Source of the DNA: Candidatus Uhrbacteria bacterium
GTDB lineage: Bacteria; Patescibacteriota; Patescibacteriia; GWA2-47-26
Direction: 5' to 3'
Assembly (NCBI GenBank): GCA_016187515.1
Contig: JACPJN010000008.1
Location: 4,525-68,524 of the forward strand
DNA length: 64,000 bases
The translations under genes were made by a program, and so were the position numbers. Under the pieces are notes generated by a model. The model made no database searches and was not told where the DNA came from. It saw only the letters and a list, made by a program, of their open reading frames with translations. Positions 1 through 64,000 of this stretch are shown here, one piece after another (positions within the stretch are counted from its first letter, which is position 1; each line of letters opens with the position of its first letter).

Positions 1-3
1 GGA

Positions 4-588
4 TTGAAGCAAGGGCGGTACGGCAGCACCGTTACGGCGAAAACCGCCGGAGAAGTTATCGCGGCCTTAGCAAATTCCAGTTCGCTGGCGCCCAGAGTGA
101 TTCTTTACTCCGGCGACCTTGAAATTCTGGGTCGGGTGGCAATTCCTTCCACTCGCGGCGGAGTAACGGTCTTGGTTGATGGCAATCTATTGTTCGGATC
201 AGCTTCAGAATCAGCGCGCGTTGTCTATGAATCCGGCGTTAATTCCGATCCCCGTAAAATCCCGTCGGTCGCCTGGATCGCGCTTGATCCTAACCTGAAT
301 GATGATCTGGTAGAAGGCAATATTCAGATCGACCCTTCTGTCGGTGAGTTAGTGGGCGCTCTTTTTGCCGCCGATACCATTGCCACCGGCGCGGGAGGAA
401 GACAGCTTCAGGTGCAGGGGCTAATGGTGGCGCGGCGGTTTAGATTTGAGCGGGAATATACTCCTGATCCGGAGGAACCGCAGGGAGCGGAGGTAATTAT
501 TTATGACGGACGCGTGGCGCTCAATCCTCCTCCGGGACTTGCCGATCTGGTGAAAACCTTGCCAACCTCCAATGTGGTCCCGCGCTAG
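4..588 (+). CDS. hypothetical protein, 5' truncated by window edge
   Basis: ORF open from the window start. No recognisable motif. Immediately upstream of pilM. Confidence 0.3.
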   Translation: MKQGRYGSTVTAKTAGEVIAALANSSSLAPRVILYSGDLEILGRVAIPSTRGGVTVLVDGNLLFGSASESARVVYESGVNSDPRKIPSVAWIALDPNLNDDLVEGNIQIDPSVGELVGALFAADTIATGAGGRQLQVQGLMVARRFRFEREYTPDPEEPQGAEVIIYDGRVALNPPPGLADLVKTLPTSNVVPR

Positions 589-618
589 TGGATAAGACCT
601 ATTCGACCTATCGGACTT

Positions 619-1707
619 ATGAGCATATTTAAACGAAAACAAAAAGGATACCTGGGGATAGATTTTGGCGCGGGAGGAATTAAGGTTATCCAGCTTGCTC
701 CGGAGGGCGGGCGGGGAAACCTTTTTACCTATGGATTTACCGAACGCCCGCCCGAAGAGATTGGCGGGGACTACTTGGAATCCGCGGAGATTGCCGGCGG
801 TCTTTTAAAGCAGATCTGCGCCAGAGCGCGGACTTCGGTTACCCACGCGGTATCCGCCCTGCCGATCCCCACCGTATTTTCCGCCGTGTTATCCATCGCG
901 GCCGTGCCTAAAAAAGAGCTGCTCAAGGCCGTGGAGTGGGAGGCCAAAAAGCTTATCCCGCTTCCGCTGGAGGAAGTGCGCCTGGACTACAAAGAGCTTA
1001 ATCTAAAAGGCGAAAAGGCGGACCGCGGGGAAGAGCAAGGCGCCCGCGGCGGGTCGGCGGAGTCAATTGCGGTCTTGTTAACCGCGGCGCCGCGGAGTAT
1101 AATAGATAAGTACCTGGCCATTGCCAAAGTTGCCGGGCTGAATCTCGGCTCGCTCGAGACCGAGGCCTTCGCGCTCATCCGCGCCCTTATTGGAAAGGAC
1201 TTATCGCCCGCGGTTATCCTGGATATGGGGGCGCTCCGCTCCAACATTCTGATGGTTGATCGGGGAATTCCGATGTTTACGCGCTCCATAGAAATTGGAG
1301 GAAAACGGTGCACCGAGGCGATCGCGCAGTCCTTGAAGGTGAACCTTGGCCAGGCCGAGGCAATGAAGCGCGATGTAAGCGCGCCGGCGGGAGCGGCCCC
1401 CCCCTCGGATATTCCGCATATTTTGCAAGAGGTGCTTCAGCCGCTCGTGAATGAGATGAAGTATAGTTTTCATGTCTATCGCACGCGAAATGTCATTGCC
1501 CGTCCTCCGGAGCGAATCATTTTAACCGGAGGCGGCGCGCAAATTGCCGGATTTGCGGAGTTTCTTAGCCGAGAGTTCAATATTCGCGCGTTTATCGGCA
1601 ATCCTTGGGAGCGCGTGAATGTGCCTCCGGATTTAGCGCCCCTGCTTCAGGGATTTGGAAGCCGTTTCGCGGTCGCGATCGGACTCGCCTTGCGCAATAT
1701 TATCTAA
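619..1707 (+). CDS. pilM: type IV pilus assembly protein PilM (actin-like ATPase fold)
   Basis: N-terminus LGIDFGAGGIKVIQL is typical of PilM/FtsA-like proteins. First gene of a pilMNO-pilB-pilC cluster. Confidence 0.7.
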   Translation: MSIFKRKQKGYLGIDFGAGGIKVIQLAPEGGRGNLFTYGFTERPPEEIGGDYLESAEIAGGLLKQICARARTSVTHAVSALPIPTVFSAVLSIAAVPKKELLKAVEWEAKKLIPLPLEEVRLDYKELNLKGEKADRGEEQGARGGSAESIAVLLTAAPRSIIDKYLAIAKVAGLNLGSLETEAFALIRALIGKDLSPAVILDMGALRSNILMVDRGIPMFTRSIEIGGKRCTEAIAQSLKVNLGQAEAMKRDVSAPAGAAPPSDIPHILQEVLQPLVNEMKYSFHVYRTRNVIARPPERIILTGGGAQIAGFAEFLSREFNIRAFIGNPWERVNVPPDLAPLLQGFGSRFAVAIGLALRNII

Positions 1708-1715
1708 CCCTTGAT

Positions 1716-2318
1716 ATGGCCAAAAAAATAAGACCATCCGCGCCGGTGGAGGTTAGCTTACTGCCGGATGATCCGGGTCGGAGAGCGGATCACGGGCGTA
1801 AAAGTTTGGCGTACATACTTTGGCTGGTACTGCTCGCTCTTGTGGCGGGGCTCACGGTAACCGCCGGGTATTTTCGATTCTCCGCGAATAAGATGAGCGA
1901 TAAAAGCGCGGTATTGCTCCGGCAGCTGCGGGATCTGGACCGGCAGATTGGTGAAGCGGAGCGGAAGGTTGGTCCGGTGAAGGATATTGGCCGACGTATT
2001 GGGTTGGCCAAAAGCGCGCTGGCCCAGCACCTTAGCGGTTTTCCATTACTGGAAGCGCTTCAGGCGACCGCGATTCCCGAGGTGGTCGTTAAGCAAATCA
2101 ACGCGGATGCCAAAGGTACGGTAGTGCTCTCCGGCCGCGGTAAGACCGTCAGTACGGTAATTCGGCAAATTTTGGCCTGGAATGGCCACCCGGCGGTTCA
2201 AGATGTGAAAATTTCCGGAATTTCCAATATTCTAAATAACGTGGGAGAGCTGGAAGGGGTGGAGTTCACCGCGACACTGATTTTTGATTCCGCATTATTT
2301 ACAAGCGGTCTAAAATAG
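1716..2318 (+). CDS. pilN: PilN-like pilus assembly protein; start reassigned to the ATG at 1716
   Basis: Single N-terminal TM helix (LAYILWLVLLALVAGLTVTAGYF) followed by a coiled-coil region. Position after pilM. The ORF-track start at 1605 overlaps pilM in another frame. Confidence 0.55.
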   Translation: MAKKIRPSAPVEVSLLPDDPGRRADHGRKSLAYILWLVLLALVAGLTVTAGYFRFSANKMSDKSAVLLRQLRDLDRQIGEAERKVGPVKDIGRRIGLAKSALAQHLSGFPLLEALQATAIPEVVVKQINADAKGTVVLSGRGKTVSTVIRQILAWNGHPAVQDVKISGISNILNNVGELEGVEFTATLIFDSALFTSGLK

Positions 2319-2323
2319 CGGGT

Positions 2324-2998
2324 ATGTCAGTTTCATTTTTTTCACGCGTCAGCGCGCTTATCCCGGGGATTTTGGCGGTACTGGTTGGAACCATCGGATT
2401 CAGCGTTTTATTGCGGCCGGGCCTGGATCGTTTTCAGGAGATTCGCGCGGAGCTTAATGGGCGGCAGCGCGATTATCAGGACGCCCGGACGCGTTTTGGC
2501 GAATTAAGTGAAATTGAAAACCGGTTAAAAGCAATCAGCCCGGATGAGCTTAAAAAACTAAAAGCATTTTTCGTGGAAGCGCCGGAAGTTGCGCATCTGC
2601 TTAACGCTTTGGCGGATCGGGCGGCCGCGGCGGGTTTTTTTATCGGATCGCTGGAGGTCGGACGGGCACGGGAGACGGAAATAACGGGCCCGCTTACGGA
2701 TGTCAGCATTCAAGTGCAATTAAAAGGCGGAGGATATCGCGAGCTTAAGCAATTGCTTTATCTGCTCTCTAAAACCGTGCCGCTTCTGGATTTTACCTCT
2801 TTTGCTTTTCAACCCCAAAACGCGCTAGTCAGTTTGAATCTCAAAGCCCGGGCGGTCGTGAAAGCCGATACTCCGAGCGCGGTTCCGCTGGATGTGAGTT
2901 TTTTCACTGATCCGAATTTTCAGGCGCTTTCCGCTCCGGTGGATCTGCCGGCGCTCGAGGCGGTTGGCCGAGAAAATCCGTTCGCGCCCTTAGAGTGA
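2324..2998 (+). CDS. pilO: PilO-like pilus assembly protein
   Basis: N-terminal TM helix plus coiled coil. Gene order pilM-N-O. Confidence 0.5.
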   Translation: MSVSFFSRVSALIPGILAVLVGTIGFSVLLRPGLDRFQEIRAELNGRQRDYQDARTRFGELSEIENRLKAISPDELKKLKAFFVEAPEVAHLLNALADRAAAAGFFIGSLEVGRARETEITGPLTDVSIQVQLKGGGYRELKQLLYLLSKTVPLLDFTSFAFQPQNALVSLNLKARAVVKADTPSAVPLDVSFFTDPNFQALSAPVDLPALEAVGRENPFAPLE

Positions 2999-3059
2999 CT
3001 GTTGCCGATGGAGTAGTTTGACTCCGGGATTGGTCGGAAAATGAAACCACCACCGCAGT

Positions 3060-4802
3060 ATGCAATCGTTGGTACAGGTACAAAACGAATTTCTGAAATT
3101 TTTGGTTAGCCAGGGCCTCCTCTCTAATGAAAGCGCCCGGGAGGTTGAGCAGCACGCGAGCGCCGAAGGGGTTGCGGCTGATCAGCTGCTGGTCCGCGAG
3201 AAAATTATTTCCGAGGAGGAATTAACCAAGCGGAAGGCCGTTTTTTTCGGTATTCCGTACGCTGATCTAACCGGCCAGCGCGTTGATCCGCGAGTCCTAA
3301 AGATTATCCCCAAGCATGTCGCGGAGAACTATCACGTCGTCGCTTTCGGAAGGGATGCCGGCGAACTTAAAGTGGCAATTGCAGACCCGCGTAATTTTCA
3401 AGCGATGGCCGCGCTTGATGTGCTGGCCTCCAAGGTGAACCTGCGCTTGCGGTATTATGCCGCGTCACCCTCTAGTTTTGATTCCGCGTTTAAGGGCTAC
3501 GCGGAACTCAAAGGCGAAGTGGAGGAAGCCGCGGAAGTCGCCCGAAAAGAGCTGGAACCGACCGGCAAAAAGGACGCCGCGCCGGTAGCGGAGGTGATTA
3601 AAGGAGCGCCGGTTTCCCGCATCGTATCCGTTATTATGCGGCATGCCTATGAAGGGCACGCTTCCGATATTCACATCGAACTTCATCAAGGAACCTCGCG
3701 CGTGCGCTATCGGATTGACGGAGTATTGCGGACTACCCTGACCTTGCCGGAGGCGCTTCACTCTTCCATCATCGCGCGCGTTAAAGTGCTCGCCAATTTA
3801 AAACTCGACGAAACGCGGGTTCCCCAAGACGGCCGGATTACCGAGACGATTGGAGATAGACCCATTGATTTCCGCGTCTCCACTTTGCCGCTCCAGGAGG
3901 GGGTGGAAAAAGTAGTGCTCCGGATTCTTTCCACCGAAAGCGCGCCAACGCTGGCCGATCTCGGATTCAATGCCGAGCATATAAAAATTATTGAGAGTAA
4001 TATAAAAAAGCCGCACGGCCTGATCCTGATTTCCGGTCCAACCGGCGCGGGTAAGTCCACCACCCTGTACGCGATATTGACTTTGCTCAATCGCGAAGGG
4101 ATTAATATCGTGACCCTGGAAGACCCGATCGAATACTTCATTGAAGGGATTAATCAGTCGCAGATTCGTCCGGAGGTTGGCTATACTTTCGCCACCGGGC
4201 TGCGTTCAATCTTGCGCCAAGACCCCAATGTGATTATGGTCGGGGAGATTCGCGACGGAGAAACTGCCGAACTTGGCGTGCATGCCGGACTAACCGGACA
4301 CCTGCTGCTGACAACCATTCATACCAATGACGTGCTGGGCGTTATCCCGCGGCTTATTGATCTGAAAGTCGAACCGTTTTTGCTGGCCGCGACATTTATG
4401 CTGGGTATTGCCCAGCGCCTGGCCCGGAAGATCTGTCCGGATTGCAAGGAAACCGCGAAAATCCCCGATAGTTTGGCGGCCGCCATGCGGGACGAGCTGA
4501 AGAAAATTCCGAAGCGTTATCTTACGGACAATATCAATAGCGGCGCGCCCTTGACATTTTATCGCGGCCGGGGATGCCCAAAGTGTGGTACAATGGGTTA
4601 TCGGGGACGCGTGGCCGTCTCGGAAGTCCTGCAGGTAACGCCCGCCTTGTCGCAGCTAATCGCGGACGGTTTTAAAATGGGCGATGAAGTAACCCGCGAA
4701 TTATCCGCGCAAGAAATGATTAGCATGAAACAAGACGCCCTGCTAAAAGCGCTTCAAGGACTGACCACGATTGAGGAAGTTCTGCGCGTGAGTAAAGAAT
4801 GA
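3060..4802 (+). CDS. pilB: type IV pilus assembly ATPase PilB (GspE family)
   Basis: Walker A ISGPTGAGKSTTLYA, GspE signature region, and C-terminal zinc knuckle CPDCK...CPKCG. Confidence 0.9.
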   Translation: MQSLVQVQNEFLKFLVSQGLLSNESAREVEQHASAEGVAADQLLVREKIISEEELTKRKAVFFGIPYADLTGQRVDPRVLKIIPKHVAENYHVVAFGRDAGELKVAIADPRNFQAMAALDVLASKVNLRLRYYAASPSSFDSAFKGYAELKGEVEEAAEVARKELEPTGKKDAAPVAEVIKGAPVSRIVSVIMRHAYEGHASDIHIELHQGTSRVRYRIDGVLRTTLTLPEALHSSIIARVKVLANLKLDETRVPQDGRITETIGDRPIDFRVSTLPLQEGVEKVVLRILSTESAPTLADLGFNAEHIKIIESNIKKPHGLILISGPTGAGKSTTLYAILTLLNREGINIVTLEDPIEYFIEGINQSQIRPEVGYTFATGLRSILRQDPNVIMVGEIRDGETAELGVHAGLTGHLLLTTIHTNDVLGVIPRLIDLKVEPFLLAATFMLGIAQRLARKICPDCKETAKIPDSLAAAMRDELKKIPKRYLTDNINSGAPLTFYRGRGCPKCGTMGYRGRVAVSEVLQVTPALSQLIADGFKMGDEVTRELSAQEMISMKQDALLKALQGLTTIEEVLRVSKE

Positions 4803-4831
4803 TAAAGTAATAAAATAATAAAACTAATCGT

Positions 4832-5218
4832 ATGCCGCAATCGAAAAAGACCAAAATTCTAATTGTGGAGGATGATACCTTTCTCGCGGGCATTTACGCG
4901 AATAAATTTGAGAAGGAAGGATTTGAAGTGTCGCTGGCAACGGATGGCGAGGCGGGACTGAAGGCCGCCGGCAAAGAAAAACCCGACATCGTTCTGCTGG
5001 ATATTTTACTTCCCAAGCTGGACGGTTTTGAAGTGCTGGAAAAGTTAAAGGCGGATACGGGACTGCGCGCGATACCGGTAATCTTGCTCACTAATCTTGG
5101 ACAGAAAGAGGATGTTGATAAAGGACTGAAATTGGGCGCGGCCGACTACCTGATCAAGGCGCATTTCATGCCTTCGGAGACCGTAGATAAGGTGAAAAAG
5201 GTCTTGAGCGCGACATGA
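4832..5218 (+). CDS. CheY-like response regulator receiver domain protein (PilH-like single-domain regulator)
   Basis: KILIVEDD..DIVLLDILLPKLDGFEVL..PVILLTNLG..AADYLIK receiver-domain motifs including the phospho-acceptor Asp. 128 aa with no output domain. Confidence 0.8.
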   Translation: MPQSKKTKILIVEDDTFLAGIYANKFEKEGFEVSLATDGEAGLKAAGKEKPDIVLLDILLPKLDGFEVLEKLKADTGLRAIPVILLTNLGQKEDVDKGLKLGAADYLIKAHFMPSETVDKVKKVLSAT

Positions 5219-5232
5219 TCCGTTTTTAAATT

Positions 5233-6432
5233 ATGGCCGCCTTTAAGTATCGCGCCCGCAGCAAAGCGGGCAAGGTAATTGTCGGAAGGATTGACGCGCC
5301 CAGTATTCAGTTCGCGGAGGATACGCTTTCCGAGCGAGGGCTTCAGGTCATTCTTCTGGAGGAGACGCGCGAGCGCTTTACGATTTCATGGCTCCACGGC
5401 CGGGTTACCGCGCGTGAACTCGTTATTCTTTTTCGTCAGCTTTCCACGCTTTCCGGCGCGAACGTGCCGCTGGTGCAGTCCTTGCGGACGATTGTCGCGC
5501 AGACGACCAATCACGAGCTCAAACGCGTCCTGGCGCTTGTCGCTGACGACGTAGAGGGCGGAGCGCGGCTTTCTTTCGCGTGCGCGAAGCATCCGCGGAT
5601 CTTCACCAATTTTTTTGTAAGCATGCTGAAGTCCGGGGAAACCGCCGGCCGGCTCGCGGAGGTTCTGGAGTACCTTGCCAATCAAACCGAGAAAGAATAT
5701 GATTTGGTTTCCAAAGTGCGCGGGGCGCTGATCTACCCGGCGTTTATTGTTTTTGGAATGCTGGCGGTGGGCGTCGTGCTTTTGGTTTTTGTCATTCCCC
5801 AGCTTACCCAGGTCCTTATTGAATCCGGGGCTGAACTCCCCCTGACGACCCGGATGCTCATCACCAGTTCGGATTTCATGCGGAGCTTTTGGTGGCTGAT
5901 TCTGATTTTTATTGTGGCCGCCTTCGGCGCGTTCCGCTGGGGTTTGCGTTTTAGCGATTTTCGATTGCGGGTGGATACCTGGAAACTGCGGATGCCGATC
6001 CTGGGCACCCTGTTGCAGAAAATTTATTTGGCCAGGATTACGCGGAGTTTGCAGATCCTTATTTCCGGGGGAGTTGACGCGGTGGGGGCGCTCGAGGTGA
6101 CTTCCGACGTAGTGGGAAATAAATATTATGAGGAATTATTGCGGGAAACCAAGCGCGAAGTCGCGGATGGCAGTCCAATGACCACAGTACTCCAGCAAAG
6201 CCCGCTGGTTCCCGGAATGGTTTCCCAGATGCTTACGGTTGGCGAAGAAACCGGACAATTTACCGCCATTTTAGATAAACTGACCGGATTTTATACGCGG
6301 GAGGTTGATAATGCCGTAACCACCCTGGTTTCCGTGATCGAACCGCTGCTCATGGTTGTTATTGGGATTGGAGTGGGACTCGTGGTGGCCTCGATTATTT
6401 TGCCAATGTATCGGCTGGCGGGACAATTTTAA
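5233..6432 (+). CDS. pilC: type IV pilus inner-membrane platform protein PilC (GspF family)
   Basis: Two GspF-type repeats with TM segments. Follows pilB. Confidence 0.85.
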   Translation: MAAFKYRARSKAGKVIVGRIDAPSIQFAEDTLSERGLQVILLEETRERFTISWLHGRVTARELVILFRQLSTLSGANVPLVQSLRTIVAQTTNHELKRVLALVADDVEGGARLSFACAKHPRIFTNFFVSMLKSGETAGRLAEVLEYLANQTEKEYDLVSKVRGALIYPAFIVFGMLAVGVVLLVFVIPQLTQVLIESGAELPLTTRMLITSSDFMRSFWWLILIFIVAAFGAFRWGLRFSDFRLRVDTWKLRMPILGTLLQKIYLARITRSLQILISGGVDAVGALEVTSDVVGNKYYEELLRETKREVADGSPMTTVLQQSPLVPGMVSQMLTVGEETGQFTAILDKLTGFYTREVDNAVTTLVSVIEPLLMVVIGIGVGLVVASIILPMYRLAGQF

Positions 6433-6435
6433 GCG

Positions 6436-6532
6436 TGGTATACTAGTCCTATGTGGATAAGTGACCCCGATCGCGATCGGGGTCATCCTGAGGAGTCCCG
6501 ACCAAGTCGGGACGACGAAGGATCTCGCGCCT
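6436..6532 (+). promoter_or_regulatory. putative pilin promoter (extended -10 TGgTATACT at 6436-6444) and structured 5' UTR with two perfect hairpins (6463-6484 GACCCCGATCGCGATCGGGGTC; 6495-6513 GTCCCGACCAAGTCGGGAC)
   Basis: Read directly from the sequence. Sits between the pilC stop and the pilin ATG at 6533. Confidence 0.35.
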
Positions 6533-6976
6533 ATGAAGAAGAAGGGTTTTACCCTAATTGAGCTTTTAGTGGTCATCGCGATTATCGGAATACTCGCGGT
6601 AGTCAGCGCCGTATCGCTTAATCAGGCGCGCCGGCGCGCGCGGGATACCAAACGCGTCGCGGATATACAGCAGCTGCGCAATGCCATGCTGTTATATTCA
6701 AATTCGCGCGCGGATTATCCGGCCGGGAGCGGGGTTAACCTTGGCGAGGGAAACGCGCGCTGTCTTGATGATGACGGCTTGCACGACAATTGCGCTCCGG
6801 GCGGCCTGCTCATTATGGAGCGCGTGCCGGGCGAGGCGACAAACGGCCACCCCGAATATGTCTATACGAGGGTCGATGCCAATGAGTATCAGATTACGTT
6901 TCAATTGGAAGGGCCGATCGGCGATTTAGCCGGCGGGAATTGTACCGCCGATTCAGAGGCGATTACCTGTACTTAG
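6533..6976 (+). CDS. type IV pilin (prepilin with class III signal peptide MKKKG|FTLIELLVVIAIIGIL)
   Basis: Canonical prepilin peptidase cleavage motif G/FTLIE and hydrophobic N-terminal helix. Cys pair near the C-terminus. Start reassigned from 6461 to the ATG at 6533. Confidence 0.8.
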   Translation: MKKKGFTLIELLVVIAIIGILAVVSAVSLNQARRRARDTKRVADIQQLRNAMLLYSNSRADYPAGSGVNLGEGNARCLDDDGLHDNCAPGGLLIMERVPGEATNGHPEYVYTRVDANEYQITFQLEGPIGDLAGGNCTADSEAITCT

Positions 6977-7011
6977 GCCTCGTCCTTAAGCAAAAGAAAG
7001 GGGGTGAGACA

Positions 7012-7536
7012 ATGACAATAAGAATGAAAAATGCAAAATTGAAAATGCAAAATAGGCGGGGCTTCACCCTCATTGAACTTTTGGTAGTGATCGCGATTAT
7101 CGGAATACTCTCGACGCTGGCCGTTGTCTCACTTGGCAATGCTCGAGTACGCGCTCGAGATTCTAAGCGAGTGGCGGATATTCGCAATACCCAGACCGCG
7201 CTGGAGATCTACTACACCGACCGGACTGCCTATCCGGCGGCAGCTACCTCTGGCGCATGCGTGCCGGGAACTACGCTGGAAGGCTGCTGTCTGGAGAATG
7301 CGGCAACTGGCGGCGGATGGCTCGCGACCTGCACCAGCGCCAACCGTTTGATCACCGTGCCCAATGACCCGCGAAACGGGACCGGGACCACGGATGACTA
7401 TCTTTATCAGCAAAGCGGGAGCAATTACTCAATCACCTTTAACCTGGAGAGCGGCGCGGGGGATTTGAGCAGCGGAGCGAATTGCGCGCGGCCGTCTGGA
7501 ATTTCTGCAGTCGGTACAGGTACATGCGCGCCATAG
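7012..7536 (+). CDS. type IV pilin paralog with a long leader (MTIRMKNAKLKMQNRRG|FTLIELLVVIAIIGIL)
   Basis: Same prepilin N-terminal domain after a 17-aa K/M/Q/N-rich leader encoded by AAAATGCAAAAT-type repeats. The ORF-track start 6940 is a TTG; the ATG at 7012 is preferred. Confidence 0.75.
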   Translation: MTIRMKNAKLKMQNRRGFTLIELLVVIAIIGILSTLAVVSLGNARVRARDSKRVADIRNTQTALEIYYTDRTAYPAAATSGACVPGTTLEGCCLENAATGGGWLATCTSANRLITVPNDPRNGTGTTDDYLYQQSGSNYSITFNLESGAGDLSSGANCARPSGISAVGTGTCAP

Positions 7537-7563
7537 GGCCGATCCAGACGTAGTAAGGAAGCG

Positions 7564-7599
7564 AAGGCTGCCTCATGAAGAGGCAGCCTTTTGCGTTTT
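7564..7599 (+). terminator. rho-independent terminator after the second pilin (AAGGCTGCCTC-atgaag-GAGGCAGCCTT + TTTGCGTTTTG)
   Basis: Perfect 11-bp stem followed by a T-rich tract. Confidence 0.6.
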
Positions 7600-7617
7600 G
7601 TGATACAATAGTGGACT

Positions 7618-8487
7618 ATGACGGCAATCATTTTTGTCCTTGGTTTGGCTGTGGGTAGTTTTTTAAATGCTTATATTTGGCGTTTACACGCAATGACGGA
7701 TAGCCGCGGATTAAGTGGACAGCTAGCCGCGGATCACCGATTACCACGAATTTGGGAAGGACGATCAATGTGCCCCAAGTGCCGCAAGACCTTGCGCTGG
7801 TTGGAGTTAATTCCGCTGGTCTCATTTATTATCCAACTCGGCCGCTGCCGGGGGTGCAAGGCTCGTATTGATATCCAATATCCACTTGTTGAACTAGCGA
7901 CTGGTATTTTGTTCGTACTAAGTGTTTGGAATTTGTCCTCCCACGGCGGACCCGCCTCGGGCGGGGAAATTGGGATTTGGGATTTGTTTCGGATTTCGGA
8001 TTTCGGATTTCGGATTTTACCACAGTGGTACTTATTGGCCGTACTGGTCATTCTGTTCGTCTACGATCTTCGCTTTGGGTTGGTTCCGGACCGTGTCGTA
8101 TTGCCGGCAATCCTGATCGCCTTTCTGTATGGCATGATTCGTCCGGGTCAGATAAATCAATTATCCATGATTCATAATTCATTATTCATGATTCTGGCAA
8201 CCACGGTTGGCGCCGGCTTTTTCGCGCTTCAATACTATCTTTCCAAAGGCCGCTGGCTTGGCGCCGGCGACATCCGCATCGGCGCGCTGATGGGAGCGAT
8301 GCTGGGTTTTCCGCTGATTTTTGAAGGGCTGGCAGTGTCGTATTTTATAGGCGGCGCGGTGGGAATCGGATTGCTGGCGGCGGGACGAAAGCGGTTTGGG
8401 GAGACCCTGCCCTTGGGAACATTTTTAACCGTCGGCGCCGCGATCGCGTTTTTGTATGGTCAGGAGCTTTGGAACTGGTATTTTTGA
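7618..8487 (+). CDS. pilD: prepilin peptidase PilD (A24 family) carrying an in-frame repeat insertion at about 7920-8030
   Basis: N-terminal zinc-binding CPKC...CRGC domain and polytopic membrane peptidase domain with a GAGDIRIGALMGAMLG-type motif. The insertion encodes SSHGGPASGGEIGIWDLFRISDFGFRILPQ, made of tandem TCGGATTT and GGGATTTG repeats. Confidence 0.8.
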   Translation: MTAIIFVLGLAVGSFLNAYIWRLHAMTDSRGLSGQLAADHRLPRIWEGRSMCPKCRKTLRWLELIPLVSFIIQLGRCRGCKARIDIQYPLVELATGILFVLSVWNLSSHGGPASGGEIGIWDLFRISDFGFRILPQWYLLAVLVILFVYDLRFGLVPDRVVLPAILIAFLYGMIRPGQINQLSMIHNSLFMILATTVGAGFFALQYYLSKGRWLGAGDIRIGALMGAMLGFPLIFEGLAVSYFIGGAVGIGLLAAGRKRFGETLPLGTFLTVGAAIAFLYGQELWNWYF

Positions 8488-8491
8488 TAAT

Positions 8492-9223
8492 ATGAGTACG
8501 AATTGCGAATCTCGCGCAAATACTACTAATTCGAGTGATCGATATATTCGTAATATTCGCAACTCATTCGTTGATTCGTACACAGAGCGCGGAGCGCGAG
8601 GTTTTACGCTTATTGAGCTCTTGGTGGTGATTGCGATTTTTGGCATCGTGACAACCGCCGTGGTCGCTAATTTAAAAATCGGCGAGCAGGGAAGCGAGTT
8701 GCGCCTTTCCGCGCAGGCCCTGGTCAGCCAGCTTCGAGAAATGCAAACCATGGCGCAGACCGGTAAAACGGTTAAAATGTGCGCCGGGCAGGGCGCGGTT
8801 GGGTCCCCGGGATATTGCGAGGATAGGCAGGCCGGCGGCCTTTGCGAAAATACAAATATCCAGTGCGATTGCAGCTGTGTTGATCAAGTCCCGCCCGGCG
8901 GCTATGGTCTGCGCATTGATCGTACGGCCGTTACGGCTTTTGTGGATATCAATCGCTCCCATGTTTATGAGGAAGGAGAGGAATTTACCGGTGTGGACTT
9001 TGAACTTCCGCGGCGGATCGCGGTTTCCGAACTTATTCCCGCGGCTCCTCTGGATATTGTCTTTACTCCGCCCGCCGGATCCGTCTGGATTAACGGGTGC
9101 GATTCGGGAATTGCCGAAAATGACTGTCCTCCTGCCGCGCGGGTTACTTTAGGGCACGCGCGGCTCCCGCAAGTCCGGACCGTTACGATTTACCGCGTGA
9201 GCGGAAGAATCGAGTCGGAATAA
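8492..9223 (+). CDS. pseudopilin / minor pilin (prepilin-type N-terminal domain ..RG|FTLIELLVVIAIFGIV) with a long 37-aa leader; start uncertain
   Basis: Prepilin cleavage/methylation motif. ATG at 8492 in the frame of the 8456 ORF, which overlaps the pilD end. Many Cys in the C-terminal domain. Confidence 0.55.
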   Translation: MSTNCESRANTTNSSDRYIRNIRNSFVDSYTERGARGFTLIELLVVIAIFGIVTTAVVANLKIGEQGSELRLSAQALVSQLREMQTMAQTGKTVKMCAGQGAVGSPGYCEDRQAGGLCENTNIQCDCSCVDQVPPGGYGLRIDRTAVTAFVDINRSHVYEEGEEFTGVDFELPRRIAVSELIPAAPLDIVFTPPAGSVWINGCDSGIAENDCPPAARVTLGHARLPQVRTVTIYRVSGRIESE

Positions 9224-9239
9224 TTTTTTACGAAAATTT

Positions 9240-9806
9240 ATGCTCTCCCACGCGCGCGGCCAAGGCCTTCTGGAAACGGTTGTCGCGATCGGAATTATTA
9301 CGACCGGTCTGTTTTCGGTTATTACCCTGGTCATTTCCAATCTGACTACCCAGCGTGAAGCCGCGTTTCGCTATCAGGCCATGAATTTCGCGCGCGAGGG
9401 GGTTGAACTTGCGCGCAACATTCGCGACTCCAATTGGTTGACGGGGCAAGATGACGTGTGGGCCGGTCTGCCGGCGGGTCAGTTAATTCCGCAGTTTGCT
9501 ATTGGAGAGGCGGAAATTAGGTTTGAACCGGCGCAGACGGGATCCCGGATTATTTATCAATGCGAGGACGGCTCCTACGCGCAGGGCCGCGCCAGCTGTA
9601 CCGCACCCACGCCTTTTTCGCGCACTGTCACGCTCGATATCTTGCCTTGCGGCGAGGAGGAGACCGTCCCCTGCGAGGGGCTGGAGGGGCTTCCAAGCGA
9701 GCGGCGGGCGCGAATCGCGATGCGGGTAACTGTCGAGGTGGCGTGGATAGACCAGGAGCGGCCGCGGAGCGTCGAATTAAGTCAGCTGTTATATGACTGG
9801 CGTTAG
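9240..9806 (+). CDS. minor pilin-like protein (PilV/PilW-like), hydrophobic N-terminal helix
   Basis: ARGQG|LLETVVAIGIITTGLFSVITLVISNL resembles a degenerate prepilin N-terminus. Location within the pilus cluster. Confidence 0.4.
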   Translation: MLSHARGQGLLETVVAIGIITTGLFSVITLVISNLTTQREAAFRYQAMNFAREGVELARNIRDSNWLTGQDDVWAGLPAGQLIPQFAIGEAEIRFEPAQTGSRIIYQCEDGSYAQGRASCTAPTPFSRTVTLDILPCGEEETVPCEGLEGLPSERRARIAMRVTVEVAWIDQERPRSVELSQLLYDWR

Positions 9807-10455
9807 AAAATGTAAAATGCAAAATGTAAAATGTAAAATTTTAAATTTTAAATTTTTAATTTTACATTCCAATAGGGGTTTTACACTAATGGAAATGCTG
9901 GTTGCTCTGACGCTGTTTTCGGTAGTGGTAACCGTGACCACGGATTTATTTTTTACATTTCAGCGCACCAGCCGAAGGACGGAAAACTTGGAAAGCGTAG
10001 TGGCGAGCGGCCGCTTGATGATGGAGCAGATCGCCCGCGAGGCGCGGCAGGGGACGATTGATTACGATTGGTATGCGCGGCAGTCAATCGATCTTTCGGC
10101 GCGGGCGGCCCAGCCGGTTTTAGCGCTTCGTGATCGAGAGGGCGGTCAGGTTCAGTTTGAATTTGACGAAAACCTCGGGACGCTGATGATGAGCCGGCGG
10201 GGAGGAAATCCGGAATCCTTGAATTCTCCGGATACGGCGGTGCTGCGGAATGCATATTTCTCAATTACCCCGGCCAGTGACCCGTTTCAGTTTATTAGCG
10301 ACCAAGATGATCCGCGCGCGGGACAATTTGGCGCCGATATTCAGCCGCGCGTAACGATTCTTCTGGCGCTACGCACCGCGGCTTTGCGCGGTCAGCAAAA
10401 TTATCTCGAGTATGATCTGCAAACTACCATCTCCAGCCGCGTTTACCGAAGATAG
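9793..10455 (+). CDS. pseudopilin with prepilin-type N-terminal domain (..NRG|FTLMEMLVALTLFSVVV) and a long K/M/N-rich leader
   Basis: Cleavage motif G/FTLME. Leader encoded by AAATGTAAAATGCAAAATG repeats with several in-frame ATGs, so the true start is ambiguous (9793-9817). Confidence 0.55.
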   Translation: MTGVRKCKMQNVKCKILNFKFLILHSNRGFTLMEMLVALTLFSVVVTVTTDLFFTFQRTSRRTENLESVVASGRLMMEQIAREARQGTIDYDWYARQSIDLSARAAQPVLALRDREGGQVQFEFDENLGTLMMSRRGGNPESLNSPDTAVLRNAYFSITPASDPFQFISDQDDPRAGQFGADIQPRVTILLALRTAALRGQQNYLEYDLQTTISSRVYRR

Positions 10456-11215
10456 GCGCGGGCCCGCCCGCCTGAAATTTTTTCCGCGCAAAAATTTGGA
10501 CGGGTACGCCTTACTGCTTGCGCTTGTGATCGTGAGCGCGGTGCTTTCCGCCGCCTCCGCGCTGGCCAGAATTGTTTTGTCGGAAATTAGACAAACGCGC
10601 GAGCTGGTTGATTCAATTCAGGCCTACGGGCAGGCGGAAAGTTTAAGCGAGACCGCTCTTTTTCTGGTTCGAAACCGGGAGTCGCTTGACGACGCGCAGG
10701 GCGCGTTTCCTTCCGGAGTTACGGTTGAGGAGGCCGCGGAGGCCCAGTATTTTACGATTGAAGACAGCGATTTTGTTTCTTTGCCAATACCGTTAAGCCA
10801 GGGACGGGAGCAAGTCAATCCGCGAATTATCGAGTGGACTCCGCAGGCCCAGTGCGCGGACGTGAGTTGGATTGAAATCACGACGATTTCCTGGAATCAA
10901 GGACCGCCGGCCGATGAAGATCCTTTTCAGTTTCAGCACTATCAGTTCTCGCGAGGGAGCAACTTTAACGCCGTGTCCGGTTCGGATATTATTCAATTCC
11001 CGCCCGGAATTCCAACCGAAATGCGCGTCCGCGCGTTATTTTGCGGGATTGAGCGCCTGGGCATTTCCGGAATTCCCGGACGCCTGCGCGTCGCTTCCAG
11101 CGCGACCGAGAAGGGGGTGCGGCAGACGATTGAAACCTATATACCGCAGCGCGCGCCGGTGTCGGGCTTGTTTGATTTTGTGATATTTTCCGAGGAAGAA
11201 ATCGTCAAAAATTAG
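10412..11215 (+). CDS. hypothetical membrane-anchored protein, possibly pilus-associated (PilX-like position); start uncertain
   Basis: One N-terminal TM helix (LLLALVIVSAVLSAASALA). Last gene of the pilus cluster before ligA. Confidence 0.3.
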   Translation: MICKLPSPAAFTEDRRGPARLKFFPRKNLDGYALLLALVIVSAVLSAASALARIVLSEIRQTRELVDSIQAYGQAESLSETALFLVRNRESLDDAQGAFPSGVTVEEAAEAQYFTIEDSDFVSLPIPLSQGREQVNPRIIEWTPQAQCADVSWIEITTISWNQGPPADEDPFQFQHYQFSRGSNFNAVSGSDIIQFPPGIPTEMRVRALFCGIERLGISGIPGRLRVASSATEKGVRQTIETYIPQRAPVSGLFDFVIFSEEEIVKN

Positions 11216-11229
11216 ACCGGGATTAAAAT

Positions 11230-13392
11230 ATGACTAAACAAGAGGCAAAGCAGAGGATTTCCAAATTGCGTCAAGCGATTGATCATCATCGCTATCTTTA
11301 TCATGTGCTGGATCGGCAAGAGATCTCGGAAGCCGCGCTTGACTCGCTTAAGCATGAATTATTTAAGTTGGAGCAGGAGTTTCCGGAATTTATCACTCCG
11401 GATTCGCCAACCCAGCGGGTCGGCGGGGCGCCTTTACCCGAGTTTAAGAAGGTGCCGCATAAGACCCCAATGCTTTCAATGGAAGATGTGTTTACCGCGG
11501 AGGAATTAAGCGAGTGGCTGGCGCGTATTAAGCGGTTATATCCGGCAGGCGCGTATGATTTTTACGCCGAGTTAAAGATGGACGGGCTTGCGGTCTCACT
11601 TATCTATAAACGCGGCGTCCTCGCCGTTGGCTCTACGCGTGGCGATGGGAGAGTGGGGGAGGATGTCACCCAGAATTTAAAGACGATCGAAGCGATCCCG
11701 CTCCGATTACGTATCCCGACGGAGAAGGAGATCAGAGAAATTTTTGCGGATCATAACCCCTCCCAACCTCCCCTTACCTTAAGGGGAGGAGATCGATCAA
11801 TACCCCCTCTTAAGATAAGAGGGGGGAGGGGGAGTTATGAGGCCGCAGGAAAGGCAGTGTATAACAACATCAGGAATGCGCTTGAACATGGCGAGATTGA
11901 AGTGCGCGGCGAGGTGTTCATGCTGAAGAAAACATTTGACGCACTCAATCGCGCACAAAATAAAAAAGGAGAAGAGCCGTTTGCCAATCCGCGCAATGCC
12001 TCCGCCGGTGCGATACGCCAGCTTGATCCGGCGATCAGTGCGTCGCGAAAACTTTCTTTTTTTGGTTATGCGCTTCTTTGCGATCTTGGTTTGACCATGC
12101 ATGCGCAGGAACATGAACTCATGAAATTGCTCGGTGTGCCGATTAATCCTTTGAGCGAGCATTGTGCGACCGTTAATGAAGTTGCTGCATATCAGAAACA
12201 TATTCAGAAAATGCGCGAAAAACTGCCATATTGGACCGATGGGATTGTGGCAGTCGTAAATGATGATCGCACTTTTGAACGGTTAGGCGTGGTCGGCAAA
12301 ACCCCGCGCGGAATCGTGGCATATAAATTCCCGGCGGAGCAGTCAACCACACACGTGGCCGAGGTGCGCTGGCAGGTGGGACGCACTGGAGTGCTCACCC
12401 CCGTGGCGGTGATGGATCCGGTATTTGTGGCCGGTACGACGGTGAGGCACGCGACCCTCCATAATATGGACGAGATTGAGCGGTTGGGGCTCAAGATGGG
12501 GGATACGGTTATTTTGGAAAAAGCCGGAGATATTATTCCGAAGATCATCAAGGTGCTTCCCAAATTGCGGACGGGAAAAGAAAAAGCGATCCAGGCGCCC
12601 ACGCACTGTCCGGTCTGCGCCGCGCGCGTGGAACGTCCCGAGGGAGAGGTGGCCATTCAATGCACGAACAAAAATTGTCCGGCCAAGCACCATGAGCGGC
12701 TGATTCATTTCGTGTCTAGAAAGGCGTTTGACATCGATGGACTGGGAGAAAAGATTGTGAAGCAGCTTATGGATGTTGGTCTTATCTCCACCCCGGCGGA
12801 TATTTTTAAACTGGAAAAAAGCGATCTGGTGGATCTCGAGCGATTCGCCGACAAGTCGGCAGAAAATTTGATTGCCGCCATTGCTAAAGCCCGCGAGATC
12901 AGTTTACCGCGCTTTATTTTTGCCCTCGGAATCAAACATGTTGGTGAAGAGACCGCGGTGGATTTGGCGAAAAGGTTTGGTACGCTAAAGAAGATTCGCG
13001 AGGCCACGTTTGAAGAATTGAATTCGGTTCCGAACATCGGAGAAGTCGTGGCGCAGTCATTACACGAATACTTTTCCGACAAGCACAGCCAAAAGCTGAT
13101 TGACGACTTACTCGCGTCCGGCATCAAAGTTCAAAGCTCTAAGCTCTCTGCCATAAGCCCTAAGCTTCACGGCCTGACGTTCGTTTTGACCGGCGGCCTG
13201 GAATCCATGACCCGCGATGAAGCCAAAGAAAAAATCCGCGATTTAGGCGGCGATATTTCCAGTTCTGTCTCGAAGAATACCGACTATGTTGTGGTTGGCA
13301 GCGAGCCAGGGGATAAACTGGCGCGAGCTAAAAAATTAAATGTAAAAATACTTAACGAGAAGCAATTTCTGGAAATGCTAACGGAAAAGTAA
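11230..13392 (+). CDS. ligA: NAD-dependent DNA ligase LigA carrying an in-frame palindromic element insertion (11752-11839)
   Basis: KMDGLAVSL adenylation motif, Cys4 zinc finger CPVC..C..NCPAK, HhH region, C-terminal BRCT (LTFVLTGGLESMTRDEA). The insertion encodes HNPSQPPLTLRGGDRSIPPLKIRGGRGSY. Confidence 0.9.
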   Translation: MTKQEAKQRISKLRQAIDHHRYLYHVLDRQEISEAALDSLKHELFKLEQEFPEFITPDSPTQRVGGAPLPEFKKVPHKTPMLSMEDVFTAEELSEWLARIKRLYPAGAYDFYAELKMDGLAVSLIYKRGVLAVGSTRGDGRVGEDVTQNLKTIEAIPLRLRIPTEKEIREIFADHNPSQPPLTLRGGDRSIPPLKIRGGRGSYEAAGKAVYNNIRNALEHGEIEVRGEVFMLKKTFDALNRAQNKKGEEPFANPRNASAGAIRQLDPAISASRKLSFFGYALLCDLGLTMHAQEHELMKLLGVPINPLSEHCATVNEVAAYQKHIQKMREKLPYWTDGIVAVVNDDRTFERLGVVGKTPRGIVAYKFPAEQSTTHVAEVRWQVGRTGVLTPVAVMDPVFVAGTTVRHATLHNMDEIERLGLKMGDTVILEKAGDIIPKIIKVLPKLRTGKEKAIQAPTHCPVCAARVERPEGEVAIQCTNKNCPAKHHERLIHFVSRKAFDIDGLGEKIVKQLMDVGLISTPADIFKLEKSDLVDLERFADKSAENLIAAIAKAREISLPRFIFALGIKHVGEETAVDLAKRFGTLKKIREATFEELNSVPNIGEVVAQSLHEYFSDKHSQKLIDDLLASGIKVQSSKLSAISPKLHGLTFVLTGGLESMTRDEAKEKIRDLGGDISSSVSKNTDYVVVGSEPGDKLARAKKLNVKILNEKQFLEMLTEK

Positions 13393-13515
13393 CAAGGGTA
13401 GAAAATAATTAAAATCACTCAAAACGTCAAAATACTCAAAAGAATCCATAGCCCATAGCCGTAAAATACTCACGATCGTGAATAAAATTCTACTACGTCT
13501 GCCGTATTCATTATT

Positions 13516-14133
13516 ATGCCGCAAAAAAGTAAAAAGAGGAGTCCATCACGCACTCAGCGCATTTTAGCTAAAATTGATCCGGTGCTTACTCCCGCGCGAG
13601 AGGCATTGTATGAACTAAATCTATTTCTCGGAGCCGCTTCCGGATGGCATCCGATGAGTATTAGTGAATACGAAGACCGCCTTGCAGGGCAGCAGTGGCG
13701 TGAAAAGAAGGAGCGAATTCAATATCTCAAAGAACGGAAATGGATTGAAACGAAAAAGATAGGAAAAAAACTGATGGTGCGGCTTACCGAAAAGGGATGG
13801 CAACAGGTGTTGCGCGACCACATACGATGCACAAAAGTTATGTGCAAGGATGGGGTATGCATTCTCGTGATTTTTGATGTTCCGGAATCGCAACGGCATG
13901 TGCGCGATACATTGCGTTGGATTTTGTCGGAGTGTGGTTTTACTATGCTCCAGAAAAGCGTGTGGTACACCAATAAAGACGTACTTGAACCCCTCTGCGC
14001 GCTTCTTCAAGGAGCAAAACTCAATAAGTGGGTACGTATCATTGTAGGTAATGAGTTTCGGCAGTCGATGATAAAAAATGCAGTAGTTCGTCTGCACGCT
14101 AGGCAAAAGTCCGCAAAAAGCTCACGATCGTGA
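13516..14133 (+). CDS. winged-helix domain fused to a Cas2-like C-terminal domain (orphan Cas2 homolog)
   Basis: C-terminal half ILVIFDVPESQRHVRDTLRWILSECGFTMLQKSVWY..VRIIVGNEFRQSMI matches the Cas2 pattern (beta1-FD-V, basic helix, G-F/RxQxSV). N-terminal ~110 aa is wHTH-like (KKLMVRLTEKGWQ). No cas1 or CRISPR array in the window. Confidence 0.45.
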   Translation: MPQKSKKRSPSRTQRILAKIDPVLTPAREALYELNLFLGAASGWHPMSISEYEDRLAGQQWREKKERIQYLKERKWIETKKIGKKLMVRLTEKGWQQVLRDHIRCTKVMCKDGVCILVIFDVPESQRHVRDTLRWILSECGFTMLQKSVWYTNKDVLEPLCALLQGAKLNKWVRIIVGNEFRQSMIKNAVVRLHARQKSAKSSRS

Positions 14134-14144
14134 GCTTTTTGCGG
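14111..14144 (+). terminator. 34-nt perfect palindrome CCGCAAAAAGCTCACGATCGTGAGCTTTTTGCGG overlapping the stop codon of the Cas2-like gene; likely bidirectional terminator
   Basis: Perfect hairpin flanked by A and T runs. Identical copy at 58404-58437. Confidence 0.5.
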
Positions 14145-14436
14145 CAATGGACGGGGTAGTGTGTTTATTGGTGTGGTAGTGTTGCTGATATTTTTACTGG
14201 TAGTGTTGCTCGGTAGAGGTAGCAGAATCACTACTGCGCATTTGTCGCGGTATATTATTTACGATCGTAAATAATATACGGAAGGCGGAAGGATGACATG
14301 GCAAGCCAGTAGAGTCAATTATGGCAAATTGTGGAGAAAGTGGAGAAAAAGAAAACCGAGCGAGGGCTCGGTTGGCGGCGTGCGCGGTGCACGTTCGCCC
14401 TAGTGATACAGTCGTGGGTGGCCTGCCTGCTGTTGA

Positions 14437-15540
14437 TCAGGAAACTGGCGGACAGGTACCTCTGTGCATGCCTCCCTCGTCCGGTTCGGGGAGCGGCCAA
14501 GCATCCTCCGGCTCGTAGATCTTGCCGAGCGGAGACAGCTCCATGCGGATAATCCCTTGTGCATCCGTTGGCGCTGGCTTGGCGTTGGGCCAGTGGATCT
14601 GGCCGCAGCAGGGGGAATTGACAAGCATGTCACGGTAGAGCGGTACGGCTTGCCGGATGAGCGGCGATGGGTCGCTCCGTTCGAGATCCGCAAGTACCGG
14701 GCTCCAGATCCTCGCTCCTTCTGCGCGATCATCTTGATGCATCCCTGCGATGGCGTTAAGCCAGCCATGCAGCAGAGCGAGACGAACTTCCTCCGGCAGT
14801 CGGGTATCCCGGAAGCGCTGCACTCTTACGATGCTCGTGAGAGCGCCACGGCGCGTGAAATACACCGCGATCCGCATTGCGGCACGCGCGAGGTCTCCAT
14901 CGCAGTGCTGGATGTCGTCCGTCACGGTCTGCTCGAACCACGGTTCGGCCGCGAGCGCCCGGCTGCGCGAATTCTCAATAAGCGTGTCAGAGGGCGTCTT
15001 ACCAAGCTGGTCCGCAAGACCCCTGTACGCGTGGTAGCGTAGGTGGGCTTTGGTTTCCTTGGGATTAGGATGGCCATGAAGGTATTCACGCAGGAACGCG
15101 TAGAACTGATCGAACTCCGCCGGAGTACGCTTCGAAGGCGCGATCGCCCGATCGATGCGGATCTTGCCGTCCTCGTTACGTGCTGGCAAGAGACACAGCA
15201 GCGTATCCGGTGCGCTCGGGTCCGGAAACATGTCCGTGTAGTAGTCGAAGACCATGTATTCTCCGCACTGCCGCGGCTTGAAGGTAGCATCCACCTCCGA
15301 CTCGCCCTTGGGTGCGCAGGCGCTGCCGTTTTGGTTCGTGCGCATGTGGTAGCCCGTAGGGCAGGCGATCTGTTGAGATGCAACTGACGGTGCACGATCC
15401 GCGGGCTGCTTTTGTACCACACGGGACGTGAGCCAGTGCTCCTGCTTTTTCGAGGTCGCGCATCCGGCGAGCGCCAGAGCGCAGATCATGAGAACGTGCA
15501 AAGAGCGCATCGGGAATTCCTCCTTGTTTATGCTCTCCAT
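14437..15540 (-). CDS. hypothetical lipoprotein (signal peptide + lipobox LALAGC); GC-rich gene, likely horizontally acquired
   Basis: N-terminus MRSLHVLMICALALAGCATSKK. Local GC is clearly higher than flanking genes. Minus-strand terminator hairpin CCGAGCCCTCGCTCGG + T-run at about 14355-14385. Confidence 0.5.
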   Translation of the reverse strand: MESINKEEFPMRSLHVLMICALALAGCATSKKQEHWLTSRVVQKQPADRAPSVASQQIACPTGYHMRTNQNGSACAPKGESEVDATFKPRQCGEYMVFDYYTDMFPDPSAPDTLLCLLPARNEDGKIRIDRAIAPSKRTPAEFDQFYAFLREYLHGHPNPKETKAHLRYHAYRGLADQLGKTPSDTLIENSRSRALAAEPWFEQTVTDDIQHCDGDLARAAMRIAVYFTRRGALTSIVRVQRFRDTRLPEEVRLALLHGWLNAIAGMHQDDRAEGARIWSPVLADLERSDPSPLIRQAVPLYRDMLVNSPCCGQIHWPNAKPAPTDAQGIIRMELSPLGKIYEPEDAWPLPEPDEGGMHRGTCPPVS

Positions 15541-15673
15541 GGGGCTTAGGTAGCACTGGTGACTGGCTAAAAGAGCGTTGCCCCATCACTATTTTTAACC
15601 TATCACTGATTACAGTGAAAGTCAAGAGGTCGGCTATTGCATTGCGTTATAAAGTAGAGTACACTGTTTAACT

Positions 15674-15967
15674 ATGGCACTCACTAAAGCAGAAGTCCTG
15701 CATATTGCAAAATTGGCGCGGTTGGAGTTGAAGGAAGAAGAGGTGGAGAAATTTCGGACGCAGTTGTCCGAGATTTTGGAGTATGTGGGGCAGTTGCAAA
15801 AGGTGGACACGGCCGGGATTGAGCCGATTTCCCAAATTACGGGTTTGCAAAATGTAGTGCGGGAAGATTTGGTGCGCGGATGTGAACCGGACGTGCGGGA
15901 CGCTATGCTTGAGCAGTTTCCGAAAAGGAGAGGAGATTTGCTCGAGACACTAGGCGTGTTTGAGTAA
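15674..15967 (+). CDS. gatC: Asp-tRNA(Asn)/Glu-tRNA(Gln) amidotransferase subunit C
   Basis: 97 aa. MALTKAEVLHIAKLARLELKEEEVEKFRTQLSEILEYV is typical of GatC. Directly upstream of gatA. Confidence 0.8.
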   Translation: MALTKAEVLHIAKLARLELKEEEVEKFRTQLSEILEYVGQLQKVDTAGIEPISQITGLQNVVREDLVRGCEPDVRDAMLEQFPKRRGDLLETLGVFE

Positions 15968-16090
15968 TTTCTAATTGTTCTAATTATTCTAATTGATCTA
16001 AACAATGACTAATGTCCAATGACCAAAATTGGGATTTGGGGCTTGGGATTTGTTTAGAATAATTAGGTCAATTAGGTGAATTAGATCAAT
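15964..16090. repeat. AT-rich inverted-repeat element (arms ..TTCTAATTATTCTAATTGATCTAAACAA / TTGTTTAGAATAATTAGGTCAATTAGGTGAATTAGA) filling the gatC-gatA intergenic region
   Basis: Second copy at 17547-17658. The left end abuts the gatC stop codon TAA. Confidence 0.6.
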
Positions 16091-16092
16091 TT

Positions 16093-17556
16093 ATGCCAAA
16101 GCTCAACGAACTCACCATCACCGCCGCCCACGAGGGTTTAAAGCAAAAAGAATTTTCGTCCGAGGAATTGACGCGGGCGTGTCTTAGTCGTATTGCCGAG
16201 GTGGATGGCAAGATCGGCGCGTTTTTGACGGTGCTTGATAAAGAGGCGATCGCGCAGGCCAAAGCCGTGGATAAAAACATCAAGGCCGGTTTGATTCCGG
16301 GTCCGCTGGAGGGGATTCCGGTAGCGCTCAAAGATAATATGTTGGTGCAAGGAGTGAAATGCACGGCGTCTTCGCGTATTTTGGAAAACTACGTTGCGGC
16401 GTATGACGCAACAGTGGTTACAAAGCTCAAACGCGCCGGCGCGGTGATTTTAGGTAAGACCAACAATGATGAATTCGCCATGGGATCTTCCGGCGAAAAC
16501 TCGGCATTCAAGGTTACAAAAAATCCTCATGACCCGGAGCGCGTGCCGGGCGGATCCTCGGCTGGATCGGCGGCCGCAGTGGCGGCCCACGAAACAATCT
16601 ACGCGCTGGGATCTGATACGGGCGGCTCCATTCGTCAGCCGGCTGCGTTATGCGGCGTGGTGGGACTGAAGCCCACTTACGGTTCAGTGTCTCGGTATGG
16701 GTTAATTGCTATGTCATCCGGCTTAGATATCATTGGGCCGTTGACCAAAACCGTGGAAGATGCTCGGATTGTGTTTGATGCGATAAGAGGGAAAGACCCG
16801 ATGGATGCGACGACGGTGGAATTGAGAGAATCAGGAATCATGAATTATGAATCAGGGGTTGGGTTGAAAGACGTACGTATCGGTGTACCGAAGGAGTATT
16901 TTATTGATGGGATGGATAAGGAGACTGAAGCGCGGGTACGCGAGGGCATTGCACAGCTTAAAAAACTCGGCGCTCAAATTGTCGAAATTTCTTTACCATA
17001 TTCTCCGTATGCGCTGGCGGTCTATTATATTTTGATGCCGGCGGAGGTGTCGGCGAATTTGGCAAGGTATGATGGAATACGATATGGATATAGTGAATTA
17101 GTTCACAGTCCACAGTCGTCAGTTCACAGTTTGTTGGAGTTGTACGAGAAATCGCGTTCCGAAGGTTTTGGCGACGAGCCAAAGCGGCGGATTATGATCG
17201 GAACGTATGTGCTTTCGGCCGGATACGCCGATGCTTATTATAAAAAGGCACAAGCCGTTCGCACCCTCGTAAAGCGCGATTTTGATGAGGCCTTTTTGAA
17301 AGTGGATTGTATTGCCACTCCAACTACACCAACTCCGGCTTGGCTTATTGGCGAGAAGATGGATGATCCGCTGTCCATGTATCTTGCCGATATTTATACT
17401 GTGTCCGCAAATATCGCGGGGATTCCGGGAATTTCAGTACCTTGCGGCAAGGCGCAGGGGCTGCCGGTGGGGTTGCAAATTCTGGCGCCGCAGTTGCGAG
17501 AGGATGTGGTGTTTAGGGTGGCAGGAGCGTATGAGCAGAGTCGTACAAATTTCTAA
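16093..17556 (+). CDS. gatA: Glu-tRNA(Gln)/Asp-tRNA(Asn) amidotransferase subunit A
   Basis: Amidase signature GGSSGGSAAAVAA and GatA-length protein (487 aa). Confidence 0.9.
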   Translation: MPKLNELTITAAHEGLKQKEFSSEELTRACLSRIAEVDGKIGAFLTVLDKEAIAQAKAVDKNIKAGLIPGPLEGIPVALKDNMLVQGVKCTASSRILENYVAAYDATVVTKLKRAGAVILGKTNNDEFAMGSSGENSAFKVTKNPHDPERVPGGSSAGSAAAVAAHETIYALGSDTGGSIRQPAALCGVVGLKPTYGSVSRYGLIAMSSGLDIIGPLTKTVEDARIVFDAIRGKDPMDATTVELRESGIMNYESGVGLKDVRIGVPKEYFIDGMDKETEARVREGIAQLKKLGAQIVEISLPYSPYALAVYYILMPAEVSANLARYDGIRYGYSELVHSPQSSVHSLLELYEKSRSEGFGDEPKRRIMIGTYVLSAGYADAYYKKAQAVRTLVKRDFDEAFLKVDCIATPTTPTPAWLIGEKMDDPLSMYLADIYTVSANIAGIPGISVPCGKAQGLPVGLQILAPQLREDVVFRVAGAYEQSRTNF

Positions 17557-17658
17557 TTGCTCTAATTATTCTAATTGACCTAAACAATACACAATATCCA
17601 ATGTTCAATCTTGGGATTTGTTTAGAATAATTAGGTCAATTAGGTGAATTAGAAATTT
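17547..17658. repeat. second copy of the AT-rich inverted-repeat element, overlapping the last codons and stop of gatA
   Basis: About 90% identical arms to 15964-16090. Central loop contains TTGGGATTTG, as in the pilD insertion. Confidence 0.6.
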
Positions 17659-17661
17659 ACC

Positions 17662-18429
17662 ATGCTTCCTTATTTTAATACCTCGACTTTTTCGCTCGGT
17701 CCTCTCACCATCCACACCTGGGGTTTTGTGGTGTCTTTGGGATTTTTGGTAGCCATATTGGTGGCCTATCGCCGGGCAAAGCACACTGGACTCAATGCCA
17801 ATCGGGTGCTGGATCTTGCCTTTTGGATAATAGCGCTTGCATTTATCGGCGCGCGGATTTTCCATGTATTTTTTTACGAGTGGGGGTATTTTCAGGATCA
17901 TCTTTTTGAAATCGTTAGGATTGATCAGGGCGGACTATCGTCGTTTGGGGGGTTTATTGGCGCGACAGTAGCATTTATTATATTTACGCGGAAATATCAC
18001 CTGGATCGCTGGAGATACGCCGACCTGCTTATGTTCGCCTGGCCATTGGGCCATGCGCTTGGCCGCATCGGATGTTTTTTAACGCACATGCATCCCGGGC
18101 GATTGAGCAGCGTCTGGTGGGCAGTGCAATATCCGGGCGGCGCGCGGTTGGATATGGGAATGGCCGAGAGTGTCGTGTTATTAAGTTATTGGGTTATTAT
18201 GTTATTAGTTTCACGCAAACACAAACGGTTTGATGGGTTTTATCTTATATCCGGCATGATTTTTTATGGCGCCACGCGTTTCATCTTGGATTTTTTCCGC
18301 GCGACAGATCTGCCGATGTCGGACGCGCGCTATTTGGGATTGACGCCGGCGCAGTATGGCAGTATTGCCCTCGTGATTATCGCGCTGACGATTTGGAAAA
18401 AACGCGCGCAGTGGGTAAAGTCGGCGTAG
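17662..18429 (+). CDS. lgt: prolipoprotein diacylglyceryl transferase
   Basis: Polytopic membrane protein with the Lgt-typical N-terminus (FSLGPLTIHTWGFVVSLGFLVAILVAYRRA) and a conserved G..R..H region. Confidence 0.75.
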   Translation: MLPYFNTSTFSLGPLTIHTWGFVVSLGFLVAILVAYRRAKHTGLNANRVLDLAFWIIALAFIGARIFHVFFYEWGYFQDHLFEIVRIDQGGLSSFGGFIGATVAFIIFTRKYHLDRWRYADLLMFAWPLGHALGRIGCFLTHMHPGRLSSVWWAVQYPGGARLDMGMAESVVLLSYWVIMLLVSRKHKRFDGFYLISGMIFYGATRFILDFFRATDLPMSDARYLGLTPAQYGSIALVIIALTIWKKRAQWVKSA

Positions 18430-18452
18430 CGTGATATACTGAAAATGTTTAA

Positions 18453-18564
18453 GAATTAACACCTGCGCAGGTTCACACGAATATCCACGAATAGACGGCC
18501 GCCGGAAGCGACGGTTTCCTGCGCTGCTCTGGCCAGGCGGCCTTACAAATGAACACGAATAATC
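18453..18564 (+). repeat. ~110-nt element with three CACGAATA direct repeats flanking a GGCCGCC..GGCGGCC stem-loop; inverted second copy at 60074-60189
   Basis: Alignment of 18453-18564 with the reverse complement of 60074-60189 shows conserved flanks and outer stem with a divergent loop. Confidence 0.5.
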
Positions 18565-18597
18565 AATTGTTTAACGGTCTCATACTAATACCTGAAT

Positions 18598-20019
18598 ATG
18601 GCGTTTAAGCCCGGGGTGCACACCCCGACCATTTTTATTGTCCTTGGCGCAACCGGGGATTTGATGGCCAGAAAAGTTCTGCCCGCGCTTTTTAATTTGT
18701 TTGAGACCGGACGGCTTCCCGCGCGTTTTCAAGTAGTGGGTTTTTCGCGGCGTGAGCTCACTACCGCGGCTTTTCAGAAATATGTCGAGGATATTTTGCT
18801 GACGCATAAGGATATTCGGCCAAAACGGACGGCACGGAAGAAATTCATCAAGGCAATCCAGTATGTGCAGGGAAATTTTGATGGGGAGCGCGATTACGAG
18901 CGGCTGGCCAAAAAACTTGCGGAAATTGATAAGCAGTGGGGAATATGTTCCAGTAAATTATTTCATCTGGCGGTGCCGCCCCATCTTTATGAGACGATTC
19001 TAAAGCAGCTGGCCCGTTCCGGACTGACCAAGGGCTGCGGCCCGGATGGCGGATGGATGAAAGTGATTGTTGAAAAACCATTTGGGAAAAATTTTGAAAC
19101 CGCGGAAAAACTGGATACCCTCCTGGGAACGCTGTTTCGCGAAGGCCAGATTTACCGTATTGATCATTATCTGGGAAAGGCCATGATTCATAATATCCTG
19201 GCGTTTCGTTTTTCCAATAAGTTATTTGAAGAGGGCTGGGATCGGGATTCAATCGAGCAGATTAGGATCCGTTTGCTCGAAAATTTGGGCGTGAAAGATC
19301 GGGGCGCGTTTTATGACGGAATCGGCGCGCTTCGGGATGTTGGTCAAAATCATATGCTCCAAATGCTGGCGCTGACCACCATGGATCCGCCGCAGGAATT
19401 TAGCGCCGCGGGGATTCGCCGCAAGCGTTACGAACTCTTAAGCACTTTGCGGCCGTTTACTCGCGCGGCAATAAGAGCGCAGACCTCGCGCGGCCAGTAT
19501 CAAGGATATTCGAAAATAAAGGGAGTGGCCGCCGGATCAAAGACGGAAACATTTTTCAAAATTAACCTGGAGTTGGATGCGCCGCGCTGGAGGGGAGTGC
19601 CGATTACGCTGACGAGCGGAAAATCCATGGGTAGAAATGAAAAAGACATCACCATTGTCTTTAAGCATCCGACGCCGTGTCTGTGTCCCGCGCGCTCCCC
19701 GCATACTTTTCGCAATGAGGTGGTTTTTGAAATAGAACCCGAGGAATCAATTCGCATCCGTTTCTGGGCAAAAAAACCCGGACTGACGATGGAACTGGAG
19801 GAGCGCGAGTTTTATCTGCCGTACCATGAAAAGCGGGTGAGTCGGGTTGAAGAATACGCCAAACTCCTTTATGATTGTATTGCCGGAGACCAGACGCTTT
19901 TTGTCTCCACCGGCGAGGTACAAGCCATGTGGCGTTTTATTGATCCGATTGTGCGCGCCTGGCAAAAAAATTTAGTGCCGCTGGCGTATTATAAATCCGG
20001 TCAGCCGCCGAAATTATAA
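18598..20019 (+). CDS. zwf: glucose-6-phosphate 1-dehydrogenase
   Basis: GATGDLARKV NADP motif, RIDHYLGK active-site motif, EKPFG motif. Confidence 0.9.
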   Translation: MAFKPGVHTPTIFIVLGATGDLMARKVLPALFNLFETGRLPARFQVVGFSRRELTTAAFQKYVEDILLTHKDIRPKRTARKKFIKAIQYVQGNFDGERDYERLAKKLAEIDKQWGICSSKLFHLAVPPHLYETILKQLARSGLTKGCGPDGGWMKVIVEKPFGKNFETAEKLDTLLGTLFREGQIYRIDHYLGKAMIHNILAFRFSNKLFEEGWDRDSIEQIRIRLLENLGVKDRGAFYDGIGALRDVGQNHMLQMLALTTMDPPQEFSAAGIRRKRYELLSTLRPFTRAAIRAQTSRGQYQGYSKIKGVAAGSKTETFFKINLELDAPRWRGVPITLTSGKSMGRNEKDITIVFKHPTPCLCPARSPHTFRNEVVFEIEPEESIRIRFWAKKPGLTMELEEREFYLPYHEKRVSRVEEYAKLLYDCIAGDQTLFVSTGEVQAMWRFIDPIVRAWQKNLVPLAYYKSGQPPKL

Positions 20020-20031
20020 ATCCAGAACAAT

Positions 20032-20958
20032 ATGCGTAAGGAAATTGGCCTGATTGGGCTGGGAAAAATGGGAGCAGGATTGGCGCGCAATCTGCGCGGC
20101 CAGGGCTGGCAGGTGGTCGCCTTTAATCGTACGGCGCAGGTCACCCGCGCTATGGAACAAGAAGGGATTATTGGCGCCTACCATCTTGAGGGGTTGGTCC
20201 AGAAGCTAAAGGCGCCGCGGGTGGTGTGGCTCATGCTCCCCAGCGGAAAGCCGGTGGATGAGATGATCTTTGGTAAAGTTGGTCTGATACATCTCCTTTC
20301 CAAAGGTGATACAATTGTTGACGGAGCTAATTCCTATTTTAAGGATACGCAGGCGCGCTATAAAAAAATCGCCAAGACCGGAATTCGTTTTATTGATGTC
20401 GGTGTTTCCGGCGGCCCGGGAGGGGCCAGAGGCGGCGCGTGCATTATGGTCGGCGGGCCGAAAAAGTTATTTAAAGAACTTGAACCGCTGTTTCGGGACT
20501 TATCCGTGCCGGAAGGGTACGCGCATTTTGAAGGACTGGGCGCCGGACATTTTGTAAAAATGGTCCATAACGGCATTGAGTATGGCATGATGCAAGCGCT
20601 GGCCGAGGGGTTTGCGGTACTCAAGAAATCGCCATATCATATTGACCTAAAACGCGCCGCCGGTATTTACAATCGCGGTAGTGTAATTGAATCGCGTTTG
20701 GTTGGTTGGCTTAATAGCGCCTTTAAAGAATTCGGGATTGATTTAAAAGGGGTGGATGGTGCGGTCGGATATACCGGAGAAGGCGAGTGGACCGTAAAAA
20801 TCGCGAAAAAATTACAGGTCGCGGTTCCAATTCTCGAAGGATCTTTTAAGTTTAGAGTTGGATCGCAAAAAAATCCAAGTTATACCGGGAAATTGCTATC
20901 GGCGATGCGCAATCAATTCGGCGGTCATGCGCTTAAAAAAGCGCCGATACGGCATTAG
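20032..20958 (+). CDS. gnd: 6-phosphogluconate dehydrogenase, decarboxylating (short YqeC-like form)
   Basis: N-terminal Rossmann IGLIGLGKMGAGLARNL. Length and context (zwf-gnd-tal operon). Confidence 0.7.
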   Translation: MRKEIGLIGLGKMGAGLARNLRGQGWQVVAFNRTAQVTRAMEQEGIIGAYHLEGLVQKLKAPRVVWLMLPSGKPVDEMIFGKVGLIHLLSKGDTIVDGANSYFKDTQARYKKIAKTGIRFIDVGVSGGPGGARGGACIMVGGPKKLFKELEPLFRDLSVPEGYAHFEGLGAGHFVKMVHNGIEYGMMQALAEGFAVLKKSPYHIDLKRAAGIYNRGSVIESRLVGWLNSAFKEFGIDLKGVDGAVGYTGEGEWTVKIAKKLQVAVPILEGSFKFRVGSQKNPSYTGKLLSAMRNQFGGHALKKAPIRH

Positions 20959-20973
20959 TATAGGACATAAGAT

Positions 20974-21843
20974 ATGAAACCGGCAAATCTACGGACGAAA
21001 ATATTTCTTGATGGGGGAGATCCGGAGGAGACGCGCGAGATTATTGAGTTACTCGGATTTTTGGATGGACAAACCACTAATCCGACGCTGATTGCCAAAA
21101 ATCCGGAAGCAAAAGCGCGACTCGCGCGTGGGGGAAAATTTACGGAAAAAGAAATTTATGATTTTTATCGCGGCGTGGTAAAAGAAATATCGGTCATGAT
21201 CCCGGACGGCTCGGTGTCAATCGAGGTATACGCGGATGCTGCGACGCGTGCCGAGGATATGTTGAAGCAGGGGCGCGAATTTTTTGCGTGGGTACCCAAT
21301 GCCCATATTAAATATCCGACCACAAAAGCGGGGCTAGAAGCGGCGCAGCAGTCGGTCAAAGAGGGCCTGCGGGTGAATATGACGCTTTGTTTTTCGCAAG
21401 AACAGGCCGCAGCGGTGTATGCGGCAACACGAGGAGCCAAAAAGGGGCAAGTGTTTGTTTCGCCATTTGTAGGGCGGCTGGATGATAAGGGAGAAAACGG
21501 CATGGAGTTGATTGCCAATATTGTGCGGATGTACAAGGAAGGTGATGGACACACGGAAATTCTGACTGCCAGCGTGCGCACGCTGGAGCACTTTCTGTAT
21601 GCACTGGCGCTTAAATCTGATATAATTACTGCGCCGGCAAAAACCCTGCGCGAGTGGGCGGAAAAGGAGATGCCGGTGCCGCCGGAGGATTATGTTTATA
21701 ATGCGGGCGCACTCCAGGCGATTGCATACCAAAGCATCGCGCTGACGAAACCGTGGCAGGAATATAATATCGCGCACGCGCTTACGGATGCGGGGATTGC
21801 GAAATTTGCCGAGGATTGGAATGGATTGATAGCGAGTAAGTGA
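20974..21843 (+). CDS. tal: transaldolase family protein
   Basis: KIFLDGGDPEETREI...GQTTNPTLI matches the transaldolase/FSA N-terminal signature. Third gene of the pentose-phosphate operon. Confidence 0.7.
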   Translation: MKPANLRTKIFLDGGDPEETREIIELLGFLDGQTTNPTLIAKNPEAKARLARGGKFTEKEIYDFYRGVVKEISVMIPDGSVSIEVYADAATRAEDMLKQGREFFAWVPNAHIKYPTTKAGLEAAQQSVKEGLRVNMTLCFSQEQAAAVYAATRGAKKGQVFVSPFVGRLDDKGENGMELIANIVRMYKEGDGHTEILTASVRTLEHFLYALALKSDIITAPAKTLREWAEKEMPVPPEDYVYNAGALQAIAYQSIALTKPWQEYNIAHALTDAGIAKFAEDWNGLIASK

Positions 21844-21880
21844 GTAAGTGAGTAAGTGAATAAGTTGTAAGTAGTAGGTT

Positions 21881-22237
21881 ATGTTGGTCAAAACTTTTAA
21901 CGACATTATCGCGTGGCAGAAAGCGCATGAGCTGGCACTTGCAGTCTACAGAATTACCGAGAAGTTTCCGAAAACCGAAATCTTTGGATTAGTGAGTCAG
22001 ATGCGAAGGTGCGGGGTGTCGATCCCGTCAAATATCGCGGAAGGATTTAAAAGAAAATCAAAAAATGATTCAGTACATTTTTACAACATCGCGGAGGGAT
22101 CATTGGAAGAATTGAAGTATCAATTACTTTTGTCTTCAGATTTAGGTTATATTTCAAAGGAGGTCTATCAACAAATGAGCGCAATTGCGGACGAAACCGG
22201 TAAATTGTTGAATGGTTGGAAGAGGGCTCAAAAATGA
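21881..22237 (+). CDS. four-helix-bundle protein (23S rRNA intervening-sequence protein family)
   Basis: 118 aa. ..AWQKAHELALAVYRITEKFPKTEIFGLVSQMRRCGVSIPSNIAEG.. is typical of this family. Flanked by inverted GTAAGTGAATAAGT-type repeats. Confidence 0.75.
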   Translation: MLVKTFNDIIAWQKAHELALAVYRITEKFPKTEIFGLVSQMRRCGVSIPSNIAEGFKRKSKNDSVHFYNIAEGSLEELKYQLLLSSDLGYISKEVYQQMSAIADETGKLLNGWKRAQK

Positions 22238-22287
22238 ACTGCCTCACGACTTACCCACTTACCACTTATTCACTTATACACTGATCT

Positions 22288-23247
22288 ATGATGGACCAAG
22301 CAATTCGTGATTTTCCAAAACAATTTAAGTTTCGTCTCAAGATTGAGGGCGGCAAAGTTAAAAAATATAAAAAATTTTTGGTCTGCGGCATGGGCGGTTC
22401 AGGCCAGCCGCCGCAAGTGCTCAATAGCATTGCGCCGGAGCTGGATATTGTCGTGCACAAGGATTACGGATTGCCCGCCGGGGATCTGCGAAAGACGCTG
22501 GTGATCGCAATGTCATATTCTGGAGAAACCGAGGAAACTATTTCTGCTCTTGAGGAGGCAAAAGAAAAAGGCCTGCCGGCCGCAGTCGTGGCAACCGGCG
22601 GAACGCTTATCGCGCGCGCCAAGCAGTACGGGTTTCCGTATGTGCAAATTCCCAATACCGGTATTCAGCCGCGCACCGCGACCGGCTTGTTGTATTGCGC
22701 GCTTCTAAAACTCATGAAACAGAATGAGCTGTTGCGCGCCTGCCGCGATCTTGCAAAAACGCTGGGGCGTTCCGATGAAGAAGCGCGCGGAAAAGAACTC
22801 GCGCGGACACTGCAGGGCACAGTTCCACTGATCTACGCCTCCAGCCGGAATTTTCCGTTGGCCTATATGTGGAAGATTAAGTTCAATGAGACCGGAAAAA
22901 TTCCCGCGTTTTACAATGTATTTCCGGAATTAAATCATAACGAAATGACCGCGTTTGACATTAAAGACGCCACGCGCGGACTTTCGGAAAAATTTCATTT
23001 TATATTTTTGACCGATTCTACGGATTTACAAAAGAACCAAACTCGCATGGATGTTACGACAAAACTTTACCAGGATCGGGGATTGCGCGTGAGTACGATC
23101 ATGCTTTCCGGTGAAAACCGGCAAGCGCGCGTTTTTTCCGCCCTTATTTTGGGCGATTGGACCGCATTTTATACCGCGCAGCTGTATGGGCTGGAGGCGG
23201 AACAGGTGCCAATGGTGGAGGAGTTTAAATTATTGATGAGGAATTAG
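22288..23247 (+). CDS. SIS-domain bifunctional phosphoglucose/phosphomannose isomerase
   Basis: FLVCGMGGSGQ SIS motif. ~320 aa archaeal-type PGI/PMI architecture. Confidence 0.6.
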   Translation: MMDQAIRDFPKQFKFRLKIEGGKVKKYKKFLVCGMGGSGQPPQVLNSIAPELDIVVHKDYGLPAGDLRKTLVIAMSYSGETEETISALEEAKEKGLPAAVVATGGTLIARAKQYGFPYVQIPNTGIQPRTATGLLYCALLKLMKQNELLRACRDLAKTLGRSDEEARGKELARTLQGTVPLIYASSRNFPLAYMWKIKFNETGKIPAFYNVFPELNHNEMTAFDIKDATRGLSEKFHFIFLTDSTDLQKNQTRMDVTTKLYQDRGLRVSTIMLSGENRQARVFSALILGDWTAFYTAQLYGLEAEQVPMVEEFKLLMRN

Positions 23248-23262
23248 TGAAAGTGTATAAAC

Positions 23263-23420
23263 AGACCCCCTCTCACTCCCCCTTGAAAAGGGGTAGAAAA
23301 CGGCGGGACCCCCTCTAACTCCCCCTCGGAGAGGGGGAGAAGCGATCCGATTTCCTCCCCTTACCAAGGGGAGGTTAGGAGGGGTCTAACCGAGAGGGGG
23401 AGATCAGGAGGGGGTGGGAG
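23263..23420. repeat. two adjacent copies of the family-2 GC-rich palindromic element (GACCCCCTCTCACTCCCCCTTGAAAAGGGG.. / ..CCTCTAACTCCCCCTCGGAGAGGGGGAG..TTTCCTCCCCTTACCAAGGGGAGGTTAGGAGGGGTC)
   Basis: Intergenic, between the PGI stop and the cyclase gene. Same family as 50733-50810 and 58918-59000. Confidence 0.65.
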
Positions 23421-23429
23421 CAATTTCCT

Positions 23430-24059
23430 ATGAAAATTATCGACATTTCCGTGCCGCTCTATCCCGGCATGGCCACCTATCCGGGGGACCCCACCGTGGA
23501 ATTCAGACCGTGGCCCGGAAAGGATTGGGCGCTGACCGAGATTACTTTAGGAACGCATACCGGCACCCACGCGGATGCGCCCCGGCATGTATTTAAAAAT
23601 GGCGCGCGAATTGATGAATTGCCGCTTGAAAAATTTGTCGGCCCTTGCCGCGTACTGGATATGACCCATGTAAAGCACGCAATCGAACTGCGCGATCTCC
23701 AGGCGGCGCGGATTAAAAAAGGTGAGCGGATTCTTGTAAAAACGCGCAACTCGCTTCGGTCGCCAGAAGTGTTTCGCCCGGATTATGTGTATCTTTCCGG
23801 CGACGCAACGCAGTATCTGGCGAAATTGCCGATCACGCTTTTTGGAATTGACGCGTTTTCGGTAAAACAGCGCGGAAGCGGCGATCGGCGGCCGCATACG
23901 GTGTTGCTAAAGAAAAAGATTGTGATTTTGGAGCGGCTGGCGCTTCAGTCCGTCAAAGCCGGAGCATATTTTTTGGCGGCGCTTCCGCTTCGGTTGCGCG
24001 GATTGGACGGATCGCCGGTACGCGCGATATTACTGCAAGGAAAGGGGGTGAGCATATGA
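23430..24059 (+). CDS. cyclase family protein / kynurenine formamidase-like
   Basis: HTGTHADAPRH metal-binding motif of the putative cyclase (arylformamidase) family. Confidence 0.7.
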   Translation: MKIIDISVPLYPGMATYPGDPTVEFRPWPGKDWALTEITLGTHTGTHADAPRHVFKNGARIDELPLEKFVGPCRVLDMTHVKHAIELRDLQAARIKKGERILVKTRNSLRSPEVFRPDYVYLSGDATQYLAKLPITLFGIDAFSVKQRGSGDRRPHTVLLKKKIVILERLALQSVKAGAYFLAALPLRLRGLDGSPVRAILLQGKGVSI

Positions 24060-24514
24060 AAGGTCTTTTGTGTGGAAAAAGTTCCGTAAGTTGCGGAGAG
24101 TGGGGACTGCTTATACTTCGGGTGGCAGTTGGCTTGGTATTTTTTGCGCATGGGGCGCAGAAACTGCTCGGTTGGTTTGGCGGGCCGGGTATTGCCGGAA
24201 CCGCCGGTTTTCTTGGCCAGCTGGGATTTGCCGGCGCCGGATTCTGGGCTTGGGCGCTTGCGCTGGCGGAATTTTTCGGCGGCCTGGGATTGATTTTAGG
24301 ATTATGTACGGGCATTGCGGCGATTCTCCTTGGTATTGTTATGCTAGTCGCGCTCTTTACCGTGCATCTCAAAAACGGGTTTTTTGCTCCCGGCGGTATT
24401 GAATATGTGCTAGTACTGCTGGCCGCGGCTGCCGCGCTTGGTCTGGCCGGTCCGGGAAAATGGGCTCTTGGCGAGCGCCTCGGTTGTGATCGAAATAAGA
24501 ATGTGCTAAGCTAG
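24056..24514 (+). CDS. DoxX family membrane protein
   Basis: Four TM helices. VGLVFFAHGAQKLLGWFGG motif. Confidence 0.6.
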   Translation: MKGLLCGKSSVSCGEWGLLILRVAVGLVFFAHGAQKLLGWFGGPGIAGTAGFLGQLGFAGAGFWAWALALAEFFGGLGLILGLCTGIAAILLGIVMLVALFTVHLKNGFFAPGGIEYVLVLLAAAAALGLAGPGKWALGERLGCDRNKNVLS

Positions 24515-24523
24515 GGTTGCGCT

Positions 24524-25051
24524 ATGGAACCGCATATTATCAGCAAAAAAGCCATTGCGTTTTTGCGCAATCTGGTTTTTGGCGTAGAAGACAGTTTGGT
24601 GTCCACCGTGGGCCTGCTTTCCGGAATTGCCGTGGCCGGAACTTCGCGCGACACGATTTTCCTTACCGGGGTAGTGCTTATTTTTGTGGAGGCGTTTTCC
24701 ATGGGGGTGGGCAGTTTTATCTCGGAGCATGCGGTAGAAAGCTATGCCAGCAAAGAAAGCAAATCGAATGCCGATCACAGCCATACAAAACTCGGGGGGA
24801 TTGTGATGTTTTTCTCATATTTTGTAGCTGGCTTTATCCCGTTGTTTCCCTATATGGTCACCGAGGTTAAACGCGCTTTCCCATTTTCTATCCTGATTTC
24901 ACTGTTGGCGCTTTTTGGACTCGGAATTTTGACCGGTAAACTGTTTCGTCTTAATATCTGGTCCCGCGGTTGGCAAATGCTGATCCTGGGCGGGATCGCC
25001 ATTGCGCTCGGCATCATCGTTGGAAAAGGCGTGGAAGTATTTCTTGGGTAG
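24524..25051 (+). CDS. VIT1/CCC1-family (DUF125) membrane protein, putative Fe/Mn transporter
   Basis: GVEDSLVSTVGLLSGIA and EAFSMGVGSFISE motifs. Confidence 0.55.
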   Translation: MEPHIISKKAIAFLRNLVFGVEDSLVSTVGLLSGIAVAGTSRDTIFLTGVVLIFVEAFSMGVGSFISEHAVESYASKESKSNADHSHTKLGGIVMFFSYFVAGFIPLFPYMVTEVKRAFPFSILISLLALFGLGILTGKLFRLNIWSRGWQMLILGGIAIALGIIVGKGVEVFLG

Positions 25052-25062
25052 GTTTAAGGATT

Positions 25063-26886
25063 ATGACTGCAACTGAAGATATCAAGGCCCGCCTTGATAT
25101 CGTTGACGTTATCAATACTTACGTTCCCCTTAAACGCGCCGGAGTAAATTTCTCCGGCCGCTGTCCTTTTCATTCGGAAAAAACCCCCTCCTTCATGGTT
25201 TCGCGATCCAAACAGCTTTGGTATTGTTTTGGCGCGTGCAGTGAGGGCGGCGATATTTTCAAATTTGTAATGAAGATGGAGGGGCTGGAATTTTTGGAAG
25301 CGCTGAAATTGCTGGCGGATAAAGCCGGAGTGGTCTTGCCCAAATATGACCGCGCGCGAGACGCGCGGCGCAATGTGCTTTTGGATATCGTAAAAACCGC
25401 CGTAGAGATATACGCGCGCGAACTGAACAGTCCGCGCGGAAATTTTGCCCTTGAATATCTGAAGCGGCGCGGATTAGACCAAGCCGTAACCCGTCAGTTT
25501 GCGCTGGGGTACGCGCCGGATACCTGGGATACGCTTACCAAAGCGCTTTTGGAGAAATTTAAACCCGCGGATATCCTGGCCTCTGGAGTGGTAATCAAGA
25601 GTGAGCGCAACCAGGGCTTATATGATCGGTTTCGCCATCGGCTAATGTTTCCAATTTGCGATATTCATGGCAATCCGGTTGGATTTACCAGCCGGATTCT
25701 TGATGAGACCAGAAAGGAGGGGAAATATGTCAATACGCCGGAGACCCTGATATACAGCAAGGGTAAGGTTCTTTATGGGCTTAATCTGGCCCGCGAGGCG
25801 ATTCGCGCGCAGGACTGCGCGATGGTGGTGGAAGGAAACATGGATGTAATCGCTTGCCATCAATTCGGCATTGCTAATGTCGTCGCCTCCTCCGGCACGG
25901 CGCTTACGATTGACCAAGCTCGGCTGCTTAAGCGTTATACGCAGAATTTAAAAATTGCGTTTGACGCGGATCCGGCCGGGCAAAGCGCGGCCCGGCGCGG
26001 CATTGACGTGATCTTGCAGGAAGGCATGCGGGTCAAGATTATTACATTTCCGGAGGGGTGCGGCAAGGATCCGGACGAGTGCATCCGGAAGAGTAAGCCG
26101 GTTTTTGAAAGCGCGGTTTTAGAAGCCCGGGAGATTATGGAATATTATATCACGCGAGCGCTGGGTCAGTATGATATTAAAGGGGCCGAGGGACAATCGA
26201 AGTTTGCCAATCTAATGCTGCGCGAGATTCTCAAAGTAACGGACCTTATTGAGCAGGATTTTTGGTTAAAACGCATTGCGGAAATTTGCAAGGCCGATGA
26301 AAAAGTACTGCGCGCGCAACTGGCGCGTTTGAACACCCCGCCGTTGCGCGGATCCAGAAATGCTTCCGCGGAAGTATTGCCGAGTGCGGTTCGTCCGCCA
26401 AAAGCGCGGCTGGAACTTTTGTCCGAGCGAATTCTCGCGATATTTTTGCTTTCGCCGCAAGCGGCCGCGGATGGGCTGGCCTTGATCACCGCGGAGATGC
26501 TGGCGCCCCAGGTCTTGCGGGAACTTTACACCCGAGTTACTTTAGGATATAATGCGTATAATTCAATACCCAGGTCAGGCAATGCCGACCTAAACTTCCG
26601 CCAGTTTTGGCGAAATTGGGCCATAAAAGAGCCCCCCGACATTTTATCCACAGCCGATATCCTCGAACTCCTTGCGGATAAGGAGTTTGAAGGATGGTCT
26701 TTGCTTCAATTGAAGCACGAGGCAGAATTTATTATTGAAGAGGTGCGCCGCGAATATACCAAAGTTCGGCGGGCGAAACTGCGCGAGGCGATGAGTCAGG
26801 CCGAGCGTTTTGGCAATCATGCTCGCGCGGCAGAGCTTGCGCGGGAATTTAATGTGTTGCAAGCGGATACCACGAATAAAACGTAG
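25063..26886 (+). CDS. dnaG: DNA primase DnaG; start reassigned to the ATG at 25063
   Basis: CHC2 zinc finger [21 protein letters not shown] region (VEGNMDVIA). Upstream of rpoD, the classic operon. Confidence 0.9.
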
Positions 26887-26954
26887 CGGCGGCAAAAGCA
26901 CCGCATAAGCGCGGGGTAACTTTTTGTTTTGATTTTTTAATCGGGGTTCTACTA

Positions 26955-28124
26955 TTGGGTATGGTTAAAAAGAAAAGCACTAAGCAAAAAAAAGTCCCGG
27001 CGAAAAAACTCGGACGCCGGCCAAAAGTCCTGCCGCCCTCCGAAGCGGTGATCGCGCACGCGGTCGCGAAGGCGCGCCTGCGCGGGTTTATTACAGAAAC
27101 CGAATTGCTTTACGTGTTTACGGACTTGGAAGAATACCTGGCGGTCTATGAGGCGTTTTTGGATCGCCTGGACGAGCAGGGAATTATTGTGGTGGAGACG
27201 CGCGAGTCGCTGCTGGGGGCGCGTCCCCAGCAGGTCCCGGGCGCGCCCGCTATTCCAAAATTATCCGGAAAAGGGACGGTGGTAACCGACGCCGGCGAAA
27301 TAATGACTGATTCGGTTCAGGTGTATCTTCGAGAAATCGGCAAGATCCCGCTTTTAACTTCGGAAGAGGAAGTGGCGTTGGCGAAAAGAAAGGAACGCGG
27401 GGAAAAAGAGGCGGAGAAGCGGCTGATTGAGGCAAATTTGCGCTTAGTAGTATCGATCGCGAAAAAATTCGTGGGGAAAAGTCTTTCACTTTTAGATCTT
27501 ATTCAAGAGGGCAATGTGGGACTTTTTCGAGCGGTCCGAAAATTTGAATATCGCAAAGGATACAAATTCTCCACTTACGCGACTTGGTGGATTCGCCAAG
27601 CGATCACGCGCGCGCTCGCCGATCAATCGCGCACCATTCGAATCCCGGTGCACATGGTGGAGACGATCAACCGGTTTCAGACGATTGAGCGGCAGTTGAT
27701 TCAAGACCTTGGACGCGAACCGCTTCCCGAGGAAATCGCGGCCGAAATGGGCGAATCGGTGGAAAAGATCAATTACATTATTAAAATCTCGCAGGACACC
27801 GTCTCCTTGGAGACCTCGGTGGGGGATGATGAAGAGGATTCCACTTTGCTGGATTTTCTTGAAGATGTGCGGACGGTTGCGCCGGATCGTTCAGCCGCCC
27901 AGCAATTGCTGCGCGACTATGTTAAGGCGGCGATTTACGATCTTAGTTCGCGCGAGCAGAAAATTTTGGAGATGCGTTTTGGACTAACGGACGGCGTAAC
28001 CCATACGCTTGAAGAAGTCGGTCGGGAGTTTGACGTAACCCGCGAACGCATCCGTCAAATTGAGGCCAAAGCGCTTGACAAAATCCGCGGACACGCTATG
28101 CTGGAGAAGTTGAAAGATTACTAG
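26955..28124 (+). CDS. rpoD: RNA polymerase primary sigma factor (sigma-70)
   Basis: Region 2 ([40 protein letters not shown]), region 3, and region 4 HTH ([24 protein letters not shown]). Confidence 0.9.
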
Positions 28125-28154
28125 AATGCGGAGCAGTGGCGAAGAACAGCGAAT

Positions 28155-28270
28155 TCCGGGGTGGCGCAGCGGTAGCGTACGCCTTGGGCGGGAGTCGTGC
28201 CTGTCCGCCTCTGGCGGAGGTTCTGCGCCTTAGGCGCACTCGCCTATGGCGAGGAATCCTTACGTCGTGT
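28155..28270 (+). other. tRNA-like fragment: first ~25 nt identical to the tRNA-Asn 5' half, followed by three tandem triloop mini-hairpins (CCGCC-TCT-GGCGG, TGCGCC-TTA-GGCGCA, CTCGCC-TAT-GGCGAG). Not a canonical tRNA
   Basis: No anticodon or T arm can be folded. Identity with 28293-28317 read directly from the sequence. Confidence 0.3.
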
Positions 28271-28292
28271 ATAAATATATCGAGTTTCAGGC

Positions 28293-28364
28293 TCCGGGGT
28301 GGCGCAGCGGTAGCGCAGCTCCCTGTTAAGGAGTTGGTCGTGGGTTCGAATCCCACCCCCGGAG
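28293..28364 (+). tRNA. tRNA-Asn (anticodon GTT)
   Basis: Manual cloverleaf: acceptor TCCGGGG/CCCCGGA, D arm GCGC-AGCGGTA-GCGC, anticodon arm GCTCC-CTGTTAA-GGAGT, T arm GTGGG-TTCGAAT-CCCAC, discriminator G. 72 nt. Confidence 0.85.
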
Positions 28365-28510
28365 CCTGAAACTTACTATGTTCCATGTATATATCATCCA
28401 AAATCTTACTCGTGGTACGCGTTATGTGGGTAGTGCCGAGGATGAGGAATCCCACTCTCGGAGGCATAGTGAGAATTAAATTTCAATATTCTTCACTCGA
28501 CCCCCAAGCC

Positions 28511-28557
28511 CAACCGGGCTGATTTTTGTTTTTGAGGTGGTAGAGTGGGGGAATATG
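28511..28557 (+). promoter_or_regulatory. conserved box: small terminator hairpin (AGCCCAACCGGGCT) + TTGATT-17nt-TAGAGT promoter-like spacing, ending GGGGGAATATG (probable leaderless start). Copies at 29551-29599, 29841-29913, 31165-31213; variant at 28753-28809
   Basis: Four to five near-identical copies. Each precedes either an S element or a cassette gene ATG. Confidence 0.4.
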
Positions 28558-28580
28558 TTTGAAATACAAAACAAAGTGCA

Positions 28581-28752
28581 TTCTGCAATTCTGCGGAATC
28601 GCAGACCAAGAGGTGGGGAGGTGGGGGTCAACTCAATATCACCACCGCATCCCCCAAATGTCATCCCCGAGCGGCATCGGGGATCCAGTCAATTTCCCCT
28701 CTCCGACCGAGGTCGGAGGGATTAAGGCCTGCCTGCGCAGGCAGGGGTGGTT
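28581..28752 (+). repeat. S element copy 1: ~170-nt GC-rich structured repeat with four predicted hairpins
   Basis: TCTGCGGAATCGCAGA, TCCCCGAGCGGCATCGGGGA, CTCCGACCGAGGTCGGAG, GCCTGCCTGCGCAGGCAGG. About 90-95% identical to 29621-29820 and 30891-31089. Confidence 0.7.
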
Positions 28753-28806
28753 TTACTGCTCAAAGAGGGTTTACTTCAATGCTAAAAAGTGGTAGGATGG
28801 GGGAAT

Positions 28807-29415
28807 ATGAATCAGGAGGAAATTAAAAAGTTCTTGGAGTCATTTCAATCAAGGCAAGACAGGACTATCGTGATTGTTGATTATGGAAATGTAGAAAAGT
28901 GGAAAAATAGCTTAGGTTGGAAAGTTGGTATTAAGCAGTTGGGTAATCTTGTAAAACACTTTTCCAGCGGCAAGCAATTTTTACGTAGATTCTACTACGG
29001 GTCAGATTATGGGAAGAATGAGCGATCAACTTTGCGGTCCGAGTGGTCACGCTCGGCTACCGATCGCGCAAAGATGAACCGTTTTGAGGTGGTGACGAAA
29101 CGCGTCAAATGTATGCATAGCCAATCCAGCAAATATGGCTTTGAAAAGAAATGCGACTTAGATGTGGAGATGACCGTTGATCTTATCAAGGAGCGTGATA
29201 ATTATGACACGATTATTATCTTTTCAGGTGACGGAGACCTAATGTATGCAATTCGATATTTACGCGACATGTATGACAAGAAGTGTATTGTGTTTGGAGC
29301 CCGCGGACATATTGGGAGAGAGGTATTTGATGCGAAAGTTGAGGGGTTTGTAAATAATATTTTGTTTGCTGATGACTTTGAATATCGCCTTAATGACGCA
29401 CGATTTCGATGCTAA
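28807..29415 (+). CDS. NYN-domain (LabA-like, PIN-fold) putative RNase; cassette gene 1
   Basis: IVIVDYGNV ... CDLDVEMTVD ... IIIFSGDGDLMYA acidic motifs of NYN/LabA domains. Start taken at the ATG of the conserved box (ORF-track GTG at 28789 is in frame). Confidence 0.65.
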   Translation: MNQEEIKKFLESFQSRQDRTIVIVDYGNVEKWKNSLGWKVGIKQLGNLVKHFSSGKQFLRRFYYGSDYGKNERSTLRSEWSRSATDRAKMNRFEVVTKRVKCMHSQSSKYGFEKKCDLDVEMTVDLIKERDNYDTIIIFSGDGDLMYAIRYLRDMYDKKCIVFGARGHIGREVFDAKVEGFVNNILFADDFEYRLNDARFRC

Positions 29416-29620
29416 AAATCAAAAACCCGCCCAAATAGGCGGATTTTGATCAAAATGGGGTAAGCCCAAAGCTTACATTAATAATGTATCAAGCAAGCGC
29501 TGATTTGTCAATAGTTTTATCCACATGCGGTTTTTGGTTGAAAATCAGGCCATTCGGGCTTGAGTTTTTGTTTTTGAGGTGGTAGAGTGGGGGAATATGG
29601 CAATGCACAATTGAACACTC

Positions 29621-29855
29621 GGTCTGCGATTCGCGCGAATCGCAGACCGAGAGGTGGGGAGGTGCGGGTCAACTCAATATCACCACCGCATCCCCCAAAT
29701 GTCATCCCCGAGCGGCATCGGGGATCCAGTCAATTTCCCCTCTCCGACCGAGGTCGGAGGGATTAAGGCCTGCCCGCCAATCGCCTGACGGCTCAAGCCG
29801 GATGGCAGGCGGGGGTGGTTGCCAACCGCCCGCCCCAAGCCCCAATCGGGCTTGA
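29621..29855 (+). repeat. S element copy 2 (with an extra 3' extension carrying a GGTTGCCAACC hairpin and a terminator-like AGCCCCAATCGGGCT + T-run)
   Basis: Aligns with copies 1 and 3. An indel in the GCCTGCC..GGCAGG arm. Confidence 0.7.
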
Positions 29856-29910
29856 TTTTTTGTTTTTCAAGGGTTTACTTCAATGCTAAAAGGTGGTAGA
29901 GTGGGGGAAT

Positions 29911-30627
29911 ATGAATGAGGAGGAAAAAATAAGAGAGATGGCCATCGAGTTTGCGAAGCGAAATAAAAAGCGTATCGCAAAAGTACTGACTGATCCAAAG
30001 GTGTATGCGCCGGATCCTAATCCGATATCGGTGTTTATGGCTGGTTCTCCCGGCGCGGGGAAAACGGAATTGTCAAAAAACCTGATTGATCTTTTGGAAC
30101 GGGAACGAGAGCGCCGCGTCATTCGTATTGATGGCGATGAAGTCCGTCCGCTTATCCCCGGATATACCGGGGTAAATTCAAACTTATTTCATGGCGCTAT
30201 ATCTCTTATCGTTGAAAAAATGCAGGATTTGGCGTTGCATCAAGGTCAAACGTTTATATTGGACGGAACCATGGCAAATACTAATAAAGCAGTTGATAAT
30301 GTGCAGAGGTCGCTCGATAAGAATCGCACGGTTATAGTGTTTTATGTTTACCAACGACCCGAAGTCGCTTGGCAGTTTACACAAGCTCGCGAAGCGAAAG
30401 AAGGAAGGAATATACCCAAGTCGGCATTTATTGAACAATTCTTTGGTGCAAAGGATACCGTGCGCCGCGTTCATGAATTATTTCCAAGGAACGTAATGAC
30501 GTTTCTCGTAAAAAAGGATTTCAAAAATCGGACAGTTGAACATGTTAAGCTTGAGCATTCCGGTGCCGCGCTTGACACATATATCGGGGAGACGTATACT
30601 AAAGATGAACTTGAGCAACACTTATGA
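29911..30627 (+). CDS. zeta-toxin-like P-loop kinase (AAA/Zeta_toxin family); cassette gene 2
   Basis: Walker A MAGSPGAGKTEL, Walker B-like FILDGT, and overall similarity to zeta toxin / UDP-GlcNAc kinases. Confidence 0.6.
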   Translation: MNEEEKIREMAIEFAKRNKKRIAKVLTDPKVYAPDPNPISVFMAGSPGAGKTELSKNLIDLLERERERRVIRIDGDEVRPLIPGYTGVNSNLFHGAISLIVEKMQDLALHQGQTFILDGTMANTNKAVDNVQRSLDKNRTVIVFYVYQRPEVAWQFTQAREAKEGRNIPKSAFIEQFFGAKDTVRRVHELFPRNVMTFLVKKDFKNRTVEHVKLEHSGAALDTYIGETYTKDELEQHL

Positions 30628-30806
30628 AATTATTCAATATTTTTAAAAAACCAACTGAAGCCAAGCGTTCAGGGGGTTTTTCCGATTTCTTTTTGCATGC
30701 AAACGAAGAAGAAAAACGCAGAGTTATTGAAGAGGCCGCGCGGCGGGCCAACGAGGATCAACGCCGTCTGGTTGAACAATACGAAGCCCAAAAGAAAACC
30801 GCCTAA
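30624..30806 (+). CDS. small charged protein (60 aa) translationally coupled (ATGA overlap) to the zeta-like kinase; possible cognate antitoxin/partner
   Basis: Overlapping stop/start. Highly charged, helical sequence EEEKRRVIEEAARRANEDQRRLVEQYEAQKK. Confidence 0.35.
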   Translation: MKLFNIFKKPTEAKRSGGFSDFFLHANEEEKRRVIEEAARRANEDQRRLVEQYEAQKKTA

Positions 30807-30821
30807 CCCGGGCGGTTTTTT
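30795..30821 (+). terminator. rho-independent terminator (ACCGCC-TAACCCG-GGCGGT + TTTTTT)
   Basis: Stem-loop plus T-run; contains the stop codon of the small ORF. Confidence 0.6.
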
Positions 30822-30890
30822 AGTACATCATAGAAACAGCCATGCTCACAGCTCACAAATCACCAAGCTCACAAAGGGCTTGATTTTTTC

Positions 30891-31089
30891 TATTCTGCGA
30901 TTCTGCGGAATCGCAGACCAAGAGGTGGGGAGGTGCGGGTCAACTCAATGTCATCACCGCGCCCCCCAATGTCATCCCCGACCTGATCGGGGATCCAGTC
31001 AATTTCCCCTCTCCGACCGAGGTCGGAGGGATTAAGACCTGCCCGCCAATCGCCTGACGGCTCAAGCCGGATGGCAGGCGGGGGTGGTT
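30891..31089 (+). repeat. S element copy 3, followed by a half copy of the family-1 palindromic element (31111-31150) and the conserved box
   Basis: Aligns with copies 1-2. A frame-breaking difference relative to copy 1 shows it is non-coding. Confidence 0.7.
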
Positions 31090-31210
31090 GCAAACAATCC
31101 GCCAATCAATTCCTCCCCTTAAGGTAAGGGGAGGCGAGGAGGGGTTATGCTTCCGTCTCAATCCCAATCGGAGTTGATTTTTTGTTTTTGAGGTGGTAGG
31201 ATAGGGGAAT

Positions 31211-31915
31211 ATGGAGGACACAAATCAAACTACAAACAAGGCCTTTACAATCCATGATCTGCCTTTTGAGGAGCGTCCGCGAGAGCGACTGGCGCAACTT
31301 GGTGAACAAGCGCTTTCAGCACAGGAATTGTTGCAGATTATTCTTGGCCGAGGCGTGGCCGGAGAATCAGTCGCGGTAACTTCCCAAAAGTTAATTTCAC
31401 GCTTTGGCAGTCTTCCAAAACTATCCGAAGCAAGTGTTGAAGAATTATCGCAGATAAAAGGCATTGGTCTTGCGAAAGCCGCTCAAATTAAAGCCGCGTT
31501 TGAAATCGGGCGGCGGGTTTCCACGCAGACCGCGCCTTACAAAAGCAAAGAGCTGAATGATCCTGAAAAAGTATTTCGGCTGATAAAAAGCAAACTCAAG
31601 GATTATCACAAAGAGCATTTTTACATTATTCCCATCAATAGTAGGAATTGGTCGGTGGCGGAAGTATCCATTGGCACACTTAACGCCAGCTTAGTGCATC
31701 CCCGCGAGGCATTTTCGCAAGCGATAAAGGCGAACGCCGCCTCGGTAATTTTCGCGCACAACCACCCGTCCGGAGATCCTGAACCTTCCGAAGACGACCT
31801 TGCAATCACAAAACGACTGGTTGAGGCGGGAAAACTGCTAGGAATTGAAGTGTTGGATCACCTTGTTGTCGTTCAAAATGGATTTTTTAGTTTCAAGGAG
31901 AAAGGCCTGATTTAG
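31211..31915 (+). CDS. radC: RadC-like JAB/MPN domain protein (UPF0758); cassette gene 3
   Basis: HhH region (GIGLAKAAQIKAAFEIGRR) and JAMM-like motif SVIFAHNHPSGDPEPSEDDLAITKRL. Confidence 0.75.
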   Translation: MEDTNQTTNKAFTIHDLPFEERPRERLAQLGEQALSAQELLQIILGRGVAGESVAVTSQKLISRFGSLPKLSEASVEELSQIKGIGLAKAAQIKAAFEIGRRVSTQTAPYKSKELNDPEKVFRLIKSKLKDYHKEHFYIIPINSRNWSVAEVSIGTLNASLVHPREAFSQAIKANAASVIFAHNHPSGDPEPSEDDLAITKRLVEAGKLLGIEVLDHLVVVQNGFFSFKEKGLI

Positions 31916-32052
31916 TTATACACAGCCGGAGTTTGACAGAATTCAGGATGTACATTATTATGTACATATCATCATTTTAAAAATGATGCGGGATAAAACC
32001 CTGTAAAAATGTTTCTCGCAGTACGTAACTGCAGTTAACAAACGGAAACGCT

Positions 32053-32424
32053 ATGAATACTAAGACCACCATATCCATATCCGAGGCAAGGAAAAATATT
32101 TTTGACATCGCAGATGATGTTCAAAAACCAAATAATTATTACACACTAACCGAAAACGGACGGCCTAAGGCAGTCATTCTTTCGGCTGAAGAATTTGAGT
32201 CATGGCAGGAAACTCTTGAGGTAATGCGCGATTTTCCGGATTTGGATAAGGACGTAAAGGAAACGGATCGTGCGGTTGCAAGCGGTGAATGCAAGAAATG
32301 GGCGACTCTTGATGATATTCTTGCCAAAGAAGGATATATTGTGGCGGACCGGCCTAAACAAAAATATGGAGTATCAACTAAGGTTCAAATCAAGCGCGGA
32401 AAGAGAGTTAGAAAAAATAGATAG
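32053..32424 (+). CDS. Phd/YefM-family type II antitoxin
   Basis: N-terminus TISISEARKNIFDIADDV..YTLTENGRPKAVILSAEEFESWQETLEV is typical of YefM/Phd. Confidence 0.65.
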   Translation: MNTKTTISISEARKNIFDIADDVQKPNNYYTLTENGRPKAVILSAEEFESWQETLEVMRDFPDLDKDVKETDRAVASGECKKWATLDDILAKEGYIVADRPKQKYGVSTKVQIKRGKRVRKNR

Positions 32425-32617
32425 TCGTTATAAACCCCGCATCCTTGAGGCAATCGTCAGCATTAGGCAGGATCCCTATATTGGCAAGAAATTAGAGGGG
32501 GATAGAAAAGGAGAATGGTCATATCGCGTATGGCCATATCGTATTATTTATCGCATTTACAAACACGAATTGTTGATAATCATCATCCGCATCGGGCACC
32601 GGCAGGGGGTGTATTAA
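32366..32617 (+). CDS. RelE/ParE-family type II toxin (overlaps the antitoxin 3' end in another frame)
   Basis: C-terminal WSYRVWPYRIIYRIYKHELLIIIIRIGHRQGVY matches RelE/ParE. Start taken at the internal ATG 32366 of the 32270 ORF. Confidence 0.6.
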   Translation: MEYQLRFKSSAERELEKIDSRYKPRILEAIVSIRQDPYIGKKLEGDRKGEWSYRVWPYRIIYRIYKHELLIIIIRIGHRQGVY

Positions 32618-32620
32618 AAT

Positions 32621-35023
32621 ATGACACAATATAAAAATCTGGAAGAAAAAATTGGTGCATACCTGGACAGCAATGAAAAACAGACTGTCAATTTTAAGGC
32701 CAGTGATTGGAGTGTTGTGTATGGTAATAAAATTAAACAGCATAAGGTTGTAAATAAAGTTACAGGAGATGAGGAATTTGTACGAATGTATTTGGTTTCA
32801 AAATTAGTGAACGAATTAGGGTATAAAGATGAAAATATTGAACTCGAAAAAACTTACCAAGCAGGACGACCCAAAACTATAAAGCCTAGGATTGACGTTA
32901 TTGTAAAAGATTCAAAAGGCAATCCTTTCTTTTTTATAGAGATTAAAGCTCCTGAAGAATTTGAAGCGGGTAAAAGTTTGATTGAAGATCAACTCTTCGG
33001 GTTGGCGGCGTTGGAGGAGGGAAAGTACGGTACGAATATAAAATATTTAGTTTACTTTTCAGTTGACGTCAATGATGTTGGTGCAATTAGAGATAAGTTA
33101 ATTGTGATTGATTACCAAAAATACCGTACATATGAGGTATGGGAAAAAGATGGTTTTCTGTCAGTAGCGGATGAATTGCCCGCGCGATACGAAATGGCAC
33201 AGAAAGAACCCTATATAAAAGGTGGCAAGAAGGATTTACTAAAAACTTTTGATAAAACTGATTTGAATTCCTTACGTGCAAACTTGCACAATGTACTATG
33301 GGGTGGTGGCGGTACAGATGATAATGACGTATTCGCCTATTTGGTAAATATAGTATTGGCCAAGATTCAAGATGAAGGTGAAAAAGCAGATGGTGAAAAA
33401 TATGATTTTCAGATCTTTACCTATGAAAAACAAGGGGGTGAAAAGTTTGAAAGCGATGAAGAGCTTTTCGAGAGAATTAATGGACTATATAGGCGAGCAC
33501 TCAAACAAAGACTGTATATAACCGATGAGGCGAAGTTAAAAAAGAGTTTTGTTATTGATGAAAACAAATTTTCTTTGAACAAATTAAAATATGCGGTTGG
33601 TGCATTAGAAAAATATTCTTTTGTTGATGGAAAAAATAATTTTGATGGCAAAGATATTTTGGGCGACTTTTTTGAGGGTATTATTCGTGAGGGGTTTAAA
33701 CAGACAAAGGGTCAATTTTTTACGCATATCAATGTGGTCCGGTTCATGCTTTGGGGTCTGCAGCTTGATAAGCTCGCCATTGAAAGGGTAAATAAGGATG
33801 TTGAACTGCCGTATCTTATTGATCCAAGTGCAGGCAGTGGCACATTTCTTATTGAATACATGAAATTTATTACTGACAATCTCAAGCGGAGATTTAGGAA
33901 TCAACTTGCGAAAAAACGAGATGTCGAGGATAAATTTCATCAGTGGTTTTTACCAGACCATCGTGAGAATAAATGGGCAGAAAAATTTATCTACGGTGTA
34001 GAGATAAATTTTAATCTCGGAACTGCTACTAAGGTGAACATGATCCTGCATGGTGACGGTTCCACCAATGTTTTTGTCAAGGATGGTCTTTTGCCATTTC
34101 GATTTTATGATAAGGAGACGGCACCGAATTTTCTTAAGCAATACGAGGAAGAAAAGACGTATTTTGATAAGGAGGTAAATGCGCAATTTGATGTAGTCAT
34201 TAGCAATCCACCCTTTAGTGTTGATTTGGATAATGAAACAAAAAAGAGTGTGAAGAAGGAGTTTATCTTTGGTGATAAAAAGAACTCGGAAAATTTGTTT
34301 ATAGAAAGGTGGTATCAATTACTGCGTGAAAATGGCCGACTAGGAGTTGTTTTGCCCGAAAGCGTGTTTGACACCACGGAAAACAAATATATCCGCCTGT
34401 TCATCTATAAATATTTCAAAGTAAAAGCAGTCGTGAGTTTGCCCCAGCTTACCTTTGAGCCATTTACTTCCACTAAAACCAGCCTGCTTTTCGCCCAAAA
34501 GAAAACCAAAGCAGAAATAGAAGAATGGAATAAACTCTGGAGCAAATACTCAAACGAATGGAGCGCGCTCAAAACCCGATGTGAAAATCTACTTGCTGTA
34601 TACCTTGAAGACAAAGACAGAAAAAAACTGCCCTCGATTAAGGATCTGAAAGAAGCTGAAGAAAAGCAAATTCTCGCGCGAATGCTCAAGGATTATCTTG
34701 AAGAAGACGACAAGAAGCTTTCTGCTAAGGCGCTGGTAGAAAAGTATCAAGACGAGCTCAAAGAGCTTTGCAAATACGATAATGACACCAAGGACGCATT
34801 TGGCTTTGTAAATACTTGGTGGGTATTTGGCGAAGTGGCAAAAGAGCTCAATTACAAAATCTTTATGGCGGAAGTGGAAAATGTGGGCTACAAGCGCACC
34901 AAGCGCGGCGAAAAACCGATGTCAAACGAACTATATCGCACAAACAGCAAGGGTGAGATTTTGATTGATGACGGCGAAACCAGAACCGCGCTGGATTATA
35001 TGAGAAAAATTGAGTGGGAGTAA
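32621..35023 (+). CDS. restriction-modification enzyme: N-terminal PD-(D/E)xK nuclease-like domain (HsdR_N-like, ..RIDVIVKD..FFFIEIK..) fused to a gamma-class N6-adenine DNA methyltransferase
   Basis: MTase motif I IDPSAGSGTFL and motif IV VISNPPF. N-terminal D..EIK nuclease motif. Followed by a specificity-subunit gene, giving a Type IIB/IIG- or Type I-like architecture without a separate HsdR. Confidence 0.7.
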   Translation: MTQYKNLEEKIGAYLDSNEKQTVNFKASDWSVVYGNKIKQHKVVNKVTGDEEFVRMYLVSKLVNELGYKDENIELEKTYQAGRPKTIKPRIDVIVKDSKGNPFFFIEIKAPEEFEAGKSLIEDQLFGLAALEEGKYGTNIKYLVYFSVDVNDVGAIRDKLIVIDYQKYRTYEVWEKDGFLSVADELPARYEMAQKEPYIKGGKKDLLKTFDKTDLNSLRANLHNVLWGGGGTDDNDVFAYLVNIVLAKIQDEGEKADGEKYDFQIFTYEKQGGEKFESDEELFERINGLYRRALKQRLYITDEAKLKKSFVIDENKFSLNKLKYAVGALEKYSFVDGKNNFDGKDILGDFFEGIIREGFKQTKGQFFTHINVVRFMLWGLQLDKLAIERVNKDVELPYLIDPSAGSGTFLIEYMKFITDNLKRRFRNQLAKKRDVEDKFHQWFLPDHRENKWAEKFIYGVEINFNLGTATKVNMILHGDGSTNVFVKDGLLPFRFYDKETAPNFLKQYEEEKTYFDKEVNAQFDVVISNPPFSVDLDNETKKSVKKEFIFGDKKNSENLFIERWYQLLRENGRLGVVLPESVFDTTENKYIRLFIYKYFKVKAVVSLPQLTFEPFTSTKTSLLFAQKKTKAEIEEWNKLWSKYSNEWSALKTRCENLLAVYLEDKDRKKLPSIKDLKEAEEKQILARMLKDYLEEDDKKLSAKALVEKYQDELKELCKYDNDTKDAFGFVNTWWVFGEVAKELNYKIFMAEVENVGYKRTKRGEKPMSNELYRTNSKGEILIDDGETRTALDYMRKIEWE

Positions 35024-35966
35024 ATCTATGTTTAAGCTTTGGAGTGAGCAAAATAATGAGGCGAAACAATTACTGAGTCCCAACCTTGATTTAAGGAGTT
35101 GGGACGATCTTTCAAATGAAGAAAAGGAAAAGATGTGGAATTTCCTTAAAGAATGGTTTAATCGCGAGGATGACCCGCGAGTTTTACTCGCGATTATTCA
35201 TTTAAATGAAGTGCATAAATTTAGGTCGTATGCGAGGGCGACGTTAGAGCATCCTTCTCCGAGGAGTTCCTCTGCGGATTTTAAGAATATATTTTTTAAT
35301 GAGAGCCGCCATGTTGTATTAGAATGCTTATCCTGCTTTTGCAAATCTGTTCTCGACGAACGCCGGCGTGATAGCGGGAGAATTTATCGACATGATTATG
35401 ATTCAGATGAAGAATACATGGAGGCATTGACCAGATGGCGATTTAACGAATTTGATAAATTCACAGAGAGAATCAATGATGTCTTTGAACATTTCAGTAT
35501 TAATTTGATTCTTACTCGAAGCGGATTTATTGATAGACAGGATCCGAAAGTAGTGCAGGAAATTTATGTACCAGTTTTAAATTTTCTTTCCTTGCCGAAA
35601 TGGAGAGATGTTAACAGAGACCTCAGTGATGCCTTCAAGGAATATCAAATAAAGACCGCGCAGAGTTATAGTAATTGCATCACGCATGCGGTCTCAGGCG
35701 TGCAGGCTTTTTTGCAGATTTTGGTGCATGAGCAAACAGGCGGCGAATATGGTATTAGCAACCTTATAAAACAAGCGCAAGAAAAAGGTCTCATTCCGGA
35801 GGATAAATTTTCCAATGCCATTTTTAAAAACGTAGAAACAATTTTGATGGGTGAGAGAGGGAAAACTGGAGATGCTCATCCAAAGCAAGAATATGCGAAT
35901 GAAAAGAACGCTCGTTTGGTCTTAAATTTGATTATGATATTCATCCAGCACTGTATTCAGAAATAA
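35010..35966 (+). CDS. hypothetical 318-aa protein embedded between the MTase and S genes; candidate accessory defence gene
   Basis: 14-nt overlap with the MTase stop; the S gene starts 3 nt after its stop (tight operon). No recognisable motif. Confidence 0.4.
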   Translation: MSGSKSMFKLWSEQNNEAKQLLSPNLDLRSWDDLSNEEKEKMWNFLKEWFNREDDPRVLLAIIHLNEVHKFRSYARATLEHPSPRSSSADFKNIFFNESRHVVLECLSCFCKSVLDERRRDSGRIYRHDYDSDEEYMEALTRWRFNEFDKFTERINDVFEHFSINLILTRSGFIDRQDPKVVQEIYVPVLNFLSLPKWRDVNRDLSDAFKEYQIKTAQSYSNCITHAVSGVQAFLQILVHEQTGGEYGISNLIKQAQEKGLIPEDKFSNAIFKNVETILMGERGKTGDAHPKQEYANEKNARLVLNLIMIFIQHCIQK

Positions 35967-35968
35967 CT

Positions 35969-37426
35969 ATGTCACTAAAACAATTTACAACTGACTTTCG
36001 GGAATTAGCTCAAGATAGTTTTTTGAGAAGTGACGAGAAATACCATGTCTTTTTAAATTCATCAGACTGGAATTTATTCGGTAACAAAGACAAAGATTTG
36101 GTAGCACTGAGAGACATTTTGATTGATGACTACCAAAATTTTAAATATGACGAGGGCGAGGAGTACAAAGGAATCCCGACAGGACAAACATATTTGGACG
36201 AAGACGGTTATATCAAAAGTTTCGATTTAGTAACGGCCGAAGATCATCCTGGGAGGTTGAAATATAGAGTTTCAAATGACAATATTCTTATTTCAAGCTT
36301 GAGATTGGCAAAATCTCCCGCTTTGTATTTTGAAAAAGAATATTTGGCTGGTTATGTTTTTTCAAACGGCTTTTATATCTATAAAGTCAAAGAGGGATGG
36401 AACAAGAAATTTCTTTTGTATATTTTACGGACAAAACGATTAAAAAGTATTTTGGATAATAACATCTATAGGGGCATTGGAATTTCTGCATACAAAGATG
36501 ATGATTTAAAGAAAATAAAAATTCCTCTAGTTTCAAAATCTACCCAAGACAAAATCGTTGCACGAATTGAGCCAATTGAGAAGAGGATTAAAGAGCTCAA
36601 AAATCAGATCACGCCGCCGCAGGAGGTTATCAATGAAGTTTTTGCACGAGAGTTTAAGTTTGATTTAAAGAAGTTTGAGGAACTAAAGAATATCAAGAAT
36701 TATTATCTTGAGCTGTCTAAATTTGCGGACAATAGAGATATTCGGCAAAGCGTTAAATTTCACAGAGAAGCAGGGGCATTTGTGATAGATCAGTCGAAAA
36801 AAGTTACCAACAAAAAAATAAAGCATTTTTTGGCGGAGCCGATCGTGCTTGGTAAAGGCGTTTCGCCTTCAAATTATGACGAGAATGGTGACTACTTCTA
36901 TGTTTCAATGGCGAATATCAAAAACTGGAAATTCGAAAGCGAAGATTCAAAATTAGTTTCAAACGAATATTCAAAAAAAAATCAGAACAAAACAGTTGCA
37001 AAAAACGATATTTTAATCGCCCGTTCCGGCGAGGGAACTATAGGGAAAGTCGCGCTAATTGACGATGAAGATTTGAAGGGAATTTTTGCCGATTTTACAA
37101 TGCGAGTTAGATTGCAAAATTATGCCCCTTTGTTTGCTTATTATTATTTTAGAACTGAATATTTCCAGTATTTAGTCGAGGTGAATAAAAAAGGACTTGG
37201 AAACAATACCAACATTTTCCCGAGCCAGATTCAGGAATTTCCGATGATTGATGTTTCTCTCAAAAACCAGCAAAAAATTGTGGCCGAAATCAAGACGGAG
37301 CTGGACGCGCAGGAAGAAATGAACCGAAAAATTGAAACCGAGCGAAATAAAATAGATGAAATCATAGAAAAGCTGATCCAGCATGCGAGATATCAACCCA
37401 CACCAGAACGGTTTTACAGCCCTTGA
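35969..37426 (+). CDS. hsdS: restriction system specificity (S) subunit with two target-recognition domains
   Basis: Two variable regions separated and followed by conserved coiled-coil repeats (IKELKNQI.., IVAEIKTELDAQEEMNRKIETERNKIDEIIEKLI) typical of HsdS. Confidence 0.7.
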   Translation: MSLKQFTTDFRELAQDSFLRSDEKYHVFLNSSDWNLFGNKDKDLVALRDILIDDYQNFKYDEGEEYKGIPTGQTYLDEDGYIKSFDLVTAEDHPGRLKYRVSNDNILISSLRLAKSPALYFEKEYLAGYVFSNGFYIYKVKEGWNKKFLLYILRTKRLKSILDNNIYRGIGISAYKDDDLKKIKIPLVSKSTQDKIVARIEPIEKRIKELKNQITPPQEVINEVFAREFKFDLKKFEELKNIKNYYLELSKFADNRDIRQSVKFHREAGAFVIDQSKKVTNKKIKHFLAEPIVLGKGVSPSNYDENGDYFYVSMANIKNWKFESEDSKLVSNEYSKKNQNKTVAKNDILIARSGEGTIGKVALIDDEDLKGIFADFTMRVRLQNYAPLFAYYYFRTEYFQYLVEVNKKGLGNNTNIFPSQIQEFPMIDVSLKNQQKIVAEIKTELDAQEEMNRKIETERNKIDEIIEKLIQHARYQPTPERFYSP

Positions 37427-37465
37427 CTTTGTGTAGTTAATCAGTATAATGATTAGACAATTGCT

Positions 37466-38359
37466 ATGTCAGATCCATTTACAATTCGTATATTTGTTCC
37501 GGAGGGCGATCCGGAAGGGATTCGTATTATTGATCGCCTTAATTCGACAGGTACTTTTTTTGCATTTCCAAGAGCAAAATGGGCGCAAATGCGCAATCAT
37601 GAAAAACTTAATCAAGCCGGAATTTATATTTTAAACGGTTATGCAAATCCGGACGATGAATTGCCGACTATTTATGTTGGTCAAGCAGATGTAGTTAAGA
37701 ATAGAATTGAGCAGCATACGCGGAATAAAGATTTTTGGGACAAAGGAGTGGTGTTTGTTTCTTCAAACATGAATGTGACATACGCAAAGTGGCTTGAGTA
37801 TGCCCTAGTTAAGCAAGCATCGGAGGCTGGACGGAGTATACTTGAAAATGGTAATAATCCGCAGGAGCCCAACATTTCTGAATCGGAAAAAGCGGACATG
37901 CAAGTTTTTCTAAAGGAAATCTATCAGACATTACCGCTCGTTGGTCTGAGTGCATTTGAGATACCTAAGACAGTTGCGAAGCCGGAGACAGTGCGCCAAG
38001 AACATGCCAGCGATAGAGATACGATTGTGGTTCCGGCTCAAGAGGATGGATTTAAGCGGGTATTCCTCGGAGAAAATGCGTGGTGGTCTGTTCGCATATC
38101 CGGCGGCATGCTTGATAAGATTCGATATATCGCAGCATATCAAGTCGCACCAATAAAAGCCATTACACATATTGCTCAAGTGAATCGTATTGAACCGTAT
38201 GGTGAAGAGGGAAAATACAAATTAATCTTTACAGAGCCCGCAAGGCGTTTGGATAATCCAATTCCATTTGGCAATGCGCCACAGGGGATGATGCAAGGTC
38301 CAAAATACACGAATTTTGAAAAATTGAAGAAGGCAAAACAATTAACGGATCTTTTTTAA
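37466..38359 (+). CDS. GIY-YIG nuclease-family protein with an uncharacterised C-terminal domain
   Basis: GIYILNG..TIYVGQA..VKNRIEQH matches the GIY / YIG / catalytic Arg-Glu pattern. Co-oriented 39 nt after the S subunit gene. Confidence 0.55.
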   Translation: MSDPFTIRIFVPEGDPEGIRIIDRLNSTGTFFAFPRAKWAQMRNHEKLNQAGIYILNGYANPDDELPTIYVGQADVVKNRIEQHTRNKDFWDKGVVFVSSNMNVTYAKWLEYALVKQASEAGRSILENGNNPQEPNISESEKADMQVFLKEIYQTLPLVGLSAFEIPKTVAKPETVRQEHASDRDTIVVPAQEDGFKRVFLGENAWWSVRISGGMLDKIRYIAAYQVAPIKAITHIAQVNRIEPYGEEGKYKLIFTEPARRLDNPIPFGNAPQGMMQGPKYTNFEKLKKAKQLTDLF

Positions 38360-38385
38360 GTGTGTAGTGAATTTAACCCCGCACA

Positions 38386-38557
38386 CTCATCCTTACAAAC
38401 TCCAGTATTTAAGGATGAAAGTGGTCATACAGATTTTTGCACTGGATAGAGGGCCTTGCGCCGGATTCCGTGGCCTGCCCCCACACCAATTTTAGAAATA
38501 TTGGTGTGGGGGCAGGCCGCGAGGCATTTGTGCTTATATATTTTTTCCGTGGATGAT
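38386..38557 (+). repeat. R2 element copy 1 (~170 nt: CCTTAAAT..ATTTAAGG hairpin, then a 20-bp perfect stem GCCTGCCCCCACACCAAT-TTTAGAAAT-ATTGGTGTGGGGGCAGGC, then a T-run)
   Basis: Direct repeat of 39769-39939 (~90% identical). A partial third copy of its first arm at 38703-38740, followed by a partial S element at 38744-38790. Confidence 0.6.
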
Positions 38558-38915
38558 CATGTGAAATCTCTCCCACCCCCTCTAACTCCCCCTCGGGCAG
38601 GGGGAGAAATTTTATTGGGCAGGAGGGGAAAGTGATAACCGAATACTCGCCAAAAGATTTTAAAAATTTTTAATCCCACACCCCAAACTCCCAACCCCAA
38701 ACCATCCTTAAATTCTCAAGTATTTAAGGATAAAAAATCTCCATTCTGCGATTCCCTCCTACGGCGGACAGGCGCGCGAATCGCAGAATGCCGCAGTGGA
38801 CAGGCACACGTTAAGCGGGGTAGGCAGGAATCCAAAACGCGTCACCATTGGCGCGTTTGTGCATATACTTGACATTTTCCTTCATTTATGAAACAATGTC
38901 TTCAGGAGGAAAACA

Positions 38916-39623
38916 ATGGAAAATCGTTCATTTTCATTTGATACATACCAGGCCACACATCCAAAGACCGATGCGGTGTGGAAAGCACTTTGCGCCGGCC
39001 CGCTTCGTGCGGCAATTCAAGCCACGTTGAAGCTGTTCGTCGAAGATGCTTGTCGGTTTTTTGTCATCCATGCGGGGCAAGTACAGACCCTATCGCATGA
39101 TCAGCGCATTGAATTGTACTACCTTCATTACATTAGCCCTTTGTGTTCGCCGGGAAGCCTTCCAGATACCAAACCCCGCGAGGTATTCTCACGGGTACTC
39201 ATTGCCGCGATTACTGAATTCGTGGATTTGGAATCCGGACGTACATTCCCCGGCGCCAAGAGTCGCAAAGTTACCTTAGGCGAAGTCCATGAAACAAGTT
39301 TCGGGGGTGATGCCTCGGGTGAGAATGGTATAAGGATTGTGGATGCGGAAATTGAATTACTGCGGCATGTGTGGGATGAACTCTGCCAGCTAAAGGAGGT
39401 ATCGGATCTTGAGGATCGGACCGCAGGGGCGCCGGTTCTGAATTTTCCGTCGTCGTTGGATAGCGAATTCTGCGCGGAGGAGTTTTCCAGCGTGTGTATG
39501 GGTTCGTTCCTGCGTGTCCTTGTGGACAATATTCTCCACCTGTATGATTATTTCGGTGATCCGCAGTACGTGCGAGAAATGGCGGAGCAAGCGGCGCGCG
39601 AGGAAGCCAGATCTGGTAACTAG
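38916..39623 (+). CDS. hypothetical protein (235 aa), GC-rich, flanked by R2 direct repeats
   Basis: Strong RBS GGAGGAAAACA before the ATG. No recognisable motif. Confidence 0.4.
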   Translation: MENRSFSFDTYQATHPKTDAVWKALCAGPLRAAIQATLKLFVEDACRFFVIHAGQVQTLSHDQRIELYYLHYISPLCSPGSLPDTKPREVFSRVLIAAITEFVDLESGRTFPGAKSRKVTLGEVHETSFGGDASGENGIRIVDAEIELLRHVWDELCQLKEVSDLEDRTAGAPVLNFPSSLDSEFCAEEFSSVCMGSFLRVLVDNILHLYDYFGDPQYVREMAEQAAREEARSGN

Positions 39624-39768
39624 CCTATAAGGAGGGGTGCTCGACATTGCGCCGCACGACCCGGCATTTTGCCGTGGTCTTTTTTTGTAAAATGACCCAG
39701 AATTTCTTGACACCACCCCTCGCCGGGCGGGGGAGTGGGCGGATGTTCCACCCCCCCCCCAACACCAA

Positions 39769-39939
39769 CTCATCCTTAAATTCTCAAGTATTTAAGGATG
39801 AAAGTGGTCATCAGATTTTTACATTGTATAGACGGCCTTGCGCCGGATTCCGTGGCAAGCCCCCACACCAATTTTAGAAATATTGGTGTGGGGACAGGCC
39901 GCGAGGCAGTTGTGCCTATACATTTTTTCCGTGGATGAT
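39769..39939 (+). repeat. R2 element copy 2, preceded by a C10 homopolymer (39751-39760)
   Basis: Aligns with 38386-38557. Confidence 0.6.
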
Positions 39940-40016
39940 TAGGATGGCATATAGTCCCGCGTACGACACTTTGTCTCGCGCGCTTGTTGGTATTTGATGG
40001 CGATGGTATACTATAG

Positions 40017-40529
40017 GTGTATATGGTAAAAAATCCCAAAATTAACGAGAAAAAGTACCGCAATGCCGTGCTTTTTTTCGCGAATAAGATTCGCAATGGT
40101 ACACTGGGCAAACTGAAGCTGATGAAGCTTTTGTATTATCTTGATTTTGATTTTTTTGAGAAGTATGGCCGGTCGGTGACTGGAGACGAATATTTGCGTT
40201 TTGAAAATGGGCCGGTACCACGGATGGCCGAGAAGACATTAAAGCGGATGCGGGGCAAGGAAATAAAAATTGTGAACCGCAAGATGCAAAAAGGATATAA
40301 TGATCAGCAGCACATTGAGCCGCTTATCACATTTGATCCAAGTTCTTTTTCACGAGAAGAAATTTTGATGATGGAAGAAATTGCTGATAAGTGGGAGAGG
40401 TTTACCGGAACGGAAATGAAAAGTGCGAGTCATGGTGAAGCGCCATGGATCGCCACAAAGCCGAACGATGTTATTGACTATAATCTTTCGTATTACCGCA
40501 ATAAATATGCCGAGATGGAACGGCTTTAG
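40017..40529 (+). CDS. Panacea-domain (DUF4065, SocA/PanA-like) putative antitoxin
   Basis: KLKLMKLLYYLDFDFFEKYGRSVTGDEYLRFENGPVPRM matches the DUF4065 core (KLQKLLYF....G.pl..d.f.aw.GPV). Confidence 0.6.
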   Translation: MYMVKNPKINEKKYRNAVLFFANKIRNGTLGKLKLMKLLYYLDFDFFEKYGRSVTGDEYLRFENGPVPRMAEKTLKRMRGKEIKIVNRKMQKGYNDQQHIEPLITFDPSSFSREEILMMEEIADKWERFTGTEMKSASHGEAPWIATKPNDVIDYNLSYYRNKYAEMERL

Positions 40530-40535
40530 TGTGGT

Positions 40536-40871
40536 ATGGAAATTTCTCGGCACGATGCTATTGAAAAAGATTTTCGTGCGTTAAGACGTTCTGCCGCGCC
40601 GCAAGAATCGCTTGAGGCATGGGAACGCCTTTTTTGTTTAAAGGGGTTACGGGAAACGCCGGCAATTGACGCGTTCCCCGGGTTTGGCGGGCGGAAAATT
40701 TTCAAAGGGCGAGTGGTGCCGCTTAAAGAAAATGTGGGCAAGTCAAAAGGGTATAGGGTTATTTTTGAGATGGTTCATGAAAGTCATTGTATCATTTTGG
40801 TTTTTTCGCGACATGGCGTGTACCATACTGAAACGGAGCTAGTTGCGCTAATTAAAGAACGCCTTCATTAA
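40536..40871 (+). CDS. putative RelE/ParE-fold toxin partner of the Panacea antitoxin
   Basis: C-terminal KSKGYRVIFEMVHESHCIILVFSRHGVYH resembles the RelE/ParE/HigB C-terminal strand motif. 7-nt intergenic gap. Confidence 0.45.
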   Translation: MEISRHDAIEKDFRALRRSAAPQESLEAWERLFCLKGLRETPAIDAFPGFGGRKIFKGRVVPLKENVGKSKGYRVIFEMVHESHCIILVFSRHGVYHTETELVALIKERLH

Positions 40872-41009
40872 AAGGGCGCTTGGGAGTGTTTACGGGAACT
40901 TGGTCAACGGGCAGGGGGAGAAATTTTAATGGGCAGGCGCTAGCCATCCTTCGACCGACGGTTGCTGTGGATAAGCAGATGTTGTACAATGCCACAATAA
41001 AAAATAAAT

Positions 41010-41201
41010 GTGGATAGCTTTAATATGCACGATCTTTCCTGCGCGACCTGCGGCTCGCTTGCCGAGGGGTTTAAGTGCGCCGCGTGCGGAATTGAACAGG
41101 ACGAGTTTGAGGCCGGGCATTTGTGCGGCGACGAGCACCTGATGCCGAAATGCTCGATCTGCAGCGAGGCCGAAACCGAATGCAATTGCGATAGTTTATA
41201 G
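41010..41201 (+). CDS. small Cys-rich protein (63 aa, 9 Cys: CxxC, CxxC, CxxC, CNC) - zinc-ribbon-like
   Basis: Cys spacing read directly from the translation. Followed by a strong terminator. Confidence 0.4.
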   Translation: MDSFNMHDLSCATCGSLAEGFKCAACGIEQDEFEAGHLCGDEHLMPKCSICSEAETECNCDSL

Positions 41202-41206
41202 GGCAT

Positions 41207-41243
41207 AAAAACATATCCCCCTTATCGGGGGATATGTGTTTTT
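41207..41243 (+). terminator. rho-independent terminator (ACATATCCCCC-TTAT-CGGGGGATATGT + TTTTTAA)
   Basis: Perfect 11-bp stem plus T-run. Confidence 0.7.
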
Positions 41244-41268
41244 AATTTGTATGCTATAATACGCATAT

Positions 41269-41841
41269 ATGGGTATGGGATCCAAACTCTACGCTATCCA
41301 GAGTATCGCTCTGGCGGTGGGTATCATTATTGTTTTTAATCTTTTTGTTAATTTTGGCGTTCGGACGTTTTACGCGCCCCTGAAATACGAGCAATTTTGC
41401 GAGGAAGGGAAGGCCGCTCGGGCCTACTCCGAGCGTCAGTCCTGCGAGGGGGTGGGTGGATTTTGGTATGAGCCCGGCGCCAATCCCCATGGCAGTCCGT
41501 ATCCGGCCCGTCCGGTCGCGGTCGGCGAGAAGTATGAGCCGCAAGGATGGTGCGATCCGAATTATCAGTGCAATAAAAATTTCCAGAACTCGAGCGAGTT
41601 ATATAATCGCAATGTTTTTATTGTCCTGATCATTGCCGGGGTCTCAGCGCTGGCAATCGGACTTTTTATTAAGGCCGCGACCGCGGTGGCCACCGGATTT
41701 ATTTTTGGCGGGGTAGTATCGCTTATTGTCGGCACGATTCGCTATTGGTCGGACATGCAGGAGTACTTGCGGTTTATTATTCTGGGAATCGCGCTGGTAA
41801 TTCTCATCCTGGTTGGATGTCGGCGCCTTAAATCCGCGTAG
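41269..41841 (+). CDS. hypothetical membrane protein (3 TM helices, Cys/Pro-rich periplasmic loop)
   Basis: Hydrophobicity pattern only. Confidence 0.35.
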   Translation: MGMGSKLYAIQSIALAVGIIIVFNLFVNFGVRTFYAPLKYEQFCEEGKAARAYSERQSCEGVGGFWYEPGANPHGSPYPARPVAVGEKYEPQGWCDPNYQCNKNFQNSSELYNRNVFIVLIIAGVSALAIGLFIKAATAVATGFIFGGVVSLIVGTIRYWSDMQEYLRFIILGIALVILILVGCRRLKSA

Positions 41842-42020
41842 GATTTATATGTCATCGCCGAAGTCCGTACCGCTAAGGGCGGAACGCCGCGAGCGAAAGA
41901 AAAAAATCAAAATGGTGATCCACGGCAAGGGAGTAAAAACGCAGCCGTCTTACGGAATTCCCCGCTGCGCGCGGCGCGTAAAGCGGAGTCGGATCTTAGC
42001 CGGGCCTTCTCGCTCGGTTT

Positions 42021-42063
42021 AGACGGACGTGTAATGCTTTTGGAGCTGGCACGTCCACTTTTT
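42021..42063 (+). terminator. putative terminator / attenuator immediately upstream of the ECF sigma gene (GGACGTG..CACGTCC + ACTTTTTT)
   Basis: 7-bp stem with a long loop followed by a T-run that ends at the sigma ATG. Confidence 0.35.
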
Positions 42064-42064
42064 T

Positions 42065-42604
42065 ATGGAGGGCAAGCCGATAATCTACGCCTCCGATATA
42101 CTTGATCTTGACGTGTTTGAGCGGCTTTATCGCGAATACGGGCAGCGCCTCTACCGGTTTATCTGGCTGCGAGTCGGACAGCGCGAGGACGCGGAAGATA
42201 TTCTCGCCACGGTATTTGTCCGGCTTTGGGAATTTTCGGAAAAATATCCCCAGACCCCCATTCGCTCGGTAAATGCCCTGCTTTATCGAATTGCGCGCAA
42301 TGCCGTGATTGACGCGCGGCGCAAGCGCAAAATCCCGCTGCTGTCCATGGAAGAGTTGAGCGCCCAAGGAATGGAATTTGAGGACGCTGCCCAACCCGAT
42401 CCGCGCGTCAGTTCGGAAATATCCTTGGTGCGGGAGGTGATGCGTTCACTTCAAAGCGCGGAATATGAAATTATCGAGCTGCGTTTTGTGGAGGGCTTCA
42501 AAGTCGCGGATATCGCCGCGCTTTACGGGATTTCCGAAAACAGCGCGGCCGTGCGCATTCATCGCGCCATGAAAGGTCTAAAGAAATTGATGAAAACCGG
42601 TTAG
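42065..42604 (+). CDS. ECF-type sigma-70 family sigma factor
   Basis: Region 2 (YRFIWLRVGQREDAEDILATVFVRLWE) and region 4 HTH (KVADIAALYGISENSAAVRIHRAMKGL). Confidence 0.75.
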   Translation: MEGKPIIYASDILDLDVFERLYREYGQRLYRFIWLRVGQREDAEDILATVFVRLWEFSEKYPQTPIRSVNALLYRIARNAVIDARRKRKIPLLSMEELSAQGMEFEDAAQPDPRVSSEISLVREVMRSLQSAEYEIIELRFVEGFKVADIAALYGISENSAAVRIHRAMKGLKKLMKTG

Positions 42605-42614
42605 CTTACCTACT

Positions 42615-43586
42615 ATGAACGAAGATCGAATCCAGCATCTTTTATCGCGGCTTGGTCAGGCGCGCCTGGACCAAGATACATCCGGGCGCATTTTTGGAGC
42701 GATCCGCCGGCGCTTGACCGTAAGGGAAACTTCCCCGCGATGGCGCGCCTGCGATTTTATGCCCGCGCTTTGTATGTTGCGGCGTTTTTCCTGTGTGGGA
42801 ATTATACTGGTCGCGATTATCATTGCCGCGGGAGGCGGAACAATTGCCGCGGCGCAAGTCGCCATGCCCGGCCATCCTTTTTATGGACTTAAACTCGTAA
42901 GCGAGCGGGTTTTCGAGCAGTTGACCCCGGGCGGTGAAGCGCGCCTGAATCTGTATAATGATCTGGTCGCGCGCCGCGCGCAAGAGCTGGCTAGCTTAAA
43001 AGTTCAAGCGCTTATTCCGCGCGATGGTCAGACGGCTTTATTGCGCCAGGGCGTTAAAAAAACCGCCGCGCGGCTGACCCAAAATATCGCGAATCTAAGG
43101 CAGGATGTGAATAAAATTTCCGCGAGCCCAGCCGCGAAAAAGTCATTCCCGACCCTGCAAACCCTAAATACCCGCGTGGAGGTTTTGGAAACCGTGCTTA
43201 ATGATCTTCAGGATACCGTGCCGCAAGATAGCCAGGCGGCGCAAACGGTGACCCAAGCGCAGCAGGCGGTTGAGGATTTGCAGGTGACGGTCAAGACCAT
43301 CGTGGCTCCTTCTTCCCGGGCAGAGGCCGGCGCGGCCTTGGAGGAGGCCCAAGCCGTGCTGGCCGAGATCCGGCGGGCGGAAGATCATCTTTCCAGCATG
43401 GGAATTTCCTCCACAGTGGGCATTACCGAGGACCTAAGGACTATGAGCGCGATGCTGAAGGATACTGATTCGTTTTTAGCCCGTGAACAATACTCCGAGG
43501 CCTATATGCTGGCCAAGACCGCGACTCGGATGGGCGACAAGATCTTGCGCGCCCTTGGCGATCGCCTGATTAACCGAGTTAAGTGA
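42615..43586 (+). CDS. putative anti-sigma factor / membrane-anchored coiled-coil protein
   Basis: Single TM helix (GIILVAIIIAAGGGTIAAA) then a long helical extracytoplasmic region. Directly downstream of the ECF sigma gene. Confidence 0.35.
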   Translation: MNEDRIQHLLSRLGQARLDQDTSGRIFGAIRRRLTVRETSPRWRACDFMPALCMLRRFSCVGIILVAIIIAAGGGTIAAAQVAMPGHPFYGLKLVSERVFEQLTPGGEARLNLYNDLVARRAQELASLKVQALIPRDGQTALLRQGVKKTAARLTQNIANLRQDVNKISASPAAKKSFPTLQTLNTRVEVLETVLNDLQDTVPQDSQAAQTVTQAQQAVEDLQVTVKTIVAPSSRAEAGAALEEAQAVLAEIRRAEDHLSSMGISSTVGITEDLRTMSAMLKDTDSFLAREQYSEAYMLAKTATRMGDKILRALGDRLINRVK

Positions 43587-43641
43587 GCTTACGGCAGCCG
43601 GCGCATTTGTCGTCTTCCAGTATTTCGGGTATACTGGGGGC

Positions 43642-44208
43642 ATGAGATTTTTCAGGTTATTGCTTCCCAGCGTAGTCATTGTAATTGCCGCCTCCGGGGC
43701 TTACGCCGGAGCGCCGGATATTTTTATTATTTCTCCCGCGCCCGGCGAAGTGATTGTCGGCAGCCAGGCCGCGCTTAAAGTCGAACTTGCTCCGCGATTC
43801 ACGCTGACCGATCCGGAATTATATCCGCGCCACGCGGATGGACAAGGGCATCTGCATATTTGGCTGGACACGCTTCCCCGCCATGATGACGCGGTATCCA
43901 CGGTGCTTACCGATACTTCCGAGTATACTTTAAAGAATGTTGCGCCGGGCTTGCACACGATCTACGCTGAATTCTTTCGCAATGACCATGCCGCCTATGA
44001 ACCGCGCGTGATTGGGAGCGTTGAATTTGAAAACACGGCGGAGGTGATTTTTCCAGCCGGAGGCGTAGCCGCGCCCGGAGTCGGCGCGCCAGCGAGCAGC
44101 AGCGGAATTTTTCTGCCGGCCGGACGTTCCAACGCGATTTTGAGCATTGCGCTAATTCTGGCGGCCCTCGGCATACTCTGGTATCTATTGGGACGGAAGC
44201 GGAAGTAG
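43642..44208 (+). CDS. exported protein with signal peptide and C-terminal TM anchor
   Basis: N-terminal signal LLLPSVVIVIAASGAYA. C-terminal ILSIALILAALGILWYLLGRKRK. GHLHIWLD motif. Confidence 0.35.
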   Translation: MRFFRLLLPSVVIVIAASGAYAGAPDIFIISPAPGEVIVGSQAALKVELAPRFTLTDPELYPRHADGQGHLHIWLDTLPRHDDAVSTVLTDTSEYTLKNVAPGLHTIYAEFFRNDHAAYEPRVIGSVEFENTAEVIFPAGGVAAPGVGAPASSSGIFLPAGRSNAILSIALILAALGILWYLLGRKRK

Positions 44209-44211
44209 GAT

Positions 44212-46200
44212 ATGGCCATACCTTACGCGCGGGATTTGAATCGCGAACAATTAGCAGTGGTGCAAGGGGGCGACGGCCCCTGTTTGGTCTTGGCCGGAGC
44301 CGGAACCGGAAAGACGCGCACCATTACCTATCGGGTCGCGTATTTACTGGAGCAGGGGGTGGCGCCCGGGCGCATTCTGCTCGTAACTTTTACCAACAAA
44401 GCCGCGCGGGAAATGCTCCGCAGGGTGGAACTCTTGATGGGTGCCCGGCCGCAAGGGCTCTGGGGCGGGACCTTTCACCATGTGGGTCACGCGCTCCTGC
44501 GCCGTTACGGGTCGCGCATCGGAATTCCGCCGTCATTTACAATTTTGGACGCGGATGACAATGCCGAATTGCTGAAAGCCGTAATGGCGGCCAGCGGCCG
44601 CGGTAAAAAAAGTGATCAGTACTTTCCGGCGCCGGACGTGGTGGAAAATCTGATCAGTTTCGCGGCCAATAGCGGACGTCCGCTGCCGGAGCTTATTTTA
44701 GAGTGGCTGCCGCGGCATGCTGATAAAACTCCGGAACTGCTGCGTATCGCGGCCGCTTATGAGCAAAGAAAACGTGAGCGGAATGTCGTCAGTTTTGATG
44801 ATCTCTTGGCTTTTTGGCTGCGCATTTTACGGGAGCGTCCGGAAGTGCGTGAAAAGCTGGGCGGAAAATTTGACTACATCTTAATTGATGAATATCAAGA
44901 TACGAATCGCCTGCAAGGGATGATTGTGGAGGAATTGGCGCGGGGCGCGAAAAATGTTTTGGTCGTCGGCGATGACGCCCAGTCCATCTATGCTTTCCGC
45001 GCCGCCACGGTTGAAAATATTATGCGCTTTCCGGAGGTCTTTCCCGGAGCGCGAACCTTCCGGCTGGTGCAGAATTATCGTTCCACCCAGGCGATTTTGG
45101 ATCTTGCCAATGCCGTAATTATTTGCAATCGCCGGCAGTTTGAAAAAGAACTGCGTACCGTGCGTGGCCGCGGATCTACACCGGAGCTCATCGGCTGCGC
45201 GGATAATCGCGAGGAAGCCCGATTTATTGTTGATCGCGTGCTGGAATTTCATAGTGAAGGCGAAACACTTTTGGAGAGCGCGGTATTATTCCGAGCCGCG
45301 TATCATGGCATGCAGATTGAACTGGAACTTCAAAAACGCGGCGTGCCCTACATTATTCGGGGCGGAATTCGGTTTTTTGAGCAGGCGCACATTAAGGATG
45401 TGGTGGCGTATTTGCGCGTGGTCGCCAATCCGCTAGACGAATTAGCGTGGCAGCGCATGCTTAAAATGGAAGAGGGGATCGGCGATAAAACGGCGGCAGT
45501 GATTGTAGAAAAGTTGATTCATAACGCCCCCCCGCCCCCTCTTACCTTAAGAGGGGGAGCGGCTGACAATCCTCCCCTTAAGATAAGGGGAGGTGCAGGA
45601 GGGGTTATGAAAAGCGAAGCAGGATTAGCAAAGGTGCTCCGGCGCGTGGATCACCTTAAGACCGTGCCGCAGGTTGATAAAATGATTTCGTATGTGCTGG
45701 AGGCGTTTTATGCGGATTATGCTCAAGCGCAGTTCGAAAATGCGACGGAGCGGCTGGAGGATCTTGAGCAACTGGCCTTGTTTGCGGCCTCCTATGAAAA
45801 ATTGGAGGAATTTTTAGCCGATGCGACGCTTTCGGAAGGATTTCGCGGTGATCGCGCCGCGGCAACGCCGCAGGATGCGGATAAAGAATATCTGGTGCTC
45901 TCGACCATCCATCAGGCCAAAGGTCTGGAATGGAAAAATGTATTTGTGGTCGGACTGGTTGACGGACAATTTCCGCATCACAAATCCCGCGCGCGCCGCG
46001 AGGAGCTGGAAGAAGAACGCCGTTTATTTTATGTGGCGATTACCCGCGCGCGGGAGCGGCTCTACTTAACTTATCCGCTAACAAGCTTAGCGGCGCTGGG
46101 AACCGCGATACACCAGCCGTCGCTGTTTGTGCGCGAACTTGATCCGGAATTATATCAAGAGATCCGGAATGAGGAAACCGTGATTGAATATGCGGACTAA
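44212..46200 (+). CDS. pcrA: ATP-dependent DNA helicase PcrA/UvrD family with an in-frame palindromic element insertion (45520-45609)
   Basis: Walker A AGAGTGKTRT, motifs TFTNKAAREM, DEYQDTN, and a C-terminal UvrD domain. Insertion encodes HNAPPPPLTLRGGAADNPPLKIRGGAGGVM. Confidence 0.85.
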   Translation: MAIPYARDLNREQLAVVQGGDGPCLVLAGAGTGKTRTITYRVAYLLEQGVAPGRILLVTFTNKAAREMLRRVELLMGARPQGLWGGTFHHVGHALLRRYGSRIGIPPSFTILDADDNAELLKAVMAASGRGKKSDQYFPAPDVVENLISFAANSGRPLPELILEWLPRHADKTPELLRIAAAYEQRKRERNVVSFDDLLAFWLRILRERPEVREKLGGKFDYILIDEYQDTNRLQGMIVEELARGAKNVLVVGDDAQSIYAFRAATVENIMRFPEVFPGARTFRLVQNYRSTQAILDLANAVIICNRRQFEKELRTVRGRGSTPELIGCADNREEARFIVDRVLEFHSEGETLLESAVLFRAAYHGMQIELELQKRGVPYIIRGGIRFFEQAHIKDVVAYLRVVANPLDELAWQRMLKMEEGIGDKTAAVIVEKLIHNAPPPPLTLRGGAADNPPLKIRGGAGGVMKSEAGLAKVLRRVDHLKTVPQVDKMISYVLEAFYADYAQAQFENATERLEDLEQLALFAASYEKLEEFLADATLSEGFRGDRAAATPQDADKEYLVLSTIHQAKGLEWKNVFVVGLVDGQFPHHKSRARREELEEERRLFYVAITRARERLYLTYPLTSLAALGTAIHQPSLFVRELDPELYQEIRNEETVIEYAD

Positions 46201-47494
46201 GCCAACCGTTTATCTTGACCATGCGGCGGCAACGCCGCTGGATCCGCGCGTGGCGGAAGCAATGGTGCCATACTTACGCGCAGAATATGGCAATCCATCC
46301 GCGCTTTACGCACTGGGACGTGCCGCACGCGAGGCAGTGGATAACGCGCGGGAGACCGTGGCGCGCATTTTGAATTGCCGCGCGGCGGAGATTGTATTTA
46401 CCGGCAGTGGAACCGAGTCGGACAATTTGGCGGTGTTTGGCGTGGCAAAAAACTACGCACATAACTCACCCCATCCCTCCCTTACCTCCGACGCCCTGAA
46501 GGGTCGGAGTCCGACCGAAGCGTCGGACTTAGGGGAGGGGGCCGATACAAATACCCCCCTTAGGGTAAGGGGGGGCAGGGGGGTTACGAAGGGCCACCTT
46601 ATCACCACCGCCATTGAACACCATGCCGTGCTCAATCCCTGCCGCGCGCTTGAAAAAGAGGACTATGCAGTAACTTATTTGAAAGTGGAACATGATGGAT
46701 TGATAACCCCGGAGCAACTTAGAGCCGCAATTCGGCCGGACACCGTGTTAATCTCAATAATGTATGCAAATAACGAGATCGGCACCATTGAGCCAATCGC
46801 GGCGCTGACCCGCGCGGTACGGGCGTGGAAAAAAGAACACGGTAGAAAGGAAAACGACCCGCCGTTTTTTCACACGGACGCGTGTCAGGCCGCCGGATAT
46901 CTGGACATGGATGTGGGGCGACTGGGTGTGGACTTGCTCACACTGAATGCCAGTAAAATCTACGGCCCAAAAGGTGTGGGAGCATTGTATGTGCGGCGAG
47001 GAATAAAATTGCAACCGTGCATTTACGGCGGCGGACAAGAGTTTGGGTTGCGCTCCGGCACAGAAAACGTGGCGGCGATTGTGGGGATGGGGAAGGCGCT
47101 GGAGTTGGTGGTGAGATTAAGAGACCAAGAGATTAAGAGATTAAGTGGGTTGCGGGATCGGTTGATTGCGGGGATTTTGGCGCGTGTGGAAGGTGCGGAA
47201 TTGAATGGACACCCCACGCAACGCCTGCCCAATAATGTGAATATCTCAATTTCCGGCATTGAGGGCGAGGCCATGCTATTCTATTTGGATGAACATGGAA
47301 TCTCGGCCGCTACCGGTTCGGCTTGCGAGTCCGCCGGTCCGGATCCATCGCATGTTGTTCAGGCGCTAGGAAAATCCCGCGACGCCGCGCGATCCAGTAT
47401 TCGCTTTACCCTGGGGCGCGGGACAATGAAGGACGACGTTGAGTATGTGTTGGAGGTATTACCGGGAATAGTTCAAAAATTGCGCCACAAATAA
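46184..47494 (+). CDS. cysteine desulfurase (NifS/IscS/class V aminotransferase) with a 128-nt in-frame composite palindromic insertion (46460-46587)
   Basis: LDHAAATPLDPRV N-terminus and the PLP-lysine region NASKIYGPKGVGALYVRR. Insertion encodes HNSPHPSLTSDALKGRSPTEASDLGEGADTNTPLRVRGGRGVT. Confidence 0.8.
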   Translation: MNMRTKPTVYLDHAAATPLDPRVAEAMVPYLRAEYGNPSALYALGRAAREAVDNARETVARILNCRAAEIVFTGSGTESDNLAVFGVAKNYAHNSPHPSLTSDALKGRSPTEASDLGEGADTNTPLRVRGGRGVTKGHLITTAIEHHAVLNPCRALEKEDYAVTYLKVEHDGLITPEQLRAAIRPDTVLISIMYANNEIGTIEPIAALTRAVRAWKKEHGRKENDPPFFHTDACQAAGYLDMDVGRLGVDLLTLNASKIYGPKGVGALYVRRGIKLQPCIYGGGQEFGLRSGTENVAAIVGMGKALELVVRLRDQEIKRLSGLRDRLIAGILARVEGAELNGHPTQRLPNNVNISISGIEGEAMLFYLDEHGISAATGSACESAGPDPSHVVQALGKSRDAARSSIRFTLGRGTMKDDVEYVLEVLPGIVQKLRHK

Positions 47495-47602
47495 TTTGTA
47501 ACGATTGTTCAACGGTCTCAACTGTGCGGGTTTGACGCGGTTTTTTTGTTATGATACATTAAAATCAGAAGGAAGTTCTTTCAATAAACCGAGGAGGCCA
47601 AC

Positions 47603-47743
47603 ATGAACAGTTGGGAAGTGGCACCAGTAGCCGTGCTTGCCAGCACGCTCGTAATTGTCGTGTTTCTGGCGGTCGGTATTGCCGCGTGGGAGGCGCATGG
47701 GTGGTGGGAACGTCGGAAACAGCGGCGTGCGGGATGGAACTGA
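47603..47743 (+). CDS. small membrane protein (46 aa, one TM) with strong SD GAGGAGG
   Basis: SD 8 nt upstream. TM helix VAVLASTLVIVVFLAVGIAAW. GC-rich local composition. Confidence 0.3.
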   Translation: MNSWEVAPVAVLASTLVIVVFLAVGIAAWEAHGWWERRKQRRAGWN

Positions 47744-47758
47744 ATCTCGGAGGCGATC

Positions 47759-47986
47759 ATGACTGAAAAACAATGGATGCGGGTACGCGGTCCGATCTTT
47801 CTCATGATGCTCGGCGGATTGATCTGGGGGATCATCAAGATCCAACTGGGTCCACATCGCGAGATCTTCCGGAGCTTTCTGTGGGAGACGATGGTTGTGT
47901 TAGCCCTGGTGTTCGCACTATTGAACGTTCCGTTAACCTTGCTCGCGTGGCACGAGGCAAAGCGGCGCACGGCGCGGCAAATTTAG
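47759..47986 (+). CDS. small membrane protein (75 aa, two TM) with SD GGAGG; overlaps the previous ORF region (16-nt gap)
   Basis: SD plus hydrophobic helices. Same GC-rich mini-island. Confidence 0.3.
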   Translation: MTEKQWMRVRGPIFLMMLGGLIWGIIKIQLGPHREIFRSFLWETMVVLALVFALLNVPLTLLAWHEAKRRTARQI

Positions 47987-48113
47987 CCATGTACCTTCGA
48001 ACAGTCGGTTCTCTCGCGGAGCCGGCTCTTTTCTTTTTTTGTGAAATTTGGTAGTGTGTTGGCATAACCCCTCCTCGCCTCCCCTTACCTTAAGGGGAGG
48101 AAATTGTTAGAGT

Positions 48114-49337
48114 ATGCAGCAGGTCTATGTAGTGCATTATCATGAAATCGCCTTAAAGGGCCGGAATCGGCCGGATTTTTTGCGGCAGCTGCAGGAAAAT
48201 ATTTGCCGGGCAACCGGGCTTCGGAAGGGGAGTGTGAAGATTGTGTCGGGGCGGCTACTGGTGCGACCCCCTCTTAATCTCCCCCTTGAAAAGGGGGAGA
48301 AAATTGTTCGCGCATTGCAACGGACGTTTGGGATTTCTTCGTTTTCACCGGCGGCGCTTGTTAAGGCGGAGTATGGAGAGATTGTGCAAGCAGTAAAAAG
48401 CTCCATAGTTCCAAGTATGGAACTTTTTACCAAGTGGAATACTTTTGCAATTAGAGCCACGCGCGGGGATAAAGAGTTTTCCCTGACCTCTAAGGAAATT
48501 GAAGTCAAGCTAGGAGATTTTGTGCGTGAAAAGTTTAAGAAAAAAGTGGATCTTGAAAGTCCGGATGTTACATTTTATGTTGAAGTTTTTTCCGCCAAAG
48601 GCGGATCCGCCTCGGGAGGACCCGGTGGCGCCGTGGTGTATACCGAAAAAATTCCTGGTCCGGGCGGTCTGCCGGTTGGCACGCAGGGAAAAGCGGCCGT
48701 GATGCTCTCGGGCGGCATTGATTCGCCAGTGGCCGCCTATCGCATATTAAAACGCGGCGCACCGATTGTGGGTGTGCATTTTCATAGTTACCCATTTACT
48801 TCTCGCGCTTCAATTGATAAAGTAAAAGAGCTGGCCGGAGTACTGGCGCGATATGGCGGCCCATTTAAATTGTTCCTGGTCCCGCTTACCGACGCGCAAA
48901 AAGCCGTAATACAGAATTGCGAGGAACGTTATCGCGTGCTGCTATATCGGCGGCTGATGGTGCGGATTGCGCAGGAACTGGCGCGCCACGAAGGCGCGCA
49001 AGCGTTGGTTACCGGGGAAGCGCTCGGGCAAGTCGCTTCGCAGACCATTGAAAACATCGGGGTAACGGACGCGGCCGCAACACTGCTCATCCTGCGCCCG
49101 CTTATCGGCTATGACAAAGAGGAAATCATCGCGGAGGCAAAACGCATCGGCACGTACGAAATTTCCATCCTGCCGCATGATGATTGCTGTACCATAATGA
49201 TGCCGAAAAATCCCGCTACCCGGGCGCGGCTTTCGGATGTGGAGCGAGAAGAAGTAAAGTTGGAGGTGAGTCGTCTTATTGATAACGCATTAGAATGCGC
49301 AGAACTCATAACCCTCCCCAGCCCTCCCTTATCTTAA
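48114..49337 (+). CDS. thiI: tRNA 4-thiouridine synthase ThiI (THUMP + PP-loop) carrying three repeat insertions
   Basis: PP-loop SGGIDSPVAAY. Insertions: 48265-48305 (PPLNLPLEKGEKI), 48595-48625 (GGSASGG mini-palindrome), and the last 10 codons plus stop lie inside element 49307-49394. Confidence 0.8.
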   Translation: MQQVYVVHYHEIALKGRNRPDFLRQLQENICRATGLRKGSVKIVSGRLLVRPPLNLPLEKGEKIVRALQRTFGISSFSPAALVKAEYGEIVQAVKSSIVPSMELFTKWNTFAIRATRGDKEFSLTSKEIEVKLGDFVREKFKKKVDLESPDVTFYVEVFSAKGGSASGGPGGAVVYTEKIPGPGGLPVGTQGKAAVMLSGGIDSPVAAYRILKRGAPIVGVHFHSYPFTSRASIDKVKELAGVLARYGGPFKLFLVPLTDAQKAVIQNCEERYRVLLYRRLMVRIAQELARHEGAQALVTGEALGQVASQTIENIGVTDAAATLLILRPLIGYDKEEIIAEAKRIGTYEISILPHDDCCTIMMPKNPATRARLSDVEREEVKLEVSRLIDNALECAELITLPSPPLS

Positions 49338-49401
49338 GGGAGGGAGACGATCGCGATCCCCCTCTTAAGGTACGAGGGGGTAGGGGGAGTTATGAATTAA
49401 T

Positions 49402-50085
49402 ATGTCAAATTTCTATATTGTTGCCACTCCCATCGGCAATCTTGAGGATATTACCTTGCGGGCGCTTCGCGTGCTTAAGGAAGTGGATTTTATCATTTGT
49501 GAAGACACGCGGGTAACCAGCAAATTACTGGCGCGTTATGAGATAAAAAAGCCGCTGGTCAGTTATTTTCAGCATAGTCAACTCTCGCGCGTGGATGAAA
49601 TTATCGCCCGGCTTCGCCGGGGTGAAAATGCGGCGCTGGTTACCGATGCCGGAACGCCGGGAATTTCTGATCCGGGCGGCGTACTCATCAGGCAAATTAA
49701 CCAATTAACTAATCAACTAATTAACATCGTTCCCATTCCCGGTCCCTCGGCATTGACGGCGGCGCTTTCCATCTCCGGTTTTCCCACGGACAAATTTTTA
49801 TTCCTGGGTTTTCCGCCGCATAAAAAAGGACGGCAGAAGTTTTGGCAGCGCGTGGCAGAGAGTGAGGAAACCACAGTATTCTACGAATCCCCGCATCGCA
49901 TCTTGAAGTCGCTCAATGAACTCAAAAATAACTTAATAACTCAATCACATAATAACCCGATCGTCGTCTGCCGCGAACTGACCAAGATGTTTGAATCCAT
50001 ATATCGTGGTACAATGGAAGAAGTGCTTGAAAAAGCACAGCGCGATCCGATAAAAGGGGAATATGTCGTTGTGATAGGTAAGTAG
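49402..50085 (+). CDS. rsmI: 16S rRNA (cytidine1402-2'-O)-methyltransferase RsmI
   Basis: MSNFYIVATPIGNLEDITLRALRVLKEVDFIICEDTR tetrapyrrole-methylase-fold N-terminus. Small low-complexity insertion INQLTNQLIN encoded by AATTAAC-type repeats. Confidence 0.8.
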   Translation: MSNFYIVATPIGNLEDITLRALRVLKEVDFIICEDTRVTSKLLARYEIKKPLVSYFQHSQLSRVDEIIARLRRGENAALVTDAGTPGISDPGGVLIRQINQLTNQLINIVPIPGPSALTAALSISGFPTDKFLFLGFPPHKKGRQKFWQRVAESEETTVFYESPHRILKSLNELKNNLITQSHNNPIVVCRELTKMFESIYRGTMEEVLEKAQRDPIKGEYVVVIGK

Positions 50086-50094
50086 CAAATGAAA

Positions 50095-50515
50095 AAGCCG
50101 AGCAGGCGCCTGCTCGGCCCGGAGTTGGAGCGCTGTCGGTCGGGGGTACCAACCAACAGTCCCATGGATGCTCCGTCTCCTTAGGGACGTGTTTCGCCCG
50201 CGCGTCGTCATGGGGGCGACGGCCGCGCGTAACGCCACACGAACCCTATCGGAACAAGAGGGCCCGCAACTCGTACTGCGCCGGACGCCGTGGTGATGGC
50301 GAGGGGAGCGCGATCCACAGCGCCTCGGCAGCTAACGAGTTTTGGGCCCAAGGTAGAGGGCTGGTACTCCACCGGTTCAGGGTCGCCGGGGGTGGTTGGC
50401 GGCCTAGGGTACCGGCAGAGTACCAAGCCCGGCAGGAGATGGTGGTATCGCTCCACCGCATGTGGGATAGAATACCCACATTCTGCGTAACAGTCCCCTG
50501 AAAGTACTATACACA
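50095..50515 (-). ncRNA. candidate structured ncRNA (~400 nt, ~60% GC) ending in a minus-strand rho-independent terminator (GCCGAGCAGGCGCCTGCTCGGC + TTTTTC at 50091-50122); identity undetermined
   Basis: Long GC-rich non-coding gap between rsmI and metG in an otherwise tightly packed region. Perfect 9-bp-stem hairpin followed by a T-run on the minus strand. No conserved RNase P / tmRNA / SRP / T-box motifs recognised by eye. Confidence 0.3.
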
Positions 50516-50524
50516 CTAAATCAT

Positions 50525-52240
50525 ATGCTCAAAAAGTTGTCAAGTACAGGCAAGAAATTCTATATCACAACTCCAATTTACTACGTCAACGACGTGCCGC
50601 ATATTGGGCATGCGTATACGACGATTGCGGCGGATGTGTTGGCGCGGTATTATCGGGCGCGCGGCGAGCCGGTGCGTTTTTTGTGCGGCACGGATGAGAA
50701 CGCGCAGAAGAATGTGGAGGCGGCGTTGCGACACACCCCCTCTAACTCCCCCTCGGAAAGGGGGAGAAAACAATTTCCTCCCCTTTTGAAGGGGAGGTTA
50801 GGAGGGGTCCGTGAAGTTGTCCAGCAGTACGTTGATGAAATGTCGGCGAAGTGGCAGCGCACGTGGGACGAGCTCCAGATTTCCAATGACGATTTTATCC
50901 GCACTACCGAGCCGCGGCATGTAAAATATGTGGAGAAATTTTGGGGCCTGGTAAAAAAGGGCGATATTTATAAAGGCCAGTACGAGGGTCTGTATTGTAC
51001 CGGTTGTGAAGCGTACAAAACCGAAACCGAACTTGTAAAAGGCAAGTGCCCGGATCATAATCGCGCGCCGGAAAAATTAAGCGAGGAAAATTATTTTTTC
51101 AAACTTTCCGCGTATCGCAAAAAATTGTTAGCGCATATTAAAAAGCATCCCGAATTTATTCAGCCCGAAGCGCGGCGCAATGAAGTAACGGCGTATATTC
51201 GCGACCACACGGCGGATTTCAGCATTTCGCGAAAAAATTTGGAGTGGGGGATTCCGGTTCCGGGCGATCCGTCGCAGACGATCTATGTCTGGTTTGACGC
51301 GCTGCTCAACTACATTAGTGCAGTAACTCCCTCACCCCCTCCTCAATCCTCCCCCATCAAGGGGGAGGAAGAAAAAGGAAGTTCCCCTCCCCTTGTGGGA
51401 GGGGTTAGGGGAGGGGTCAATGGTGAGGGGTGGTGGCCGGCGGATTTGCATCTGGTTGGCAAAGACATAATCAAATTTCACTGCGCCTACTGGCCGGCCA
51501 TGCTAATGTCAGCCGGACTTCCGCTTCCACGAACAATTTTTGCGCATGGATTTTTCACCGTGGATGGCCAGAAAATGAGCAAAACCATCGGCAATGTTGT
51601 TGATCCGGTGGCAATGGCGAAAAAATATGGTAATGACGTTTTGCGTTATTATTTAATGCGTGAAATTCCGTTTGGCGGAGATGGAGATTTTTCCGAAGCG
51701 CGTTTACGGGAGCGCTACAATGGCGAGCTGGCCAACGGGCTTGGAAATTTGGTGGCGCGAGTATTGACGATGGTGGAGAAGTACAGTGAAGGTGTGGTTC
51801 ATAACCCCTCCCAACCTCCCCTTACCTTAAGGGGAAGAGACGATCGCGTACCCCCTCTTAAGGTAAGAGGGGGCGAGGGGGAGTTATGGCAACAATACGA
51901 ATCCCACATGGCACAATATCAGCTTGACCGCGCGCTAGACACGGTGTGGAAATTTATTAGCGCACTGGACGCTTTGATTGATCAGGAACAGCCGTGGAAA
52001 TTGGCAAAACATGACAAAGAGCGCCTTAATATGGTATTATATACTTTAGCCGAGAATTTACGTCACATCGCTTGGATGCTCCTGCCTTTTATGCCGGAGA
52101 CCGCGGGAAAGATCTTTGAACAACTTGGTGTGCCACGCGAGACCTCCGAACGCACGTATGAACAGGCAAAAGAATGGGGCGGCCTCAAATCCGGCACAAA
52201 AATCGAGCGAGGAGATTCCTTATTTCCACGATTAATATAA
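50525..52240 (+). CDS. metG: methionyl-tRNA synthetase with three in-frame palindromic element insertions (50733-50810, 51323-51432, 51800-51888)
   Basis: HIGH motif (VPHIGHAYT), KMSKS (KMSKTIGN), zinc knuckle CTGCEAYKTETELVKGKCPDH. Insertions encode TPSNSPSERGRKQFPPLLKGRLGGV, a Pro/Gly-rich 35-aa segment, and HNPSQPPLTLRGRDDRVPPLKVRGGEGEL. Confidence 0.9.
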   Translation: MLKKLSSTGKKFYITTPIYYVNDVPHIGHAYTTIAADVLARYYRARGEPVRFLCGTDENAQKNVEAALRHTPSNSPSERGRKQFPPLLKGRLGGVREVVQQYVDEMSAKWQRTWDELQISNDDFIRTTEPRHVKYVEKFWGLVKKGDIYKGQYEGLYCTGCEAYKTETELVKGKCPDHNRAPEKLSEENYFFKLSAYRKKLLAHIKKHPEFIQPEARRNEVTAYIRDHTADFSISRKNLEWGIPVPGDPSQTIYVWFDALLNYISAVTPSPPPQSSPIKGEEEKGSSPPLVGGVRGGVNGEGWWPADLHLVGKDIIKFHCAYWPAMLMSAGLPLPRTIFAHGFFTVDGQKMSKTIGNVVDPVAMAKKYGNDVLRYYLMREIPFGGDGDFSEARLRERYNGELANGLGNLVARVLTMVEKYSEGVVHNPSQPPLTLRGRDDRVPPLKVRGGEGELWQQYESHMAQYQLDRALDTVWKFISALDALIDQEQPWKLAKHDKERLNMVLYTLAENLRHIAWMLLPFMPETAGKIFEQLGVPRETSERTYEQAKEWGGLKSGTKIERGDSLFPRLI

Positions 52241-52350
52241 TTCAATAAAACTCCTCCCCTTAAGATAAGGGGAGGTTGGGAGGGGTTATGACAATTGACA
52301 TAACTCCCCCTGCCCCCTCTTACCTTAAGAGGGGGGATGCATTGGCAAAT

Positions 52351-52851
52351 ATGATCACCCCTTTTGACCTCATTCTCATTCTTATCGTGTTCTCCTTCGT
52401 CCTTTTCGGACTTTGGTTTGGTCTGATTCACGCCATTGGCGGACTGCTCGGTACGATTGTTGGCGCGGTGGTCGCTTCCAAATATTACCGAAAATGGGGA
52501 ACCACCAATCTTGGACAAGTAGTTTCTTTTATCGTGCTGTTTACGTTAAGCAGTCGGCTGACCGGTTTTGTTTTTTATGGAATTGAAAAAGCGCTCAAGC
52601 TTGCCAATATCTTGCCTGGAATTAAAACCATCAATCGGTTGGCCGGCGGTATCCTTGGGCTGGTGGAGGGAGTAATTGTAGTGGGAGTGGCGCTGGCCTT
52701 TGCGACCCGTTTTCCTTTTCCGCTTTTAATCACCGCAGTCGGCCGTTCGGAAATGGCGCAATTTTTAATCGGAGTTGGCGCGTCCGTAATTCCATATTTC
52801 CCACGGTTACTAGAGCAGATTCAAGGAGCTTCCCGCGTCTTGCCCGAGTAA
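52351..52851 (+). CDS. cvpA: CvpA-family membrane protein; start uncertain (the ORF track begins inside repeat element 52251-52336)
   Basis: MITPFDLILILIVFSFVLFGLWFGLIHAIGGLLG is typical of the CvpA N-terminus. Four TM helices. Confidence 0.5.
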   Translation: MITPFDLILILIVFSFVLFGLWFGLIHAIGGLLGTIVGAVVASKYYRKWGTTNLGQVVSFIVLFTLSSRLTGFVFYGIEKALKLANILPGIKTINRLAGGILGLVEGVIVVGVALAFATRFPFPLLITAVGRSEMAQFLIGVGASVIPYFPRLLEQIQGASRVLPE

Positions 52852-52857
52852 GCGGTT

Positions 52858-53805
52858 ATGTTAATTGATTATCACGCCCATGTAAATTTTGGCGCATTTA
52901 AGGATGATGCGGAGGCGGTGATCAAACGCGCGCTTGACAGCGGCGTTTTTATGATTTTAGTGGGCACGCAGATTGACACGTCGCGGCGCGCGGTGGAGAT
53001 GGCGTCTATGCACAAAACAGGCGTGTGGGCGTCGGTGGGATTGCATCCGATACATTTAGAAAAAACCGAGCGCGATGAGGAAGAGAGTCATTTTATTTCA
53101 CGCGCCGAGGTGTTTGATCCGGCTGCCTACCGCGCGTTGGCACAGCACGAAAAAGTTGCCGCAATAGGGGAGTGTGGCCTTGATTATTGGCACATTGTAG
53201 ATGCGCAGACCCCTCCTATCCTCCCCTTGGCAAGGGGAGGAAAAATTTCTCCCCCTCTTGGAGGGGGAGTGAGAGTGGGTCCGGAGTGGGTTCAGGAAGT
53301 CAAAGCGCGTCAGCACCGAACATTTCGCCAGCATCTTGATTTAGCCGACGAGCTGGATTTACCGCTAATTTTGCATTGCCGGGGGAGCGTGGGTGATCCA
53401 GAAGATGCCTACCGCGACATGCTGGTGATTTTGCGCGAGTACGTGGAAGGCGGAAAAATAAAACGGCGCGGCTCTATCCATTGTTTTGTGTCCACTTGGG
53501 ACATCGCGCAAGATTTTCTGGGCCTGGGATTTCATATTGGATTTACCGGTGTAATTACATTTGTAAAAAGTGGCGTTGGCCCGTATGATGAGGTGGTACG
53601 CAATGTGCCACTTGAGCGCATTCTGGTGGAAACCGATTGTCCGTATCTTGCGCCAGTCCCGATGCGGGGAAAGCGCAATGAGCCGCTCTACGTCCGCTAT
53701 GTGGCGGAAAAAGTGGCGGAGATCAAGGGGATGAATCGGATGGATGTGAAAAAGCAGTTGTTCGAGAATACGTTAAGAGTGTTCTATAAAATTTCCTCCC
53801 CTTAA
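52858..53805 (+). CDS. tatD: TatD-family metal-dependent hydrolase/DNase with an in-frame element insertion (53208-53282); its stop codon lies inside a terminal element (53793-)
   Basis: N-terminal IDYHAHVNF, LHCR and ETDCPYL motifs. Insertion encodes TPPILPLARGGKISPPLGGGVRVGPEW. Confidence 0.75.
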   Translation: MLIDYHAHVNFGAFKDDAEAVIKRALDSGVFMILVGTQIDTSRRAVEMASMHKTGVWASVGLHPIHLEKTERDEEESHFISRAEVFDPAAYRALAQHEKVAAIGECGLDYWHIVDAQTPPILPLARGGKISPPLGGGVRVGPEWVQEVKARQHRTFRQHLDLADELDLPLILHCRGSVGDPEDAYRDMLVILREYVEGGKIKRRGSIHCFVSTWDIAQDFLGLGFHIGFTGVITFVKSGVGPYDEVVRNVPLERILVETDCPYLAPVPMRGKRNEPLYVRYVAEKVAEIKGMNRMDVKKQLFENTLRVFYKISSP

Positions 53806-53910
53806 GATAAGGGGAGGTCAGGAGGCGTTATGAAAAGTTCATAACTCACCCCAGCCCTCTCTTATCTTTCCGCCCGAGGCGGATCCGCCTCGGGCGGAAA
53901 GAGAGGGGGA
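53793..53910. repeat. cluster of palindromic elements (family 1: TTCCTCCCCTTAAGATAAGGGGAGG..GTTATG / CATAACTCACCCCAGCCCTCTCTTATCTT, plus GGSASGG-type CCGCCCGAGGCGGATCCGCCTCGGGCGG)
   Basis: Read directly from the sequence. Provides the tatD stop codon. Confidence 0.6.
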
Positions 53911-54008
53911 TTGATAAAAAAAAGCCGCCGGATCCGGAGGGGGGCGCTGCGCGGATTGACTCACGCGCATCCGAATCCGACGGCGGGGTGTAGAAGGAGC
54001 GGGGCGGG

Positions 54009-54407
54009 CTATTTGGCGGACGGGTCCGCGGGCGGCGACGCCTCCGGGTGTTCGATGCCCTCGATGATGTCGAGGAAGAGTTCGCACTGGACAAGCGCCG
54101 CTTTGCTCATTCGGAGATGCTCTGCGAGTTGTTCTGCATTCGGCCTCCGGATACAAAATTCGATTTCGATGCCGACTTGAGTGTGCAAGAGTTGCGCCAT
54201 TGCATTGTAAAATGCCGGAGCATCACAACTCTCTTTCCACTCGGCATTGACCCTTCGCATCGCCGCGATGGCCCGCCGGCAGACCGTAGGTGAGAGACCG
54301 GTGAGTTGCTCGCCGAGTACTTGTATTTGTTTTTGTTTCATTGCCATTGCTGACATCCTCCTTTGTGGTATTGACAGTTGTGGTAGGTGCTGAATATAGG
54401 GTAACAT
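54009..54407 (-). CDS. hypothetical protein on the opposite strand in a GC-rich segment
   Basis: Only long ORF in the 53.9-54.4 kb GC-rich gap. No motif recognised. Start ambiguous (several in-frame Met). Confidence 0.3.
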   Translation of the reverse strand: MLPYIQHLPQLSIPQRRMSAMAMKQKQIQVLGEQLTGLSPTVCRRAIAAMRRVNAEWKESCDAPAFYNAMAQLLHTQVGIEIEFCIRRPNAEQLAEHLRMSKAALVQCELFLDIIEGIEHPEASPPADPSAK

Positions 54408-54419
54408 AGAACATAAGCT

Positions 54420-55238
54420 ATGTCAAGTGTATCCGTCATTATCCCGTGCTACAATGCCGAGCGCACGATTGAGCGGTGCTTGGAGTCAATTTTCGCGCAG
54501 ACGTATCGGAATGTTCACATTGTCATTGTGAATGATGGTTCTACGGATGCCACACTTTCAGTAGTGCACGATACGATTTCACGATTGCGCAATCGTGAAA
54601 TGCGTATCGAGGTGGTGTCGCAGGAAAATCGAGGGGCTAACGCGGCGAGAAATAGGGGATTTGCGGAATGTGTGACACATAACCCACCCCAACCCTCCCT
54701 TACCTTAAGGGAGGGGGAATCGTCCAGGGTTCCTCCCCTTAGGGTAAGGGGAGGTGAGGAAGGGTTACGAACCGCGCACTATGCGCTCTTCTGTGATGCG
54801 GATATTGTGCTCCGCCGCGACTGCCTTGAAAAAATGGTACGCGCGCTAGAGGAACACCCCGATGTATCATATGCTTACTCTTCATTTAAATTCGGATGGA
54901 AAACATTTAAGCTCTGGCCGTTTGATGCAGAGCGCTTGCATAAAATGCCATACATCCACACGACGTCGCTCATTCGCGCGGATCACTTTCCCGGTTGGGA
55001 TGAATCCATAAAACGCCTGCAGGACTGGGACCTTTGGCTTACCATGCTTGAACAAGGACACACCGGCGTATGGATTCCCGAAGTGCTATTTCGCGTGATA
55101 AATACCAAAGGCACCATGAGCACGTGGCTGCCCTCATTTGCCTATAACATCCCCAAATGGCTGGGAATACAACCCAAGGCCGTAATGCTCTATAATGAGG
55201 CCGTGGCGCGTATAAAAGCGAAACATAACCTAAAATAG
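54420..55238 (+). CDS. family 2 glycosyltransferase with an in-frame palindromic element insertion (54678-54769)
   Basis: VSVIIPCYNAERTIERCLESIFAQTY..VIVNDGSTD GT2 N-terminus. Insertion encodes HNPPQPSLTLREGESSRVPPLRVRGGEEGLR. Confidence 0.8.
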   Translation: MSSVSVIIPCYNAERTIERCLESIFAQTYRNVHIVIVNDGSTDATLSVVHDTISRLRNREMRIEVVSQENRGANAARNRGFAECVTHNPPQPSLTLREGESSRVPPLRVRGGEEGLRTAHYALFCDADIVLRRDCLEKMVRALEEHPDVSYAYSSFKFGWKTFKLWPFDAERLHKMPYIHTTSLIRADHFPGWDESIKRLQDWDLWLTMLEQGHTGVWIPEVLFRVINTKGTMSTWLPSFAYNIPKWLGIQPKAVMLYNEAVARIKAKHNLK

Positions 55239-55343
55239 TCATTCCGAGCGGCGCGTAAGCGAAGCGAGGAATCTCTTACGCCTGCCATGGTGAAGAGATT
55301 GCCACGTCGCTCCGACTGAAACGTCGGAGCTCCTCGCAATGAC
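55238..55343. repeat. ~105-nt MITE-like element with terminal inverted repeats GTCATTCCGAGCG...CGCTCCTCGCAATGAC and internal hairpins (AATCTCTT..AAGAGATT; GCTCCGAC-TGAAAC-GTCGGAGC)
   Basis: Starts at the last base of the GT2 stop codon and contains the candidate ATG (55339) of the ABC permease. Confidence 0.55.
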
Positions 55344-56151
55344 TGATAGAAATATGCGGAAATACTGGACAATTTTTCGGGTGGTGCTGGAAAATAATCT
55401 GATGTATCGCGGGCACGCGTTTGTCTGGATGCTTTTTGATTTGCTTTGGATCGGGGTCTTCCCGTTTATCTGGTTTTTCATTATTAATGCGCAGGGCGGG
55501 GAAATTCAAGGGTGGAACAACTCCGCAATTATTGTGTACTACGTGTTTATGGCGGTTTTGAGCAACATTGTTTTAATGCATCCGGAAGCCCATATGGCGT
55601 ATGAAATTTACGAAGGAAAATTTTCAAATTACGTGATAAAACCGCACAGTTATCTCCTCTATGTGTTTTTGCACGAAAGCGCCTATAAAATGGTGCGTTT
55701 TCTGGCGTTCATACCTTTTGCGGTGCCTTTGATTTGGGCAATACAGCACTTCGGCGGATCTGGCGCAGTGCTGCCGCAATTGCCGTTTATTATCCTGGCG
55801 ACTTTGTTGGCGATGCCGATTTTTTTCCTGGTGGCGGCCATCATCGGTATGACATGTTTTTGGCTGGAGGACTCCTACGCCGCGCGCACCATCTTCTGGG
55901 CCTCCTCCGGACTTTTCGGCGGGCAATATGCGCCATTTGAGCTCATGCCGCCGATCTTGAATACTGTTGCGTCTGCGCTGCCCTTTAAATATGCGATTTA
56001 TTTTCCTTTGCGGCTCATCAGTCAGCAAGTGCCGCGCGCGGAGATGCTGCGCGGCTTGGGAATACAGCTCGTATGGATTGCGGCACTTTTTGTTTTGAGT
56101 TCAATTATCTGGAAAAAAGGACTTAAGCGCTACAGCGCGGTAGGACGTTAG
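55339..56151 (+). CDS. ABC-2 family transporter permease
   Basis: Six predicted TM helices. Followed by a second permease and an ABC ATPase. An alternative start at 55354 is possible. Confidence 0.6.
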   Translation: MTDRNMRKYWTIFRVVLENNLMYRGHAFVWMLFDLLWIGVFPFIWFFIINAQGGEIQGWNNSAIIVYYVFMAVLSNIVLMHPEAHMAYEIYEGKFSNYVIKPHSYLLYVFLHESAYKMVRFLAFIPFAVPLIWAIQHFGGSGAVLPQLPFIILATLLAMPIFFLVAAIIGMTCFWLEDSYAARTIFWASSGLFGGQYAPFELMPPILNTVASALPFKYAIYFPLRLISQQVPRAEMLRGLGIQLVWIAALFVLSSIIWKKGLKRYSAVGR

Positions 56152-56155
56152 TGCT

Positions 56156-56941
56156 ATGCGGCGATATTTTAGAATCTTGAAAGTACTGGTGCGGGTGTCG
56201 TTTATTCGCGATATCGTATTTCGCGGAGCATTTTATATTGATTTATTTCACGCGGTACTCTGGCTGGGATTGTTTTTCCTAGTGATTGAGGTATTTTTTT
56301 CGCATACCGAATCCATCGTGGGTTGGACCAAAGGTAATTTGATCGTCCTGCTCGGAATATGGTCGCTTTTGGATGATCTGGCCAGTGGAACATTCTGGGA
56401 AGGCGTGAAACGGATTCCCACGCTTGTGGCCGATGGAAATATGGACTTTATTCTGACCCGTCCCGTAGATTCACAGTTCCTTATCGCGGCAGAACGTTTT
56501 CGGTTTAGTCGGGTGATTCCGCTTATCGCCGATATTGCGCTGATTTCTTATGGGCTTTCAATTGGCAGTATTGGTTCATTATGGACGATCCTGTTGGGAT
56601 TTCCCATTGTTATAATTGCCGGTTATCTGACCGTGTTATCCGTATTTTATCTGCTGCATACGCTGGGATTTTGGTTTTTACGCATTGATAACATTTGGGC
56701 GCTCTATGAGGGTATTGAAAATATCGGCAAGTACCCACTGGATGTGTTTGGGCGGCATATCAAACTGGTTTCGCTTACGGTAGTGCCGCTTACGGTCATG
56801 TTTACACTTCCGGCGGAAGCGCTTGTCGGATTTTTGTCCGGAGCAGAAGTAATCAACGCGCTGCTGGTGAGTGCCCTATTTTTATGGCTGACGCGGAAGT
56901 TTTATCAGTATTCGGTGCGGCGGTATAGCTCGGTGGCCTAG
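56156..56941 (+). CDS. ABC-2 family transporter permease (second membrane component)
   Basis: Polytopic membrane protein, paralogous architecture to the preceding gene. Confidence 0.6.
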   Translation: MRRYFRILKVLVRVSFIRDIVFRGAFYIDLFHAVLWLGLFFLVIEVFFSHTESIVGWTKGNLIVLLGIWSLLDDLASGTFWEGVKRIPTLVADGNMDFILTRPVDSQFLIAAERFRFSRVIPLIADIALISYGLSIGSIGSLWTILLGFPIVIIAGYLTVLSVFYLLHTLGFWFLRIDNIWALYEGIENIGKYPLDVFGRHIKLVSLTVVPLTVMFTLPAEALVGFLSGAEVINALLVSALFLWLTRKFYQYSVRRYSSVA

Positions 56942-56948
56942 CACGCTT

Positions 56949-57060
56949 CTCCTCCCCTTAGGGTAAGGGGAGGTTGGCCTGCCTGCGCAGGCAGGGAGGG
57001 GTTACGAGATGTGCATGGCTCATAACCCACCCTACCCTCCCTTATCTTAAGGGAGGGGAT
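56949..57060. repeat. intergenic palindromic element pair (family 1 arms CCTCCCCTTAGGGTAAGGGGAGG / CATAACCCACCCTACCCTCCCTTATCTTAAGGGAGGGG) enclosing GCCTGCCTGCGCAGGCAGG, the same hairpin found in the S elements
   Basis: Read directly from the sequence. Confidence 0.6.
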
Positions 57061-57094
57061 CCATTGATTTGTGCACAACTGCAATGTATAATAA

Positions 57095-58078
57095 ATGAAT
57101 ATGCTAATCATTGAAGTAAAAAATCTTACCAAGAAGTACGAATACTATAAAAAGGCCCCTGGGCTTTTGGCATCGGTAAAAAGTTTATTCCATCGCGAAA
57201 AACTTTATACGAAGGCCGTGGACAATATCTCGTTTTCCGTTGAAGAAGGAGAATTAGTCGGTTTTTTAGGTCCCAATGGCGCGGGAAAGACCACCACGCT
57301 CAAGATGCTCTCCGGAATTTTATATCCGACAAGCGGCGAAGCGCGCGTACTGGGTTACACGCCCTGGGAGCGCAAGAAACAGTATCAAAAGCAATTTGCC
57401 ATTGTGATGGGACAGAAAAATCAGTTGTGGTGGGATTTGCCGGCGATGGACAGTTTTATTTTGAACAAGGAAATTTACGAGGTGCCTGATGCGCAATTCA
57501 AGCAGACGGTGGACGAACTGGCCGAACTTCTGGAAATTAAGGATATTCTTGACGTGCAAGTGCGCAAACTCTCGCTGGGCCAGCGCATGAAGTGTGAACT
57601 TATCGCGGCGTTGCTACATCAGCCAAAAGTGCTATTTTTGGATGAGCCGACCATTGGCCTGGACGTGGTGTCGCAGCAAAAAATGCGTGAGTTTATCAAA
57701 ACGTACAATGAACAGAAAAAAACCACGATTTTGCTAACCTCGCATTATATGGAAGACGTGGAGGCGCTGTGCAAGCGGATTATTATTATTGATCACGGTC
57801 AAATTCTCTATGACGGCGCGCTTGCGGATCTGATGGAAAAGTATGTGGATCATAAAGTGCTGACGGTAACCTTTACCAAGGCGGTGGAGCGTGGCGATTT
57901 GGAAAAATATGGCGAGATTAAGGAGAGCGCGCCCTTTCGGGCGCTACTCCACATTCCAAAAACGGAGGTTAAAAAGTCCGCCGCCGCGATTCTGACCAAA
58001 CTGCCGGTTGATGATATTTTGATTGACGAGGTGCCGGTGGAGGAGGTGATACGCAAGATTTTTACGGCACACAGATAG
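57095..58078 (+). CDS. ABC transporter ATP-binding protein
   Basis: Walker A GPNGAGKTTTLKMLSG, ABC signature LSLGQRMK, Walker B VLFLDEPTIGLD. Confidence 0.85.
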   Translation: MNMLIIEVKNLTKKYEYYKKAPGLLASVKSLFHREKLYTKAVDNISFSVEEGELVGFLGPNGAGKTTTLKMLSGILYPTSGEARVLGYTPWERKKQYQKQFAIVMGQKNQLWWDLPAMDSFILNKEIYEVPDAQFKQTVDELAELLEIKDILDVQVRKLSLGQRMKCELIAALLHQPKVLFLDEPTIGLDVVSQQKMREFIKTYNEQKKTTILLTSHYMEDVEALCKRIIIIDHGQILYDGALADLMEKYVDHKVLTVTFTKAVERGDLEKYGEIKESAPFRALLHIPKTEVKKSAAAILTKLPVDDILIDEVPVEEVIRKIFTAHR

Positions 58079-58088
58079 CCACGGATCG

Positions 58089-59681
58089 ATGACCAGATTG
58101 CCACAGATCACGGATATGCGATTTCGTACTCTCGTTTTGATATTTCTTCTTGCCGAGCTTGTTTCATACACGGGATATTTTTTTCCAGCAATAAATACCG
58201 CGGGATTTTTTGTGACTGTGGCGGCGGCGTTGGTGCTATCGCTTAAGCGGCTGGAGTATGGATTGTATTTTGTATTGGCGGAATTGATTTTGGGAGGGAA
58301 AAGCGGAGCGCTGTTTTCTTTTGAATATGGGGGATTTTTTCTTTCGCTGCGCATGGCATTGTTTATCGTGATCATTGCAGTATGGTTTGCTAAAATGATC
58401 GGCCGCAAAAAGCTCACGATCGTGAGCTTTTTGCGGCAGCCATCTTTAAGATGGTGGGGCATTCTAGGTATCGCTGTGCTCTGGGGAATTATAGTTGGAC
58501 TTGCGCGCGGCAATGATTTTGGCAATGTGTTCCTAGATGCGAATGGATATTTTTATGCCGCATTAATTTTGCCAGTGTGGTGGGCGCTTAAGGGTGCGAA
58601 TTACGAATCCGTTGCGAATTCACGAATCTCGAATTCGGAGATTCGCAAATCCCAGTCGAATTCGCAATTCGCACCCCTCGGTACAGTGTTTTTTGCCGCC
58701 ACCACCCTCCTCGCGCTGAAGACGCTTTTTGCGGTGTATCTTTTTACCCACGCCGGCAGTAATTTTATTGGCGCGAATTTGGCGCCGTTTTATCGGTGGA
58801 TCAGGGATACCGGAGTAGGGGAGATTACTTGGCTGCCCGGAAATTTCGCAAGAGTGTTTTTCCAGAGTCAGATTTATAATGTGATGGCGTTTTTCGCGGT
58901 GCTGGTTATTCTGATGCGCACCCCCTCTCACTCCCCCTCGGAAAGGGGGAGAAATTGGTTGCAATTTCCTCCCCTTTTCAAGGGGAGGTTCGGAGGGGTC
59001 TTGATTCTCAATACCGCCGTCATCATTGTTTCCCTTTCCCGCAGTTTTTGGGTGGGGATGATCGCGGGATTGCTCGTGGTCGCGGTGGTCTCGGGCCGTA
59101 TCGGACGGATACGGCATATCGGACGCCTGGTCGGCCTCCTTGCGGGTTCCGCGGTCGCGGCAGTACTGCTGCTTCTTGCCTTCGCCCGTTTTCCATTCCC
59201 CAAACCGGCCCCGGCGGATTTGGGAACCGCGGTCCAAAGCCGGCTGGAAGCCGGAGACGCCGGACAAAGCCGCTGGAATCTTTTGCCGGCAATGTGGAGT
59301 ACCGTTCGTGAGCATCCAATCCTTGGCAGCGGATTTGGGCGCACGGTAACGTATATCTCGAATGATCCCAGAGTTCGTGAGGTTAGCCGTACCGGAGAAT
59401 ATACAACTTACGCTTTTGAATGGGGGTGGATTGACGTGTGGGTGAAGATGGGACTGATGGGACTTATAGGTCTTATCGGTCTTATGGGACGCATAGGAAT
59501 TATGCTCTACCGTCGGGCAAAAACTGACCCTCGGGCCTTGGCTGCTCTTGCAGTTCTCGCTGTTCTTGCTTCAATCAATATATTTACCCCCTACTTAAAT
59601 CACCCCTTGGGGCTGGGCATTTTAATCCTGCTTGCCGGGATAAGTATCGCTTGTCAGGAGAAGCGCCTTATGGTATCCTGA
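58089..59681 (+). CDS. large polytopic membrane protein (possible O-antigen ligase/polymerase-like) carrying three repeat insertions
   Basis: >10 TM helices. Insertions: the 34-nt CGATCG palindrome (58404-58437, encodes KKLTIVSF), GAATTCGC-type tandem repeats (58612-58680, ANSRISNSEIRKSQSNSQF), and a family-2 element (58918-59000, PSHSPSERGRNWLQFPPLFKGRFGGV). Confidence 0.4.
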   Translation: MTRLPQITDMRFRTLVLIFLLAELVSYTGYFFPAINTAGFFVTVAAALVLSLKRLEYGLYFVLAELILGGKSGALFSFEYGGFFLSLRMALFIVIIAVWFAKMIGRKKLTIVSFLRQPSLRWWGILGIAVLWGIIVGLARGNDFGNVFLDANGYFYAALILPVWWALKGANYESVANSRISNSEIRKSQSNSQFAPLGTVFFAATTLLALKTLFAVYLFTHAGSNFIGANLAPFYRWIRDTGVGEITWLPGNFARVFFQSQIYNVMAFFAVLVILMRTPSHSPSERGRNWLQFPPLFKGRFGGVLILNTAVIIVSLSRSFWVGMIAGLLVVAVVSGRIGRIRHIGRLVGLLAGSAVAAVLLLLAFARFPFPKPAPADLGTAVQSRLEAGDAGQSRWNLLPAMWSTVREHPILGSGFGRTVTYISNDPRVREVSRTGEYTTYAFEWGWIDVWVKMGLMGLIGLIGLMGRIGIMLYRRAKTDPRALAALAVLAVLASINIFTPYLNHPLGLGILILLAGISIACQEKRLMVS

Positions 59682-60067
59682 AAACGGCTATGGGAGCGCG
59701 TATATTGATTATCGCGACCACGATATTTACGTGGCTGCTGTGGGGATTTGTGCTGATCCGTTTTGAGCCATCGGCCGGCGCGCCCTGGTCGCTAATTTTA
59801 TTTTATGGGACGCTGACCCTCGCGCTGTTTGGAACTTTTCTCAATATCGGAATGGCCTGGAATACTCGGAATCTTGGACGCCTCCCACTCGGCGGCGAAA
59901 CCGGAATCATTATTCGGCACGCGGTATTGCTGACGTTATTTATTCTGGTCATTTTAAATCTGGCGGCAATCCGTCTGCTGCGCGTCTGGAGCGTAATTCC
60001 GCTCGCGCTCTTGGTTATCCTGATTGAATTTTTTCTTGACTCGCTTATCCGACGCGGCGCCCGCTAG
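59651..60067 (+). CDS. hypothetical membrane protein (4 TM)
   Basis: Hydrophobicity only. 31-nt overlap with the upstream gene. Confidence 0.35.
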   Translation: MSGEAPYGILKTAMGARILIIATTIFTWLLWGFVLIRFEPSAGAPWSLILFYGTLTLALFGTFLNIGMAWNTRNLGRLPLGGETGIIIRHAVLLTLFILVILNLAAIRLLRVWSVIPLALLVILIEFFLDSLIRRGAR

Positions 60068-60073
60068 CCCGAC

Positions 60074-60189
60074 CTATACTATATTCGTGGTCATTCGTCA
60101 GGCCGCCTGGTAAGCGCCTCGCCGGAATACTGCGGTTTTGGCGGCCGTCTATTCGTGGATATTCGTGTAAACTGCGCAGGAGTTAATTC
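60074..60189 (-). repeat. inverted copy of the CACGAATA-repeat / GGCCGCC-stem element (see 18453-18564), upstream of proS
   Basis: Reverse complement aligns with 18453-18564 at the flanks and outer stem. Confidence 0.5.
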
Positions 60190-60206
60190 TTCAACACTCT
60201 CATCCT

Positions 60207-61469
60207 ATGCGACAATCTTTGCTTTTCGGAAAAACCCTGCGCGAGCTTCAAAGCGATGAGGTTAGCGTGAACGCGAAGCTGCTGCTGCGCGGCGGTTTTA
60301 TTGACAAACTCATGTCCGGCAGTTATACCTATCTTCCTTTGGGGCTGGCGGTTTTGCAAAACATCGCGGCGCTTATCCGCCAAGAGATGAACGCGATCGG
60401 CGGACAGGAGGTCTTAATGCCGGCGCTGCATCCCAAGGAGGCCTGGGAACAAACCGGACGCTGGAAAGATCCCGGGCGCGAGGTGATGTTCCAGTTTTCC
60501 GGGCGCGGCGATCGCCAGTACGGTTTGGGCTGGACCCACGAGGAGATTATTACTCCGCTCGCCAAAAAATTCGTTTCCTCGTATAAGGACTTGCCGCTTA
60601 AGCTCTACCAGATCCAGACGAAATTTCGCGATGAGCCGCGCGCGAAATCCGGCCTGCTGCGGGGACGCGAATTTATGATGAAAGATCTTTATAGTTTCCA
60701 CGGGAGCGAAACGGATCTGGATGAGTTTTATGAAAGGGCCAAGGGCGCGTATTTAAAAATTTTTAAGCGCGCGGGTCTGGAGGCGATTTTAACGGAAGCG
60801 TCCGGGGGCGCCTTTAGCCAGTATTCGCACGAGTTTCAGGTGGCCACCCCGGCGGGTGAGGATATTGTTATCACTTGCGCCGGCTGCGATTATGCTCAAA
60901 ATCGAGAAATCGCGAAACAGAAATCCGGTGATGCTTGTACGCGCTGTAAAGGCGAGATCCAGGCGCAGCGCGCCATTGAAGTCGGTAATATCTTCAAATT
61001 AAAAACGCGTTTTACCGAGGCCGTTCGTTTTACTTATCGCGGCGAAGACGGAACGAGCAATCCGGTGCTGATGGGCTGCTACGGAATCGGGCTGGGCCGG
61101 GTTATGGGCGCGATCGTCGAGGTACATCATGATGAGCGCGGCATCCTCTGGCCAGAGGCGGTCGCGCCATTTTCGGCGCACCTCCTGCGTCTGCAGCGCG
61201 ACCGGCGCCTCGGTAAGACCGCGGACGCACTGTACGCGTCTTTACAAAAATCCGGGTTTAGCGTATTGTACGATGATCGCGAGGAATCCTCGATTGGCGA
61301 AAAACTCGCTGACGCGGATTTAATCGGTATTCCGCTGCGCCTGGTAATCAGCGAAAAAACGCTTGAAAAAAATCAAATCGAAGTGAAGCTGCGCGGCGAG
61401 CCGGCGGCGGCGCTGATGCCGGAAAAAGATTTAATCAAATATCTTAAAACGGTTTTGGGCAGGGTTTGA
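60207..61469 (+). CDS. proS: prolyl-tRNA synthetase (short form without INS editing domain)
   Basis: Class II motif 2 region YQIQTKFRDEPRAKSGLLRGREFMMKDLYSF. C-terminal zinc-binding CAGC..CTRC and anticodon-binding domain. Confidence 0.75.
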   Translation: MRQSLLFGKTLRELQSDEVSVNAKLLLRGGFIDKLMSGSYTYLPLGLAVLQNIAALIRQEMNAIGGQEVLMPALHPKEAWEQTGRWKDPGREVMFQFSGRGDRQYGLGWTHEEIITPLAKKFVSSYKDLPLKLYQIQTKFRDEPRAKSGLLRGREFMMKDLYSFHGSETDLDEFYERAKGAYLKIFKRAGLEAILTEASGGAFSQYSHEFQVATPAGEDIVITCAGCDYAQNREIAKQKSGDACTRCKGEIQAQRAIEVGNIFKLKTRFTEAVRFTYRGEDGTSNPVLMGCYGIGLGRVMGAIVEVHHDERGILWPEAVAPFSAHLLRLQRDRRLGKTADALYASLQKSGFSVLYDDREESSIGEKLADADLIGIPLRLVISEKTLEKNQIEVKLRGEPAAALMPEKDLIKYLKTVLGRV

Positions 61470-61506
61470 GCGCTATGCCCTTCACTACGGGGTTCTACTA
61501 CCGGAT

Positions 61507-62562
61507 ATGCTGGAGAAAATTTTCGGACATTTTTCCAAAGATGTCGGCATTGACTTGGGGACCGCCAATACCCTGGTGTACGTGCGCGATGCCGGGATTG
61601 TGATCAATGAACCCACGGTGGTCTCCATCAATACCCGCACGGATCAATTGGTGGCGGTCGGCTGCGCCGCGCGCGACATGATCGGCAAGACCCCGTCCTA
61701 TATTACCACCACCCGTCCGCTGATCAAGGGAATTATTTCGGATTTCGAAGTTACCGAAAAGATGCTGCGGCATTTCATCGAAAAGATTCACGCGGATACG
61801 ATGGCGTGGTATCCGCGCCCGCGCGTGGTCATCGGCGTGCCGCTGGACTTGACCGAAGTTGAACGCAAGGCCGTTGAAGACGCCGTGCTTTCCGCCGGAG
61901 CCCGGGCCGTTTATTTGGTTGAAGAACCCATGGCCGGCGCGATCGGCGCGCGCTTGCCGATTAAAGAAGCCGTGGGGACCATGCTGATCGACATCGGCGG
62001 GGGCGTTACGGAAATCGCGGTGCTCTCGCTTAGCGGAGCGGTAAATTGGCGCGTGATACCGATTGCCGGAAGCGAATTAAATCGCAGCATTATTCAGTAT
62101 GCCCGGGATATGTTCAACCTGCTCCTGGGGGAGCGCACCGCCGAGGAAATGAAAATTCGCATTGGTTCCGCGATTGAGCTGGCTACACCGCTCGAGGGTC
62201 CGATGCGCGGGCGCGACCTGTTAACCGGACTGCCGAAAGAAATTATGGTAACCGACAGCCAGATTCGCGAGGCAATTTCGCGGTCGGTAAAACAGATTAT
62301 TGAAAGCGTAAAACTTACCCTCGAGACCACCCCGCCGGAACTCGTTGCCGATATTTATGAACGCGGGATTGTCATGATGGGCGGGGGCGCGCTATTGCGC
62401 GGTCTGGATAAATTAATCGCCAAAGCGACCGAGATTCCGGTGCGCGTGGCGGATGATCCGCTTACTTGCGTAGTGCGGGGAACCGGGGTTATTCTTGAGG
62501 ATGACCTATTGCTGCATGAGATCGCGCTGCCCTCTCCTTCCACGGCCGGTATAATGCGCTAA
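61507..62562 (+). CDS. mreB: rod shape-determining protein MreB
   Basis: Actin-fold motifs DLGTANTLVYV, GGGVTEIAV. Typical length. Confidence 0.9.
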   Translation: MLEKIFGHFSKDVGIDLGTANTLVYVRDAGIVINEPTVVSINTRTDQLVAVGCAARDMIGKTPSYITTTRPLIKGIISDFEVTEKMLRHFIEKIHADTMAWYPRPRVVIGVPLDLTEVERKAVEDAVLSAGARAVYLVEEPMAGAIGARLPIKEAVGTMLIDIGGGVTEIAVLSLSGAVNWRVIPIAGSELNRSIIQYARDMFNLLLGERTAEEMKIRIGSAIELATPLEGPMRGRDLLTGLPKEIMVTDSQIREAISRSVKQIIESVKLTLETTPPELVADIYERGIVMMGGGALLRGLDKLIAKATEIPVRVADDPLTCVVRGTGVILEDDLLLHEIALPSPSTAGIMR

Positions 62563-62570
62563 CATAATAT

Positions 62571-63401
62571 TTGCCAGAGGTCTATATGCGCGGGTACGCG
62601 CGGGCGACGCGAGCAGTAATCCTTTTTTGTATCGGCCTCCTCGCGATTTTTGGGTTGGGCCGATTGCGCGCGGAAAATTATCCGCTCGCGTTTTTACGCC
62701 GCGTAGTTGATCCCGGCGCTACTTTGGCGCTGCAGCTGAAACAGCGGGTGTTTACCGGCCTGCGAGCGCTTACTGCCGGACCGCGGCTGCAGGGCGAAAT
62801 AGATCTTTTGCGGCGTGAATTTGCGCAGGTCGCCCAAGAAAACGCCCGCCTCTTGGAGCTTCGCGAGGAAAATGCTCGTCTGCGCCGCGTACTCGATTTC
62901 CGCGAGAAAAATGAATTGCGCGTTAGTATCGCCCGGGTGGTGGGAAAAACGTCGGTCGGCGGAACAACGTTTTTTACCCTTAATCAAGGCGCGGATGACG
63001 GGATTGCCCCGGGTTTCGCGGTTCTCGCGGATCAGGTCTTTGTCGGCAAAATTGTCAAAGTGAATTCGCGCTGGAGTATTGCCGCGCCGCTTACCGCTCC
63101 CGGAATCCGCACCGCCGCGACGCTTTCGGGCCATGAAAAGAACGCCGGAATTTTGGAGGGTGAACTTAATCTCGGCGCGGTCCTGCGCTTTATTCCCAAG
63201 GATGTAACGGTGCGCGAGGGCACGCCGATTATGAGCTCCGGACTGGAAGAAAACGTTCCGCGCGGCCTGCTGATTGGGCTCGTGGAGCGCGTTCTGTCTC
63301 AAGAGCAGGATCTTTTTCAAACTGCTTATCTCAAAGTCCCGCTGCGCCTGGAAGACGCCGCGCTGGTTAGTGTGATTATCGCGCCGGCCGCCTCGCTATA
63401 G
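62571..63401 (+). CDS. mreC: rod shape-determining protein MreC
   Basis: N-terminal TM, coiled coil (LQGEIDLLRREFAQVAQENARLLELREENARLRRVL), C-terminal beta domain. Follows mreB. Confidence 0.7.
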   Translation: MPEVYMRGYARATRAVILFCIGLLAIFGLGRLRAENYPLAFLRRVVDPGATLALQLKQRVFTGLRALTAGPRLQGEIDLLRREFAQVAQENARLLELREENARLRRVLDFREKNELRVSIARVVGKTSVGGTTFFTLNQGADDGIAPGFAVLADQVFVGKIVKVNSRWSIAAPLTAPGIRTAATLSGHEKNAGILEGELNLGAVLRFIPKDVTVREGTPIMSSGLEENVPRGLLIGLVERVLSQEQDLFQTAYLKVPLRLEDAALVSVIIAPAASL

Positions 63402-63430
63402 AACTCCGGTGAATTATTAATTATTCAATT

Positions 63431-63952
63431 ATGCGAACTGTTCTCCGGCGCGCCGTATCCGGCCTCGGGCTCTTAATTATCGCCGGGGCCGTTTTAGCTC
63501 TGCTTAACAATCCGTACCTGAACGTCCCCGTGCTGTCGCTTATCGTGGTGCGGCTGATTGCCTCGCGATATTTCGCCCGCGTTTGGGCAATTTTGGTTGG
63601 CCTTATCGTGGAGATAAACTCGCCGTTTCCCGGACTGGTCTACGGAGTCAGCGTTCTTGCGGCCTACTTTTTCCTGGAAATATACGCGCTCCATTTCGTA
63701 AGCCGGCAGACCTTTCTGGGCGTCCTCATTTGCGGTTTGCTGACAGCAGCGGTCGCGGAAGCAACTATGCTGCTGCTGATATTTTTGAAAATCGGATCGC
63801 CCGCCGGATGGATTCCTCATCTGGATTGGGCGTATGGGATTTCCGCGCTTCGGCAGGGCGCGCTGACCTCCGGCGCGGCGGCGGTCATCGCGGTTTTTGG
63901 CATTCGCCGGTATTCTCCGCGTTTGCGGGGCACGGTGATTGCCAGTAGATAA
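63431..63952 (+). CDS. mreD: MreD-like membrane protein
   Basis: Small polytopic membrane protein immediately after mreC. Confidence 0.45.
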   Translation: MRTVLRRAVSGLGLLIIAGAVLALLNNPYLNVPVLSLIVVRLIASRYFARVWAILVGLIVEINSPFPGLVYGVSVLAAYFFLEIYALHFVSRQTFLGVLICGLLTAAVAEATMLLLIFLKIGSPAGWIPHLDWAYGISALRQGALTSGAAAVIAVFGIRRYSPRLRGTVIASR

Positions 63953-63968
63953 AAATGGATTTAGCCAT

Positions 63969-64000
63969 CCTGCAATTCCGCAGAATCGCAGACACCATAA
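63969..64000 (+). repeat. start of another S-element copy (CTGCAATTCCGCAGAATCGCAGAC..) truncated by the window end
   Basis: Matches the first 25 nt of S element copy 1 (28583-28607) with the palindromic core inverted. Confidence 0.4.

Follow-up and report, generated by a model that had tools for sequence, protein, structure and literature searches.

The locus is a BsaXI-family Type IIB restriction-modification (R-M) system accompanied by a HEPN gene and a separate predicted nuclease, and it is one more case of an arrangement already known rather than a novel type of system. An ORF check confirmed the four open reading frames recognized in the preliminary description, all on the + strand, intact and full length. 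The genes of the block had a GC content of 0.36–0.42 versus about 0.52 in the flanking housekeeping genes, forming a low-GC island. Taken as a whole, a Type IIB R-M system with a swappable HEPN cargo, an independent GIY-YIG protein and a RadC/toxin-antitoxin head is the likely explanation, and the locus would then be a horizontally acquired, composite defence island made of separable modules. The interpretation in the preliminary description is partly supported; to call the locus unusual was an overstatement, since a short (<800-aa), knob-only clade of fused RM proteins was predicted, not characterised, in 2025 (Shen et al. 2025, PMC11997821), and HEPN/Abi genes, including those of AbiJ type, had been noted within R-M operons in 2013 (Anantharaman et al. 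2013).

The closest characterised relative, BsaXI, is a Type IIB R-M enzyme of Geobacillus with cryo-EM structures available (PDB 8w0p, 8w2p and 8w2q; Shen et al. 2025, PMC11997821; Xu lab 2022, PMC9159934), described as two genes, RM before S, that probably form one transcription unit. The same two-gene design with RM first was found here. Upon phmmer comparison with 8w0p_A (E=1.3e-292), the 800-aa RM subunit (32621..35023, +) aligned over residues 5–774 with residues 2–773 of 916 in BsaXI, with 59.2% identity over 764 residues. Both proteins have the same domain order, namely a PD-(D/E)xK nuclease, a helical connector, a gamma-class N6-adenine methyltransferase (MTase) and a knob, and the Pfam matches of the 800-aa protein were to HSDR_N_2 (residues 51–112), N6_Mtase (residues 344–635) and Eco57I. 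The motifs quoted earlier were all present: RIDVIV at residue 90, FIEIK at 105, DPSAGSGTFL at 401 and NPPF at 529. The active-site segment of the nuclease, E76...D92...E107-x-K109 (32846..32947, +), mapped onto BsaXI E73, D90, E105 and K107, each of which is essential in that enzyme, as alanine mutants abolish cleavage. The MTase motifs are likewise shared with BsaXI; motif I (residues 401–410) to motif IV (residues 529–532) is encoded by 33821..34216 (+), and P402, G405, G407 and N529–F532 were unchanged in 121 of 121 homologs.

The 485-aa S (specificity) subunit (35969..37426, +) contains two Methylase_S stretches (Pfam) and has the TRD1-CR1-TRD2-CR2 layout of S.BsaXI, in agreement with the two-TRD subunit proposed earlier. 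Its residues 102–469 aligned with S.BsaXI (8w0p_C, E=1e-10), the CRs being conserved and the TRDs diverged, which suggests that its recognition site differs from that of BsaXI. As judged from sequence homology, the assignment of the RM/S pair to Type IIB logic rather than classical Type I is supported. Because the pair is a close homolog of a characterised Type IIB enzyme, no HsdR is expected, and, as had been reported, no HsdR/ResIII-type ORF was found within the window (the whole 64-kb stretch of DNA analysed); the other large ORFs there encode LigA, a UvrD-family helicase, DnaG, a T2SSE ATPase, a methionyl-tRNA synthetase-like protein and a Wzy_C-domain protein of the O-antigen ligase family. 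By analogy with BsaXI, RM and S would assemble as (RM)2S, in which recognition of a bipartite site would fall to S. The gamma-class MTase of each RM would methylate one adenine, and its N-terminal PD-(D/E)xK domain would cut unmodified DNA, thereby excising the site.

An extra gene between RM and S sets the locus apart from BsaXI. Its longest version is a 318-aa ORF with a TTG start (35010–35966), which had been described as translationally coupled between the M and S genes; however, the most likely start is the ATG at 35028, giving a 312-aa protein (35028..35966, +). This ATG is located 4 nt past the RM stop codon, with GGGAG as its ribosome-binding site, more than 100 homologs start with MFKLWSE, and the identical NCBI protein is 312 aa long. 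With this start the gene abuts RM and the 14-nt overlap disappears, but the packing is still very tight, with gaps of 4 nt after RM and 2 nt before S.

The statement that this protein has no recognisable domain holds for Pfam only, in whose current release no family, Abi_C included, matched the 312-aa protein or any of 39 members of its family at E<=0.01. Structure prediction, in contrast, gave a confident model with a HEPN fold, in which the signature R277-GKTGDA-H284 (Rx6H; 35856..35879, +) lies where the penultimate helix ends and in the loop ahead of the last helix; R277 and H284 were invariant in 39 diverse homologs. Weak matches to NCBIfam CBY_0614 (the AbiJ-NTD4 prototype; 19 bits versus a cutoff of 150) and to PADLOC PDC-S32 were also obtained, and for many homologs an Abi_C label had been precomputed. 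In the literature searched, the PADLOC candidate PDC-S14 is named in three papers, apparently genome or phage-resistance surveys, and PDC-S32 in none. The protein resembles the AbiJ / Abi_C (PF14355) / STM4504/CBY_0614 families in pairing an N-terminal sensor-like domain with a C-terminal HEPN domain in which R and H are conserved, whereas its motif spacing is Rx6H and its scores are far under the curated cutoffs; the term "AbiJ-like" is therefore based on fold, motif and weak profile matches. On these grounds we place it among AbiJ-like HEPN proteins, and the fold and invariant Rx6H agree with the earlier view that the gene occupies a slot of the Abi/anticodon-nuclease type. It would presumably be a latent RNase that, on a presumed trigger, provides a second, abortive-infection layer of defence. 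The gene is probably co-transcribed with the R-M genes, and the N-terminal domain of the protein would serve as its autonomous regulator.

Comparison with 135 related loci (80 obtained with the RM query and 55 with the HEPN query) suggests that this gene is a swappable cargo rather than a subunit. Among the 54 sister RM loci in which S could be placed, RM and S were directly adjacent in 28, and 1–3 genes intervened in the remaining 26. Only 4 sister RM loci, one of them without a placed S, carried the 312-aa family; elsewhere the slot was occupied by OLD nucleases, Schlafen/AlbA_2, Mrr, UvrD-like helicases, DUF6119, HerA-like proteins, RhuM, SMODS, SduA_C, AIPR or Fic. Cargo and RM identities were incongruent, as at locus L027 (RM 81%, S 89%, cargo 44%), and the nearest cargo homolog (71%) is located in a Type III operon.

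PrrC/EcoprrI and RloC are HEPN anticodon nucleases of Type I R-M operons, and there too a HEPN protein with an Rx4-6H motif is encoded within the operon; this fits a defence in two layers, with abortive infection as the backup of restriction. By analogy, the RM/S complex might physically keep the HEPN protein inactive until a phage anti-restriction protein disabled the Type IIB enzyme and released a suicide RNase, for which PrrC/EcoprrI is a precedent among HEPN nucleases. The 4-nt and 2-nt gaps flanking the gene, the location of every R-M-embedded homolog directly 3′ of an MTase-bearing gene on the same strand, and the embedding of all the nearest homologs (60–71% identity) in R-M loci are in line with such a guard, and this tight packing and constant position would also fit a functional coupling to R-M. 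However, the 312-aa protein is much smaller than PrrC and RloC and is devoid of their ABC-ATPase N-terminal domain, and the R-M operon that harbours it is of Type IIB rather than Type Ic. Its homologs are found with structurally unrelated partners, i.e. a BsaXI-type RM, a second RM fusion (only 26% identical) accompanied by an S, and the Mod of Type III Mod-X-Res operons, which is hard to reconcile with one latent-complex interface. In addition, about three-quarters of the family (41 of 55 loci) had no R-M system of these kinds nearby, so these members must be self-regulated, and the RM-S slot is elsewhere empty or filled by many unrelated effectors. A family mostly outside R-M operons and otherwise associated with several R-M types leaves a PrrC-kind latent complex unproven and less likely, and we regard the guard as rather improbable.

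The RM protein also differs from BsaXI in length (800 aa versus 916 aa for the solved chain, or 911 aa according to the cloning paper) and in having no C-terminal paddle, the element that carries D816 and E823 in BsaXI. It thus belongs to the short, knob-only clade; 116 of its 120 nearest homologs were 790–809 aa long. Since D816 and E823 are required for cleavage by BsaXI, cleavage by an enzyme without a paddle might be altered or inefficient, and in the extreme case loss of the paddle would have abolished cleavage, leaving a decayed system that is a methyltransferase only. In favor of this, the BsaXI paddle mutants D816A (with a low partial activity retained) and E823A lose cleavage, and no enzyme of the short clade is known to cut. 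Against it, E76, D92 and K109 were invariant in all 121 short-clade proteins and E107 was present in 119, although the nuclease domain is the most divergent part of the protein (mean identity 54%, versus 86% for the MTase), which indicates purifying selection on nuclease activity. Moreover, the clade is large and distributed over several phyla, and every gene at the locus is intact. We therefore consider decay very unlikely. Even less credible is a role of the 312-aa protein as a subunit, structural or functional, of the restriction enzyme, such as a trans-acting substitute for the missing paddle: it begins exactly where RM ends relative to BsaXI, whose cleavage requires the paddle, but the 28 sister loci with adjacent RM and S have paddle-less RMs and no extra gene, unrelated genes fill the slot at other loci, the fold is HEPN and not a long two-helix paddle, homologs occur alone and in Type III operons, and S in BsaXI is held by the knob and the MTase, not by the paddle.

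The last gene (37466..38359, +), located 39 nt past the S stop codon, encodes a 297-aa protein with the GIY-YIG nuclease domain reported earlier (approximately residues 1–160) followed by a PUA-like domain of EVE/ASCH/YTH type (approximately residues 185–297); it had no Pfam match, and no solved chain resembled it detectably in sequence. In the preliminary description it was taken for the actual or an additional nuclease of the R-M system, in keeping with its strand, its proximity and the lack of a predicted terminator between S and this gene. This is now hardly tenable, since the PD-(D/E)xK site of RM itself is fully conserved, a near-consensus candidate promoter (TTGACT-16-TATAAT, 11/12; 37423..37450, +) overlaps the S stop codon and ends 15 nt 5′ of the ORF, no homolog was present in the 80 RM or 55 HEPN loci, homologs with 65–72% identity have unrelated neighbourhoods (ThsB-TIR/Type III, RVT_3/NERD, and ABC-transporter genes in an archaeon), and a C-terminal PUA-like reader is a hallmark of Type IV enzymes. 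A GC hairpin that resembles a terminator, with a T run after it, was located 3′ of the gene (38586..38606, +); this element and the promoters were assigned solely by consensus match, in a CPR host.

The 297-aa protein is instead predicted to be a stand-alone Type IV modification-dependent endonuclease. It is similar to PUA-fused Type IV enzymes (EVE/SRA-HNH proteins such as VcaM4I/TspA15I, the GIY-YIG-EVE fusions of Bell et al. 2020, the 5hmC-specific GIY-YIG protein PD-T4-3, and the PADLOC candidate PDC-S14) in combining a nuclease and a PUA-like reader of modified bases within one polypeptide, in being a single gene with no cognate MTase of its own, and in belonging to a family scattered among defence genes; it differs in order, the nuclease being N-terminal and the reader C-terminal. 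Independent and putatively transcribed from its own promoter, it most likely restricts DNA with modified bases, its presumed substrate. If both enzymes are active, the m6A that the adjacent MTase introduces must be tolerated.

On the other side of RM, the left boundary drawn earlier was too tight, as RadC and Phd/ParE are part of the conserved module. Upstream of RM lie genes for a RadC/YicR-type protein (31211..31915, +; UPF0758_N, HhH and RadC JAB domains; Pfam RadC, 1.7e-40) with an intact HxHx7Sx2D motif (HNHPSGDPEPSEDD), a Phd/YefM-family antitoxin (32053..32424, +; PhdYeFM_antitox, 1.7e-14) and an 83-aa ParE/RelE-family toxin (32366..32617, +; ATG at 32366; ParE_toxin, 2e-14), whose stop lies 3 nt ahead of the RM start codon. 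A putative promoter (TTGACA-17-TATTAT, 11/12; 31933..31961, +) precedes the Phd gene. Of 64 related loci, 23 had a RadC homolog 5′ of RM in the same orientation, 19 of them within 60 nt, and no shared synteny extended beyond RadC on this side. The order RadC-Phd-ParE-RM recurs in two loci (L062 and L081), and RadC-Phd-ParE precedes a Type III Mod in another (L001). RadC and the Phd/ParE addiction module would form the front of the operon and move along with it. It was not expected that RadC, with or without Phd/ParE, would stand at the head of the operon in many relatives, and it was also noticed that the presence of RadC correlates with that of cargo (p=7.5e-5).

Four ORFs had been described at 32621–38359, and all of them were found on the + strand in a mechanical ORF list: the nuclease-methyltransferase (MTase) fusion RM (800 aa, 32621–35023), an embedded ORF of 318 aa when read from a TTG (35010–35966), the specificity subunit S (485 aa, 35969–37426) and a GIY-YIG protein (297 aa, 37466–38359). 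The length of the embedded ORF needs correction; its true start is almost certainly the ATG at 35028, which gives 312 aa, because homologs of the protein begin with MFKLWSE and the identical protein deposited at NCBI has 312 aa. This ATG lies 4 nt past the RM stop and has GGGAG just upstream, and S starts 2 nt beyond the stop of the embedded gene. On the other side, ParE, preceded by Phd and a near-consensus promoter, ends 3 nt upstream of the RM start. The R-M block lies in a low-GC island, with a GC content of 0.36–0.42 versus about 0.52 in the flanking housekeeping genes; other large ORFs in the window encode LigA, a UvrD-family helicase, DnaG, a T2SSE ATPase, a methionyl-tRNA synthetase-like protein and a Wzy_C-domain protein (O-antigen ligase family). 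The island, at about 31.2–38.6 kb, reads as RadC, followed by a promoter with Phd-ParE-RM, a HEPN cargo gene and S, and then by a second promoter with the GIY-YIG/PUA gene.

Pfam analysis of RM revealed HSDR_N_2, N6_Mtase and Eco57I domains, that is, an N-terminal PD-(D/E)xK nuclease fused to a gamma-class N6-adenine MTase as in Type IIB enzymes. A PDB sequence search matched RM to RM.BsaXI (8w0p, E=1.3e-292), with residues 5–774 corresponding to residues 2–773 of the 916-residue BsaXI chain at 59.2% identity over 764 aligned positions. BsaXI itself has been characterised as a Type IIB enzyme; it forms (RM)2S and cleaves DNA on either side of AC-N5-CTCC. In the BsaXI literature its residues E73, D90, E105 and K107 were found essential for cleavage by alanine scanning; in our alignment they correspond to E76, D92, E107 and K109 of RM. 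Both DPSAGSGTFL and NPPF were present, and the motifs quoted earlier for the 800-aa protein were confirmed in its sequence. S is HsdS-like, having two TRDs and two coiled coils with two Methylase_S stretches in Pfam, and aligns with S.BsaXI over residues 102–469; the CR helices are conserved and the TRDs diverged, so that the recognition sequence would differ from that of BsaXI. The preliminary description had proposed Type IIB logic and no separate HsdR. The former is supported by the homology to RM.BsaXI, the catalytic residues, the MTase motifs and the S.BsaXI-like S, and the latter agrees with our finding no HsdR or ResIII ORF among the ORFs of the 64-kb window. Judged from sequence, this R-M system is a further member of the known BsaXI family.

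The embedded protein had been considered to have no recognisable domain. Pfam was indeed blank at E≤0.01, both for the 312-aa protein and for 39 members of its family, which gave spurious weak matches only (e.g. Forkhead), and a PDB sequence search returned nothing meaningful, but the structure model has a four-helix up-down HEPN fold, and R277-x6-H284, an Rx4-6H motif before the last helix, was invariant in 39 homologs of 39–71% identity. In addition, the protein matched the PADLOC candidate PDC-S32 (7e-8) and, weakly, NCBIfam STM4504/CBY_0614 (6e-4, 19.1 bits versus a cutoff of 150). A database search yielded 134 homologs, and many of these carry Abi_C (PF14355) labels, which are precomputed and probably weak. 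The AbiJ HEPN family was defined by Anantharaman et al. (2013), with N-terminal domains NTD1–5 and CBY_0614 as the NTD4 prototype, and AbiJ-type genes were noted to occur in R-M operons. We infer that the 312-aa protein is AbiJ-like and a latent RNase, the label being "AbiJ-like" rather than AbiJ member because the protein scores below the curated cutoffs for AbiJ, Abi_C and CBY_0614. PrrC and RloC carry an N-terminal ABC/Rad50-like ATPase and a C-terminal HEPN domain, whereas the N-terminal half of the 312-aa protein was modelled as a small helical domain and no P-loop or ABC domain was found in any profile search; because this ATPase domain is absent, the protein is neither PrrC nor RloC.

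To place the embedded gene in context, 55 genomic loci around its homologs were compared, as were 80 metagenomic loci that contain close homologs of RM. S was placed in 54 of the RM loci, where it directly overlapped the RM stop in 28 and was separated from it by 1–3 genes in 26. A HEPN-gene homolog was present in only four RM loci, one of which had no placed S and looks frameshifted. Other occupants of the RM-S slot were OLD-family nucleases, Schlafen/AlbA_2 with HATPase_c_4, Mrr_cat, UvrD-like helicases, DUF6119, HerA-like and ABC-type ATPases, RhuM, SMODS with AGS_C, SduA_C, AIPR and Fic. The suggestion that the embedded ORF occupies the slot of anticodon nuclease and Abi genes stands, with a HEPN gene here and other defence genes in the sister slots. 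Among the HEPN loci, 14 of 55 had the homolog associated with R-M operons: four with BsaXI-type RM/S, three with S and another HSDR_N-MTase fusion (about 26% identical), six with Type III Mod-X-Res, and one with a distant Mod-like match about 9 kb off on the opposite strand. Where embedding was clear (13 cases), the HEPN homolog lay downstream of the MTase-bearing gene on the same strand, either adjacent or with 1–2 small ORFs between. The remaining 41 loci were without these R-M systems, some having TIR, Mrr, Schlafen, GmrSD or Fic genes as neighbours. Identities to the proteins of the window were incongruent: L027 has RM at 81% and S at 89%, with cargo at 44%, and the closest cargo homolog (71% identity) sits in a Type III operon. 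Because the slot is empty or holds other genes in sister loci, the R-M contexts vary and the identities are incongruent, the HEPN gene is best read as a mobile piece of defence cargo that occupies a variable slot, rather than as a dedicated subunit or a surrogate for the C-terminal paddle of BsaXI. Its constant position after the MTase gene would suit a PrrC-type latent complex between the HEPN protein and the R-M enzyme; as R-M partners are absent for the majority of the family and, where present, are of unrelated kinds, such a complex is unlikely, and autonomous regulation via the N-terminal domain is favoured.

The slot held 1–3 unrelated defence genes with very short gaps in roughly half of the short BsaXI-type operons (L056–L135), for example in L059 (3330–4769), L061 (3185–4978), L066 (2841–4967) and L080 (3091–4908). 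Some slot genes were without annotation, such as a 522-aa PDC-M36A-like gene in L056, and the slot may be a source of new defence genes. A conserved 104-aa ORF was located between RM and the HEPN homolog in L117 (3549–3863), L118 (7371–7685) and L005 (7357–7671); in L117 and L118 the homolog was called in fragments (204 aa each, plus 63 aa in L118) and these may be pseudogenes. Standard-code ORF calling failed in L035, L037 and L055 (possibly also L054), which come from Gracilibacteria/Peribacteria and were excluded from the neighbour census. Gracilibacteria use an alternative genetic code in which UGA is a sense codon, and the failed calls of HEPN homologs in these contigs are consistent with such a code.

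RadC (31211–31915, + strand) contains HhH and JAB domains with an intact HxHx7Sx2D motif. Among 64 related loci with enough upstream sequence, 23 had RadC upstream of RM on the same strand, 19 of them within 60 nt. The order RadC-Phd-ParE-RM was repeated in L062 and L081, and in L001 RadC-Phd-ParE precedes the Type III operon with the closest HEPN homolog. The presence of RadC correlated with a filled cargo slot (14/15 loci versus 9/31, Fisher p=7.5e-5). Since synteny among related loci ends at RadC, this gene appears to be the left edge of a shared module and not a chromosomal landmark. The landmark reading, in which RadC would merely stand beside an R-M insertion, was rejected, as hardly any synteny is shared by the window and nine related loci on the upstream side of RadC. 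Mobile elements are known to carry RadC-type JAB proteins, for which a role in nucleic-acid processing is predicted. The close spacing of RadC and RM in 19 loci, the slot correlation and the same head on a Type III operon keep alive a further reading, rather improbable in our estimate, in which RadC (with or without Phd/ParE), the MTase subunit, a hypervariable slot for suicide or defence effectors and S or Res would constitute one carrier unit, the effector being gated by RadC or by the state of the restriction enzyme. If true, Type IIB and Type III systems would come under PrrC logic as well, and RadC would gain its long-missing function.

The alignment with BsaXI ends at BsaXI residue 773 and just 26 RM residues lie beyond it, so that RM (800 aa), unlike the 916-residue BsaXI chain, has no C-terminal paddle, the two-helix bundle that carries D816 and E823, likewise required for cleavage according to the BsaXI literature. 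This absence is not a local truncation, because 116 of the 120 nearest RM homologs were 790–809 aa long. Shen et al. (2025; PMC11997821) described a separate clade of BsaXI homologs shorter than 800 aa, predicted to have the knob without the paddle, and on sequence grounds RM is placed in this knob-only short clade. In 121 short-clade proteins, E76, D92 and K109 were invariant and E107 was kept in 119, while mean identity was 54% in the nuclease domain versus 86% in the MTase. Retention of catalytic residues in a domain diverged to this extent indicates purifying selection on a predicted nuclease activity and argues against RM being a methylase-only remnant. The 2025 BsaXI work did not settle the mechanism by which two double-strand breaks are produced by Type IIB enzymes, nor a catalytic role of the paddle; the locus offers an intact, strongly conserved paddle-less representative. 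The 312-aa ORF was also considered as a frameshifted or split-off RM C-terminus and as a paddle surrogate, and both were rejected, since a short RM is normal for the clade and the ORF encodes a protein with the HEPN fold.

For the 297-aa protein, no match was found in Pfam and nothing meaningful in a PDB sequence search. Its N-terminal 186 residues matched the PADLOC candidate PDC-S14 (5e-53), and the family comprises more than 2,400 database matches of about 295 aa in bacteria and archaea, with an invariant GIY...YVG...R...E...N core, indicating an intact nuclease core. The same chain contains a PUA-like (EVE/ASCH/YTH/SRA) pseudobarrel, as in Type IV enzymes. It had been suggested to be the actual or an additional nuclease of the R-M system. 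Against this, a near-consensus promoter (TTGACT-16-TATAAT, by consensus match only) overlaps the S stop directly upstream of the gene, no homolog was present in the 135 related loci, and homologs at 65–72% identity sit in unrelated contexts. The gene is an independent neighbour of the R-M system, encoding a predicted Type IV endonuclease.

Every component of the island is of a known kind, two of them with close literature precedents, and the layering of restriction, Abi, Type IV and toxin-antitoxin genes is as defence-island theory predicts, with no new principle. What is new is the structural assignment of PDC-S32 (HEPN) and PDC-S14 (GIY-YIG and PUA), two large candidate families that now have confident structural models and clear mutable catalytic residues, together with an intact CPR example of the paddle-less BsaXI clade and, from the comparison of loci, a variable cargo slot of Type IIB and Type III operons that is associated with RadC. 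The link between RadC and the slot could guide searches for new defence genes among CPR bacteria and DPANN archaea.

The stretch at 28293–41200, which follows a tRNA-Asn (28293–28366), looks like a cassette-array island, with all genes on the + strand, most of them of lower GC and separated by repeats, in the order NYN, Zeta toxin, RadC, Phd/ParE, R-M genes, GIY-YIG, a 235-aa gene (host-like GC) and SocA/Panacea with a 111-aa partner. No duplicated tRNA-Asn 3′ end, a mark of integrated islands, was found in the window, and no integrase-sized ORF stood out among the window ORFs of at least 140 aa, only some of which were profiled. A tblastn search of plasmids did not turn up the 312-aa gene, and its sole match to RM was a "Type I M" at 42% identity; viral contigs yielded relatives of neither RM nor the 312-aa family. 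The SocA/Panacea-domain antitoxin-like gene (170 aa) and, 6 nt later, the unannotated 111-aa ORF (40017–40871) are probably another toxin-antitoxin pair of the same island.

An intergenic repeat of about 200 nt (at least about 88% identity) was located at 28580–28775, 29621–29835 and 30892–31105, upstream of the small + strand genes for NYN (28789), Zeta toxin (29893) and RadC (31211), respectively. The first two copies share, within about 100 nt, a leader ...AATGCTAAAA(A/G)GTGGTAG(G/A)(A/G)TGGGGGAATATG running into the start codon, and the RadC copy is followed by a related leader ...TTTTTGTTTTTGAGGTGGTAGGATAGGGGAATATG. Folded as RNA, one copy formed 4–5 hairpins (MFE −113 kcal/mol, z=−5.4 versus shuffles), and Rfam in gathering and permissive modes gave no match; the repeat could be a structured ncRNA or leader, a MITE or a cassette-boundary element. 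A second repeat set (38375–38557, 38690–38735 and 39758–39939) flanks the 235-aa gene (38916–39623) and includes a 46-nt unit in three copies and a 128-nt unit (38430–38557) that recurs at 39812–39939 with 92% identity and holds a long perfect hairpin, GGCCTGCCCCCACACCAAT...ATTGGTGTGGGGGCAGGCC. Outside the island, GC-rich palindromic intergenic repeats with a CATAAC ... GTTATG frame around CCTCCCCTTAAGGTAAGGGGAGG-type hairpins, which could be REP-like, terminator-like or attC-like, were observed at 11750–11832, 45518–45612, 48061–48104, 49305–49387, 51798–51892, 52247–52335, 53789–53867, 54676–54773 and 56945–57062.

Follow-up and report, generated by a model that had tools for sequence, protein, structure and literature searches.

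The dif site of E. coli is GGTGCGCATAA-TGTATA-TTATGTTAAAT. The arms of dif bind XerC and XerD, and dif modules have inversely oriented sites at their ends, at which Xer proteins recombine. Repressors of the ArsR/SmtB family have 12-2-12 inverted-repeat operators, and HrcA and CIRCE form a lineage-wide pair of regulator and operator. Integrons consist of the tyrosine recombinase IntI and an attI site beside an array, in which the attC sites are imperfect palindromes of ∼ 57–141 bp that have extrahelical bases and two kinds of box, R″ (RYYYAAC) and R′ (GTTRRRY). REP elements are palindromes of 20–40 bp, present in tens to hundreds of copies per genome, tagged at the end and accompanied by a RAYT transposase gene; MITEs have terminal inverted repeats and a target-site duplication and occur in many copies. 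The BIMEs of E. coli are mosaic in composition. Neisseria and Haemophilus carry DNA uptake sequences at a density of about one per kb, and inverted pairs of them form hairpins just past genes. Patescibacteria, the Candidate Phyla Radiation (CPR), are uncultivated and have tiny genomes; to our knowledge, their gene regulation and gene exchange are almost wholly unexplored. The dif modules of Acinetobacter plasmids (pdif modules) contain one or two genes, often a toxin–antitoxin pair or a regulator, and are bounded by 28-bp sites divided 11-6-11; the same module is found in different contexts and orders, and conservation is higher in the inner than in the outer parts of the arms (PMC6449649). 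The REP super-families are marked by GTAG or CGTC tags (PMC3733652).

The locus described here lies in a 64-kb stretch of Patescibacteria DNA that was analysed as a whole (the window). A sequence-only reading had claimed that ORF 38916–39623 (ORF235) is flanked by direct repeats of ∼ 170 nt (R2), and this is correct: the two copies, one on each side of the ORF, are ∼ 90% identical. Comparison of the window with itself gave 92% identity over 128 ungapped nt (38430–38557 versus 39812–39939), far above chance, and with a single 1-nt indel the similarity runs from ∼ 38386/39769 through 38557/39939. The pair has no other occurrence in the window. Treating R2 as a single repeat family did not hold up, since in public sequence searches R2 as a whole had no match elsewhere and among its parts only two palindromes recur, in other uncultivated bacteria. 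A search for further copies through translated pseudo-ORFs yielded no candidate, which is weak negative evidence given the dependence of this approach on gene callers. R2 is the right-hand portion of a modular intergenic block and not a unitary element. Three such blocks surround ORF235, M1 (38375–38557), M2 (38690–38868) and M3 (39758–39939), each running from a C/A-rich tract through the 28-bp palindrome A and a spacer to a long GC-rich palindrome (B or 'family-2') and a short tail. The features of the locus are as follows.

37466–38359, plus strand: upstream neighbour, a 297-aa ORF at the end of a low-GC restriction-modification island, without Pfam match
38375–38388, plus strand: C/A-rich tract heading M1 (three-block alignment), resembling the G-poor, A/C-rich left flank typical of the palindrome A family elsewhere
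38389–38416, unstranded: palindrome A copy 1, ATCCTTACAAA-CTCCAG-TATTTAAGGAT, with hybrid arms (left the ACAAAC variant, right canonical) and a weak fold of −5.5 kcal/mol
38417–38468, plus strand: R2 spacer of M1, with 87% identity to its M3 counterpart and no relation to M2
38469–38521, unstranded: palindrome B copy 1, an inverted repeat with an intact long stem; fold −29.2 kcal/mol, z = −9.5
38522–38557, plus strand: R2 tail of M1 (…TTTGTGCTTATATA…CCGTGGATGAT), with GGATGAT at its end (block alignment)
38574–38611, unstranded: S element, a REP-like hairpin from a family of seven copies in the window; terminator-like match at 38586–38606
38690–38703, plus strand: C/A-rich tract heading M2 (repeat comparison, block alignment)
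38704–38731, unstranded: palindrome A copy 2, ATCCTTAAATT-CTCAAG-TATTTAAGGAT, identical to copy 3 at 28 of 28 nt
∼ 38745–38788, unstranded: 'family-2' palindrome with an expanded centre and arms TTCTGCGATTC/GAATCGCAGAA, replacing palindrome B in M2
38869–38897, plus strand: promoter-like site of ORF235 (TTGACA, 17 nt, TG-n-AACAAT), 10 of 12 matches plus TG, a consensus match only
38904–38909, plus strand: Shine–Dalgarno sequence AGGAGG, 6 nt upstream of the ORF235 ATG, found by reading
38916–39623, plus strand: ORF235, an orphan protein-coding gene of 235 aa; sole positive codon score in frame +1, 0.12 bits per codon
39662–39690, plus strand: terminator-like hairpin and T7 run 3′ of ORF235, with a weak stem
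39751–39760, plus strand: C10 run within the C/A-rich tract heading M3 (reading, block alignment)
39772–39799, unstranded: palindrome A copy 3, where M2-like sequence (left) switches to M1-like sequence (right) and where public contigs begin or end
39800–39850, plus strand: R2 spacer of M3 (block alignment)
39851–39903, unstranded: palindrome B copy 2, degenerate, 80% complementary with three uncompensated substitutions; fold −18.1 kcal/mol
39904–39939, plus strand: R2 tail of M3, with GGATGAT at its end (block alignment)
40023–40529, plus strand: SocA/Panacea-domain antitoxin gene (PF13274, E = 2.7e-18)
40536–40871, plus strand: 111-aa partner ORF

Palindrome A, ATCCTTAAATA-CTCCAG-TATTTAAGGAT (as a continuous 28-bp site ATCCTTAAATACTCCAGTATTTAAGGAT), has an 11-bp arm, a 6-bp centre and a second 11-bp arm, and is a near-perfect palindrome without bulges. 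Alignment of the three blocks identified M3 as a chimera, its left part M2-like and its right part M1-like, with the switch inside palindrome A. In the left arm and centre of the palindrome M2 and M3 are 100% identical and M1 and M3 76%; over the 143 nt that follow, M1 and M3 are 87–92% identical and M2 and M3 only ∼ 50%. The 11-nt right arm is the same in all three. Such a joining of an M2 left part to an M1 right part is direct evidence of past recombination at the locus, and the ∼ 8–10% difference between the R2 copies means that the event is old or that the partners had diverged. The M1/M3 similarity ends immediately past GGATGAT, the outer-end bases of the palindrome A right arm. R2 begins with TCATCC and ends with GGATGA, a 6-bp inverted match, without a target-site duplication and without further copies in the window. 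The elements previously noted between the repeats were all found: the 'partial R2 arm' corresponds to another palindrome A hairpin, which brings the total to three (copy 2 in the list), the partial S element belongs to the seven-copy family, and the partial family-2 element is represented by the arms in M2. Arms of the 'family-2' type with a short centre also occur at 28580–28605, 29621–29648 and 30892–30917. Palindromic repeats of other families (S, 'family-2' and CATAAC…GTTATG elements) are abundant in the genome, and some lie even within ORFs.

The second recurring part of R2 is palindrome B. The hairpin core CCCCCACACCAAT-TTTAGAAAT-ATTGGTGTGGGG attributed to both repeats does occur exactly twice, with no occurrence expected, but the full stem as quoted is exact in the left copy only. 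There GCCTGCCCCC...GGGGGCAGGC forms 22 pairs (−29.2 kcal/mol); the corresponding sequence on the right is GCAAGCCCCC...GGGGACAGGC (−18.1 kcal/mol), and all three of its substitutions break pairs. The right copy is decaying, which argues against selection on this part. The palindrome B arm core was found in 22 stretches from seven other genomes of several phyla. Its arms are multi-copy in four of these seven, and the loop and the longer surrounding repeat are genome-specific. No gene common to the palindrome B neighbourhoods was found. By eye, direct TTTAC lies on both sides of some copies, at loci from Elusimicrobia and Saccharibacteria. General co-occurrence of palindromes A and B was considered and rejected, as the two are adjacent only in three loci (L113, L007 and L012). 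Neither palindrome was found in a viral contig collection that was searched for a phage origin.

The R2 blocks could be selfish or neutral units of the REP/BIME or MITE kind that spread and were locally duplicated by unequal crossing-over or slippage, without a function for the genes beside them and with ORF235 merely lying between the copies. They share with REPs and BIMEs an extragenic position and an assembly from varied palindromic units, mosaic like E. coli BIMEs, and the richness of the genome in other palindromic repeats, the decay of the right palindrome B and the multi-copy state of hairpin B in several genomes all fit such an origin. However, the window palindromes end without a GTAG or CGTC tag, R2 lacks a target-site duplication and is not found elsewhere as a whole, and the copies are few (two of B and three of A in 64 kb). 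Moreover, palindrome A is low-copy, is tied to one gene family and is conserved base by base far past the species level, over loci of 33–53% GC, unlike the species-specific REPs. We consider a selfish or neutral origin unlikely.

ORF235 had been called unannotatable and remains so: no homologue was found in 5.8 billion proteins or in a full phmmer scan of 1.84 billion representatives, there was no Pfam match, and a single-sequence AlphaFold2 model reached a pLDDT of 42. With its own promoter-like, ribosome-binding and terminator-like sites it is, as far as can be predicted, a self-contained unit. All genes around the locus share one orientation. Genes for type IV pilus parts also lie in the window. 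An island bounded by a tRNA-Asn repeat was rejected because the 3′ end of the tRNA is not repeated in the window. Reading of the ORFs across 28–46 kb and comparison of 30 window proteins with Pfam revealed no recombinase gene in the neighbourhood.

A single ORF between directly repeated structured sites, within an array of small accessory genes that are uniformly oriented and include toxin–antitoxin genes, is reminiscent of the cassettes of chromosomal integrons, in which case R2 or palindrome A would serve as attC. However, no IntI and no match to a tyrosine recombinase or Phage_integrase was found in the 30 window proteins compared with Pfam, palindrome A has neither RYYYAAC/GTTRRRY boxes nor extrahelical bases, the site measures 28–36 bp and is much shorter than attC, and ORF235 has a promoter-like site of its own. 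The probability of an integron cassette is in our view close to negligible.

Matches to the palindrome A pattern were found in at least 120 metagenome stretches with unrelated flanks. Judged from these sequences, palindrome A represents a family of 28-bp sites that are nearly identical across Patescibacteria and low in copy number. Among the matches listed, the loci range from 33% to 53% GC, 127 of 135 sites are intergenic, and 187 sites occur in 654 kb, up to six of them arrayed between successive genes. The window has three copies in its 64 kb, all at the ORF235 locus and all in the same orientation. In loci fetched by protein and hence unbiased with respect to the site, the best-conserved part is the central CTNNAG. 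The ACAAAC-variant arm type forms a perfect palindrome in two loci (L012 and L164), and the arm types also occur as hybrids. The locus had also been described as a junkyard or recombination hot spot. Its mosaic make-up and the M3 chimera bear out past recombination, but palindrome A is a conserved lineage-wide site and not debris. Literature searches, both by sequence and for palindromes, operators or cassettes of the CPR, gave no relevant result.

Family members are flanked by A-rich sequence on the left and T-rich sequence on the right, tracts that are absent at the three window sites and that are symmetric irrespective of gene direction. In the AT-rich stem, conservation extends to the sequence and is not confined to pairing. 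Sense-strand mismatches comprise 27 G·T and 33 A·C. The lack of an RNA-type wobble bias and of terminator directionality suggests that palindrome A most likely acts at the level of DNA. Function of the hairpins in RNA, as terminators, 3′-end stabilizers, processing sites or small RNAs, would be in keeping with the strong predicted folds of whole R2 on either strand (z = −5.8 to −6.6), with flanks resembling those of bidirectional terminators and with the many sites located 2–15 nt past stop codons. Rfam gave no support: in the window and 13 related loci only tRNA reached the gathering score, and an E-value threshold applied to the R2 copies returned only look-alikes of miRNA hairpins, all far under their gathering scores. 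Since, in addition, G·U is not favoured over A·C, the side of the T tract is independent of gene direction, the AT-rich stem is conserved in sequence as well as pairing, and three copies at one locus in 64 kb are too rare for a general terminator, a role in RNA appears very improbable.

Two narrower candidates were also rejected. An intrinsic, directional terminator, which has a GC-rich stem and then a U tract on the transcribed strand downstream of a gene, does not agree with the AT-rich stem, the direction-independent A/T tracts and the missing T tract in the window copies. A promoter inside palindrome A, with TTGAGA in the centre as a −35-like element, fits some copies upstream of the regulator gene described below, but the spacing to −10 is inconstant, and a −10 box is missing from the window copies. 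Palindrome A resembles DNA uptake sequences in being short, shared across species and able to form hairpin arms past genes, and the window has type IV pilus parts; it differs in number, with only a few sites per genome compared with about one per kb.

A highly conserved gene for a ∼ 95-aa ArsR-type winged-helix protein (PF01022, above cut-off) adjoins palindrome A in 35 of the 120 loci among the matches listed. When five loci were fetched by the protein alone, A-type palindromes were present on both sides of the gene in all five, 1–44 nt before the ATG and 1–6 nt after the stop codon, and a TATAAT-like box lies next to the upstream site in most of them. The family comprises more than 1900 protein clusters. 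An alignment of 25 members contains 42 invariant columns, among which is the putative recognition helix, whose position we assign by analogy with ArsR folds. By eye, this alignment shows no Cys-containing motif of the kind found in metal-sensing ArsR proteins. About five further palindrome A sites accompany each regulator unit. Pairs of sites around the regulator gene are in direct orientation in 16 of 19 cases (hand count), an orientation set only by the two central bases. Among the matches listed, 15–16 sites lie between convergent genes and 7–8 between divergent genes.

On a purely regulatory reading, palindrome A would be no more than the operator of a conserved ArsR-type repressor, the blocks around ORF235 and the SocA module being regulatory or insulating spacers and the mosaic the product of ordinary intergenic recombination in which the site plays no special part. 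The size and symmetry of the site, a 13-2-13 or 11-6-11 inverted repeat, fit the known 12-2-12 operators of ArsR/SmtB proteins, and it adjoins or overlaps the promoter of an ArsR-family gene, in five of five independent loci just before the ATG and mostly beside the TATAAT-like box. The invariance of the putative recognition helix, the low copy number with ∼ 5 further sites per regulator unit and the DNA-level mismatch signature point the same way; sites on both sides of the regulator gene fit a purely regulatory layout equally well. As with HrcA and CIRCE, protein and site, here a candidate pair, are both conserved lineage-wide. If palindrome A is an operator, it would define the first lineage-wide regulon of Patescibacteria. 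However, the second site directly past the regulator stop codon, in five of five loci, is unusual for autoregulation, and sites also lie at convergent gene ends, where they outnumber those between divergent genes, and in arrays between unrelated genes. The best-conserved CTNNAG centre is not normally contacted by a dimeric winged-helix protein, hybrid arm types exist, no metal-sensing Cys motif was seen by eye in the alignment, and the 64-kb window encodes no ArsR-type gene. A purely regulatory function is, weighing these points, on the unlikely side.

Other data connect palindrome A with the joining of modules. A 790-bp segment with one gene, 91–98% identical, is common to four contigs; the similarity begins at the right arm of palindrome A, and both the upstream context and the order relative to the regulator gene differ. 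Similarity breakpoints within 10 nt of palindrome A numbered 61 versus 6.3 expected, an enrichment that is partly trivial because conserved genes end beside the sites. In one strain pair (L033/L112) the indels were not located at palindrome A sites, and among 129 mid-size ORFs from the hairpin loci a screen for motifs detected no recombinase. Our tentative preference, held with somewhat less than even confidence, is that palindrome A is both a protein-recognized DNA site and a junction of exchanged single-gene modules. The best candidate for the binding protein would be the ArsR-type protein whose gene the sites bracket. Recombination at the sites would join and swap single-gene modules, either by site-specific exchange or by plain use of short homology, and ORF235 with its own expression signals would be one such module. 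The 'direct repeats' would then have arisen by block recombination, with M3 formed from M2 on its left and M1 on its right, and homologous recombination between the two R2 copies might still remove the ORF. Base-level conservation over 33–53% GC together with the link to one invariant small putative DNA-binding protein makes palindrome A a concrete handle on the biology of this group.

A stronger version would make palindrome A the recombination site of an unrecognized chromosomal gene-cassette system of Patescibacteria, similar to dif modules or integrons, in which ArsR-type genes, toxin–antitoxin genes and orphans move at its centre and the winged-helix protein serves as an accessory factor. 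The site has exactly the 28 bp and 11-6-11 division of dif and pdif sites, its modules occur in varying contexts and orders, and its inner arms are better conserved than the outer. In contrast to dif and pdif, the centre (CTNNAG) is conserved and not variable, and site pairs, as judged by the two central bases, are mostly direct where those of pdif are inverse. Palindrome A is chromosomal and found in Patescibacteria, and its likeness to pdif lies in the layout of sites and modules, any link to Xer being conjectural. Compared by eye with dif, the arms agree at only ∼ 4 of 11 positions, the consensus used being that of E. coli, which may not be that of Patescibacteria. Because the two arms are alike, a single-recombinase type would be implied, if this is a recombination site at all. 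We regard such a cassette system as quite unlikely; if real, it would be new and would explain the acquisition of orphans like ORF235.

The C10 tract reported at 39751–39760 is present, but its proposed role as a phase-variation site found no support: the run is intergenic, belongs to the C/A-rich tract before palindrome A, and has 10 C in each of four independently assembled public contigs, representing at least 14 sequencing runs. In the strain comparison, the public contigs with the neighbouring genes all break inside repeats. No pair of empty and occupied sites for ORF235 was found among these contigs, and since all end within repeats no empty site is visible. All seven contigs that carry the 297-aa upstream ORF end inside block M1, and the contig with the downstream neighbours (L165) begins at palindrome A copy 3. 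A consequence for annotation is that short-read assemblies of such genomes systematically break at these palindromes.

The ~170-nt direct repeats (R2) reported around ORF 38916-39623 are real. Segments 38430-38557 and 39812-39939 are 92% identical across 128 ungapped nt, the similarity extends with one 1-nt indel from about 38386/39769 to 38557/39939, and the 64-kb window holds no third copy. Both copies contain the core CCCCCACACCAAT-TTTAGAAAT-ATTGGTGTGGGG (two occurrences in the window against 0 expected). The 20-bp perfect stem that the sequence-only reading saw in each copy is present in the left one (22 pairs, predicted fold -29.2 kcal/mol); the right copy (-18.1 kcal/mol) carries three uncompensated substitutions, each pair-breaking, so the stem is perfect in one copy only. 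The first, AT-rich hairpin of R2 (palindrome A, 28 bp, 11-6-11) recurs at 38704-38731, giving exactly three copies in the window, all at this locus; looser matches are no commoner than in shuffled sequence. Alignment revealed three intergenic blocks (M1-M3) with a common plan: a C/A-rich tract, palindrome A, a ~50-nt spacer, a long GC-rich palindrome and a tail that includes TTTGTGCnTATA. The ORF and the C10 run lie where they were originally placed.

38375-38557, block M1; its long palindrome is palindrome B
38690-38868, block M2; its long palindrome has 'family-2' arms with an expanded centre
38916-39623 (+), ORF235, an orphan ORF of 235 aa
39751-39760, C10 run
39758-39939, block M3; its long palindrome is palindrome B

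Table. Identity of block M3 to M2 and to M1, by segment
30 nt upstream of palindrome A: M2 vs M3 62%; M1 vs M3 48%
Left arm and centre of palindrome A (17 nt): M2 vs M3 100%; M1 vs M3 76%
Right arm of palindrome A (11 nt): M2 vs M3 100%; M1 vs M3 100%
143 nt following palindrome A: M2 vs M3 about 50%; M1 vs M3 87-92%

M3 is a chimera of an M2-like left and an M1-like right part, and the segment identities place the switch within palindrome A. The palindrome A of M1 is itself a hybrid of a left arm ATCCTTACAAA and a canonical right arm; in L012 and L164, two arms of the ATCCTTACAAA type make up a perfect palindrome (L-numbers denote other public or metagenome loci). Rightward, the M1/M3 similarity ends at GGATGAT, bases that palindrome A also has at the outer end of its right arm. 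The block alignment and these borders show that R2, described as one element, is actually palindrome A plus the DNA to its right. Public short-read contigs of this population (L001-L004, L147-L153, L165) all begin or end within palindrome A or B, at window positions 38433, 38478, 38506, 38580, 38702, 39771, 39799/39800 and 39888. The two palindromes systematically break up assemblies of this genome.

Elsewhere, a 790-bp one-gene segment, 91-98% identical, is common to four loci (L101, 1659-2500; L123, 3854-4634; L145, 4115-4925; L079, 3695-4505) and is a candidate mobile module. Its similarity starts at or beside the right arm of palindrome A, and the DNA upstream of the site differs in three ways; L123 retains the right arm only, and the order of module and regulator gene (see below) differs between L101 and L123. 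The segment holds one ORF of unassigned function and its own TTGCTT-17-TATAAT promoter-like site, which is repeated at the downstream end. Across all loci, 61 DNA-similarity ends fall within 10 nt of a site (6.3 expected), an excess that is trivial in part, since the ends of conserved genes lie next to sites. The module, the breakpoints and the M1/M2/M3 chimera are evidence that recombination occurs at palindrome A; it may be site-specific or simply use the 28-bp homology. We tentatively favour a model in which palindrome A would be a DNA site recognized by a protein, the best candidate binder being an ArsR-type protein, and would join single-gene modules, ORF235 among them. Recombination between blocks would have produced the R2 'repeats' as by-products, and these could then cause the loss of ORF235. 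Against this model, we found no recombinase gene close to the sites (the ORFs of 28-46 kb, 30 window proteins and 129 mid-size ORFs of the hairpin loci were screened), gain or loss was not observed, the window is without the regulator gene, and palindrome B is decayed in the right R2 copy.

Among the matches listed, a ~95-aa ORF lies directly beside palindrome A in 35/120 loci, and every other neighbour family is found at seven or fewer. The protein is an ArsR-family winged-helix regulator (PF01022 over cut-off; in the PDB, ArsR structures match weakly). The family comprises >1,900 clusters at 90% identity, and its named patescibacterial sources include Zambryskibacteria, Liptonbacteria, Taylorbacteria and Parcubacteria. 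Conservation is extreme: when 25 members are aligned, 42 columns are invariant, including ANEKT.GEH.R.L (putative recognition helix) and NKKY..FVEH.L.PYG (putative wing), both labelled by analogy with ArsR folds; no Cys-containing metal-sensing motif was seen in it. As an unbiased test, five loci were retrieved via the regulator protein alone (L154, L158, L160, L162, L164). In all five, A-type palindromes flank the gene on both sides, 1-44 nt 5' of the ATG and 1-6 nt 3' of the stop, and in most the upstream site adjoins a TATAAT-like box. These 13-20-kb loci hold one further copy, in L158. These sites vary least in the centre CTNNAG and the inner arm bases; the outer arms alternate between CCTTA and CCAAC types, often inside a single site. 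Around the regulator gene, 16/19 site pairs have the same orientation, defined solely by the two central bases.

Palindrome A has features of ArsR/SmtB operators, with binding putative, and could be purely regulatory, an operator and nothing else. We consider this unlikely, given that a second site lies 3' of the stop codon, that sites also occur between convergent genes, that arms are hybrid and that the centre is conserved. The window centres (38400-38405, 38715-38720, 39783-39788) read CTGGAG or CTTGAG, depending on strand; BpmI and BpuEI, type IIG enzymes of the Eco57I family, recognize these sequences. The gene for an Eco57I-family methylase is located at 32621-35023, 3.4 kb upstream of the ORF235 locus, and L158 and L160 likewise have restriction-modification genes next to the ArsR-type gene. 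The match may be coincidence.

The pattern ATCCTTANANNCTCNAGTATTTAAGGAT matched at least 120 metagenome stretches and, as it fixes 23/28 bases, underestimates the diversity of the family; viral contigs gave no match. Among the matches listed, GC ranges from 33 to 53%, flanks are unrelated, 127/135 unique sites are intergenic (by crude longest-ORF calls, as for all genes in these loci) and sites are sparse, with 187 in 654 kb. Even so, up to six of them can stand in an array between consecutive genes (L047). The four bases on either side pair above partner-shuffled controls (second position outward: 77/124 against 41.9 ± 5.2), and both flanks, read outward, are T-rich and nearly without C. These A/T tracts resemble bidirectional terminators, yet are equally strong on both sides regardless of neighbouring gene direction. 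Sense-strand G·T mismatches are no commoner than A·C (27 vs 33), and an Rfam search of palindrome A/R2 and related loci matched no family. The symmetric tracts, the lack of a G·T excess and the Rfam result indicate that palindrome A, a lineage-wide site, most likely acts at the DNA level; that it or R2 is an RNA element is very improbable.

The arms of palindrome B (CCCACACCAAT-N9-ATTGGTGTGGG) occur in 22 stretches from seven species-representative genomes (Elusimicrobia, 6; Omnitrophota, 5; two Parcubacteria, 5 and 3; Saccharibacteria, Uhrbacteria and Acidiferrobacterales, 1 each); by our calculation, 596 Gb of random sequence would give about 0.07 matches. The arms agree across 13 nt in 21/22 stretches. 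The loop is genome-specific and each genome embeds the palindrome in its own longer repeat; no gene is common to the neighbourhoods, and the rest of R2 has no further match at these loci. On this evidence palindrome B appears to behave like a REP- or MITE-type unit with arms under common constraint. In five Elusimicrobia and Saccharibacteria loci (L005, L017, L019, L023, L026) it has, by eye, direct 5-base flanks (TTTAC…TTTAC or GTAAA…GTAAA), which may reflect either a target-site duplication or a target preference. An R2-like architecture is seen in L113 (C-rich tract, A, spacer, CCCCCACACC-type palindrome), and A and B are also close together in L007 and L012; across loci there is no general association.

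Selfish BIME-like repeats, duplicated locally, would be a further explanation of the blocks, and BIMEs are among the nearest known systems. The defining features of REPs were not found, however, and palindrome A is low in copy number, conserved to the base across lineages and tied to one gene, which makes this account improbable. An integron attC, whose defining features are likewise absent, is hardly credible. In Acinetobacter, dif modules are small modules bounded by 28-bp 11-6-11 sites (PMC6449649). This architecture is the one dif feature that palindrome A clearly shows; its arms are off consensus (by eye, against E. coli dif). None of dif modules, ArsR/SmtB operators or BIMEs fits as a family, and we found neither palindrome A nor its link to the regulator gene described in the searchable literature.

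ORF235 had been called unannotatable, and our searches agree: it has no relatives among 5.77 billion proteins or 1.84 billion cluster representatives (full phmmer read) and no Pfam match. A single-sequence AlphaFold2 model was unusable (pLDDT 42). ORF235 nevertheless looks like a gene, judging from its sequence. The codon score is positive in frame +1 only (0.12 bits per codon, low, near other island genes), AGGAGG lies 6 nt 5' of the ATG, a promoter-like TTGACA-17-(TG)AACAAT is found upstream, and a hairpin with a T7 run follows. Four short public contigs, which represent at least 14 sequencing runs, carry identical copies of ORF235, and the C10 run is exactly 10 C in all four.

The locus, from a Candidatus Uhrbacteria assembly, is part of an accessory stretch after dnaG, rpoD and tRNA-Asn (28293-28366): NYN, zeta-toxin, RadC and Phd/RelE-like genes, each behind its own repeated spacer; a low-GC restriction-modification block (32-38.4 kb); then a 297-aa ORF, ORF235 and a SocA/Panacea pair. 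No integrase was found in this stretch, and no repeat of the tRNA-Asn end in the window. Three tandem blocks (28480-31210; periods 1041 and about 1270 nt) precede NYN, zeta-toxin and RadC, each with a ~250-nt hairpin-rich repeated spacer that takes in a promoter-like region as well as the first codons. These blocks form another, distinct set of repeated spacers between single accessory genes. Right after the tRNA, a short open frame (28378-28470, MFHVYIIQNLTRGTRYVGSAEDEESH…) resembles, by eye, the truncated N-terminal part of a GIY-YIG (UPF0213-type) protein.

Four long, housekeeping ORFs contain in-frame REP-like double-hairpin elements (CATAACCC…two CCTCCCC/GGGGAGG hairpins…GGGTTATG): a 720-aa ORF (11751-11832), a UvrD/PcrA-like helicase (45519-45612), MetRS (51799-51892) and a GT2 glycosyltransferase (54677-54773). 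In MetRS and GT2 the elements interrupt the Pfam matches; the helicase segment aligns with a PcrA region, with no net length gain. Rickettsia palindromic elements are likewise inserted in coding genes. A 36-nt perfect palindrome, CCGCAAAAAGCTCACGATCGTGAGCTTTTTGCGGCA, occurs at 14111-14146 and 58403-58438, 100% identical and 44 kb apart. Genes for type IV pilus assembly (PilM, a PilC/T2SSF-type protein, prepilin peptidase) lie at 619-8487, in keeping with the proposal that these organisms have DNA-uptake pili.

Follow-up and report, generated by a model that had tools for sequence, protein, structure and literature searches.

Two co-oriented genes on the + strand of a Candidatus Uhrbacteria MAG (Patescibacteria/Parcubacteria group) probably form a type II PanA-PanT toxin-antitoxin (TA) module, in which a toxin of the RelE/HigB-2 type would be neutralised by a stand-alone PanA antitoxin. 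Structure models, sequence comparisons and analogy with characterised systems point to this reading. The domain identity of the first product (ORF1), the fold of the second (ORF2), the linkage of the two genes and their co-divergence are the observations on which it is built. Features of the window, which is the whole 64,000-nt stretch of DNA that was analysed, are collected in Table 1.

Table 1. Features of the gene pair and of the surrounding island, with positions counted from the first nucleotide of the window
Feature	Position	Strand	Description
tRNA-Asn	28293-28366		Island begins directly after it
Low-GC island	28367..41250	.	~13 kb; 42.8% GC compared with 52.0% and 52.6% in the flanks
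NYN-domain protein	28789-29415		
Zeta toxin	29893-30627		
RadC	31211-31915		
Phd/YefM antitoxin	32053-32424		
N6 methylase	32621-35023		With Eco57I-like region (restriction-modification, R-M)
HsdS	35969-37426		
GIY-YIG-like ORF	37466-38359		Weak match
ORF without Pfam match	38916-39623		
Putative module promoter	39984..40012	+	-35-like element, 17-nt spacer, extended -10; read from sequence
PanA-toxin pair	40023-40871		41.6% GC (PanA), 45.8% GC (toxin)
ORF1, mechanical call	40017..40529	+	170 aa from GTG
panA (ORF1), preferred start	40023..40529	+	Stand-alone Panacea-domain (DUF4065, PF13274) antitoxin, 168 aa from ATG
TGTGGT spacer, panA stop to toxin start codon	40530..40535	+	6 nt, in frame
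panT candidate (ORF2)	40536..40871	+	111 aa, RelE/HigB-2-like, RelE/ParE superfamily
Bidirectional terminator-like hairpin	41211..41237	.	Strong, 11-bp stem, T-runs; right border of the island

The two open reading frames and their products

ORF1 and ORF2 share a reading frame, with a TAG stop codon and 6 nt between them. Both lie on the + strand where the original prediction had placed them, but the start of ORF1 has to be moved: ATG 40023 is most likely the true start codon, rather than GTG 40017. Three observations support this: the NCBI protein that is 100% identical to ORF1 (P0157, 'SocA family protein [Candidatus Uhrbacteria bacterium]') has 168 aa; in L005, the closest relative, the gene begins at the corresponding ATG and the upstream GTG is missing; and genes called independently on a Logan contig encode products of 168 aa and then 111 aa. 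The peptides quoted in the original prediction were found in the translations (KLMKLLYYLDFDFFEKYGRSVTGDEYLRFENGPVP in ORF1; GYRVIFEM and CIILVFSRHGVY in ORF2).

Upstream of panA, a putative promoter combines a -35-like TTGTTG (39984-39989) with an extended -10, TGGTATACT (40004-40012), which ends 10 nt 5' of ATG 40023; the spacer consists of 14 nt plus the TGG of the extended -10. The extended -10 is proposed because its motif recurs at other starts: TGnTAYAMT also precedes, by 8-10 nt, the start ATG of two further long ORFs of the window (7618 and 41269), and the same motif class is found upstream of three genes of L005. A generic consensus promoter scan did not report this promoter, because its -35 matches the consensus at just three of six positions. 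The position of the motif suggests that the leader of the panA transcript is very short or absent, as in near-leaderless transcripts. At the panA-toxin junction, the family loci show no conserved Shine-Dalgarno sequence ahead of the toxin ATG; together with the short gap, this suggests that toxin translation is coupled to panA. The hairpin at the right border of the island is the first strong terminator downstream, with none between it and the toxin stop, so that transcripts of the module may also span a small Cys-rich ORF (41025-41201).

ORF2 had no match above threshold in Pfam, NCBIfam or PADLOC and none of significance in PHROGs, and searches against PDB sequences by phmmer or with a narrow profile (alignment A1) returned nothing relevant. 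The ParE_toxin profile, which the original prediction had put forward as a check, does not match ORF2 itself, and the link to RelE therefore emerged only from structure prediction and from a profile that had been widened. Homologs of ORF2 fall into at least 377 clusters with 66-92% identity, all of which are unannotated; the named ones come from Patescibacteria. An AlphaFold2 model of ORF2, built from a 42-sequence alignment, has a pLDDT of 91 and a pTM of 0.85. Its topology is beta-alpha-alpha-beta-beta-beta-beta-alpha (strands E and helices H at E2-5, H9-15, H22-40, E44-46, E55-60, E73-81, E84-92 and H99-110), and it has the N-terminal strand, two helices, antiparallel sheet and C-terminal helix by which the fold of the RelE/ParE superfamily is recognised. 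When the model was compared with the PDB by Foldseek, the credible top matches were exclusively RelE-superfamily toxins: HigB of S. pneumoniae (6af4; query TM-score 0.62, E 3e-3, probability 1.00), HigB-2 (5jaa; 0.54), YoeB (6l8e; 0.53), YafQ (9lew; 0.51) and, lower, BrnT (3u97; 0.41). The E-values are modest, that of HigB being the best.

Profile searches lead to the same superfamily. A search of the ORF2 profile against 1.84 billion cluster representatives (50% identity clusters) yielded only 36 relatives; among 20 remote relatives, six have sub-threshold Pfam matches (ParE_toxin, RelE, ParE-like, Gp49 and YafQ). When the family was widened by adding the remote relatives (alignment A3), its profile found V. 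cholerae HigB-2 (5ja8/5ja9, E 1.1e-4) and E. coli RelE (4fxe, E 0.012) in the whole PDB. Direct alignment of A3 with E. coli RelE by hhalign gave a probability of 94.3% and an E-value of 1e-7, and the alignment of A1 with YoeB was not significant; the RelE and YoeB reference sequences are exact matches to PDB chains. The RelE fold of ORF2, on which the original prediction had staked itself, is thus borne out by the AlphaFold2 model, by Foldseek (with HigB, YoeB, YafQ and HigB-2 as best matches) and by the A3 profile.

The hhalign alignment pairs ORF2 residues K57, R59, K69 and R74 with K52, K54, R56 and R61 of RelE. K57 does not vary anywhere in the A3 family, and R59, K69 and R74 are nearly invariant. 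The GYR motif that had been noticed in ORF2 (G72-Y73-R74) aligns exactly with G59-Y60-R61 of RelE. The active site of RelE consists of K52, K54, R61, R81 and Y87. The RelE alignment ends before R81 and Y87, and R92, H93 and Y96 of ORF2, which lie in an 'SRHGxY' motif, were matched by inspection only; they are plausible equivalents of the R81/Y87 region, and Y96 varies in remote relatives.

The same fold is common to ParE, and ORF2 could in principle be a DNA gyrase poison of the ParE type, with PanA still its antitoxin, rather than a ribosome-dependent RNase. ParE is among the CDD hits of putative PanA partners (Kurata 2022), Foldseek also returns ParE2 (7r5a), and four remote relatives have sub-threshold ParE_toxin or ParE-like matches. 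ParE2 is, however, only at rank 22 with a TM-score of 0.38, compared with 0.51-0.62 for HigB, YoeB, YafQ and HigB-2; the A3 search that yields HigB-2 and RelE contains no ParE chain in the PDB even at E <=10; and the basic residues that align with the catalytic lysines and arginines of RelE are retained. The weak ParE_toxin matches do not discriminate between the two, because the Pfam family concerned (PF05016) includes RelE-type RNases too. A gyrase poison is thereby made improbable, and the models and alignments favour ORF2 as a divergent toxin candidate of the RelE/HigB-2 type, from the mRNA-interferase branch.

ORF1 has the DUF4065 core whose presence had been offered as the other test of the original prediction: PF13274 (SocA_Panacea) matches it with 67.4 bits (cut-off 25.7; E 2.7e-18) over profile positions 1-112 of 113, and phrog_1281 matches it with an E-value of 6e-20. 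The NCBIfam equivalog for the SocA antitoxin (NF047745) remains far below threshold, with 14.5 bits against a cut-off of 190, so that ORF1 is a Panacea protein and not a SocA orthologue. Pfam and NCBIfam detect no further domain in ORF1, neither an HTH nor a DNA-binding domain of another type (RHH, AbrB, Phd), and the region 39940-40022 has no convincing palindrome or operator. Since neither a DNA-binding domain nor an operator was found, autoregulation of the module is unsupported; Panacea probably does not autoregulate (Ernits 2023, PMC10440598). An AlphaFold2 model of PanA from 36 homologs has a mean pLDDT of 72; residues 5-136 are mostly confident, and the loop 57-64 and residues 137-168 have pLDDT values below 50. 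Neither phmmer with the sequence nor Foldseek with the model found a meaningful PDB relative of PanA, and the model therefore adds little besides these confidence levels. Residues 131-168 are among the most conserved of the protein (block conservation 0.74-0.96, with many invariant residues), and the low pLDDT of the tail may be an effect of the shallow alignment only.

The Panacea/SocA Pfam domain is shared with the type VI system SocAB of Caulobacter, and PanA might by that analogy be an adaptor through which a protease, for instance ClpXP, receives the toxin and degrades it continuously. Both the Pfam family and the identical NCBI protein take their names from SocA, and the higher conservation of the antitoxin relative to the toxin could be accounted for by an interface with a host protease that is itself conserved. 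Such a mechanism is nonetheless very unlikely here: neither an equivalog score so far below its cut-off nor a partner with the fold of RelE, unlike SocB, points to it; every PanAT pair that has been put to the test gives a stable complex of the type II kind (PMC8832971); and stand-alone Panacea neutralises its toxin directly (PMC10440598).

Linkage and divergence of the pair

A scan of one genome per species across 185,579 species gave 57 loci. The linkage count leaves out a spurious match and a copy truncated at the end of its contig, and includes two loci that had been retrieved earlier. In 56 of 56 testable genomes the gene directly upstream of the toxin gene, in the same orientation, encodes a PanA of the same clade; over the 56 loci the panA-toxin gap ranges from -42 to 19 nt, with 5.5 nt as the median. 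Flanking genes vary from locus to locus. Comparison of the window with every other locus by blastn confines the similarity to ~40003/40038-40873, which takes in both genes and at some loci also the -10 region; DNA similarity to L005, L012, L014 and L059 starts at 40003-40005. The association extends to remote ORF2 relatives (28-35% identity), of which five of six sampled adjoin PanA of the same clade; in two remote relatives PanA and toxin are convergent, tail-to-tail. Identities of PanA and of the toxin correlate between loci (r = 0.53), indicating co-divergence. The pair is far above chance expectation because of the PF13274 score, the number of ORF2 homologs and the repetition of the pairing in all testable genomes.

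A decayed toxin gene stands beside an intact panA in three of the 56 loci, through a premature stop (L039), an N-terminal loss (L055) or an internal deletion with a frameshift (L059), and the reverse was found in none. This asymmetry would be expected if ORF2 were the harmful partner; MAG assembly errors may also lie behind the three decayed genes. Conservation across MAGs with different candidate-phylum names is ~64% for the toxin and ~75% for PanA (DNA 66-89%), and PanA is the more conserved protein in 97% of locus pairs. The usual pattern in type II modules is the reverse, in that the antitoxin is not the more conserved partner. Conservation of PanA above the toxin is therefore atypical for classical type II modules and mildly unexpected, as is the high conservation across differently named candidate phyla.

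That such conservation is unusual for TA systems, and that ten predicted systems were non-toxic in E. coli (Ernits 2023, PMC10440598), might speak for a conserved two-gene module of another kind, with a non-toxic RelE-fold protein that serves, for instance, in regulation or RNA binding as the partner of a 'phage-associated' Panacea protein, but the basic residues that match the RelE active site are invariant or nearly so, decay affects the toxin and never PanA, and the gene sizes, gene order, short gap and patchy, island-associated distribution fit the operational TA criteria of Kurata 2022, all of which leaves this reading little probability.

Carriers of the module are almost exclusively labelled Patescibacteria, and a few bins have other labels. 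Several of the carrier MAGs are labelled DPANN archaea, Gammaproteobacteria or Thermodesulfovibrionales. The copies in L023 and L022 have identical scores, which suggests that the labels other than Patescibacteria reflect mis-binning or mislabelling, or possibly CPR-DPANN transfer. No relatives of the module were found in IMG/VR viral contigs, PLSDB plasmids or GenBank phages.

Proposed mechanism and known systems

For a type II module of this composition the following course can be proposed, in which toxicity, RNase activity, the mode of neutralisation and the trigger are what we infer. Both genes would be co-transcribed from the extended -10 promoter with almost no leader, and translation of the toxin would be coupled to termination of panA over the 6-nt gap. 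Judging from fold and alignment, free toxin would bind the ribosome, cleave mRNA in the A site and thus halt translation; cleavage would make use of the basic cluster K57, R59, K69 and R74, together with R92/H93/Y96. PanA would neutralise the toxin by direct protein-protein binding, as experiments have demonstrated for other stand-alone PanAs (Ernits 2023), and its invariant C-terminal tail (~145-168) could, more speculatively, be involved. If PanA were lost or triggered, the toxin would be freed and growth arrested, which could serve maintenance of the island or abortive-infection defence.

A more specific proposal, possible but doubtful, is that the module is a horizontally spread defence element found almost only in Patescibacteria, with PanA as a sensor that releases a RelE-like RNase. 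The invariant PanA tail and the strong conservation of the protein would then reflect recognition of a conserved trigger protein, derived from phage or host, and the trigger would free the RNase and lead to abortive infection in these ultra-small episymbionts. A sensor role of the Panacea domain is a hypothesis of Ernits 2023 (PMC10440598), and the conservation of PanA above the toxin fits this 'Panacea as sensor' hypothesis without proving it.

A pair of PanA with a RelE-like toxin has precedents. That PanA combines with diverse toxins, including ParE/RelE-like ones, is an already established concept, and a PanA/RelE-fold combination is less new than the original prediction implied. In the available part of Dataset S1 of Kurata 2022 (PNAS), the PanA-linked clusters T14, T28 and T59 have HHpred matches to HigB-2, YoeB, ParE and RelE; these are predictions only. 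They resemble the present locus in having a Panacea antitoxin without N-terminal domain ('noNTD') beside a small toxin of the RelE/ParE superfamily, in the order antitoxin-toxin and with a gap of a few nt. The comparison is by description only, and the hosts differ, being Methanobrevibacter, Taylorella and Haloterrigena there and Patescibacteria here. No Patescibacteria occur in the available part of that dataset.

Experiment adds a second precedent through MqsR. This toxin has a RelE-like fold. The MqsR:PanA pair of Bacillus fungorum, which was validated experimentally (Ernits 2023 PNAS, PMC10440598), likewise consists of a PanA antitoxin and an RNase toxin. The B. fungorum PanA differs in carrying an MqsA-type ZBD and an HTH, with the ZBD responsible for neutralisation (PMC10440598), whereas the PanA described here consists of the Panacea domain alone by Pfam.

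On the toxin side, the best sequence-profile relatives of ORF2 are HigB-2, from the HigA-2 system, and RelE, from the RelB system. They share with it the fold and a K-x-R ... GK ... G-x-R motif pattern, and ribosome-dependent mRNA cleavage of the HigB-2/RelE kind is predicted for ORF2 from the alignment and the model. Identity to them is only ~10-15%, and ORF2 has an extra loop of ~8 residues relative to RelE (P62-K69, including the invariant E65-N66). The antitoxins differ as well, since HigA is an HTH protein and RelB an RHH protein, whereas the antitoxin here is a Panacea protein. The order of higBA genes also differs, the antitoxin gene being first here.

Pairings of this kind have thus been predicted before and, with MqsR:PanA, are partly backed by experiment. 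What is new here is the specific, previously unannotated toxin family, which is strictly tied to one PanA clade and occurs in genomes labelled almost exclusively Patescibacteria. A fold and a likely function are gained for the 'hypothetical proteins' of at least 377 clusters, found in Patescibacteria and related metagenomes, for which there was no Pfam, NCBIfam or PADLOC model. The list of Panacea partners is extended to a RelE/HigB-2-like clade of candidate-phyla-radiation bacteria, which is absent from the available part of the RefSeq-based survey. A compact and strictly linked family with more than 50 natural paired variants is also a clean test case for how a stand-alone Panacea neutralises a RelE-fold toxin and for why the antitoxin evolves more slowly.

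Genomic island and repeats

The PanA-toxin pair is the final conserved module at the right end of the low-GC island. Its position at an island edge, as originally predicted, is upheld by composition and gene content, with a 42.8% GC block that runs from tRNA-Asn, and not by recombination signatures: the island ORFs include no integrase, and there is no att-like duplicate of the 3' end of tRNA-Asn. Neighbouring genes of R-M, RadC or Fic type occur also at L001, L003 and L060.

Two kinds of repeat lie near the pair. A repeat of ~180 nt, which includes a near-perfect palindrome of 53 nt, is present at 38375-38557 and 39758-39939; over the 128 nt that align, the copies are 92% identical. This long repeat has its homolog in the 3' part of an L005 ORF that resembles restriction endonucleases and lacks the palindrome; the copies in the window are thus gene remnants that carry a palindromic insertion. 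Insertion of the cassette into a repeat element was considered but not upheld as a firm claim, because L005 shows that the long repeat is what remains of the 3' end of such a gene. Rfam matches of the flanking repeats were spurious miRNA-hairpin matches below threshold. A shorter repeat, of 30 nt, occurs at 38594 and 40908.

The low-GC island and its gene content

The panA-toxin module lies in a 13-kb island (GC 42.8% versus 52%) directly downstream of tRNA-Asn. Toxin-antitoxin (TA) and defence genes are dense here, with NYN, Zeta toxin, RadC, Phd/YefM, restriction-modification (R-M) methylase and HsdS genes and a GIY-YIG-like ORF, and neither an integrase nor an att duplicate was found within the island. 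A 115-aa ORF overlapping the Phd/YefM antitoxin gene could be its toxin partner, and the island may hold a second TA module formed by the two. An epsilon-type antitoxin was not identified for the Zeta-toxin-family kinase, and the 112-aa ORF that neighbours it had no Pfam match. The 235-aa ORF has a host-like GC content of 51.6% within an otherwise low-GC island.

Coordinates of features in the window and in related loci of other genomes
Feature	Position	Remarks
Low-GC island	window 28293-41250
Zeta-toxin-family kinase	window 29893-30627	E 6.5e-42
112-aa ORF	window 30697-31035
Phd/YefM-family antitoxin	window 32053-32424	E 1.7e-14
115-aa ORF	window 32270-32617	follows and overlaps Phd/YefM antitoxin gene; just upstream of R-M methylase
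~180-nt repeat	window 38375-38557 (copy 1), 39758-39939	two copies, 92% identity over aligned 128 nt
30-nt repeat	window 38594-38623, 40908-40937	separate from ~180-nt repeat
235-aa ORF	window 38916-39623	between the ~180-nt repeat copies; no Pfam match
Extended -10 motifs (TGnTAYAMT)	window 7601, 40004, 41252; L005 3040, 3470, 4500
Cys-rich ORF	window 41025-41201	58 aa, several CxxC pairs; weak rubredoxin-like match, E 0.07
Strong terminator	window 41211-41237
Weakly restriction-endonuclease-like ORF	L005 2436-2876
Second toxin copy and Panacea-like ORF	L008 3-308 and 492-1190	toxin copy cut by contig end
Tail-to-tail toxin/PanA loci	L062 2501-3395; L066 1505-2376	1-nt gap or 22-nt overlap

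Repeats and transcription signals around the module

Two repeats flank the module. One copy of the ~180-nt repeat ends 77 nt upstream of panA, and each copy contains a 53-nt near-perfect palindrome (CGTGGC..CCCCCACACCAATTTTAGAAATATTGGTGTGGGG..). One copy of the 30-nt repeat lies 37 nt past the toxin stop codon, while the other adjoins copy 1 of the longer repeat. Rfam searches of the window repeats returned spurious miRNA-like matches only. In L005, the closest relative, the weakly restriction-endonuclease-like ORF shows homology at its 3' end to the ~180-nt repeat and lacks the palindrome, so the window copies look like gene remnants that carry a small palindromic insertion.

Extended -10 motifs precede the start codons of several genes in the window and L005 by only 8-14 nt, a spacing that suggests widespread use of leaderless or near-leaderless mRNAs in these genomes of the Parcubacteria group. 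In the window genome, the small Cys-rich ORF, placed between the toxin gene and a strong terminator, may share a transcript with the module; in other genomes it does not belong to the conserved PanA-toxin pair.

Variation and distribution of the module

PanA is usually encoded upstream of the toxin on the same strand, unlike in two remote toxin subclades (P0133 and P0138), where the two genes are arranged tail-to-tail, with PanA encoded downstream on the other strand. Toxin and PanA genes in the tail-to-tail loci L062 and L066 cannot be co-transcribed. L008, a second toxin copy in the metagenome-assembled genome (MAG) that also holds L007, has a Panacea-like ORF after rather than before the toxin, and this ORF is different and much more divergent (43 bits to the window PanA). 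Relative to the window, L005 has 93% identity in the toxin and 81% in PanA, and L006, another related locus, has 89% and 93%, respectively. These discordant values hint at recombination inside the module or at uneven evolutionary rates.

Some MAGs that carry the module have archaeal labels (Nanoarchaeota, Pacearchaeota, Aenigmatarchaeota or 'uncultured archaeon'), and others are labelled Gammaproteobacteria or Thermodesulfovibrionales. The loci concerned are L007/L008, L023, L056 and L060, and also L037, L039, L043, L045, L049 and L055. Such non-Patescibacteria labels point to errors of binning or labelling, or perhaps to CPR-DPANN transfer of the module; the copies of L023 (Pacearchaeota label) and L022 (Patescibacteria) have identical scores.
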